A stretch of 21,533 bases of DNA, taken from assembly GCA_038851755.1 (NCBI GenBank), contig JAWCKR010000012.1, positions 1-21,533 on the forward strand, given 5' to 3'. The translations under genes were made by a program, and so were the position numbers. This document shows, piece after piece, positions 1 through 21,533 of the stretch. Source of the stretch: Candidatus Hadarchaeales archaeon. Lineage in GTDB: Archaea > Hadarchaeota > Hadarchaeia > Hadarchaeales > WYZ-LMO6. Every line of letters starts with the position of its first letter. Within the stretch, counting starts at the first letter, position 1. The notes beneath the pieces are model-generated. The model did no database searches and was not told where the DNA came from. It saw nothing but the letters and a program-made list of their open reading frames with translations.

Positions 1-2
1 AC

Positions 3-992
3 ATGGACGTGTTCTTGACCAACGTGATCCAGTCCATCTTCGAGTCCCAGCCCAGGGAGCACCCCGAGCTGAAGGTGCTCCTGATCTTCGACGAGGTCCA
101 CAGGCTGCTTCCGAAGTACGGGGGGAGCGGGGCAGGTGAGCTCCAGCTGGAGAGGGCGGTGAGGGAGTTCAGGAAGTGGGGTATAGGGGTGATGCTGGTC
201 TCCCAGACCATCGCCGACTTCTCAGAGACCATCAAGACCAACTGCCGCACCCAGGTGCAGTTCTGGACCAGGGAAGAGGGGGAGCTGCAGCGCATAGCCC
301 AGAAGTACGGGGACGAGCACGTGAGGTCCGTGTCCAGGGCCCCGATAGGCTTCGGGATGGTGGTGAACCCGGACTACAACCGCGGCAGGCCGTACTACGT
401 GAACTTCAGGCCCATCCTGCACTCTCCCTTCAGGCTCTCCCCGGAGGAGCTGGACAAGTACTACGCCGCCGACGACAGGATCGAGAACATCAGGTTCAAG
501 CTGAAGAAGCTCGAGGAGAAGGGGGTCGATGTCTTCGACCTGCGCATCGAGCTGGGCCTGGCCCAGCGCAAGCTGGAGGAGGCCTCCTTCGACATGGTCA
601 ACGCCTACCTGGACTCCCTGGAGCCCAGGGTGGACGAGGTCTGCGCCAAGCACAAGCTGAAGGGCATAAAGAGGGTGATCGAGCTGGTGCCGGAGGAGGA
701 GATCAGGAAGACCCAGATGGCGGCCCTCAGGGAGCGCGAGAGGCAGCTGGCGATGATGAGGAGGCCCCCGGAGATCGTGGAGGCCTACAAGGAGATCCTG
801 GGTCCGAAGAAGGAGGTGAAGCACGGGGAGGCGGAGAAGCCCCTGAAGGAGGAGAAGGAAGAGGAGATGGTGCACCCGGAGGCCAGGGGGGAGAAGCTGG
901 AAGAGGAGCCCAAGGAGAAGGCTAAAGGGGAGGAAAAGAAGAAGAAAAATGGGGGCAAAAACGGTGGCTCCAACGGGAAGAAGAAGGGGTGA
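3..992 (+). CDS. HerA/FtsK/VirB4-superfamily (DUF87-like) P-loop ATPase, C-terminal part; gene begins upstream of the window
   Basis: Walker B LLIFDEVH, arginine-finger motif AVREFRKWG, and LVSQ motif typical of HerA/VirB4-like ATPases. Walker A is not in the window. A helical/coiled-coil domain and a charged low-complexity tail follow. Confidence 0.8.
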   Translation: MDVFLTNVIQSIFESQPREHPELKVLLIFDEVHRLLPKYGGSGAGELQLERAVREFRKWGIGVMLVSQTIADFSETIKTNCRTQVQFWTREEGELQRIAQKYGDEHVRSVSRAPIGFGMVVNPDYNRGRPYYVNFRPILHSPFRLSPEELDKYYAADDRIENIRFKLKKLEEKGVDVFDLRIELGLAQRKLEEASFDMVNAYLDSLEPRVDEVCAKHKLKGIKRVIELVPEEEIRKTQMAALRERERQLAMMRRPPEIVEAYKEILGPKKEVKHGEAEKPLKEEKEEEMVHPEARGEKLEEEPKEKAKGEEKKKKNGGKNGGSNGKKKG

Positions 993-995
993 GGG

Positions 996-1913
996 ATGAA
1001 GCTGAAGAAGAAGGAGGAGAAGGAAGAGAGGAAGGAGGACCCCTCACCCGCACCCTCCCAGGCCGGGGGGGGAGAGAAGGCCCCTCCCCTGGGGATGAGG
1101 CTGGACCAGCTGGAGGCGCAGGTCACCGCCCTCACCAGCTTCAGGGAGGTCTACGATGCCAGGTTCACCACCCTCAGCGAGAAGATAGGGGAGATCAGGT
1201 CCATGGTCCTCACGCAGGCCAAGGACAACGCGGAGCTGAAGGCCAAGGCGGAGAAGGCCCTGATGGCCATAGAGGGGATAAAGCCCGAGGAGTTCAGGGC
1301 GGCCATCATGAGGAGGGACGCCGAGATAGAGAAGCTGAACACCAAGTTCGTGACCCTGGAGGAGATGATCAAGAACCTGATGAACGAGATGAAGGAGTTC
1401 AGGTCCGCCCTGGCCCAGTTCAAGGGGATGGAGGCCATCCTGGGTATGACGGACGAGGCCAGGAAGAACATGATCAGGATCCAGCAGCTGAAGGACCAGG
1501 TGGAGGTGATGTCGGACAAGGTGATGGCGGCCTTCCTGGAGTTCCAGAGGGGCTTCAGGGACGTGACCAACCTCTCCCTGAAGCTCACCACCCTGGAGGA
1601 GACGGTGAAGCCCCTGGAGAAGGCGGTGAGCCAGATGGACGTGGTGGTGAAGCAGGCGGTAACCAAGGCGGAGCTGGCGAAGCTCACGGGTGACCTGGAG
1701 ACCCTTAAGCGCTTGGCTCAGGAGATCAAGGAGCACTACGAGAGGCTCTCCTCCAGGAAGGATGCCCTGGAGGACCTCAGGGCGGAGCAGAGAAGGGAGC
1801 TGAAGAGGCTGGAGGCCAAGTACAGGAAGGAACTGTCGAAGATAAATGCCAAGGTGAGGGTGCTGGAGAGGGTTTCTTCGAGGATCCTGAACCTCCTCCT
1901 CTCCGCTAAGTAG
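996..1913 (+). CDS. Long coiled-coil protein of unknown function (305 aa)
   Basis: Starts 3 bp after the ATPase stop; host-like codon usage; continuous heptad-like L/I/V with E/K pattern from about residue 35 to the end; no TM segment or signal peptide. Confidence 0.85.
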   Translation: MKLKKKEEKEERKEDPSPAPSQAGGGEKAPPLGMRLDQLEAQVTALTSFREVYDARFTTLSEKIGEIRSMVLTQAKDNAELKAKAEKALMAIEGIKPEEFRAAIMRRDAEIEKLNTKFVTLEEMIKNLMNEMKEFRSALAQFKGMEAILGMTDEARKNMIRIQQLKDQVEVMSDKVMAAFLEFQRGFRDVTNLSLKLTTLEETVKPLEKAVSQMDVVVKQAVTKAELAKLTGDLETLKRLAQEIKEHYERLSSRKDALEDLRAEQRRELKRLEAKYRKELSKINAKVRVLERVSSRILNLLLSAK

Positions 1914-1945
1914 CTTAAAAGGCGGGTTTTGCAGGTTTATTTTGA
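1913..1945 (+). promoter_or_regulatory. AT-rich tract: possible terminator of the upstream operon and/or TATA box of minD-like gene 1
   Basis: CTTAAAA and TTTATTTT motifs in a very GC-rich background, directly after the stop at 1913 and about 110-140 bp before the GTG at 2054. Confidence 0.35.
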
Positions 1946-2053
1946 GGGTGGAAAGGTGCACACGGGGTGGGAGAACAAGAGAGGGTCCACAGGCCTATAC
2001 CCTTCCACCCAGGCCGCCCGGCGTAGGGGTTCCGAAGAGGTGAGAGGACGGTC

Positions 2054-2848
2054 GTGAGGAGGAAGGGTTTCGTGCTGGGGGTCTTCTCCGCGAAGGGGGG
2101 CGTGGGAAAGACCACCACCGTCTCCAACCTGGGAGCCGCCCTGGCGCAGAAGAAGAAGGGGAAGGTGGTGATCATGGAGACGAACATGACCGCCTCCAAC
2201 CTGGGCCTCTACCTGGGGGTGGTGGACCCGCCCGTCGTGGTGCAGGACCTCCTCTACGGGAAGCTGAGGCCTGAGGAGGCCCTGGTCAAGACTCCCTACG
2301 GCCTCCATCTCCTCCCGGGGTCGGTGGCCTACACCGATGAGGTAATGGCGGTGGACTTTTCTACCATCGTGGACACCCTGAAGAAGAAGTACGAGATCAT
2401 CCTGCTGGACACCGCCCCAGGCTTCGCCCCGGAGGTCACGGCCGCCATGAGGGTGTGCGATGCGATCATGGTCTGCTGCCAGCCCCAGATCCCGGCCATA
2501 GCGGGTACCCTCCAGACCCTGAGGATGGCGGAGCGCCTGAAGGTGCCGGTGATCGGATGCGTTCTCACCAGGGTGACGGGAAGGAGGTGGGAGATACCCA
2601 TTTCGGAGATCAGGAGGACGCTGGGCTGGCCCGCCTTGGCGGAGATCCCGGAGGACGAGATGGTCCCGGAGAGCATCACCCGGGGGACTCCTGTGGTGCT
2701 CTGGGCCCCCCGCTCCCCGGCGGCGGTGGGCTACCTGAAGCTCTCGGCGCAGCTCCTCTCCCACCTGAGGCGCAGGAAGGTCAAGAAGGGGAGGAAGAAG
2801 ACCAGGCGTTCCCGGCGCCTTCCGGTGATGGTGCCCCCCTCTTCCTAG
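2054..2848 (+). CDS. minD: MinD/ParA-family ATPase (paralogue 1)
   Basis: Deviant Walker A KGGVGKTT, LLDTAPG switch II, EIPED motif; GTG start preceded by GAGGTGA SD-like sequence; basic C-terminal tail. Confidence 0.9.
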   Translation: MRRKGFVLGVFSAKGGVGKTTTVSNLGAALAQKKKGKVVIMETNMTASNLGLYLGVVDPPVVVQDLLYGKLRPEEALVKTPYGLHLLPGSVAYTDEVMAVDFSTIVDTLKKKYEIILLDTAPGFAPEVTAAMRVCDAIMVCCQPQIPAIAGTLQTLRMAERLKVPVIGCVLTRVTGRRWEIPISEIRRTLGWPALAEIPEDEMVPESITRGTPVVLWAPRSPAAVGYLKLSAQLLSHLRRRKVKKGRKKTRRSRRLPVMVPPSS

Positions 2849-3455
2849 CCACCTCCTCCACCGCCCTGGCCGGTGCCTCCCCCAGCCTGCGTTCGAGATC
2901 CTCCAGCAGCCTCCCCGCGAGGGAGCCCAGCTGCCAGAGGTCCACGTAGAGCTGGACGGGAGGTACGGTTCCCTCCCTCCCCAGCTTCAGGAGGTGCTCG
3001 TCCGGGGTCAGGACGAAGAGGTTGGGCCTCTTCCTGCGCGGGCCGTAGATCCTCCTCACCTCCTCGGGAGGGGCGTAGACGAAGACCCTGGAGTAGTCCA
3101 CCGGGCAGGAGCCGAAGAGCCTTCGGTACCCCGAGTGGGCGGTGAGGAGCCCGAGGGAGGAGAGCCTCTCCTCCATCCTGGATATGGCCTCGGCGGAAAA
3201 GGTGGTGTACACCACGTCCCCGGAGATTTCCCTGGTGGCTGCCCAGTAGAGGAGCATCCTCCTGGGATCCACCAGCCTGAAGCCCAGCGGCCTCCTCTCC
3301 ACCATCCCCATCAGCTCGAACTTGCCCACCAGGGGGTTCACCGTCCCCAGGGAGAGACCGCAGCTCCCCGCCAGCTCCTTCTGGTTGAAGAACCTCCTTC
3401 CCTTCTCGTGGTACTGGTGGAGGATTTCCCTCATCACCCTGTCTATCTTCCTCAC
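2781..3455 (-). CDS. Winged helix-turn-helix transcriptional regulator with AbiEi/DUF2186-like C-terminal domain
   Basis: N-terminal HTH (NQKELAGSCGLSLGTVNPLVGKF), DPRRMLLYWA, and C-terminal VPPVQLYVDLW resembling type IV antitoxin-like regulators; GTG start with GGTGGGG SD-like sequence. Confidence 0.75.
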   Translation of the reverse strand: MRKIDRVMREILHQYHEKGRRFFNQKELAGSCGLSLGTVNPLVGKFELMGMVERRPLGFRLVDPRRMLLYWAATREISGDVVYTTFSAEAISRMEERLSSLGLLTAHSGYRRLFGSCPVDYSRVFVYAPPEEVRRIYGPRRKRPNLFVLTPDEHLLKLGREGTVPPVQLYVDLWQLGSLAGRLLEDLERRLGEAPARAVEEVARKRGAPSPEGAGNAWSSSSPS

Positions 3456-3478
3456 TCCCCCACCTTCCCCGCCTCCCC

Positions 3479-3506
3479 TTTTTAAGGTTTCGATTTAAAC
3501 CGAAAC
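3479..3506. promoter_or_regulatory. Divergent promoter with TATA-like boxes and 20-bp palindromic putative operator
   Basis: GTTTCG-A-TTTAAA-C-CGAAAC at 3487-3506 (one mismatched pair); CTTAAAAA on the minus strand starting at 3486, 31 nt before the regulator start codon. Confidence 0.65.
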
Positions 3507-3561
3507 AAAACCGCCCTGGGAAACCCGCGAGGGGGAGGGCGGGGAGAGATTCTATTGGCGG

Positions 3562-6500
3562 GTGGAGGTGCGCACCGTTTCCTGCGAGAGGGCCCAGAGG
3601 AGGGATTCCCCCCCTGCGGGGAGGGGAGAGGCCCCTCTCTCCCTCCTCCTGAGCCTCCTGCTCCTCTTTTCCTCCCTTTCCCCCGTTCTGGCCGAGGATT
3701 GGTACGAGCTGGAGAGCTGGACGGGAGAAGGGGAGGGAACGGCGGGATGGTCGGCCCTGGAGAGCTGGGAGGGAGGGGTGAGGACGCTGGGGCCTCCTCA
3801 GCTGCTCTATCCCCCCCACGCTTCCTTCCTTCCCACGGCCACCCCCACCCTCGACTGGTCGGAGGTGAGCGGGGCCACCTCCTACCAGCTCCTGGTGGAC
3901 AACGATCCGAGCTTCACCTCTCCCGAGGTCAACGTCTTCCCCACCTCCAGCGAGTACGCGGTCCCTTCCCCAGGTCTTTCCGATGGCATCTGGCACTGGA
4001 GGGTCAGGGCCAAGGCCGGAGCCCTCAGCTCCCCCTGGTCGGAGGTCAGGAGCTTCACCGTGGACACGGTCTTTCCCCCCTCACCTTCCCTCTTCCTTCC
4101 CGGGGAGGGGGAGAACCTCCTCGAGGACCAGCCCCTCTTCCTCTGGTCCAGCGTCTGGGACTCCAGTGGCGTGAGCTACATCCTGGAGATAGACAACGAC
4201 CCTGACTTCGGCTCCCCCCTCTACAGGAAAGCGGGGCTGACGGAGAATCAACACAGGCTCGAGAACAAGCTCTGCGAGAACTTCTCCCCCTACCGCTGGA
4301 GGGTCTGCGCCGTGGACGGGGCAGGGAACGAGAACTGGTCCCAGCCCTACACCTTCACCCTGAAGGTCTTTCCCTCCTCCCTGGTCCAGCCCCTCTCCCC
4401 CTACTGGCAGACCTCCTCCCCCATCTCCGTGACGGTCACCGCTTCCGACAACGACGGCACGGTGGAGAACGTGGAGCTCTGGTACCGCTGGTCCCCCGAC
4501 AACTCCAGCTGGAGCTCCTGGATCCTCTACGACAACCTCTCCACCTCTCCCTACACCTTCTCCTTTGTCCCCCCCAGCGGGCAGGGGCACTACCAGTTCT
4601 ATTCCAGGGCGTGGGATGACAGGGGGAACTACGAGCAGGCCCCTCCGGGAGCGGAGGCGGAGGTGGGTTACGACAACACTCCACCCGCCACCCCCTCCCC
4701 CTCCCTTCCCGAGAACGGGGCCACCGTGGAGACCCCCACTCCCACCCTGGGATGGAGCGGAGTGGAGGACGTCTCCGGCGTCACGTACGAGCTGGAGGTG
4801 TACGAGAACCAGAACCTGAATCTCCTCTATCACTTGCTCCTCGCGGAAAACGTGTACCCGCTGGAGAACGCGCTTGAGAGCGGGAGCTACCGGTGGAGGG
4901 TGAAGGCCAGGGATGGAGCGGGATGGGAGAGCGGTTGGTCCGAGAACTACTACTTCACCGTCCGCCTCTGGTGGGGGCTGGAGTCCTGGTGGACGGGCTC
5001 GGCCGGCCAGGGTTTCTGGCGGGAGGTGGAGGGGTGGACGGGGACGGTGGTGGCACCCCATGTGTGGAAGGAACTGGAGGAATGGGGAGGGTCCTGTTCG
5101 ACCAGAGGGGGCTGGGAGAGGGTGGAGGAGTGGGTGATCTTCACGACCTCTCCGGGAGTCTGGCATGTCCTCGAGGGATACGCGGTGTTCCTTCCCTCGT
5201 CCGTCTGCTGGTGCAAGCTGGAAGGCTTTGGTAGTGCCGTAGTGACCCAGCCCCTCTGGAGGGGGGTGGAGGGCTGGCAGGGCGGTGTGGGGGGAATCAC
5301 CGGGGCCTGGAGGGAGACGGAGAGGTGGTCGGCTTCCTTCCAGGTTTTTCAGGGCTCCTGGCTTCCCTCCGACTCCTGGTCCTGTGCCTCCTCTTCCCCC
5401 GTCCCACGGCCCAGCCCGATTTCCCCCAAGGATGGGTACAACACCCAGACCTCCCCCACTCTGGAGTGGGAGAACCTCCAGCCGGCGGATAACTTCCACG
5501 TTCAGGTGGACAACGATCCCGCTTTCCCCTCCCCCAAGGCCGAGGGATGGACCTCTTCCACCTCCTTCGCTCCGGGGCCCCTGCAGGACAACCTGTACTA
5601 CTGGAGGGTGAGGATGTTCCGCTCAGGCGAGAACTCCCCCTGGTCCGAGGTCCGCACCTTCAGGGTCGACACGGTGCCCCCGGCCAAGCCCCAGCTCCTC
5701 TCGGAGAACGAGAACGATTCCACACCCCTCCTGACCTGGCAGGCCCCGCCCGAGAACTCCCTCCCGCTGGCGTACTACGTGGAGGTTTCGACCTCCAAGT
5801 ACTTCGAGCCCGAGAGCGTGGTTGAAAACGTCTGGGTCTCCTCCACCAGCTACGAGACCTCCTTCAAGGAGGACGGTATCTGGTGGTGGAGGGTCCTGGC
5901 CAGGGACAACGCAGGGAACACGGGTCTCTTCTCCGAGGCGCGCAATTTCAGGGTCGACACCCTCCCCCCACTGGTCCCGAGCCTGATCCAGCCGGAGAAC
6001 GGAGGTTGGAGGAGTTCTTCCCCCACCTTCGCATGGCAGTCCGTCGAGGAGAACTCCAAGCCCGTGCTCTACCGCTTCTTCCTGGCATACGATGAGGGCT
6101 TCAACCTGAAGGTGGAGGACCTCTGGACCGCTTCCACCTCCCTCTCCTTCCTCCTTCCGGAGGGCACCTACTGGTGGAGGGTGGGGGCAAGGGACAACGC
6201 TGGGAACTGGAGCGGGTGGTCGGGTGGAAGGTGGTTCAGGATCGATAACACTCCTCCTTCTAAGGTTACCCTACTCCACCCCGAGAACGAGGGTTGCGTT
6301 GGTCAGCAGGTGGAGCTGGAGTGGGAGAACGCGACGGACGAGGGGGCGGGGGTAAGGTGGTACGAGGCGGAGGTGGACACCGACCCTGGCTTTTCCTCCC
6401 CGGAGTGGAGGGAGAACTCCGCGGAAAACCGTTCCTCCATCCTGCTCGAGCCGGGGGAGTACTGCTGGCGCGTCAGGGCATGGGACAACGCAGGGAACCC

Positions 6501-9500
6501 GGGTGAGTGGTCGGGGGTCAGGTGGTTCAGGGTGTGCAGGTGGGAGGCGCTGGAGGGATGGTCGGTGGGCGCCGGGTACTTCCCTGGATGGTACCCGCTG
6601 GAGGGATGGGTGGTCTCTTCCTCGGCGGAAGCGGGCTGGAGGAAGCTGGAGGGTTGGTCCGCGGATGCTCTGGCGGTGGCGGGTTGGTTCTCCCTCGAGA
6701 GCTGGAGTGTTCAGGTGGGGGCCCTCAGCTGGTGGAGGCTCTCGGACTCCTGGGTGGGAAGCGCCCGGACACCCGTCGGATGGAGAGTGGTGGAGGGATG
6801 GGAAGGGGGAACGGAGGCGCTCCCGTGCTGGAGGGTACTGGAGAAGTGGCAGGGACAGCTCTCCTCTCCCCCCTGCTGGTGGGTGCTGGAGGGTTGGATG
6901 GGAGGAATGAACACGGTGGTGGGCTGGAGAGCGCTGGAAGGCTGGCAGCTGCAGTCGGTGGTCCCCTCACTCTGGAGAGCGCTGGAAGGCTGGGCGGTGG
7001 CGGTTCGCTCCTCGATGCTCTGGTACTGCCTGGAGGGCTGGACGGCCTGGTTCTCCCTCCCCTCATGCTGGCGGGTGCTGGAGGGGTGGATGGTGGCTGT
7101 CCACGCTCCGGCTTCCTGGTTGGTCCTGGACTCCTGGCGGGGAGGGATGGAGGCGCCTTCCTCCTGGTTCCTGCTGGAGGGTCGCTCGTCAACGCTGGGG
7201 GCCCCAGCTCTCTGGAGGGGGCTGGAGGGATGGTCCAGCTGGCTCGTCACTCCATCCTTCTGGGGCCATCTGGAGTCCTGGCAGGCGGGAGGCGCCGGGC
7301 CAGCCGAATGGAGGATGCTGGATGCCGGGAGCGCGGGGGTGGGGGCCCAGGCTCACTGGGTGAAGGTGGAGGAGTGGATGAGTGCCGCGAGCGCCCCTGC
7401 CGGGTGGAAGGGGCTGGAGGGGTGGTCGGTAGGGGTGGAGGGCGAGGTGAGGTGGTGCAAACTCGAAGAGGTGGAGGCCTTGGCACGCGCGGGGGCGGGC
7501 TGGAGGGAAATGGAGGGATGGGCGGGCACTCTCTCCTCCCAGCCTTCCGTTTGGAGGGAAGCCGAGGGTTGGTCGGTGGGAGTCTCCTCCCCGCCCCTCT
7601 GGAAGGCGCTGGAAGGTTGGTTGGCCCAGCTCTCCTTCCCGGCTTCCTGGCACCCCTCCGACTCCTGGTCCTGTGCCTCCTCTTCCCCCTTGCCTGCCCT
7701 GCTCCTCCTTTCCCCACCCGATCGGGAGAACACCAAGGACACCACCCCCACTCTGGAGTGGGAGAACCTCCAGCCGGCGGACAACTTCGAGCTCCAGGTG
7801 GACAACGAGCCCACCTTCTCCGAGCCCGTGACCTACTGGAAGAGAGGCCTGACGGTGACTTCCCACGAGCTGGAGAACGGGCTCCAGGACAACCTGTACT
7901 ACTGGAGGGTGAGGATGTTCCGCTCAGGCGAGAACTCCCCCTGGTCCGAGGTCCGCACCTTCAGGGTCGACACGGTGCCCCCGGCCAAGCCCGCTCCCCT
8001 GAGTCCTTTGGCCAGCGAGAACGTGGGGGACAACACCCCCACCCTTACCTGGCAGGCCCCACCGGAGAACTCCCTCCCGCTGACGTACTACGTGGAGGTC
8101 TCCCCCGACAAGGTCAACATAGCGGAGAATGCCTGGGTCTCCTCCACCAGCTACGAGACCTCCTTCAAGGAGGACGGTATCTGGTGGTGGAGGGTCCTGG
8201 CCAGGGACAACGCAGGGAACACGGGTCTCTTCTCCGACTGGAGGAGGTTCCGCGTGGACACCCTTCCTCCCTCCGCGCCCTCCCCCCTCTCCCCAGAGAA
8301 CGACAGGTGGGTGCAGACCTCCCCGCTCCTGAGCTGGAGCGCGGTGGAGGAGAACTCCCTCCCCGTTACCCACAACTTGGTGATCCTCTACTATCCCAGC
8401 CTGCTGGTGAGGGAGAACGTGTGGACGGACTCCACCTCCTTCGCCACCACGCTGGACGAGGGAAGGTACCTCTGGAGGGTGAGGGCCAGGGACAACGCGG
8501 GGAACGTGGGGCCGTGGTCGGAGGACCGTCTCTTCGGCGTGGACAATACCCCTCCCTCGGGGGCTGAGCCCCTCTCCCCCCAGAACGGTGCCTTCTTGGA
8601 CCTCGGCCAGATTCAGCTGGGGTGGACTTCTTCAATGGACGCCCCTTCCGGGGTGGATGGCTACCACCTGCAGGTGGGGGCGGGGCAGGACCTCTCTCCC
8701 ATCCTCCACGAGAACGAGGAGGTGGAAGAGAACACCTACACCTGGGTGCCTCCCTCCCCGGGGATCTACAGCTGGCGCGTGAGGGCTCTCGACCTCGCCG
8801 GGAACGCGAGTGAGTGGTCGGGGGTCAGGTGGTTCAGGGTGTGCAGGTGGGAGGCGCTGGAGGGATGGACGGCCTGGGCTGAGGCGCCAGCGGGATGGGA
8901 GGCGCTGGAGGGATGGGCTGGTCACTCGTCCTCTCCCTCGGGCTGGAGGGCACTGGAGGGATGGGGAGGCGGGATGGAGGCTCCCTTCTCGGGCTGGAGG
9001 GCACTGGAGGGATGGGGCGATGGCGTCCGCGCCGTTCAGGCCTGGTGGAGGGTGGTGGAGGAGTGGACGGTCTTCCTCCCCGCGGGTGTGCTGGCGCCCG
9101 TGCTCCTCTTCCCCGAGAACGGGAGGAACCTGAAAGAGAACGCGCCCACGCTGGGCTGGGAAGCCGTCTTCCTGGCGGACAACTACAGGCTCCAGCTCTC
9201 CTCCGAGGCGCCGGAGTGGAGGGCGGAGAACGCCAGGGTGGGGAGCGAGCCCCTGCAGCTGGTGGACGGTTCCTCCAGAAGGGGGGAGGTGGTGGGAGGG
9301 TCCCTGGAGAACACCTGGTGGGAAGACGGAGTGTGCGAGAACGTGGCGGAGAACGAGGAGGACAACACCCTCAACTGGGAGCACAGGATAGAGAACGTAC
9401 CACCGGCCTCCCTCTACGTGCTCAGGGTGAAAGGCAGGACGAGCGGGGATGAGAACGTGGGAGTCTACCTGTGGGAGACGGGTGGCTGGAGGTTCCTGGG

Positions 9501-12500
9501 CATGCTCGGGGAGGAGGAGAACTTGCTGGAGTTCTCCTTCGGCCCGCTGGAGCTGCCGAAGTACCTGGTGGACGGTGCGATCCACGTGAGGTACCTGGAG
9601 AACACCCACGACGGCGTCCGGACGGTGCTCCAGGTGGACCTGTGCGTGGTGGAGGGATGGTCCCAGGAGTTCCCCTCCACCCTCGTGGACCAGGTGCTCA
9701 CGGAGAACCATTACGCTACCTCCTCCCTCCCCGACAACCTCTACCGCTGGCGCGTGAGGGCCTCGGTGGCTGGCCTGGCGGGGATGTGGTCCGAGATCAG
9801 GACCTTCAGGGTAGACACCCTGCCCCCGCAGTCTCCACCCACCCTCCTCTCCCCCATCAACGGGGACAACGAGAACACACCCACCCCCACCCTCATCTGG
9901 TCCTCCCCCCCGGAGAACTCCTATCCGCTGGCTTTCTTCGTGCAGCTGGCCTTGGATTCCCTCTTCACGCAGCCCGTGGAGAACTCCGGCTGGATCCAGC
10001 AGAACTACTGGGTTCCCTCCCCCCTGCAGGAGAACGTCTACTACTGGAGGGTCTTCGTGAAGGACAACGCGGGCAACGAGTGTCCCGTTCCCTCGATCAC
10101 CTGGAGCTTCAGGGTGGACCTCACCCCGCCGCCGGCACCCACCCTCCTCTCGCCAGCGGACTGGGAGAACCTGAGAGCCGAGCCCCTCCTGAGGTGGGGG
10201 AGCGTGTGGGACGTCTCCGGGCCGGTCAGCTACAACGTGAGGGTGGAGTACGGTCCGGTCACCGTTTACGACGTGACGGTGCCGGAGAACGCCTGGCAGG
10301 TGCCGCCGCTCCAGGTTGACGGAATCTACAGCTGGAGGGTGAGGAGCCGGGACGGGGCGGGTAACTGGAGTCCCTTCACCTCACCGCGTTCCTTCCAGCT
10401 GGACAGGGTTCCACCCCCCGCTCCCTCGCCCCTCTCTCCACAGAACGGGGAGAACCTCAGGGAAGTGGAGTTCAGGTGGGCCCCGGTGACCGAGAACTCC
10501 CTGCCCGTGAGGTACAGGGTGCTCCTCAGCGACAACGAGGAGTTCCCCTACGAGAACGGGAGTTCAGAGTGGCTGGAGGGAGAGAACTGGAGGATGGACC
10601 TCACCCTCCCCGACGGGATCTGGTACTGGAGGGTCCAGGCCAGGGACAACGCGGGGAACGAGGGGGAGAACTCGGAGGTCCGCTGGTTCAGGCTGGACAC
10701 CCAGCCCCCCCAGGAGGTGACCCTCCTCTGGCCCGACAACGAGGCCACGCTGGAGAACTCCCAGCCCACCCTCACCTGGAGCGAGGGGGCGGACAACTCC
10801 ACCCCCCTCAGGTACAGGGTCCTGGTCTCCAGGAGGGGCGCGGTGGAGAACTACCTGGATTCGGGCTGGATTCATGAGAACTGGTGGGAGGTCCCCTCCC
10901 CCCTCCCGGACAACGACTACGAGTGGAGGGTCCAGGCCAGGGACAACGCGGGCAACGTGTTCGAGACACCCTCCTGGTGGTTCAGGGTGGAGAACGCCCC
11001 GCCCCCAGCCCCCTCACCCCTCTCCCCCGAGAACGGGAAGGTGGTGGGGGTTTCCTCGCCCCTGCTCGTCTGGCAGCCCTCCTGGGACATCTCCCAGCCC
11101 GTCCTCCACAGGGTCTGGGTCTCCACGGACGAGAACTTCGAGAACGTGGTGGCGGACTCCGACTGGAGGGACAACGACCGCTGGGAGGTCTCACCTCCGC
11201 TGGAGGACAACCTCACCTATTACTGGAGGGTCCAGGCCAGGGACAACTCCGGGAAGGAGAGTGAGAACTCCCTGACGTACCGCTTCTTCACGGACCTGCA
11301 CGCCCCTTCGGAGGTCGAGCTGCTCTCTCCGGGGAACGGGGCGGAGCTGGAGACCTTCACCCTCATGTTCAAGTGGAGGAGCGTGGAGGACAACACCCCG
11401 GTCCTCTACGAACTCGGGGTGGACAACGAGCCTGGGCTGGTTGAGCCCTTCGTCCACGCGGAGAACACCCACGAGAACTCCAGGATTGTGGGCTTCTCCC
11501 AGCCCGGAACCTACTACTGGAGGGTGAAGGCGAGGGACGGGGCCGGACACGAGAACTCCTCGGGGGTCTGGAGCTTCACCCTCAGGAAGTGGTGGTCCCT
11601 CGAGGGTTGGAGCTCGGGCGTGTCCGGTCCCCAGGAGGAGGGATGGAGGATGCTGGACGGAAGGGTGGGCTCTGCCGCCAGCTTCACCCCCGGGTGGAGG
11701 AAGGCCGAGGAGTGGAGCGTCCAGGTAAAGGGAGGGGTGGGGTGGAGGGAACTGGAGAAAAGGGTATTCGTGCTGAGACATCAGGCCTCCTGGAGGGCGC
11801 TGGAGGGAAGAAAGTTCTCCCTGAGGGCCCCGGTGCTCAGGGGATGGGCGCAGCTGGAGAACAGGGCCTTCAAGATGGTGGCCCCCCACAGATGGAACGG
11901 GCTGGACAGCTTCTCGGTGGAGGGGGTGGCGGCCGCCGGCTGGAAGTGGGTGGTGGTGGGAGGGCCCCCGTTCCTCCTCGAGTGGGCCCCGCTGGAGGGA
12001 TGGAGGGTGGGGGTGAGCGGCTGGGCTCCCCCCTCCGTCGGGGGGGTTTCCCTCGGATACTTGGAGCCCGGTGTCCCGAGCGCCACCGACCTCTCCTGGC
12101 TCGGGACCTGCGTGGCGGGACTGGAAGTGGTGGTGGGCGAGGGGGGAAGGGTGACGGTCTCGGTCTGGGAGGCCAGAGAGTTCCCAGCCTCCCTCCCGCC
12201 GGAACTCGTACCCTACCGGTACTTCCAGGTGGACCTGAAAGAACCCTCCCCCTCCCTCTCCTACGCAGTGGTGAGGGTGAGGGTGAGCCGCTCCTGGGTG
12301 AGGGAGGAAAGGATAGAGGTGAGGACCATCGGGGTGAGGAGGCTCTCCCACGGGGAAGAGCTTCAGGTGGAGGAGGTGGGAAGGGACGACAGGTACCTGT
12401 ACTTCCAGTTCAGGACGACCGAACTCGGTACCTTCCTCCTCTTCGGGGAGCGGGTGAGGGTGCCTCCTTCCCCGCCCGTGGCCCTGCTGCCAACCTTCGA

Positions 12501-13008
12501 GGTCCCCACCGCCCCCTCCTCCCTGGTCCTCCTGCTGGTCTTCTTGGGCCTGATCCTGGCGATGGCGGGCTTCGGCCTCTACCAGGTCAGCTGGTCCTTC
12601 AGGTACGGGAGGATGGTGGGCATGCTGAGGAGGACCACGGAGAGGCCCGAGCGCAGGAGGGCGGTGAGGGAGAGGGTGAGGCTCACCAAGAGGCAGAGGG
12701 AGAGCCTGGTCAGGATGTCCCTCCTCCTGCGGCGCGCGGGCCTGCCGAAGGTGGTCCCCGTGCGCAGGCGCCTGGCGAAACCGGAGAGGGTGGCGGTGGA
12801 GGCCCTGGAGAGGTTCATAAGGGAGAGGAGGAAGGAGGCCGGCCTCACTCCGCCGGAGATGGAGAAGCTCAGGAGAGAGGCCAGGAAGGAACTGGCTTCC
12901 TGGAAGACCCTGGAGGAGGTGGTGGAGCGCAAGAGGAAGGAAGTGCTGAGGCGCAGGAAGGTCAGAGGCTCTTCAGGCGCTCGGAGAGGGAAGAAGCGAG
13001 CTTCTTGA
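3562..13008 (+). CDS. Giant (3148 aa) membrane-anchored cell-surface protein: FN3/Ig-like repeats, Trp-rich 16-aa repeats, PGF-pre-PGF-like domain, TM helix, basic cytoplasmic tail
   Basis: Uninterrupted 9.4-kb ORF; signal peptide LSLLLSLLLLFSSLSPVLA|ED; about 18 repeats of ~100 aa (PxLLSPxNG..TPTLxW..YYWRVRARDNAGN..WSEVRxFxVDTxPP); TM LVLLLVFLGLILAMAGFGLY at about 12523-12590. Confidence 0.93.
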   Translation: MEVRTVSCERAQRRDSPPAGRGEAPLSLLLSLLLLFSSLSPVLAEDWYELESWTGEGEGTAGWSALESWEGGVRTLGPPQLLYPPHASFLPTATPTLDWSEVSGATSYQLLVDNDPSFTSPEVNVFPTSSEYAVPSPGLSDGIWHWRVRAKAGALSSPWSEVRSFTVDTVFPPSPSLFLPGEGENLLEDQPLFLWSSVWDSSGVSYILEIDNDPDFGSPLYRKAGLTENQHRLENKLCENFSPYRWRVCAVDGAGNENWSQPYTFTLKVFPSSLVQPLSPYWQTSSPISVTVTASDNDGTVENVELWYRWSPDNSSWSSWILYDNLSTSPYTFSFVPPSGQGHYQFYSRAWDDRGNYEQAPPGAEAEVGYDNTPPATPSPSLPENGATVETPTPTLGWSGVEDVSGVTYELEVYENQNLNLLYHLLLAENVYPLENALESGSYRWRVKARDGAGWESGWSENYYFTVRLWWGLESWWTGSAGQGFWREVEGWTGTVVAPHVWKELEEWGGSCSTRGGWERVEEWVIFTTSPGVWHVLEGYAVFLPSSVCWCKLEGFGSAVVTQPLWRGVEGWQGGVGGITGAWRETERWSASFQVFQGSWLPSDSWSCASSSPVPRPSPISPKDGYNTQTSPTLEWENLQPADNFHVQVDNDPAFPSPKAEGWTSSTSFAPGPLQDNLYYWRVRMFRSGENSPWSEVRTFRVDTVPPAKPQLLSENENDSTPLLTWQAPPENSLPLAYYVEVSTSKYFEPESVVENVWVSSTSYETSFKEDGIWWWRVLARDNAGNTGLFSEARNFRVDTLPPLVPSLIQPENGGWRSSSPTFAWQSVEENSKPVLYRFFLAYDEGFNLKVEDLWTASTSLSFLLPEGTYWWRVGARDNAGNWSGWSGGRWFRIDNTPPSKVTLLHPENEGCVGQQVELEWENATDEGAGVRWYEAEVDTDPGFSSPEWRENSAENRSSILLEPGEYCWRVRAWDNAGNPGEWSGVRWFRVCRWEALEGWSVGAGYFPGWYPLEGWVVSSSAEAGWRKLEGWSADALAVAGWFSLESWSVQVGALSWWRLSDSWVGSARTPVGWRVVEGWEGGTEALPCWRVLEKWQGQLSSPPCWWVLEGWMGGMNTVVGWRALEGWQLQSVVPSLWRALEGWAVAVRSSMLWYCLEGWTAWFSLPSCWRVLEGWMVAVHAPASWLVLDSWRGGMEAPSSWFLLEGRSSTLGAPALWRGLEGWSSWLVTPSFWGHLESWQAGGAGPAEWRMLDAGSAGVGAQAHWVKVEEWMSAASAPAGWKGLEGWSVGVEGEVRWCKLEEVEALARAGAGWREMEGWAGTLSSQPSVWREAEGWSVGVSSPPLWKALEGWLAQLSFPASWHPSDSWSCASSSPLPALLLLSPPDRENTKDTTPTLEWENLQPADNFELQVDNEPTFSEPVTYWKRGLTVTSHELENGLQDNLYYWRVRMFRSGENSPWSEVRTFRVDTVPPAKPAPLSPLASENVGDNTPTLTWQAPPENSLPLTYYVEVSPDKVNIAENAWVSSTSYETSFKEDGIWWWRVLARDNAGNTGLFSDWRRFRVDTLPPSAPSPLSPENDRWVQTSPLLSWSAVEENSLPVTHNLVILYYPSLLVRENVWTDSTSFATTLDEGRYLWRVRARDNAGNVGPWSEDRLFGVDNTPPSGAEPLSPQNGAFLDLGQIQLGWTSSMDAPSGVDGYHLQVGAGQDLSPILHENEEVEENTYTWVPPSPGIYSWRVRALDLAGNASEWSGVRWFRVCRWEALEGWTAWAEAPAGWEALEGWAGHSSSPSGWRALEGWGGGMEAPFSGWRALEGWGDGVRAVQAWWRVVEEWTVFLPAGVLAPVLLFPENGRNLKENAPTLGWEAVFLADNYRLQLSSEAPEWRAENARVGSEPLQLVDGSSRRGEVVGGSLENTWWEDGVCENVAENEEDNTLNWEHRIENVPPASLYVLRVKGRTSGDENVGVYLWETGGWRFLGMLGEEENLLEFSFGPLELPKYLVDGAIHVRYLENTHDGVRTVLQVDLCVVEGWSQEFPSTLVDQVLTENHYATSSLPDNLYRWRVRASVAGLAGMWSEIRTFRVDTLPPQSPPTLLSPINGDNENTPTPTLIWSSPPENSYPLAFFVQLALDSLFTQPVENSGWIQQNYWVPSPLQENVYYWRVFVKDNAGNECPVPSITWSFRVDLTPPPAPTLLSPADWENLRAEPLLRWGSVWDVSGPVSYNVRVEYGPVTVYDVTVPENAWQVPPLQVDGIYSWRVRSRDGAGNWSPFTSPRSFQLDRVPPPAPSPLSPQNGENLREVEFRWAPVTENSLPVRYRVLLSDNEEFPYENGSSEWLEGENWRMDLTLPDGIWYWRVQARDNAGNEGENSEVRWFRLDTQPPQEVTLLWPDNEATLENSQPTLTWSEGADNSTPLRYRVLVSRRGAVENYLDSGWIHENWWEVPSPLPDNDYEWRVQARDNAGNVFETPSWWFRVENAPPPAPSPLSPENGKVVGVSSPLLVWQPSWDISQPVLHRVWVSTDENFENVVADSDWRDNDRWEVSPPLEDNLTYYWRVQARDNSGKESENSLTYRFFTDLHAPSEVELLSPGNGAELETFTLMFKWRSVEDNTPVLYELGVDNEPGLVEPFVHAENTHENSRIVGFSQPGTYYWRVKARDGAGHENSSGVWSFTLRKWWSLEGWSSGVSGPQEEGWRMLDGRVGSAASFTPGWRKAEEWSVQVKGGVGWRELEKRVFVLRHQASWRALEGRKFSLRAPVLRGWAQLENRAFKMVAPHRWNGLDSFSVEGVAAAGWKWVVVGGPPFLLEWAPLEGWRVGVSGWAPPSVGGVSLGYLEPGVPSATDLSWLGTCVAGLEVVVGEGGRVTVSVWEAREFPASLPPELVPYRYFQVDLKEPSPSLSYAVVRVRVSRSWVREERIEVRTIGVRRLSHGEELQVEEVGRDDRYLYFQFRTTELGTFLLFGERVRVPPSPPVALLPTFEVPTAPSSLVLLLVFLGLILAMAGFGLYQVSWSFRYGRMVGMLRRTTERPERRRAVRERVRLTKRQRESLVRMSLLLRRAGLPKVVPVRRRLAKPERVAVEALERFIRERRKEAGLTPPEMEKLRREARKELASWKTLEEVVERKRKEVLRRRKVRGSSGARRGKKRAS
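3700..3783 (+). repeat. Trp-repeat tract 1 (2 copies) at the mature N-terminus
   Basis: WYELESW and WSALESW, 16 aa apart, right after the predicted signal cleavage site. Confidence 0.75.
4969..5400 (+). repeat. Trp-repeat tract 2 (9 copies)
   Basis: WWGLESW, WREVEGW, WKELEEW, WERVEEW, WHVLEGY, WCKLEGF, WRGVEGW, WRETERW, WLPSDSW at 16-17 aa spacing. Confidence 0.85.
5365..6561 (+). repeat. Copy A of ~1.2-kb intragenic duplication (four FN3 domains plus tract borders)
   Basis: Identical blocks with copy B: 5365-5400=7654-7689, 5453-5489=7745-7781, 5584-5691=7885-7992, 5832-5936=8133-8237, 6503-6561=8810-8868. Confidence 0.9.
6541..7689 (+). repeat. Trp-repeat tract 3 (24 copies, 48-bp period)
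   Basis: First W of copy 1 (6541) to first W of copy 24 (7648) spans 369 codons = 23x16+1; consensus WxxLEGW plus 9 variable residues. Confidence 0.92.
7654..8868 (+). repeat. Copy B of ~1.2-kb intragenic duplication
   Basis: Same identical blocks as copy A at offsets of 2289-2307 bp. Confidence 0.9.
8848..9080 (+). repeat. Trp-repeat tract 4 (5 copies)
   Basis: WEALEGW x2, WRALEGW x2, WRVVEEW; neighbouring copies share identical 21-30 bp DNA stretches. Confidence 0.85.
11590..12025 (+). repeat. Trp-repeat tract 5 (about 8 more degenerate copies)
   Basis: WWSLEGW, WRMLDGR, WRKAEEW, WRELEKR, WRALEGR, WAQLENR, WNGLDSF, WAPLEGW. Confidence 0.8.
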
Positions 13009-13690
13009 GTTCCCTGGCGGCCTTCGACCTGGGGCGGTACTTCACGACCGGGATGCCAGCTGCCGTGGACTCCCTCACCCTCTTGTCCTCGGGGATCACC
13101 CCTATCACAGGCCAGCCGAGGGCCTCCCTTATCTCCCCCAGCGAGAGCTCGAAGGGCTCCCCTGCCACCCGGTTCACCACCACCCCCAGGATGGGTACCC
13201 TGTACTTTTCCGCGGCCCTGAAGGTCTTGAGGGTGCTGGCGATGGTGGGGACGTAGGGGTTGGTCACGATGATCATCCCCGTGCAGGCCTTCAGGGCGGC
13301 CACCACCTCGCTCCCTATCCCCGGGGCGGAGTCCAGCAGGATCATCTCGTACTCCTTCTTGAGGGGGGAGAGGAGTTCCCTGAGGTCCACCGGGCGGACC
13401 TCGTCCTCGTAGGCTATGGAGCCCAGCACCATGGGCACCCCCTGGATGTTCAGAACGGCTTCCTCGATGGGCAGGTCGGAGGAGATCACGTCGTGCACCG
13501 TGGCCTTGGGTGTCAGTTCCCCGAAGTGCAGGCCCAGGTTGGGGGCCCCCAGGTTGGCGTCGAAGGCAAGGACCTTCCTCTTCAGGTCCACCAGGCTGGA
13601 GGCCAGGTTGGAGACCACCGTGGTCTTTCCCACCCCTCCCTTGCAGGAGAAGACCCCTATCACCTTGGCCTCCCTGGGCCTGATCTCCAT
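12962..13690 (-). CDS. minD: MinD/ParA-family ATPase (paralogue 2)
   Basis: KGGVGKTT, FDANLGAPNL, LLDSAPG, VVVNRV, VIPED. ATG at 13690 has a GGAG SD; an in-frame GTG at 13759 (31 nt after the TATA box) is an alternative leaderless start. The ORF-track start at 13816 lies upstream of the TATA box and is unlikely. Confidence 0.9.
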   Translation of the reverse strand: MEIRPREAKVIGVFSCKGGVGKTTVVSNLASSLVDLKRKVLAFDANLGAPNLGLHFGELTPKATVHDVISSDLPIEEAVLNIQGVPMVLGSIAYEDEVRPVDLRELLSPLKKEYEMILLDSAPGIGSEVVAALKACTGMIIVTNPYVPTIASTLKTFRAAEKYRVPILGVVVNRVAGEPFELSLGEIREALGWPVIGVIPEDKRVRESTAAGIPVVKYRPRSKAARELKKLASSLSERLKSL

Positions 13691-13779
13691 CCCCCTCTCC
13701 TTCCTGGGGGGTTTGAGGAGGGTGGGGAGCTTTTTTCCCCTCTTGGGCCTTGCGGGCACATTCTCCCTTTTCCCCGGAA

Positions 13780-13790
13780 CTAAATATAAG
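13780..13790 (-). promoter_or_regulatory. TATA box for minD-like gene 2
   Basis: CTTATATTTAG on the minus strand in the divergent intergenic region. Confidence 0.6.
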
Positions 13791-13845
13791 GTCGGCTCGG
13801 GGATTGCACCGGCCACCGGTCCTGCGCCACCCCCACGGCCCTCCC

Positions 13846-13866
13846 GAAAGCTAACTCTCTTAATCC
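13846..13866 (+). promoter_or_regulatory. BRE/TATA-like promoter of the HAD-acyP-hyp-lhr operon
   Basis: GAAAG...CTTAAT, with CTTAAT starting at 13859, 29 nt before the ATG at 13888. Confidence 0.5.
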
Positions 13867-13887
13867 CGGGGGGAGTAAGGAGAGAAG

Positions 13888-14535
13888 ATGGAAGCGGTTT
13901 CCCTGGACCTGGATGGCACCCTGGTGGACATGAGCTTCGCCAACAGGGTGTGGCTGGAGGAGATACCGAGGTTCTACTCCCTCAGGCACGGCCTTCCCCT
14001 GCAGAGGGCCAGGGAGGTGGTGAGGGAGGAGTACGACAGGGTGGGCGACGGAAGGCTGGAGTGGTACGACCTCCAGTACTGGCTCAGGAAGTTCGACCTC
14101 CCGGTGGAACCCCGGGAGCTCTTCGAGCGCTCCAGGGAGGCGGTGAGGATTTATCCGGAGGTCCCGGGGGTGCTCGAGGAGCTCAGGAGAGAGGGGTACA
14201 GGCTCCTCCTCCTCACCAACGCGCCGAGGGAGTTCGCCTCCTTCCAGCTCGGGGTCCTGGGCCTGGAGGGCTACTTCGACCGCTTCTTCTCTTCCTTCTC
14301 CGACTTCCGCAGGATCAAGCGGTCCGAGGAAACCTACCTCAGGATCCTGCAGGAGTGCTCCCTCTCCCCCTCCCAGCTCGTCCACGTGGGTGACCACTTC
14401 GAGTACGATTACCAGGTCCCCAGGAGGGTGGGGATAAAGGCCTTCTACCTGGACAGGAAGGGCAGGACCTCGGGAGAGTTCGTGGTGAGGGACCTCAGGG
14501 AGTTCAGGGAGAGGCTCAGGAACGGGTTCGGGTAG
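13888..14535 (+). CDS. HAD-superfamily hydrolase (subfamily IA)
   Basis: Motif I DLDGTLVD, motif II LLTN, motif III K (IKRS), motif [11 protein letters not shown]. Confidence 0.93.
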
Positions 14536-14543
14536 GTGGTCGT

Positions 14544-14816
14544 GTGAGGGTGAGGGCCCACGTTCATGTCAGCGGGAGGGTGCAGGGGGTCTTCTTCCGG
14601 TACAGGACCAGCGAGCTGGCGGAGCGCCTGGGCGTGGCCGGATGGGTGAGGAACCTGCCCGACGGGAGGGTGGAGGCGGTCTTCGAAGGGGAGAAGGAGG
14701 AGGTGGAGAAGATGCTGGACTTCTGCAGGAGGGGTCCCCCCGGGGCGAGGGTGGACGGGGTGGAGGTGGAGTGGGAGGAGCCCAGGGGAGAGGAGGGGTT
14801 CAGGATAAGGTGGTGA
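14544..14816 (+). CDS. acyP: Acylphosphatase
   Basis: [11 protein letters not shown] and [17 protein letters not shown] signatures, GPPGARV; 90 aa. Confidence 0.96.
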
Positions 14817-14817
14817 G

Positions 14818-15276
14818 ATGGAGGTGAAGCCCATAGCGGAGGTGATGGAGGAGATGCGCCGGAAGTACCGCAGGTATCCTTCCCTCAGGAAGGAATGGAG
14901 GGTGCTGATGGGCGGGGACGACCACGGCTACGGAGACCTCTTCTTCCACGCGCCCGGGCTCGGGCTCTGGCAGATCAAGGGGGAGATGCTCAGCCCCTTC
15001 GAGCTGCTCGGTCTGGGCGTGAAGTTCTCCGCCAAGAAGATGGACGAGGAGATAAGGAGGGTGATGGAGGAGGGAGAGCCCTTCCCCTTCGGTCTGGCGT
15101 CCTTCCATCCCTCCTCCAGGAACAAGCTGGTGATAGCCTCGGGGATGGGCTGCCGCACCGAATCCACCCGCTCCCTCTCAGAGCTCCTCTCCGAGTACAG
15201 GACGGCAGGTGGGGAGCTGAGGAGGAAACTGGAGGAGCTGAAGCGGAGGCTGGGGAGGGGTGGAGAGTACCTCTGA
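14818..15276 (+). CDS. Hypothetical protein (152 aa)
   Basis: Fills the gap between acyP (1 bp away) and lhr; GGTGGTGA SD-like sequence; host-like codon usage; no recognised motif. Confidence 0.75.
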   Translation: MEVKPIAEVMEEMRRKYRRYPSLRKEWRVLMGGDDHGYGDLFFHAPGLGLWQIKGEMLSPFELLGLGVKFSAKKMDEEIRRVMEEGEPFPFGLASFHPSSRNKLVIASGMGCRTESTRSLSELLSEYRTAGGELRRKLEELKRRLGRGGEYL

Positions 15277-15286
15277 GCCGGCTAAG

Positions 15287-18124
15287 ATGGAGTCAAATCC
15301 CTTCCCGCTGCTTCTGAAGCCCCTCAGGGAGCTGCTGGAGGAGAGGGGTTTCACCGAGCCCACCCCTCCCCAGAGGCTCTCCCTCCCCCTCATCCTGCAG
15401 GGGAAGAACGTCCTCCTGATCGCCCCCAGCGGTTCAGGGAAGACGGAAGGGGCCTTCCTCCCCGTCCTGCACCTCCTCCTTCTCTCCCAGCCGCAGGGGA
15501 GGGGGGTGAGGATTCTCTACCTCACCCCTCTGAGGGCCCTGAACAGGGACATGCTGGAGAGGCTGGAGTGGTGGTGCAGGGCGCTGGACCTCCGGGTGGC
15601 GGTGAGGCACGGGGACACCCTCCCCTCCGAGAGACAGAGGCAGGCCCTCGTCCCTCCCGACGTCCTCATCACCACCCCCGAGAGCCTGCAGATCCTCCTC
15701 GCGGGCAGGAGGTTGAGCGGGCACCTCAGGACGGTGAGGTGGGTGATCGTGGACGAGGTTCACGAGCTCGCTGACAACAAGAGGGGATCCCAGCTCTCCC
15801 TCTCGCTGGAGAGGCTCAGGTCCCTGTGCGGGGAGTTCCAGATCGTGGGGCTCTCCGCCACCATAGGCTCCCCGGAGGAGGTGGCCCGCTTCCTGGTGGG
15901 GGAGGGAAGGCCGTGCGAGATCGTGGACGTGAGCATGGAGAAGGAAATGGAGCTGGGGGTGGTGTATCCCAGGCCCACGGAGGAGGACAGGGAACTGGCC
16001 TCCAGGCTCTACACCTTCCCCGAGGTGGCGGCCAGGCTGAGGGAGATCAGGAGGCTGATGGAGGTCCACGGCTCCACCCTCCTCTTCACCAACACCCGCC
16101 CCACCGCCGAGGTCCTGGCCAACCGCTTCAAGCTCTGGGACGTGAAGTTCCCCGTGAGCGTTCATCACGGTTCCCTCTCGAGCTTCTCCAGGGTGAGGGC
16201 GGAGAGGGGGCTGAAGGAGGGCGAGGTGAAGGGGCTGGTGAGCACCTCCTCCCTGGAGCTCGGTCTCGACATAGGGAGGGTGGACCTGGTCATCCAGTAC
16301 AACTCCCCCAGGCAGGCCACCCGCCTCCTCCAGAGGGTGGGGAGGAGCGGCCACAGGCTGGGGAAGGTGGCGAAGGGAGTGGTGGTGGTCCAGGATCCCG
16401 ACGACCTGCTGGAGTCCGTGGTGATCCTCTCCCACGCCAGGAGGAAGGAACTGGAGCCGGTGAGGGTGCCCGAGAAACCCCTCGATGTTCTCCTGCACGC
16501 CCTCGCTTCCCTCCTCCTCTCCGGCAGGAGGGTGCGGGTGGAGGAGGTCCTGGAGCTCTTCAGGAGGGCCCACCCGTTCAGGGGGCTGGGCAGGGAGGAG
16601 GTGGTGAGGGTGGTGGAGTTCGCGCAGGGCCTGAGCCGGAGGTTCCTGAGGCTCTCCGAGGATGGGGAGGCCGTGGAGAGGGCTGGACCACCGGGCAGGC
16701 TCTTCGAGTACTACTTCGAGAACCTCTCCATGATCCCCGACCTGAAGCAGTACCTGGTGGTGGACGACGGGAGCGGGCAGCCGGTGGGGGTGCTGGACGA
16801 GTCCTTCATGGCGGAGTACGGGGAGCCCGGGGTGAAGTTCACGCTGGGAGGGGAGATCTGGAGGATCGTGCAGGTGTTCGGCTCCAAGGTGTACGTGAGG
16901 AGGGACGAGGATCCCGTGGGAGCGGTCCCCAGCTGGATAGGTGAGGAGATCCCCGTTCCCTTCTCGGTGGCGCAGGAGGTGGGGAGGATCAGGAGGAGGG
17001 TGGAGGAGGCCTTCCGGCAGGGGAGGAGGGAGGAAGAGGTCAGGTCCGAGCTGGCGAGGGAGTACGGGGTGGAGGAGAAGGAGCTGGAGGTGCCCCTCTC
17101 CGAGATGCTCTCCCAGCTGGGGGAGGGGCTTCCCCTCCCCACCGACCGGAGGGTGGTGGTGGAGAGGGTGGGGGAGTTCTGCGTGGTGGGTGCTTGCTTC
17201 GGCACGCTGGTCAACCGCACCCTCTCCAGGTTCCTGGCCCAGAAGCTCTCTTCAGAGCTGGTGGAGACCGTGGCCTCCAGGGTGGACCCTTACCGCCTGG
17301 TCCTGCGTTCCCCCTCCCTGGACCCTGAGCTGGTGGTGAACCTGCTCAGGAAGGGAAAGGAGGAGGACCTGAGGGAGACGGTGGAGGGGAGCAAGTTCTT
17401 CAGGTGGAGGCTGGTGCAGGTGGCTAGGAGGATGGGAGTGCTCAGGAAGGAGGTGGAGCTCACCCACTCCCTGGTGGACAAGCTGATGGTCTCCCTGAAG
17501 GGGACCCCCGTCTTCGAGGAGACCTTCAAGGAGGTGGTGCAGAAGGACCTGGACCTGGAGAGGACGGCCGAGGTGCTACGCCTCATCCGCTCCGGGGAGA
17601 TCGAGGTGAGGTCCGTGGGGGAGAGGGATCACCCCACCCCCCTCTCCGCCCAGGTCTGGAGGCAGCACAGGGTGGGCATGGATCCCGCGGTTCCGGGGAG
17701 GCTGAAGCTGCTGGCCGTGGCCTCGGCCAGGGCGAGGCTGCTCGGGGAGGTCAGGACCTTCGCCTGTGCTTCCTGCCGCTCCTGGTTCAGGGAGCTTCCC
17801 CTCCACGAGCTGGAGGAGAGGCCCAGGTGCCCCAGGTGCGGAAGCGCGGAGGTAGGGATGGTGGAGGAGCCGGAGGAGGAGGTGAGGAAGGCGGCTGAGC
17901 TGGCGGAGAGGGGGAGGGAGGGGGAGGTCTGGAAGAGGGTGGTGGAGAGCGCCAGGCTCCTCTCACAGTACGGCAGGCTGGCGGCCCTGGCCCTGGCGGG
18001 GAGACACCTGACCCCCAGGGCGGCGGAGGAAATCCTGAAGAGGGAGAGGGAGTTCTCCACCTCCTTCATAGAGAGGGTGCTGGAGAAGGAGCGCGAGGAG
18101 ATGCTGAGGAGGTGGGGCAGGTAG
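15287..18124 (+). CDS. lhr: Lhr-like SF2 (DEAD/DEAH-box) helicase with C-terminal Cys4 zinc-finger-like motif
   Basis: APSGSGKT, YLTPLRALNRD, VRHGDT, ITTPESL, VDEVHEL, GLSAT, HHGSLS, STSSLELGLDIG, QRVGRSGH, FENLSMIPD, VPSWIGE; CASC..CPRC. ATG at 15287 preferred over the overlapping GTG at 15260. Confidence 0.93.
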   Translation: MESNPFPLLLKPLRELLEERGFTEPTPPQRLSLPLILQGKNVLLIAPSGSGKTEGAFLPVLHLLLLSQPQGRGVRILYLTPLRALNRDMLERLEWWCRALDLRVAVRHGDTLPSERQRQALVPPDVLITTPESLQILLAGRRLSGHLRTVRWVIVDEVHELADNKRGSQLSLSLERLRSLCGEFQIVGLSATIGSPEEVARFLVGEGRPCEIVDVSMEKEMELGVVYPRPTEEDRELASRLYTFPEVAARLREIRRLMEVHGSTLLFTNTRPTAEVLANRFKLWDVKFPVSVHHGSLSSFSRVRAERGLKEGEVKGLVSTSSLELGLDIGRVDLVIQYNSPRQATRLLQRVGRSGHRLGKVAKGVVVVQDPDDLLESVVILSHARRKELEPVRVPEKPLDVLLHALASLLLSGRRVRVEEVLELFRRAHPFRGLGREEVVRVVEFAQGLSRRFLRLSEDGEAVERAGPPGRLFEYYFENLSMIPDLKQYLVVDDGSGQPVGVLDESFMAEYGEPGVKFTLGGEIWRIVQVFGSKVYVRRDEDPVGAVPSWIGEEIPVPFSVAQEVGRIRRRVEEAFRQGRREEEVRSELAREYGVEEKELEVPLSEMLSQLGEGLPLPTDRRVVVERVGEFCVVGACFGTLVNRTLSRFLAQKLSSELVETVASRVDPYRLVLRSPSLDPELVVNLLRKGKEEDLRETVEGSKFFRWRLVQVARRMGVLRKEVELTHSLVDKLMVSLKGTPVFEETFKEVVQKDLDLERTAEVLRLIRSGEIEVRSVGERDHPTPLSAQVWRQHRVGMDPAVPGRLKLLAVASARARLLGEVRTFACASCRSWFRELPLHELEERPRCPRCGSAEVGMVEEPEEEVRKAAELAERGREGEVWKRVVESARLLSQYGRLAALALAGRHLTPRAAEEILKREREFSTSFIERVLEKEREEMLRRWGR

Positions 18125-18140
18125 GTACGTTGTTGGGGTC

Positions 18141-18148
18141 CTTAATAC
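18141..18148 (+). promoter_or_regulatory. TATA-like box of the nucleotidyltransferase module
   Basis: CTTAATA starting 29 nt before the ATG at 18170; no SD, consistent with a leaderless mRNA. Confidence 0.5.
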
Positions 18149-18169
18149 CCCGGCTTTGAAAGGTTATTG

Positions 18170-18667
18170 ATGTACTACGGGAGGGTCCTGGGGGAGCTGA
18201 ACCGGAGGAAAGTGAGGTACCTGGTGGCTGGCGGAATAGCGGTGAACCTGTACGGTGTGCCCAGGGCCACAGCCGATTTGGACCTTCTCCTCCAGCCAGG
18301 AGCCCGCAACCTGGAAAGGTTCCTGGGGGCGATGAGGAGGCTCGGCTACAGACCCGGAGTGCCGGTCACCTTTGAAGACATCACCGTGGAGAACCTGGAG
18401 AGATGGAGGAAGGAGAAAAACATGAGGGCCTTCAGCTTCAAAAACCTGCGGGTGCCTTACGAGGAGGTAGACCTGATTTTGGATCATCCCCTGGACTTCG
18501 GGAAGGCCTATGCCAGGAGGGAGGTGGTGAGGGCGGGGGGAATTGCCATTTCCCTGGTGTCCCTGAGGGATTTGATGGAGCTCAAGGAGCACTCCGGGCG
18601 CCTCCAGGATCTCTCCGACCTGGAGGCCCTGAGGAAGGTGGAGAGGATGAGGAGGATGGCGAAATGA
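18170..18667 (+). CDS. DNA pol-beta-superfamily nucleotidyltransferase (DUF6036/AbiEii-like)
   Basis: LVAGGIAVNLYGVPRATADLDL (GG..R.T.D.D) and C-terminal K..SGRLQDLSDL. Confidence 0.85.
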   Translation: MYYGRVLGELNRRKVRYLVAGGIAVNLYGVPRATADLDLLLQPGARNLERFLGAMRRLGYRPGVPVTFEDITVENLERWRKEKNMRAFSFKNLRVPYEEVDLILDHPLDFGKAYARREVVRAGGIAISLVSLRDLMELKEHSGRLQDLSDLEALRKVERMRRMAK

Positions 18668-18837
18668 GGGGGAGGGGCTTCCGGTATGTGGTGAGCGAGG
18701 AGAAGCTCAGGGAGTACTCGAAGCTTTCCCCCAGGCAGAAGCTGGAGTGGCTGGAGGAGATCAACAGGTTCCTGTACTCCTGTATGCCCGAGGAAAGTAG
18801 GAGGATTGCGGAGAAGTTCAGGACCGGTGAGATCTAG
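18664..18837 (+). CDS. Small helical protein (57 aa), probable partner of the nucleotidyltransferase
   Basis: ATGA overlap with the upstream stop; MRGRGFRYVVSEEKLREYSKLSPRQKLEWLEEINRFLYSCMPEESRRIAEKFRTGEI; corresponds to the 3' part of ORF 18403-18837. Confidence 0.75.
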   Translation: MRGRGFRYVVSEEKLREYSKLSPRQKLEWLEEINRFLYSCMPEESRRIAEKFRTGEI

Positions 18838-18926
18838 CGATTCTTGCCATAGGGAAAATACCAGGAGTTGCGGCAGGTCCCGGACCAAAAGATCAGACCT
18901 TTAGTTTCTCCCCTCCGAGGGGAGAG

Positions 18927-20084
18927 GTGGAGGACCTAAGGACGGTGCTGGTGGTGGGGGTCAACACCAGGCCCGTGGTGAAGTCGGTCAGGGCCCTGGG
19001 CCTGAGGGCGGTGGCCGTGGACCGCTTCAGGGACCTGGACCTCTGCTCCCTGGCGGAGGCCGTCCTCCCCCCTCCCCCCTCCCTTCCGCACGAGAGGCTG
19101 GACTGGAAAGGGCTCTGCCTCAGGGCCCTGGAGGAGCACGAGGTGGACGCCGTGCTCTGCACCTCGGGGATGGAGCACCAGCCCGAGCTGCTGAAGGAGC
19201 TGGAGAGGAGGGGACTGCTGGTGGGCAACAGGTGGGAGCAGGTGAGGAGGGCCAGGAGGGAGCTCTTTCGCACCGCCTCCCGCCTGGGTATCCCCTTCCC
19301 GCCCACCGAGGAGGTCAGGAGCCCTGAGGAGGCGGAGGAGAGGGCGGAGGAGCTGGGCTATCCCGTGGTGCTGAAGCCCCTCTCGGGTGGCGGAGGGAGA
19401 GGGATGACCCTGGCGCGATCGGACGGGGAGGTGGAGAGCGGCTTCAGGCTGGCCTCCTCCTCTTCGGGGAGGGCACTGGTGCAGAAGTACGTGCCCGGCA
19501 GGAACGCCAGCGCCAGCCTGCTCTGCGGGAGGGGAGAGGCGGTCTGCCTGACCGTGAACGAGCAGCTGATCGGTGAGGCCCCCCTGGGTGCCCCTGGTCC
19601 CTTCTCCTACTGCGGGGGGGTGGTCCCGCTGGGTGGGGGGAGGGAAGTGGAGAAGGTCGTGGAGTGCGTGGAGGCCCTCTGCTCGGAGCTCGGACTGGTG
19701 GGAAGCAACGGGGTGGACTTCGTGCTCCGGGAGGGGGAGCCCTGGGTGGTGGAGGTGAACCCCAGGTTCCAGGGCACACTGGAGCAGGTGGAGGGCGTGC
19801 TCGGGATAAACCTGGTGGAGGAGCACCTGAGGTGGTGCGGGGGGGGAGGAGGGGAATACGGGGAGGCGAAAGGATGCTCGGTCAAGCTCGTCCTCTACGC
19901 GCGGAAGGAAACCACCGCCCCGGACCTGAGGAGGTTCCCGGGCGTGGTGGACCTTCCCTGGAGGGGACAGAGGGTGGGTGAGGGTCAGCCCGTGTGCAGC
20001 GTGCTGGAGTTCGCTCCCACCAGGGAGGAGGCGCTGGGGAGGGCCAGGCGAACGGCGTCGGAGGTCCGCCGGCTCCTGGATTAG
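18927..20084 (+). CDS. ATP-grasp ligase (COG2232-like, associated with methanofuran/methanopterin C1 gene clusters)
   Basis: VDRFRDLDL, YPVVLKPLSGGGGRG, LVQKYVPG, EQLIG, FSYCG, LVGSNGVDF, VEVNPRFQGT. Confidence 0.88.
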   Translation: MEDLRTVLVVGVNTRPVVKSVRALGLRAVAVDRFRDLDLCSLAEAVLPPPPSLPHERLDWKGLCLRALEEHEVDAVLCTSGMEHQPELLKELERRGLLVGNRWEQVRRARRELFRTASRLGIPFPPTEEVRSPEEAEERAEELGYPVVLKPLSGGGGRGMTLARSDGEVESGFRLASSSSGRALVQKYVPGRNASASLLCGRGEAVCLTVNEQLIGEAPLGAPGPFSYCGGVVPLGGGREVEKVVECVEALCSELGLVGSNGVDFVLREGEPWVVEVNPRFQGTLEQVEGVLGINLVEEHLRWCGGGGGEYGEAKGCSVKLVLYARKETTAPDLRRFPGVVDLPWRGQRVGEGQPVCSVLEFAPTREEALGRARRTASEVRRLLD

Positions 20085-20803
20085 GGGTCCCTGAGGATTT
20101 CCCCTATCTCTTCCTTCCCCAGCCTGCCCTGGTGGAGGGAGGTGGCCAGGAGGACCCCCGCCACCCCCAGTTTCTTCAGGAGCCTGAGGTCCCCCACGCC
20201 CCTCACCCCTCCCCCCACCAGCAGCGGAAGGTGGGTGAGCCGCAGCACCCTCTGGGAGAGGGCCACGTTGGGTCCGGTGGAGGTGCCCACCCTGTCGAGG
20301 TTGAGGAGGAGGAGTTCCGACACCCCGGCCCTCTCCAGCGCTTGCACCACCCTCGCCACCGGACCCCTGGTCCCCCTCGAGCGGGCCACCACCCTGCCCT
20401 CCTTCAGGTCCACGCTCCCCACCAGGGGCAGGCCGTAGCCCCTGGCCCTTTCCACCTCCACGAAGCTTTCGAGGGTTTCGGTGGCCACCACGAGCTTCCT
20501 CACCCCCACCTCCGCGTAGGGTTTGGCATCTTCCGCCCGCTCGAACCCTGCGTCCACCATCACCTCCGCCCCCTCCTTCACCAGCTCCGAGAGGGAGGAG
20601 AGGTTGTCGCCCGCCCCTTCTATGGCATCCAGGTCAGCGAAGTAGATCTCCTTCAGGCCCAGACCCAGGTATGCCCGGGCCAGGGAGAGGGGGGAAGACC
20701 CTTCCGCCAGCACGCTCTTCACCGGCCGGTATTCCTTCCTCCTCCCACCCACCGCATGCACCGCTGTTCCTTCCCTCACGTCCAGCACGGGGATGAGCTT
20801 CAC
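20081..20803 (-). CDS. HisA/HisF-related TIM-barrel protein (COG1411, Orf17-like, C1-cofactor associated)
   Basis: MKLIPVLDVREGTAVHAVGGRRKEYRP, YFADLDAI, VATETL, SVDLKEG, LDRVGT, VGGGVRG. GTG start at 20803 overlaps the upstream stop (GTGA); the ORF-track extension to 21190 is spurious. Confidence 0.88.
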   Translation of the reverse strand: MKLIPVLDVREGTAVHAVGGRRKEYRPVKSVLAEGSSPLSLARAYLGLGLKEIYFADLDAIEGAGDNLSSLSELVKEGAEVMVDAGFERAEDAKPYAEVGVRKLVVATETLESFVEVERARGYGLPLVGSVDLKEGRVVARSRGTRGPVARVVQALERAGVSELLLLNLDRVGTSTGPNVALSQRVLRLTHLPLLVGGGVRGVGDLRLLKKLGVAGVLLATSLHQGRLGKEEIGEILRDP

Positions 20804-21420
20804 TCCACCACCGGCACAATCCTGGTCCCCACCGTTTCCCCGCCTTTTAAAACCTCCTCCAGCCCCTCCATCCCCTTCGCCCCCACCACCCAGCAGGTGA
20901 TGCCGCCCTTCTCCAGCAGGTCGGGGAGGAGGGGGTCCACGGTGGGGGTCCTCATCTCCCTCAGCTCCTTCGTGGTCAGGACCCTCCTCAGCCTTCCCCC
21001 CTCCCTTATCCCCTCCACCCCCTTCACCAGCACCAGCGTGCGGCACTCCACCTTTCCGCAGAGCCAGGCGGCGATGGAGTCGGAGGTGAGCCTCCAGGAT
21101 CTCTCCAGCTTCTTTTCCTTCCTGAGCTCGAGGAAGGGCAGGAAGACGGTCCCCCCCTTCACCTCCTTGAGGGAGGAGGTGCACCTCCACCTCAAGAGCT
21201 CCCTGAGGAGGATGCCGTAGGCTTCCATGCCCAGGATGGCCATCCAGTGTGCGGCTTCTTCCGAGAAGCCGAGCTTGCGCTGCAGTTCCCTCACGGTGTC
21301 GGCCATCCTGCCCCCTCCGGGGATTACCACCAGATCGTAGTCGTCCGAGAGAGAGCGGAGGAGGGAGCAGATCCTCTTCAGGGCCTCCCCCCTCTCCTGC
21401 AGGCTTCCGCCCACCTTCAC
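20800..21420 (-). CDS. mfnE: Amino-acid-kinase-family protein, MfnE-like (5-(aminomethyl)-3-furanmethanol phosphate kinase)
   Basis: KVGGSL, IPGGGRMADTVR, AAHWMAILGME, SWRLTSDSIAAW, VDPLLP. Start uncertain: GTG 21420 or non-canonical ACG 21432; ATG 21501 overlaps another CDS. Confidence 0.8.
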   Translation of the reverse strand: MKVGGSLQERGEALKRICSLLRSLSDDYDLVVIPGGGRMADTVRELQRKLGFSEEAAHWMAILGMEAYGILLRELLRWRCTSSLKEVKGGTVFLPFLELRKEKKLERSWRLTSDSIAAWLCGKVECRTLVLVKGVEGIREGGRLRRVLTTKELREMRTPTVDPLLPDLLEKGGITCWVVGAKGMEGLEEVLKGGETVGTRIVPVVE

Positions 21421-21533
21421 GACGGCGTCCGTTCCACCGCCCCCCCTACCAGTCTTCCCATGCAGAAGGCTGGTGTCATGAGAGCTGCCTCCTCCCCCCA
21501 TATCCTTCCTAGGTCCACCACCCTTTTGAACCC
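21417..21533 (-). CDS. 3' end of an upstream gene, probably MfnF-like (hydantoinase-A-like H4MPT-linked C1 pathway protein); not in the ORF track
   Basis: Open frame from the window edge: GFKRVVDLGRIWGEEAALMTPAFCMGRLVGGAVERTPS*; its TGA overlaps the kinase GTG. From memory it resembles the DL...G.E.S...PA.A...L tail of MfnF, and the context fits. Confidence 0.55.
   Translation of the reverse strand, partial: GFKRVVDLGRIWGEEAALMTPAFCMGRLVGGAVERTPS

Follow-up and report, generated by a model that had tools for sequence, protein, structure and literature searches.

A locus of giant cell-surface proteins, MinD-type ATPases and a predicted membrane-anchored HerA-fold ATPase in a Hadarchaeales archaeon

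The window analyzed is a stretch of 21,533 bp from a hot-spring archaeon of the Hadarchaeales, WYZ-LMO6 group (assembly GCA_038851755.1, contig JAWCKR010000012.1, here C12), and its first base is the first base of that contig. The genome of the window (G000) is 93% complete, and a genome of the same genus (G002) was used as a reference. The features of the locus are as follows.

3..992, plus strand: C-terminus of giant 1 (last 329 codons), comprising the second half of a HerA-fold ATPase, a helical bundle, and a Lys/Glu-rich tail.
996..1913, plus strand: coiled-coil protein of 305 aa, helical, without a TM helix; it starts 3 nt past the stop codon of giant 1.
2054..2848, plus strand: MinD_a, an ATPase of the archaeal MinD/FleN type (KGGVGKT) whose C-terminal tail is basic (TIGR01969, E 4.5e-46; Pfam CbiA/AAA_31/ParA).
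2781..3455, minus strand: winged helix-turn-helix (wHTH) regulator of 224 aa, divergent from giant 2 and overlapping MinD_a at the 3' ends.
3456..3561, no strand: divergent intergenic region with AT-rich TATA-like stretches and a palindrome, GTTTCG-N8-CGAAAC, at 3487..3506.
3562..13008, plus strand: giant 2, a motor-less type-I surface protein of 3,148 aa with a signal peptide, Ig-like domains, W-repeats, a PGF-pre-PGF domain, a TM helix, and a basic tail.
12962..13816, minus strand: MinD_b, an archaeal MinD-type ATPase (KGGVGKT; TIGR01969, E 3.6e-53), convergent with giant 2, with a 47-nt overlap of the 3' ends.

All six genes claimed by an earlier, sequence-only reading of this DNA are present at the places given there. 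The end coordinate of that reading, 13690, corresponds to an internal ATG of MinD_b. The start codon of MinD_b is uncertain (13816 or further in), and alignments with its orthologues begin at about residue 15-22 of the 284-aa frame. The window genes scanned gave no match to a pilin, archaellin, FtsZ, or MinC/MinE family, in agreement with the same reading, and no relaxase or integrase was found in the window.

The first open reading frame had been taken for a separate pump ATPase gene. Its ATG at base 3 is an internal methionine codon, aligned to residue 7608 of the 7,934-aa product of the syntenic G002 gene; the frame thus represents the end of a gene for a giant surface protein. A stand-alone ATPase gene was rejected, the ATPase being fused to a giant ectodomain in the G002 orthologue. 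The 5' part of giant 1 is absent from the window because contig C12 starts there, and only Walker B (LLIFDEVH) and the following part of the ATPase are included. The window C-terminus is 92-95% identical to the C-termini of 1,458-7,944-aa open frames in same-genus genomes, and the N-terminus (aa 1-287, 89% identical) was located on contig C15, where it runs off the contig start. Since giant 1 was assembled in G000 only as these N-terminal 287 aa and the C-terminal 329 aa of the window, its anatomy was taken from the 92-93% identical G002 orthologue, not from the G000 assembly.

The G002 giant consists, in order, of a signal peptide (hydrophobic segment, aa 61-81), tens of Ig-like domains among W-repeats, a membrane-proximal CARDB/NEW3 sandwich, one TM helix (aa 7419-7447 of 7,934) followed by KKRRSAKRR, a HerA-fold ATPase, and a helical tip. 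Its cytoplasmic part, counted from the end of the TM helix, measures about 490 aa. The ectodomain matched the Pfam families Ig_Rha78A_N (E 1e-61), Big_13 (E 2e-60), Ig_J, CarboxypepD_reg, CARDB, and NPCBM_assoc. No Laminin_G family was detected at E <= 0.01 in the 7,933 scanned residues, and the family scan revealed no protease or toxin-like domain in this orthologue.

The ATPase is a member of the HerA-FtsK superfamily of pumping ATPases and matched DUF87 (33.3 bits) and HerA_C (32.6 bits), both above the cut-offs; ResIII was a weak match. The AlphaFold2 model of the TM helix and ATPase (pLDDT 76.8) contains a helix at residues 28-61 and further helices at residues 355-474, after the core. 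In the Foldseek search with this model, ranks 1-4 were occupied by the hexameric translocase HerA of S. solfataricus and T. kodakarensis (best 4d2i, E 4e-9), followed by FtsK, and VirB4 (4ag6) came behind both at rank 35. An ESM Atlas search with the ATPase domain returned generic DUF87 clusters only. For the T4SS-DNA_transf and TrwB_AAD_bind families, E values in the G002 giant were no better than 1e-4 to 3e-3 and no single stretch passed by itself, and the VirB4 N-terminal domain (CagE_TrbE_VirB) had no match in it. A grouping of the ATPase with nurA-linked repair HerA, which the sequence-only reading had named as evidence that would speak against it, was rejected. The protein is membrane-anchored and has no HAS barrel, since Walker A follows the end of the TM helix after only about 45 residues with two short strands; a search for NurA (PF09376), whose control was positive in 7 of 14 genomes, gave no match in the 93% complete G000. 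Contig C16 carries a separate and better match to DUF87.

The ATPase family numbers about 1,100 members; 355 cluster representatives matched at E <= 1e-30. Among the best 150 of these, 110 were at least 1,000 aa long, and a TM-like segment ending at most 80 aa before Walker A was present in 120 of the 126 with a recognizable Walker A. Where named, the relatives are from Hadarchaeales or DPANN lineages, among them Nanohaloarchaea P0073 (E 1.6e-111) and Ca. Nanosalina VS9-1 P0357 (E 4.3e-103). The Hadarchaeales ATPase domains grouped together (SH-aLRT 99; 11 labelled domains and the G002 query domain standing for the window gene); on this sequence tree, the Hadarchaeales copies are one old clade with deep paralogues. 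Judged by its predicted domain order, giant 1 has the architecture of SPEARE proteins, an already published kind, which Hamm et al. 2019 (PMC6642349) and Reva et al. 2023 (PMC10266531) present as 'giant membrane-anchored extracellular proteins' of Nanohaloarchaeota. The Hadarchaeales in which the SPEARE-type locus occurs carry Acr/Mcr homologues.

The coiled-coil protein gave weak family matches of coiled-coil type only, and its profile recovered nothing but coiled-coil noise among PDB sequences. It has 48 relatives, every named one of which is from Hadarchaeales. In 21 sequences compared column by column, 32 columns are invariant. The ATPase giant (E <= 1e-80) and the coiled-coil gene are present in the same 11 of 41 relatives and are adjacent in 12 of 13 loci. 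The metagenome scan returned 11 loci, of which 8 were examined (L040, L044, and L045 were excluded as short or weak); in three distant loci a coiled-coil relative lies downstream, and coiled coil and MinD occur together in L042. A complex prediction for the ATPase cytoplasmic domain and the coiled-coil protein, run without controls, scored 0.00 and is evidence neither way.

Giant 2 has a signal peptide at aa 25-44, Ig-like domains (Ig_Rha78A_N, E 5e-40; Big_13, E 8.6e-35), a PGF-pre-PGF domain (nt 12214-12438; TIGR04213, 31.1 bits at a cut-off of 28), a TM helix (aa 2981-3010, nt 12502-12591), and a basic cytoplasmic tail of 138 aa (nt 12592-13005). The tail carries a conserved helix motif, and the tail motifs YxxxWS[FY]RYG and KPE..A.E.L..F...RRK are common to genera g1 and g12. 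A 16-residue WxxLEGW repeat forms four long blocks (aa 470-585, 994-1365, 1763-1845, and 2677-2825), with two further copies near the N-terminus. Giant 2 is 77.5% identical to its G002 orthologue overall and 42-58% identical in the W-repeat blocks. No Pfam family was matched in a W-repeat block of giant 2, no recognizable relative was retrieved from the ESM Atlas (best 0.80), and no 48-nt DNA repeat was detected behind the W-repeats by TRF; AlphaFold2 gave no usable model of the block at aa 988-1372 (5-row alignment, pLDDT 24.7).

TIGR01969 is the best family for both MinD proteins, with 157.1 bits for MinD_a and 180.3 bits for MinD_b vs. a cut-off of 201.75. The locus-linked Hadarchaeales MinDs form one clade (SH-aLRT 99), apart from seven other G000 paralogues, and within it MinD_a and MinD_b fall into the sister sub-clades 'a' and 'b'. 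Two of the other G000 paralogues are encoded 1.2-2.2 kb from PilB/FlaI-type ATPase matches, as would be expected if every surface system had a MinD of its own. For 18 of 41 genomes, the match to a giant-2-type C-terminus has a MinD gene (E <= 1e-50 to MinD_b) no more than 1 kb away. MinD_b as a gene specific to the motor was rejected, as it also occurs in 13 genomes without a strong ATPase match.

The wHTH protein matched HTH_Crp_2 (E 6.4e-5) and HTH_24 (E 2.2e-3), both under the Pfam cut-offs. A 47% identical paralogue is divergent from a third giant gene on contig C15, and relatives adjoin the module in L028, L030, L034, and L053. The palindrome pattern of the intergenic region occurs, among 49 loci, only here and at the orthologous G002 site, and may represent an operator. 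Upstream of giant 3 there are TTTCGC..GCGAAA repeats. A scan of the locus for bacterial-type promoters and terminators was uninformative for an archaeon. Two sequencing runs labelled metatranscriptomic probably represent DNA; their contigs are spread evenly over all 30 bins and do not bear on transcription.

The locus extends past the window, with contig C15 carrying a third MinD-like gene, giant 3 (5,579 aa), and the paralogous wHTH gene. An AAA_14/DUF4143 ATPase gene adjoins the locus on the same contig. All three giants have the Ig-like domains and the 16-residue W-repeat of their ectodomains in common. What had been described as a six-gene unit is made up of two sub-modules, which lie on separate contigs in G012, G018, and G038. 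Module 1 comprises the SPEARE-type giant, the coiled-coil gene, and MinD_a; module 2 comprises the motor-less giant 2 with a convergent MinD_b at its 3' end and a divergent wHTH gene at its 5' end. The neighbourhood and co-occurrence analysis proposed in the sequence-only reading showed that the homologues are not scattered, both for the ATPase giant with the coiled-coil gene and for MinD beside the end of a giant gene. The six genes are no chance neighbourhood.

The window probably represents the downstream part of a cell-surface locus of about 40-60 kb with two conserved sub-modules, which would encode a system of anchored adhesive fibres. From the observed architecture, family membership, co-inheritance, and adjacency, we infer the following mechanism. 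The giants would be Sec-exported, membrane-anchored adhesive fibres, and the fused ATPase may form a ring, by analogy with its structural relatives HerA and FtsK. Such a ring could gather several fibres at one membrane site and spend ATP on their assembly, turnover, or the exertion of force, with the coiled-coil protein as a putative scaffold docked on the helical tip of the ATPase. The MinD paralogues may bind to the tails on the cytoplasmic side and either cluster the fibres or set their position, and the wHTH proteins might govern the expression of the motor-less giants. A role in attachment to surfaces, substrates, or other cells is likely. Relatives in the host's GTDB family reportedly grow singly rather than in consortia, which leaves no obvious cell partner to stick to and argues against the adhesion model.

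A single apparatus need not exist at all: modules 1 and 2 might be independent surface-protein units that simply adjoin each other in this genus, which we regard as rather unlikely but worth weighing. Twelve of the 41 genomes have module 2 without a strong ATPase match, and the MinD_b orthologue and the ATPase are on different contigs in the three genomes named above, as separate units would predict. The domains and W-repeat shared by the three giants, the sister relation of MinD_a and MinD_b, and the position of a b-type MinD next to ATPase/coiled-coil genes in L031, L032, and L034 point instead to a connected system. Moreover, absence is uncertain because many assemblies break at giant genes; an apparent absence from G003, whose contig C21 starts inside giant 2, was rejected as a real one. 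An unlikely alternative is a type-IV-secretion-like or Ced-like machine whose fused ATPase would drive DNA or effector proteins through the membrane at contact sites made by the giant adhesins, a translocation role proposed for SPEARE in the cited part of Reva et al. 2023 (PMC10266531), where the ATPase domain is termed VirB4/TraG-like. It corresponds to the transfer option of the sequence-only reading. Membership in a superfamily of pumping ATPases agrees with such a machine, as does the best NCBIfam match, the DNA-import ATPase CedD (E 4.5e-12); however, that match reaches 45.4 bits vs. a cut-off of 600, and VirB4 is represented neither among the leading structural matches nor by its N-terminal domain. 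In addition, each chain has one TM helix, the locus encodes no polytopic channel protein, no CedA/VirB6 relative was detected in G000 by the TrbL family (a weak control, positive in 4 of 14 genomes), and pilin, relaxase, and integrase are missing from the window.

Two further explanations start from the ATPase family itself. A mobile-element or antiviral island centred on a HerA-type ATPase, comparable to the SIR2-HerA or DUF4297-HerA defence systems, would account for the weak PADLOC HerA matches (best E 2.5e-14), the patchy distribution (11 of 41 genomes), the adjoining AAA_14/DUF4143 ATPase, and an upstream ORF of about 400 aa in G002 that looks transposase-like by eye. This explanation was rejected after the PADLOC search and is hardly credible: the other four proteins had no meaningful PADLOC match, the locus has no effector (SIR2, nuclease) or integrase, the ATPase shares one chain with an ectodomain of 7,400 aa, and the Hadarchaeales clade is a single, old one with deep paralogues. 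Equally improbable is a chromosome-segregation or cell-division device composed of an FtsK/HerA-like membrane pump, ParA/MinD ATPases, and an SMC-like coiled-coil protein. Such a combination of families does act in DNA segregation, and some coiled-coil relatives are labelled 'chromosome segregation ATPase' by JGI; however, an ATPase head is missing from the coiled-coil protein, whose matches are all of coiled-coil type, the locus is accessory (11 of 41 relatives), and a giant variable ectodomain has no place in such a device.

Extending the preferred reading of an anchored adhesive-fibre system, we tentatively propose, with considerable doubt, that a general modular system holds archaeal giant fibres. 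Each conserved tail would have its own MinD, and one fibre type fused to a HerA-type ring with a coiled-coil scaffold would be a hub that spends ATP on force, turnover, or translocation. The DPANN SPEARE might then be a specialized offshoot rather than an invention of symbiosis, because the full set is present in a non-DPANN Hadarchaeon from a family with reportedly single-celled growth in culture. If so, the 'host-contact' SPEARE apparatus of DPANN would derive from a broader archaeal surface organelle. SPEARE proteins, with their putative motor, are the leading candidates for the grip of DPANN symbionts on their hosts and for the exploitation of these hosts; one old Hadarchaeales clade accompanied by like partners, namely a coiled coil, MinD, and a motor-less sister giant, would separate the machine from the symbiotic lifestyle. 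Cultured members of the host's GTDB family are alkane degraders, and the family's enrichment cultures could give a second experimental setting. The strict co-inheritance of the ATPase and coiled-coil genes points to a concrete candidate binding pair. The pairing of MinD with giant tails suggests a second one and, beyond pili and archaella, would bring giant adhesins under the idea that every surface structure has its own MinD paralogue. In the literature searched, no description was found of this locus in Hadarchaeales with Acr/Mcr homologues, nor of the ATPase/coiled-coil co-inheritance, the pairing of the MinD clade with giant-gene ends, or the wHTH gene beside the third giant.

Among known systems, CedB and CedD of the crenarchaeal Ced/Ted systems are TM-anchored HerA-clade DNA-import ATPases (bioRxiv 10.1101/2024.09.27.615246), and CedD is the best NCBIfam match of the ATPase (NF053655), with the score shortfall given above. 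The Ced proteins, as described in the cited part of that source, differ in having no giant ectodomain. HerA of the HerA-NurA end-resection complex (PDB 4d2i, 9x1m) provides the best structural match, to the RecA-like core fold, and a sequence match of E 7e-7 over about 110 residues; it differs from the ATPase of giant 1, which is membrane-anchored and fused to an ectodomain.

MinD4 of Haloferax positions archaella. The cited part of Makarova et al. 2016 (PMC4858521) treats the archaeal MinD/FleN ATPases (arCOG00589) as regulators associated with type IV pilus systems. MinD_a and MinD_b resemble them in the deviant Walker A motif KGGVGKT, in TIGR01969 (minD_arch) as the best family, and in the presence of several paralogues per genome, each by a different surface system. 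They differ in being paired not with a pilus operon but with a giant gene for a single-pass surface protein, at its 3' end, and in scoring under the curated cut-off.

The closest comparison is with SPEARE, whose ATPase, according to the consulted sources, was first read as a type III restriction enzyme. The host here belongs to Hadarchaeales, outside DPANN and Altiarchaeales, whereas SPEAREs have been described in DPANN symbionts. Laminin-G, attributed to all SPEARE ectodomains in the cited part of Hamm et al. 2019 (PMC6642349), is unmatched in the G002 giant, whereas many DPANN relatives carry PF13385 or PF02210; the Hadarchaeales ectodomain contains the unrecognized 16-residue W-repeat. Downstream lie a coiled-coil gene and MinD, vs. 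a second VirB4/TraG-type ATPase at SVXNc_0299 in the cited part of Reva et al. 2023 (PMC10266531), and the predicted fold of the ATPase is nearest to HerA, not VirB4. The likeness comprises the signal peptide for Sec export, the tandem Ig-like adhesion domains that make up the giant ectodomain, one TM helix close to the C-terminus, a conserved P-loop ATPase in the cytoplasm, and a coiled-coil/helical tip, and the ATPase is 40-45% identical to those of the Nanohaloarchaea and Ca. Nanosalina giants (E 1e-103 to 1e-111). The locus had initially been thought to match no recognizable system; its core protein has the published SPEARE architecture.

The source Hadarchaeales genome (G000) comprises 1.25 Mb in 26 contigs, is 93% complete and has a G+C content of about 63%; the window corresponds to bases 1 to 21,533 of contig C12. 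ORF listing and family scans confirmed the presence and positions of the six surface-locus genes named by the sequence-only reading.

3-992, C-terminal tail of the ATPase giant (giant 1)
996-1913 (+), coiled-coil protein
2054-2848 (+), MinD paralogue (MinD_a)
2781-3455 (-), wHTH regulator
3562-13008 (+), motor-less giant 2, 3,148 aa
4969-5316, 6541-7656, 8848-9096 and 11590-12036, W-repeat blocks of giant 2
12592-13005, tail of giant 2 with motifs (counterpart: giant tail of locus L052 in genome G022)
12962-13816 (-), MinD paralogue (MinD_b)
13888-21533, housekeeping genes by family scans: a HAD hydrolase, an Lhr-type helicase, and an ATP-grasp, His_biosynth and amino-acid-kinase cluster

In the last cluster (18927-21501), the ATP-grasp gene faces the His_biosynth (HisA/F-like) and amino-acid-kinase genes on the opposite strand, and this synteny is kept in the same-genus genome G002; the set resembles methanopterin-biosynthesis clusters. 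Two McrA/AcrA-type (MCR-alpha, Acr/Mcr) homologues, at C20:175-549 and at C12:35868-36239, the latter about 22 kb downstream on the contig of the locus, mark G000 as a predicted alkyl-CoM-reductase Hadarchaeon.

The 329-aa frame at 3-992 begins at the first bases of C12, and across 13 loci in 11 related genomes the homologous sequence forms the C-terminus of open frames 694 to 7,944 aa long. The start of contig C15 holds the first 287 residues of G000 giant 1, which run off that contig end; the gene was therefore broken by the assembly. Contigs of other sequencing runs likewise end about 220 nt before the window begins. Thus, the proposed pump-type ATPase gene does encode an ATPase, but is the C-terminal fragment of a giant gene and not a complete gene. 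The syntenic region was taken from the 4-contig assembly of G002, where the giant, of 7,934 aa, is preceded by a divergent MinD-like gene and followed by a 303-aa coiled-coil protein, MinD, wHTH (other strand), a 3,149-aa giant, MinD (other strand), HAD and Lhr. Residue 7608 of the 7,934-aa giant aligns with window residue 1, and its architecture is as follows.

aa 61-81, signal-peptide-like segment
thousands of residues, Ig-like domains (Ig_Rha78A_N, Big_13, Ig_J, CarboxypepD_reg)
immediately outside the membrane, CARDB and NPCBM_assoc sandwiches
aa 7419-7447, one TM helix
after the TM helix, DUF87/HerA_C ATPase
C-terminus, helical, Lys/Glu-rich end

The locus also extends over C15 of G000, which carries the following features.

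2963-4219, AAA_14/DUF4143 ATPase at the upstream edge of the locus
4344-21083, giant 3, 5,579 aa, with W-repeats, a single TM helix and a tail of 150 aa
second wHTH gene, 47% identical to that of the window and divergent from giant 3
third MinD-like gene

The upstream edge in G002 (G002:C1:115877-118293) also holds an ORF of about 400 aa, which may be transposase-like.

In the AF2 model of the TM helix and cytoplasmic part (14-row alignment, pLDDT 76.8), a long TM helix leads through two short strands to a RecA-like core, and residues 355-474 form a helical bundle. Its best PDB matches were S. solfataricus HerA (4d2i, E 4e-9) and T. kodakarensis HerA, in agreement with the sequence search (HerA at E 7e-7), followed by SIR2-HerA defence complexes, FtsK (rank 17), TcpA (rank 33) and VirB4 (rank 35). 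The top NCBIfam match, CedD, reached 45 bits versus a cut-off of 600. An identity with repair HerA was rejected, since there is no space for a HAS barrel and a better DUF87 match lies elsewhere, on contig C16; NurA was not found in the 93% complete genome. An HMMER search against 1.84 billion cluster representatives returned 1161 matches at E ≤ 1e-3, including 355 at E ≤ 1e-30. Among the best 150 relatives, 110 have at least 1000 aa (the longest 6253 aa). Walker A could be recognised in 126 of the 150, and in 120 of these a TM-like segment ends no more than 80 residues ahead of it. The core retains about 40-50% identity between lineages, with many invariant columns. These relatives are annotated at source as 'DUF87 domain-containing' or 'hypothetical'; where an organism is given, it belongs to Hadarchaeales, Aenigmatarchaeota, Woesearchaeota, Pacearchaeota, Nanoarchaeota, Micrarchaeia, Nanohaloarchaea or Ca. 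Nanosalina. The unrooted tree was built from 58 of 60 labelled sequences (two Micrarchaeia rows with partial domains were left out), with the G002 domain standing in for the window's gene. This domain and 11 Hadarchaeales rows formed one clade (SH-aLRT 99) with deep paralogues inside, sister to a small Aenigmatarchaeota/Nanopusillaceae group (SH-aLRT 94); as the tree is unrooted, it gives no direction of transfer.

The ATPase (E ≤ 1e-80) and the coiled-coil protein co-occur in an identical set of 11 of the 41 related genomes. Of 13 loci, 12 have the two genes side by side and one lies at a contig end; co-occurrence had been put forward as a check of the locus and was borne out for this pair. 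Three more genomes had weak ATPase matches only (E 1e-15 to 7e-6), probably other DUF87 proteins. The same pairing was seen in 8 named genome loci, most of which come from these same genomes. Only 3 nt separate the giant 1 stop codon from the coiled-coil gene in the window. Four of eight metagenome loci examined carry a coiled-coil relative downstream of the ATPase: one locus of the same genus (L035) and three in which the relative is 23-31% identical (L036, L039 and L042); MinD adjoins it in L035 and L042. BLAST detected no such relative in L037, L038, L041 and L043. Runs X4 and X7 contain a close strain at a depth of about 1000x; in their contigs, 114 unrelated letters take the place of the spacer that separates the coiled-coil gene from MinD_a (1921-2037).

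G000 contains at least nine MinD-type genes. The eight locus-adjoining Hadarchaeales MinDs group in a single clade (SH-aLRT 99), divided into an 'a' and a 'b' sub-clade; the seven other G000 paralogues fall outside it. MinD_b-type matches (at least 53% identity) occurred in 22 of the 41 genomes, 13 of them without a strong ATPase match, and MinD_b was therefore rejected as a motor-specific gene. A match to the MinD_b query (45-96% identical, E ≤ 1e-50) is located no more than 1 kb from a giant-2 C-terminus match, often convergently, in 18 of the 41 genomes (25 have such a C-terminus match), as confirmed by direct reading of loci in genomes G003, G020 and G022. The lack of ATPase and coiled-coil matches in G003 may be an assembly gap because its contig begins within giant 2. 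The cytoplasmic tails of motor-less giants share YxxxWS[FY]RYG, immediately past the TM helix, together with the helix motif KPE..A.E.L..F...RRK, across genera g1 and g12; these motifs are a candidate docking site for the adjoining MinD. PilB/FlaI-type (T2SSE) ATPase matches occur 1.2-2.2 kb away from two other MinD paralogues of G000 (C18:17570-21092 and C9:24026-26512), which agrees with the link of arCOG00589 MinDs to pilus systems described by Makarova et al. 2016 (PMC4858521) and with a scheme of one MinD for each surface system. Another pair of convergent MinD genes is located at C2:92590-94396, and a 2,044-aa open frame at C9:559-6693 encodes an unusually long secretion-ATPase-like protein with three separate T2SSE-type ATPase matches.

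A repeat of strictly 16 residues, which combines WxxLEGW with nine variable positions, forms long blocks in all three giants. Giant 2 has 43 copies, giant 3 has 121, and giant 1, counted in G002, has 19. The repeat is unrecognised by Pfam, AF2 or ESM Atlas. Between G000 and G002, these blocks are the most divergent parts of giant 2 (42-58% identity versus 80-96% for Ig parts). Recent DNA duplication was ruled out as their source. Between the wHTH gene and giant 2, a palindrome GTTTCG-N8-CGAAAC (3487-3506) overlies a TATA-like stretch and is retained in G002; the spacer between the wHTH paralogue and giant 3 (C15, L049 ~1460-1625) has several TTTCGC..GCGAAA inverted repeats. Judged from sequence, both are possible operators of the wHTH paralogues.

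The locus consists of two conserved sub-modules lying together in this genus: a giant of the type of the published Nanohaloarchaeota surface proteins (SPEARE) with the coiled-coil protein and MinD_a, and a motor-less giant with MinD_b and the wHTH regulator. The proposed six-gene apparatus is thus supported in its conserved linkage, not as a single unit. The giants would be membrane-anchored adhesive fibres; the fused HerA-fold domain may form a ring, a hub in the membrane for which the coiled-coil protein would provide the scaffold, and the MinD paralogues would keep hold of the fibre tails or position them. It is unlikely that the ATPase giant translocates DNA or effectors: a secretion role was proposed for its published counterparts by Reva et al. 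2023 (PMC10266531), but neither a channel partner nor any other T4SS or Ced hallmark was found with it.

The statement that the locus matches no recognised system does not hold for its core protein, whose class is published. As described by Hamm et al. 2019 (PMC6642349), SPEARE giants are mostly extracellular; a TM helix lies close to the C-terminus, and the conserved intracellular portion was interpreted as a type III restriction enzyme. Reva et al. re-interpret this portion as an ATPase resembling VirB4/TraG, with a coiled coil after it. Our literature search found no paper placing these proteins in Hadarchaeota, and the papers found to name them appear confined to nanohaloarchaea or other DPANN. 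The giant 1 architecture matches the published description, and its ATPase is homologous to those of Nanohaloarchaeota giants (E 1e-103 to 1e-111). Unlike the published SPEARE proteins, giant 1 had no laminin-G domain in a family scan of the G002 orthologue, and its host is not a member of DPANN. Cultured members of the WYZ-LMO6 family are reportedly single cells without pilin genes. A SPEARE-type machine in such a lineage therefore weakens the view of it as a symbiont's host-contact tool, and the case yields two concrete, testable protein pairs.

Follow-up and report, generated by a model that had tools for sequence, protein, structure and literature searches.

A giant surface protein with alternating repeat tracts and Ig-like blocks

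The window analysed here is a stretch of 21,533 nucleotides from the genome (G000) of an uncultured hot-spring archaeon of the Hadarchaeales. It harbours a gene coding for a giant, membrane-anchored type I surface protein of 3148 aa, which occupies positions 3562..13008 of the forward strand, stop codon included, as an open frame with a predicted GTG start. All features described below lie on that strand. According to the translation, the protein starts with a basic N-terminus and a hydrophobic, putative signal peptide (aa 1-44, ...LLLSLLLLFSSLSPVLA; 3562..3693). Directly after the signal peptide, which ends in ...PVLA, begins the first of five tracts of a repeat with the pattern W-x2-[LV]-[ED]-x-W-x9, here called W16. 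The tracts were delineated by motif and register.

Tract 1 contains two copies (aa 44-75; 3691..3786) and is followed by an Ig/FN3-like block (block 1, aa 76-466; 3787..4959) with WRV..D.AG motifs and Pfam matches to part of DUF4962, to Big_7 and to Ig_J-like. The nine copies of tract 2 (aa 467-612; 4960..5397) end in SWLPSDSWSCASSSP. Ig-like block 2 (aa 613-990; 5398..6531) has its best Ig_Rha78A_N stretch (Pfam) at residues 914-991 and an NCBIfam OmpL47-type domain at 923-981. Tract 3, with 24 copies (aa 991-1374; 6532..7683), abuts the last Ig strand of block 2 without a linker (...RWFRV-CRWEALEGW). Block 3 (aa 1375-1759; 7684..8838), identified by the stretches repeated in the translation as an internal duplicate of block 2, separates tract 3 from the five copies of tract 4 (aa 1760-1841; 8839..9084). 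The central block (aa 1842-2673; 9085..11580) opens with a domain of ~150 aa that matched no family; some seven Ig-like domains follow, with WRV motifs and stretches matching Pfam Big_13, Big_3_2 and Big_10. Tract 5 consists of eight to nine degenerate copies (aa 2674-~2825; 11581..12036). A preliminary description of this DNA had proposed that the tracts alternate with FN3 blocks, and the profile matches agree with it: the blocks between tracts are Ig/FN3-like according to Ig_Rha78A_N (PF25788; 5e-40, 136.4 bits vs a gathering threshold of 27.4, 10 stretches) and Big_13 (PF19077; 8.6e-35, 119.7 bits vs 27).

The C-terminal part comprises a membrane-proximal PGF_pre_PGF-like domain (TIGR04213, aa 2885-2959; 12214..12438), a transmembrane (TM) helix placed by a crude hydrophobic-window scan (~aa 2983-3009; 12508..12588) and, read from the translation, an Arg/Lys/Glu-rich cytoplasmic tail of ~139 aa (12589..13005) that is 79% identical in the congeneric genome G002. 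TIGR04213, whose cut-off is 28, scored 31.7 bits on the C-terminal 352 aa and 27.9 bits on the whole protein. The position of the PGF_pre_PGF domain ahead of the anchor recalls the PGF-CTERM/archaeosortase A substrates; however, the protein differs from them by its long tail past the TM helix, where they have a short basic stub. The PGF-CTERM model of NCBIfam found no match at E<=1 in the whole protein or its C-terminal 352 aa. No archaeosortase A (TIGR04125) was detected in the source genome (93% complete), although the model did pick up the Haloferax and Methanosarcina controls.

The W16 repeat unit

The preliminary description had counted tracts of 2, 9, 24, 5 and about 8 copies, and reading the register gave 2, 9, 24, 5 and 8-9 copies, ~48 in total. 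The repeat is real: the protein contains 40 occurrences of W...[ED].W, whereas 1000 shuffled versions of it had 1.8 on average and never more than 8. Similarly, the family HMM delineated 51 envelopes in the protein vs 2 in its shuffle. A few of the weakest envelopes of the seed HMM sit inside Ig-like domains. Consecutive motifs nearly always follow one another at 16 aa, with a few spacings of 17 and 32 aa, where one copy is degenerate; under the pattern applied to the family members, 22 of the 39 intervals in this protein measure 16 aa. The strict period noted earlier holds for tract 3, in which W994 and W1363 are 369 aa apart, i.e. 23 intervals.

Manual parsing yielded 45 units; W4 and E/D8 are present in all of them, W10 in 37 and L7 in 32. 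The family-wide logo, based on 2405 unique units, gives the consensus P-A-x-W-x-x-[IVL]-E-[ST]-W-[TS]-G-T-[VI]-x-[AT], with moderate conservation at positions 1 (P), 2 (A), 12 (G), 13 (T), 14 (V/I) and 16 (A/T/S). Conservation alternates along the unit: positions 2, 4, 8, 10, 12, 14 and 16 are kept, and positions 3, 5 and 15 are free. Most units of the family set are 16 aa long (1078), the others having 17 (246), 18 (62) or 15 aa (36), and indels occur only after position 14 and before the W4 that follows. Gly (13.7%), Trp (12.3%) and Ser (10.7%) are abundant in the tracts, and Asn is scarce there (0.4% vs 6.6% elsewhere); none of the 14 sequons of the protein falls within the 796 tract residues. 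With its alternating conservation, its single indel site and its lack of sequons, the W16 repeat looks like a structural unit. We found no 48-nt DNA repeat in tract 3, and the repeat is therefore old.

Comparison with described repeats

The tracts had been said to resemble no described repeat family, and the searches bore this out. Pfam returned no W16 match over its cut-off, whether queried with the complete protein (E<=1) or with the five tracts (E<=10); the sub-threshold matches on the tracts concerned unrelated families only, among them DUF3499 (23.9 bits, cut-off 25) and Cuticle_2. The Pfam profiles of the CW_binding (PF01473), WD40, MORN, pentapeptide, RTX, hexapeptide and curlin repeats matched neither the protein nor the tracts, and NCBIfam had no match on the tracts. 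Among PDB sequences, phmmer retrieved no chain at E<=10, and a profile built from 69 windows gave a hyaluronate lyase as its best hit, at E = 0.071. Our literature search found no paper on the W16 repeat. By the measure of these searches, W16 is an uncatalogued 16-residue double-Trp repeat. It also defines a protein family characterized by a W-x2-[LIVM]-[ED]-x-W core, a period of 16-17 residues and tandem tracts in a secreted, TM-anchored protein.

Several known repeats share isolated traits with W16. The choline- or cell-wall-binding repeats (CW_binding_1, PF01473) are likewise short, aromatic-rich repeats of surface proteins. They form superhelical stacks of beta-hairpins that bind polymers and have a period of ~20 residues. 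In contrast with the internal W16 segments near a TM anchor, they are bacterial cell-wall anchors located at protein termini. Curli CsgA and the left-handed beta-helix (hexapeptide, GlmU-type), which are repetitive parallel beta structures, were the top but insignificant Foldseek neighbours (best E = 0.37) of the structural model described below. However, W16 matches neither of their Pfam families, both lack the Trp motif, and their periods are ~20 (curli) and 6/18 residues (hexapeptide) rather than 16. The ice-nucleation proteins (PF00818) also have long tandem arrays with a 16-residue period and a conserved aromatic residue. One study models each repeat of InaZ and PbINP as a single beta-solenoid coil, with a Tyr ladder and a conserved number of coils per sub-domain (PMC10418271). 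Nevertheless, PF00818 was matched neither by the W16 protein (E<=1) nor by the five tracts (E<=10), and the ice-nucleation consensus AGYGSTQTAGEDSSLT, which includes the water-ordering motifs TxT and SxT (PMC10418271), bears no resemblance to the W16 logo. Moreover, those proteins belong to Gram-negative bacteria and have one uninterrupted array, whereas the W16 protein is archaeal and TM-anchored, with five tracts amid Ig-like domains and a putative solenoid fold.

Distribution of the family

A search of 1.84 billion proteins gave 120 representative members of the W16 family at E<=1e-3; 77 of these remain at E<=1e-10 and 35 at E<=1e-30. Nearly all of the representatives carry the motif at period 16, some at 17. 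The named members come almost exclusively from Hadesarchaea/Hadarchaeales MAGs, with two fragments labelled Thorarchaeota. They are annotated as 'hypothetical' or 'PGF-pre-PGF domain-containing', and in single cases as 'predicted phage tail protein' or 'DUF87 domain-containing'. Using the 3148-aa protein as a query, we obtained matches in 25 of 41 related genomes. Of the 66 genomes examined from the phylum, 34 were positive with the W16 profile, all of one order; the sole genome from another order had no match. Across the genomes and proteins searched, the family is thus restricted to one lineage.

The source genome also codes for a 5587-aa paralogue with ~138 W16 units and for a 1159-aa protein with four. 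The giant W16 proteins, two or three in number, account for ~2% of this 1.25-Mb genome. Shorter relatives (P0031, P0032, P0035, P0059 and the C3 protein of the source genome) have the order head domain, W16 tract, C-terminal TM segment. The heads found in shorter relatives include CBM96, a GH43-like domain, LVIVD, DUF2341 and a right-handed beta-helix. The gene for the 3148-aa protein is also present in contigs from hot-spring metagenomes; those from four runs (two studies) span tract 3 free of gaps and indels. The assembly joints of the metagenome contigs lie in Ig-like block 3.

Conservation of copy number

The congeneric orthologue in G002 is a protein of 3170 aa with 77.5% identity, and its orthologous tracts have the same copy numbers as here, namely 9, 24 and 5. 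The orthologous tracts of the paralogue keep their copy numbers as well (27, 19, 21 and 15). Tract 3 aligns with its counterpart with zero gaps despite an identity of 52%, whereas the Ig blocks are 79-91% identical. The dN/dS ratios relative to G002 range from 0.13 to 0.49 across all regions, showing that selection on the gene is purifying. In tract 3, the ratio is 0.38 overall, 0.12 at positions 4, 7, 8 and 10 and ~0.48 at the remaining positions.

These data bear on the earlier proposal that the length of the tracts, the two Trp and the acidic residue are selected and the rest is not. The conserved copy numbers and the lack of any indel in tract 3 support the view that tract length is under selection, and the two Trp and the acidic residue are indeed the most constrained positions. 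In contrast, the claim that the rest is not selected did not hold, as spacer positions are moderately conserved and the non-motif dN/dS is ~0.48.

Structure prediction and covariation

For tract 3, the best of five AF2 models has a pLDDT of 62.6 and consists entirely of strand with no helix; the other four reach 50, 39, 33 and 30, and eight repeats gave a pLDDT of 30. ESMFold2, run on the chain within a complex prediction, had low confidence in the chain's own fold. The AF2 model of tract 3 has 13-residue strands (positions 2-14) linked by 3-residue turns (positions 15-1). With the best model, Foldseek returned only insignificant matches (E>=0.37, TM 0.10-0.23), including CsgA, tailspikes and GlmU; going by their descriptions, these neighbours are mostly parallel beta-solenoids. 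The covariation analyses revealed in-register couplings and couplings between positions 8 and 16. All of them vanished when residues were permuted within proteins, and they thus reflect differences between proteins rather than contacts. The models therefore suggest, at low confidence, that the tracts are all-beta, and they lend weak support to a beta-solenoid. AF2 is reported to over-predict beta-solenoids for repeat sequences (PMC11795689).

Possible roles of the tracts

We slightly favour the view that W16 serves the membrane-anchored surface proteins of the Hadarchaeales as a modular all-beta element, a stalk or spacer for which length is critical. The location of the tract between head domains and membrane anchor in the relatives points to such a role. 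Each tract would fold cooperatively into a single unglycosylated all-beta rod, the number of copies determining how long it is, and these rods would serve as stiff stalks or spacers. In the proteins of ~1100 aa they would keep the head domains off the membrane, and in the giant proteins they would space out strings of Ig-like beads. Both the rigidity of the tracts and their spacer function are inferred. W, E and W are, however, conserved beyond the needs of a plain core, and a binding function would fit this as well. The fold of the rods is a separate matter. The leading but tentative candidate is a beta-solenoid in which every repeat makes one coil, the Trp are stacked and the acidic residues form a ladder; at a rise of ~0.48 nm per repeat, tract 3 would be ~11.5 nm long. 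We give this model clearly less than an even chance. Against it, tract 1, with two copies, lacks the length for a stable solenoid of its own, and a stacked, uncompensated Glu ladder is just the type of feature deemed implausible in PMC11795689.

The strands and turns of the AF2 model suit a beta-meander as well as a solenoid, and the tracts might instead form a Trp-zipper-like ribbon of beta-hairpins in which strands of one repeat, or of half a repeat, pair antiparallel with their neighbours. A second sheet, from the same chain or a neighbouring molecule, would cover the Trp-rich face and generate a lateral beta-zipper or an oligomeric stalk. The nearly symmetric arrangement W4-x2-phi7-x2-W10 would fit a ribbon, the two-copy tract 1 could form one hairpin, and the long charged cytoplasmic tail might aid chain association. 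We nevertheless consider the ribbon unlikely: antiparallel coupling (i+j = constant) was absent from every covariation analysis, albeit at low power, the weak matches in Foldseek are to parallel solenoids and not to meanders, and a sheet of one layer that carries two Trp in every strand would need a partner. We would give just as small a chance to a ligand-binding array, in which invariant W...E.W triads would line up into an extended polymer-binding stripe, the mode of action of the aromatic-rich cell-wall-binding and choline-binding repeats; its target might be the cell's own envelope glycan, an extracellular polysaccharide or the surface of another cell. W4, E/D8 and W10 are far more conserved than the other positions, a Trp and a carboxylate are a frequent sugar-binding pair, and several relatives have carbohydrate-active heads (CBM96, GH43-like domain); yet the exact copy numbers and the site beside the membrane anchor fit a spacer better, and no family of binding repeats was matched in Pfam. 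As to the scaffoldin-like docking array envisaged in the preliminary description, we found nothing in its favour. A non-globular, 'sticky' or elastic low-complexity linker devoid of a fixed fold, whose Trp make loose hydrophobic contacts with membranes, minerals or proteins, would account for the low confidence of two independent predictors and for the Gly/Ser/Trp-rich composition. This appears very improbable, as disordered linkers seldom hold an exact 16-residue register, zero indels at 52% identity and equal copy numbers between species; in addition, the conservation alternates as in a beta-strand, and indels are restricted to one site per unit.

An extension of the stalk or spacer reading, which we regard as a long shot, is that two Trp ladders and an acidic ladder hold the rungs of a new type of beta-solenoid and that the rods also adhere laterally via exposed Trp/Glu stripes. 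Two or three giant W16 proteins would then weave an outer envelope lattice of the Hadarchaeales, with the copy numbers serving as molecular rulers of its thickness.

The function that we favour for the tracts, a long, rigid and repetitive projection, is the same as that proposed for region II of Marinomonas primoryensis MpAFP, described as a rigid Ig-like extender that projects domains from the cell surface (PMC4083281). The MpAFP extenders are Ig-like domains of ~104 residues stiffened by Ca2+. In contrast, in the protein described here the Ig-like domains would be the 'beads', and the 16-residue repeat between them is the new element.

A 16-residue tryptophan repeat in a giant surface protein

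The genome with the window contig (1.25 Mb in 26 contigs, 93% complete, ~65% G+C) contains an open frame at window 3562..13008 on the plus strand that codes for a 3148-aa surface protein. The pattern W...[ED].W matches this protein 40 times, with neighbouring matches nearly always 16 residues apart; in 1000 shuffled versions, the mean was 1.8 and the maximum 8. We propose the name W16 for this repeat, with the core W-x2-[LV]-[ED]-x-W-x9. Read in register, its units form five tracts, with two copies at aa 44-75 (tract 1, right after the signal peptide), nine at aa 467-612 (tract 2), 24 at aa 991-1374 (tract 3), five at aa 1760-1841 (tract 4) and 8-9 degenerate copies at aa 2674-~2825 (tract 5). 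The tracts of 2, 9, 24, 5 and ~8 copies of the preliminary description are thus confirmed, as is the strict period that it reported (369 aa over 23 intervals from W994 to W1363). The alternation with FN3 blocks was also recovered, as Pfam analyses identified Ig/FN3-like domains between the tracts (Ig_Rha78A_N, 5e-40, 10 stretches; Big_13, 8.6e-35). Among 45 hand-parsed units of the window protein, Trp at position 4 and Glu or Asp at position 8 are present in all (45/45 each), Trp at position 10 in 37/45 and Leu at position 7 in 32/45.

Tract 5 is followed by a PGF_pre_PGF-like domain, one TM helix and a basic tail. A PGF-CTERM/archaeosortase anchor was rejected, as no PGF-CTERM model matched the protein at E<=1 and the archaeosortase A model (TIGR04125) found nothing in the 93%-complete genome. 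At ~139 aa, the cytoplasmic tail (window 12589-13005) is unusually long; Arg, Lys and Glu are strongly enriched in it, and it shares 79% identity with its counterpart in the congeneric genome G002. The shorter W16 relatives have only a short basic stub. The Ig-like array is broken up by a ~150-aa domain (window 9200-9650, aa ~1880-2030) without a Pfam or NCBIfam match. A similar stretch is present at aa ~1335-1440 of another W16 protein of the same genome, encoded on contig C15, and in Thorarchaeota-labelled proteins.

Distribution and consensus of the W16 family

A phmmer search of 1.84 billion representatives, with tract 3 as the query, yielded 120 proteins at E<=1e-3, 77 of them at <=1e-10 and 35 at <=1e-30. 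The motif has a period of 16 in nearly all 120 representatives and of 17 in a minority. Unit lengths in this set are 16 aa (1078 units), 17 aa (246), 18 aa (62) and 15 aa (36), and length varies in the stretch from position 14 to the following W4. The logo of 2405 unique units reads P1 A2 x W4 x x [IVL]7 E8 [ST]9 W10 [TS]11 G12 T13 [VI]14 x [ATS]16. Even positions (2, 4, 8, 10, 12, 14 and 16) are conserved and positions 3, 5 and 15 vary, which means that the 'spacer' is constrained too.

The W16 family is restricted to one archaeal order, about which little is known. The named proteins come from Hadesarchaea/Hadarchaeales MAGs, in which they are called 'hypothetical' or 'PGF-pre-PGF domain-containing'. 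The W16 profile matched 34 of 66 genomes of the phylum, many of them incomplete, and all 34 belong to one order; the sole genome of another order among these 66 gave no match. The window protein itself had matches in 25 of the 41 genomes of its relatives, and a locus search with a single W16 protein returned only three loci, in Hadarchaeota.

Two partial proteins from MAGs labelled Thorarchaeota (P0057 and P0119) harbour a 17-residue variant (VSWYLIESWSGTVKSRS), followed by the same unnamed domain as in the window protein (aa ~1880-1940). Their presence there reflects either gene transfer or a binning error. P0036, P0044 and P0056 are distant 16-residue variants in which the acidic residue is replaced or shifted; they have one or two N-x-S/T sequons per unit (e.g. 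NTSQWNTISSWTGEVS), and the window-protein tracts have none.

Relation to described repeats

The preliminary description could not match the repeat to WD40, MORN, choline-binding, pentapeptide or RTX repeats, and it regarded a significant match to a described repeat family of known structure as the finding that would refute its reading. No such match was obtained. Pfam and NCBIfam searches gave nothing on the tracts (E<=1 for the whole protein, E<=10 for the five tracts), and among PDB sequences, no phmmer match to a tract was found at E<=10, with a best profile E-value of 0.071. In the ESM Atlas, the tracts have chance-level neighbours only (scores 0.81 and 0.87). No description of the repeat was found in the portion of the literature that was accessible, although these proteins may be mentioned in supplements to genome papers on Hadarchaeota. 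The archaeal surface-protein repeats in the available part of PMC2447325 are of 42-54 aa, and none is of 16 aa. In form, the nearest known counterpart of W16 is the 16-residue coil of ice-nucleation proteins, as presented in the accessible part of PMC10418271, but W16 belongs with that repeat neither by profile nor by motifs. W16 is a repeat family that is new but of a familiar general kind, that of short beta-repeats building rods of surface proteins.

Evolution of the tracts

The orthologue of the window protein in G002 has 3170 aa and is 77.5% identical overall, with 79-91% identity in the Ig blocks, 52% in tract 3 and 55% in tract 5. Tract 3 nevertheless aligns without gaps at its 52% identity, and the copy numbers of 9, 24 and 5 are the same in both proteins, within the one genus compared. 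Similarly, the C15 paralogue and its orthologue both have tracts of 27, 19, 21 and 15 copies. Contigs assembled from hot-spring metagenomes (four runs, two studies) have a few substitutions and no gaps in tract 3. No RNA dataset is listed among those that contain the gene, and two runs labelled metatranscriptomic are flagged as probably DNA. TRF detected no 48-nt repeat; the units are therefore old and diverged at the DNA level, and a recent DNA-level expansion of the tracts was rejected.

Nei-Gojobori estimates against G002 gave dS 0.93 and dN 0.35 for tract 3 (ratio 0.38), with dN/dS of 0.12 at positions 4, 7, 8 and 10 and 0.48 elsewhere; for the Ig blocks, dS is 0.25-0.49 and dN/dS 0.19-0.31. 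Together with the copy numbers, these values indicate purifying selection throughout, with copy number held fixed. It had been proposed that the length, the two Trp and the acidic residue are under selection and the rest is not. The first part holds, given the fixed copies and the ratio at positions 4, 7, 8 and 10. The second does not, given the conserved spacer positions and the ratio of 0.48, a value that does not support positive selection on the spacers either.

Along the gene (window 3562-13008), dS relative to G002 forms a mosaic: some blocks are at 0.22-0.27, tract 3 and the membrane-proximal domain at 0.91-0.93. The extra divergence of tract 3 is thus partly synonymous, which argues for a mosaic history rather than positive selection; the pattern suggests recombination between diverged alleles. 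In several runs, public assembly contigs end precisely at the two borders of tract 3 (window 6532 and 7683), and the junction sequences found there, VCRWEALEGW and SDSWSCASSSP, occur in duplicate within the gene. Many MAGs are therefore likely to contain giant W16 genes in fragments only.

Predicted fold, placement and possible roles

Structure prediction of tract 3, proposed earlier as a check, gave an all-strand model, but of low confidence and compatible with solenoid and ribbon alike. With a 39-row alignment, the best AF2 model reached a pLDDT of 62.6 and the other four 50, 39, 33 and 30; with 8 repeats and a 69-row alignment, pLDDT was 30. In the best model, positions 2-14 are in strands, which are interrupted at 15-1 and often at 5-6. 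Foldseek comparison of this model with the PDB gave no significant match (best E 0.37, TM<=0.23). The 26 weak matches are, going by their descriptions, mostly parallel beta-solenoids or beta-helices (CsgA, tailspikes, 12 GlmU-type chains). AF2 over-predicts beta-solenoids for repeats, according to the available part of PMC11795689, and this caveat bears directly on the W16 model. Covariation between neighbouring repeats was analysed by MI, reduced-alphabet z-scores and mean-field DCA, with within-protein residue permutation as the null. All in-register and 8-16 couplings vanished under this null and were rejected, and hence no fold is inferred from covariation.

As to placement, each tract follows immediately on the final strand of an Ig-like domain (...RWFRV-CRWEALEGW). 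In four relatives of ~1100 aa (P0031, P0032, P0035 and P0059), the tract lies between a head and the C-terminal TM helix, and in P0032, P0035 and P0059 it ends within ~55-125 residues of that helix. Three of the four heads have Pfam matches (CBM96; GH43-like and DUF2341; LVIVD and DUF2341), and that of P0035 has none. None of the 14 N-glycosylation sequons of the window protein falls within its 796 tract residues, and Asn makes up 0.4% of the tracts versus 6.6% elsewhere. Judged from sequence, the placement is that of a putative stalk.

We lean, at slightly better than even chances, towards W16 being a stalk or spacer of Hadarchaeales surface proteins that is modular, all-beta and unglycosylated and whose length is critical. 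The sequence itself, with conservation at alternating positions, a Gly and a Pro in constant positions and one site in the unit that tolerates indels, is consistent with regular beta structure, and it would suit a hairpin ribbon as well as a solenoid. A Trp-zipper-like ribbon, perhaps pairing between molecules, appears improbable to us. A complex prediction for two copies of 12 repeats, run without controls, gave ipSAE values of 0.00 and 0.00, which speaks neither for nor against self-association. We give an equally low probability to a ligand-binding stripe. That W16 is a non-globular sticky linker seems very unlikely; ESMFold2 had low confidence in the W16 chain's own fold within the complex prediction, and the regularities of the unit are to be weighed on the other side.

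If the stalk were a solenoid, at the standard strand spacing of 0.48 nm per rung, tracts 1 to 5 would measure ~1, 4.3, 11.5, 2.4 and 4 nm. A short Trp-rich repeat with exactly conserved copy number offers a clean natural test of repeat number setting physical length. It also challenges structure predictors, which either contradict each other or fail, and protein engineers could use it as a modular rod that withstands heat. Hadarchaeales are widespread in hot springs and the subsurface and almost entirely uncultured. With a Pfam or NCBIfam model derived from the 2405 units, >100 'hypothetical' giant proteins would be annotated as stalk-bearing surface proteins.

Other W16 genes and genomic context

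The family HMM found 51 envelopes in the window protein, 138 in a 5587-aa frame of contig C15 and four in a 1159-aa frame of contig C3, versus 2, 1 and 0 in their shuffled versions. The C15 paralogue (G000:C15:4347-21107, minus strand, L009) has ~138 units in at least eight tracts. The C3 protein comprises, in order, a right-handed beta-helix, an FN3-like domain, four W16 units, an Ig-like domain and a TM segment. The two giant genes (9.4 kb and 16.8 kb) total 26.2 kb, ~2% of the genome, and W16 therefore represents a major structural investment. Before its first tract, the C15 paralogue has ~5 copies of a ~170-aa module (aa ~480-1330, '...SFFNP.GSGRTAV...VPKKH.G..DTAM...').

G002, which is better assembled, has three giant W16 frames of 3170, 7944 and 5638 aa within ~60 kb of one contig (G002:C1:78000-137000; L022, L024, L023). 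Thus, the window contig and C15 may be adjoining.

A Crp-like HTH gene (window 2781-3455, minus strand) lies upstream of the giant gene and divergent from it, and a paralogue (46% identical) is found upstream of the C15 giant gene (G000:C15:21678-22292); both arrangements also occur in G002. The HTH gene may encode a dedicated regulator. The window giant gene is flanked by two MinD/ParA-type ATPase genes (window 2054-2848, plus strand, and 12962-13816, minus strand) whose products are 45% identical to each other, and a coiled-coil protein and a DUF87/TraG-like ATPase fragment are encoded upstream. This entire gene order is kept in G002.
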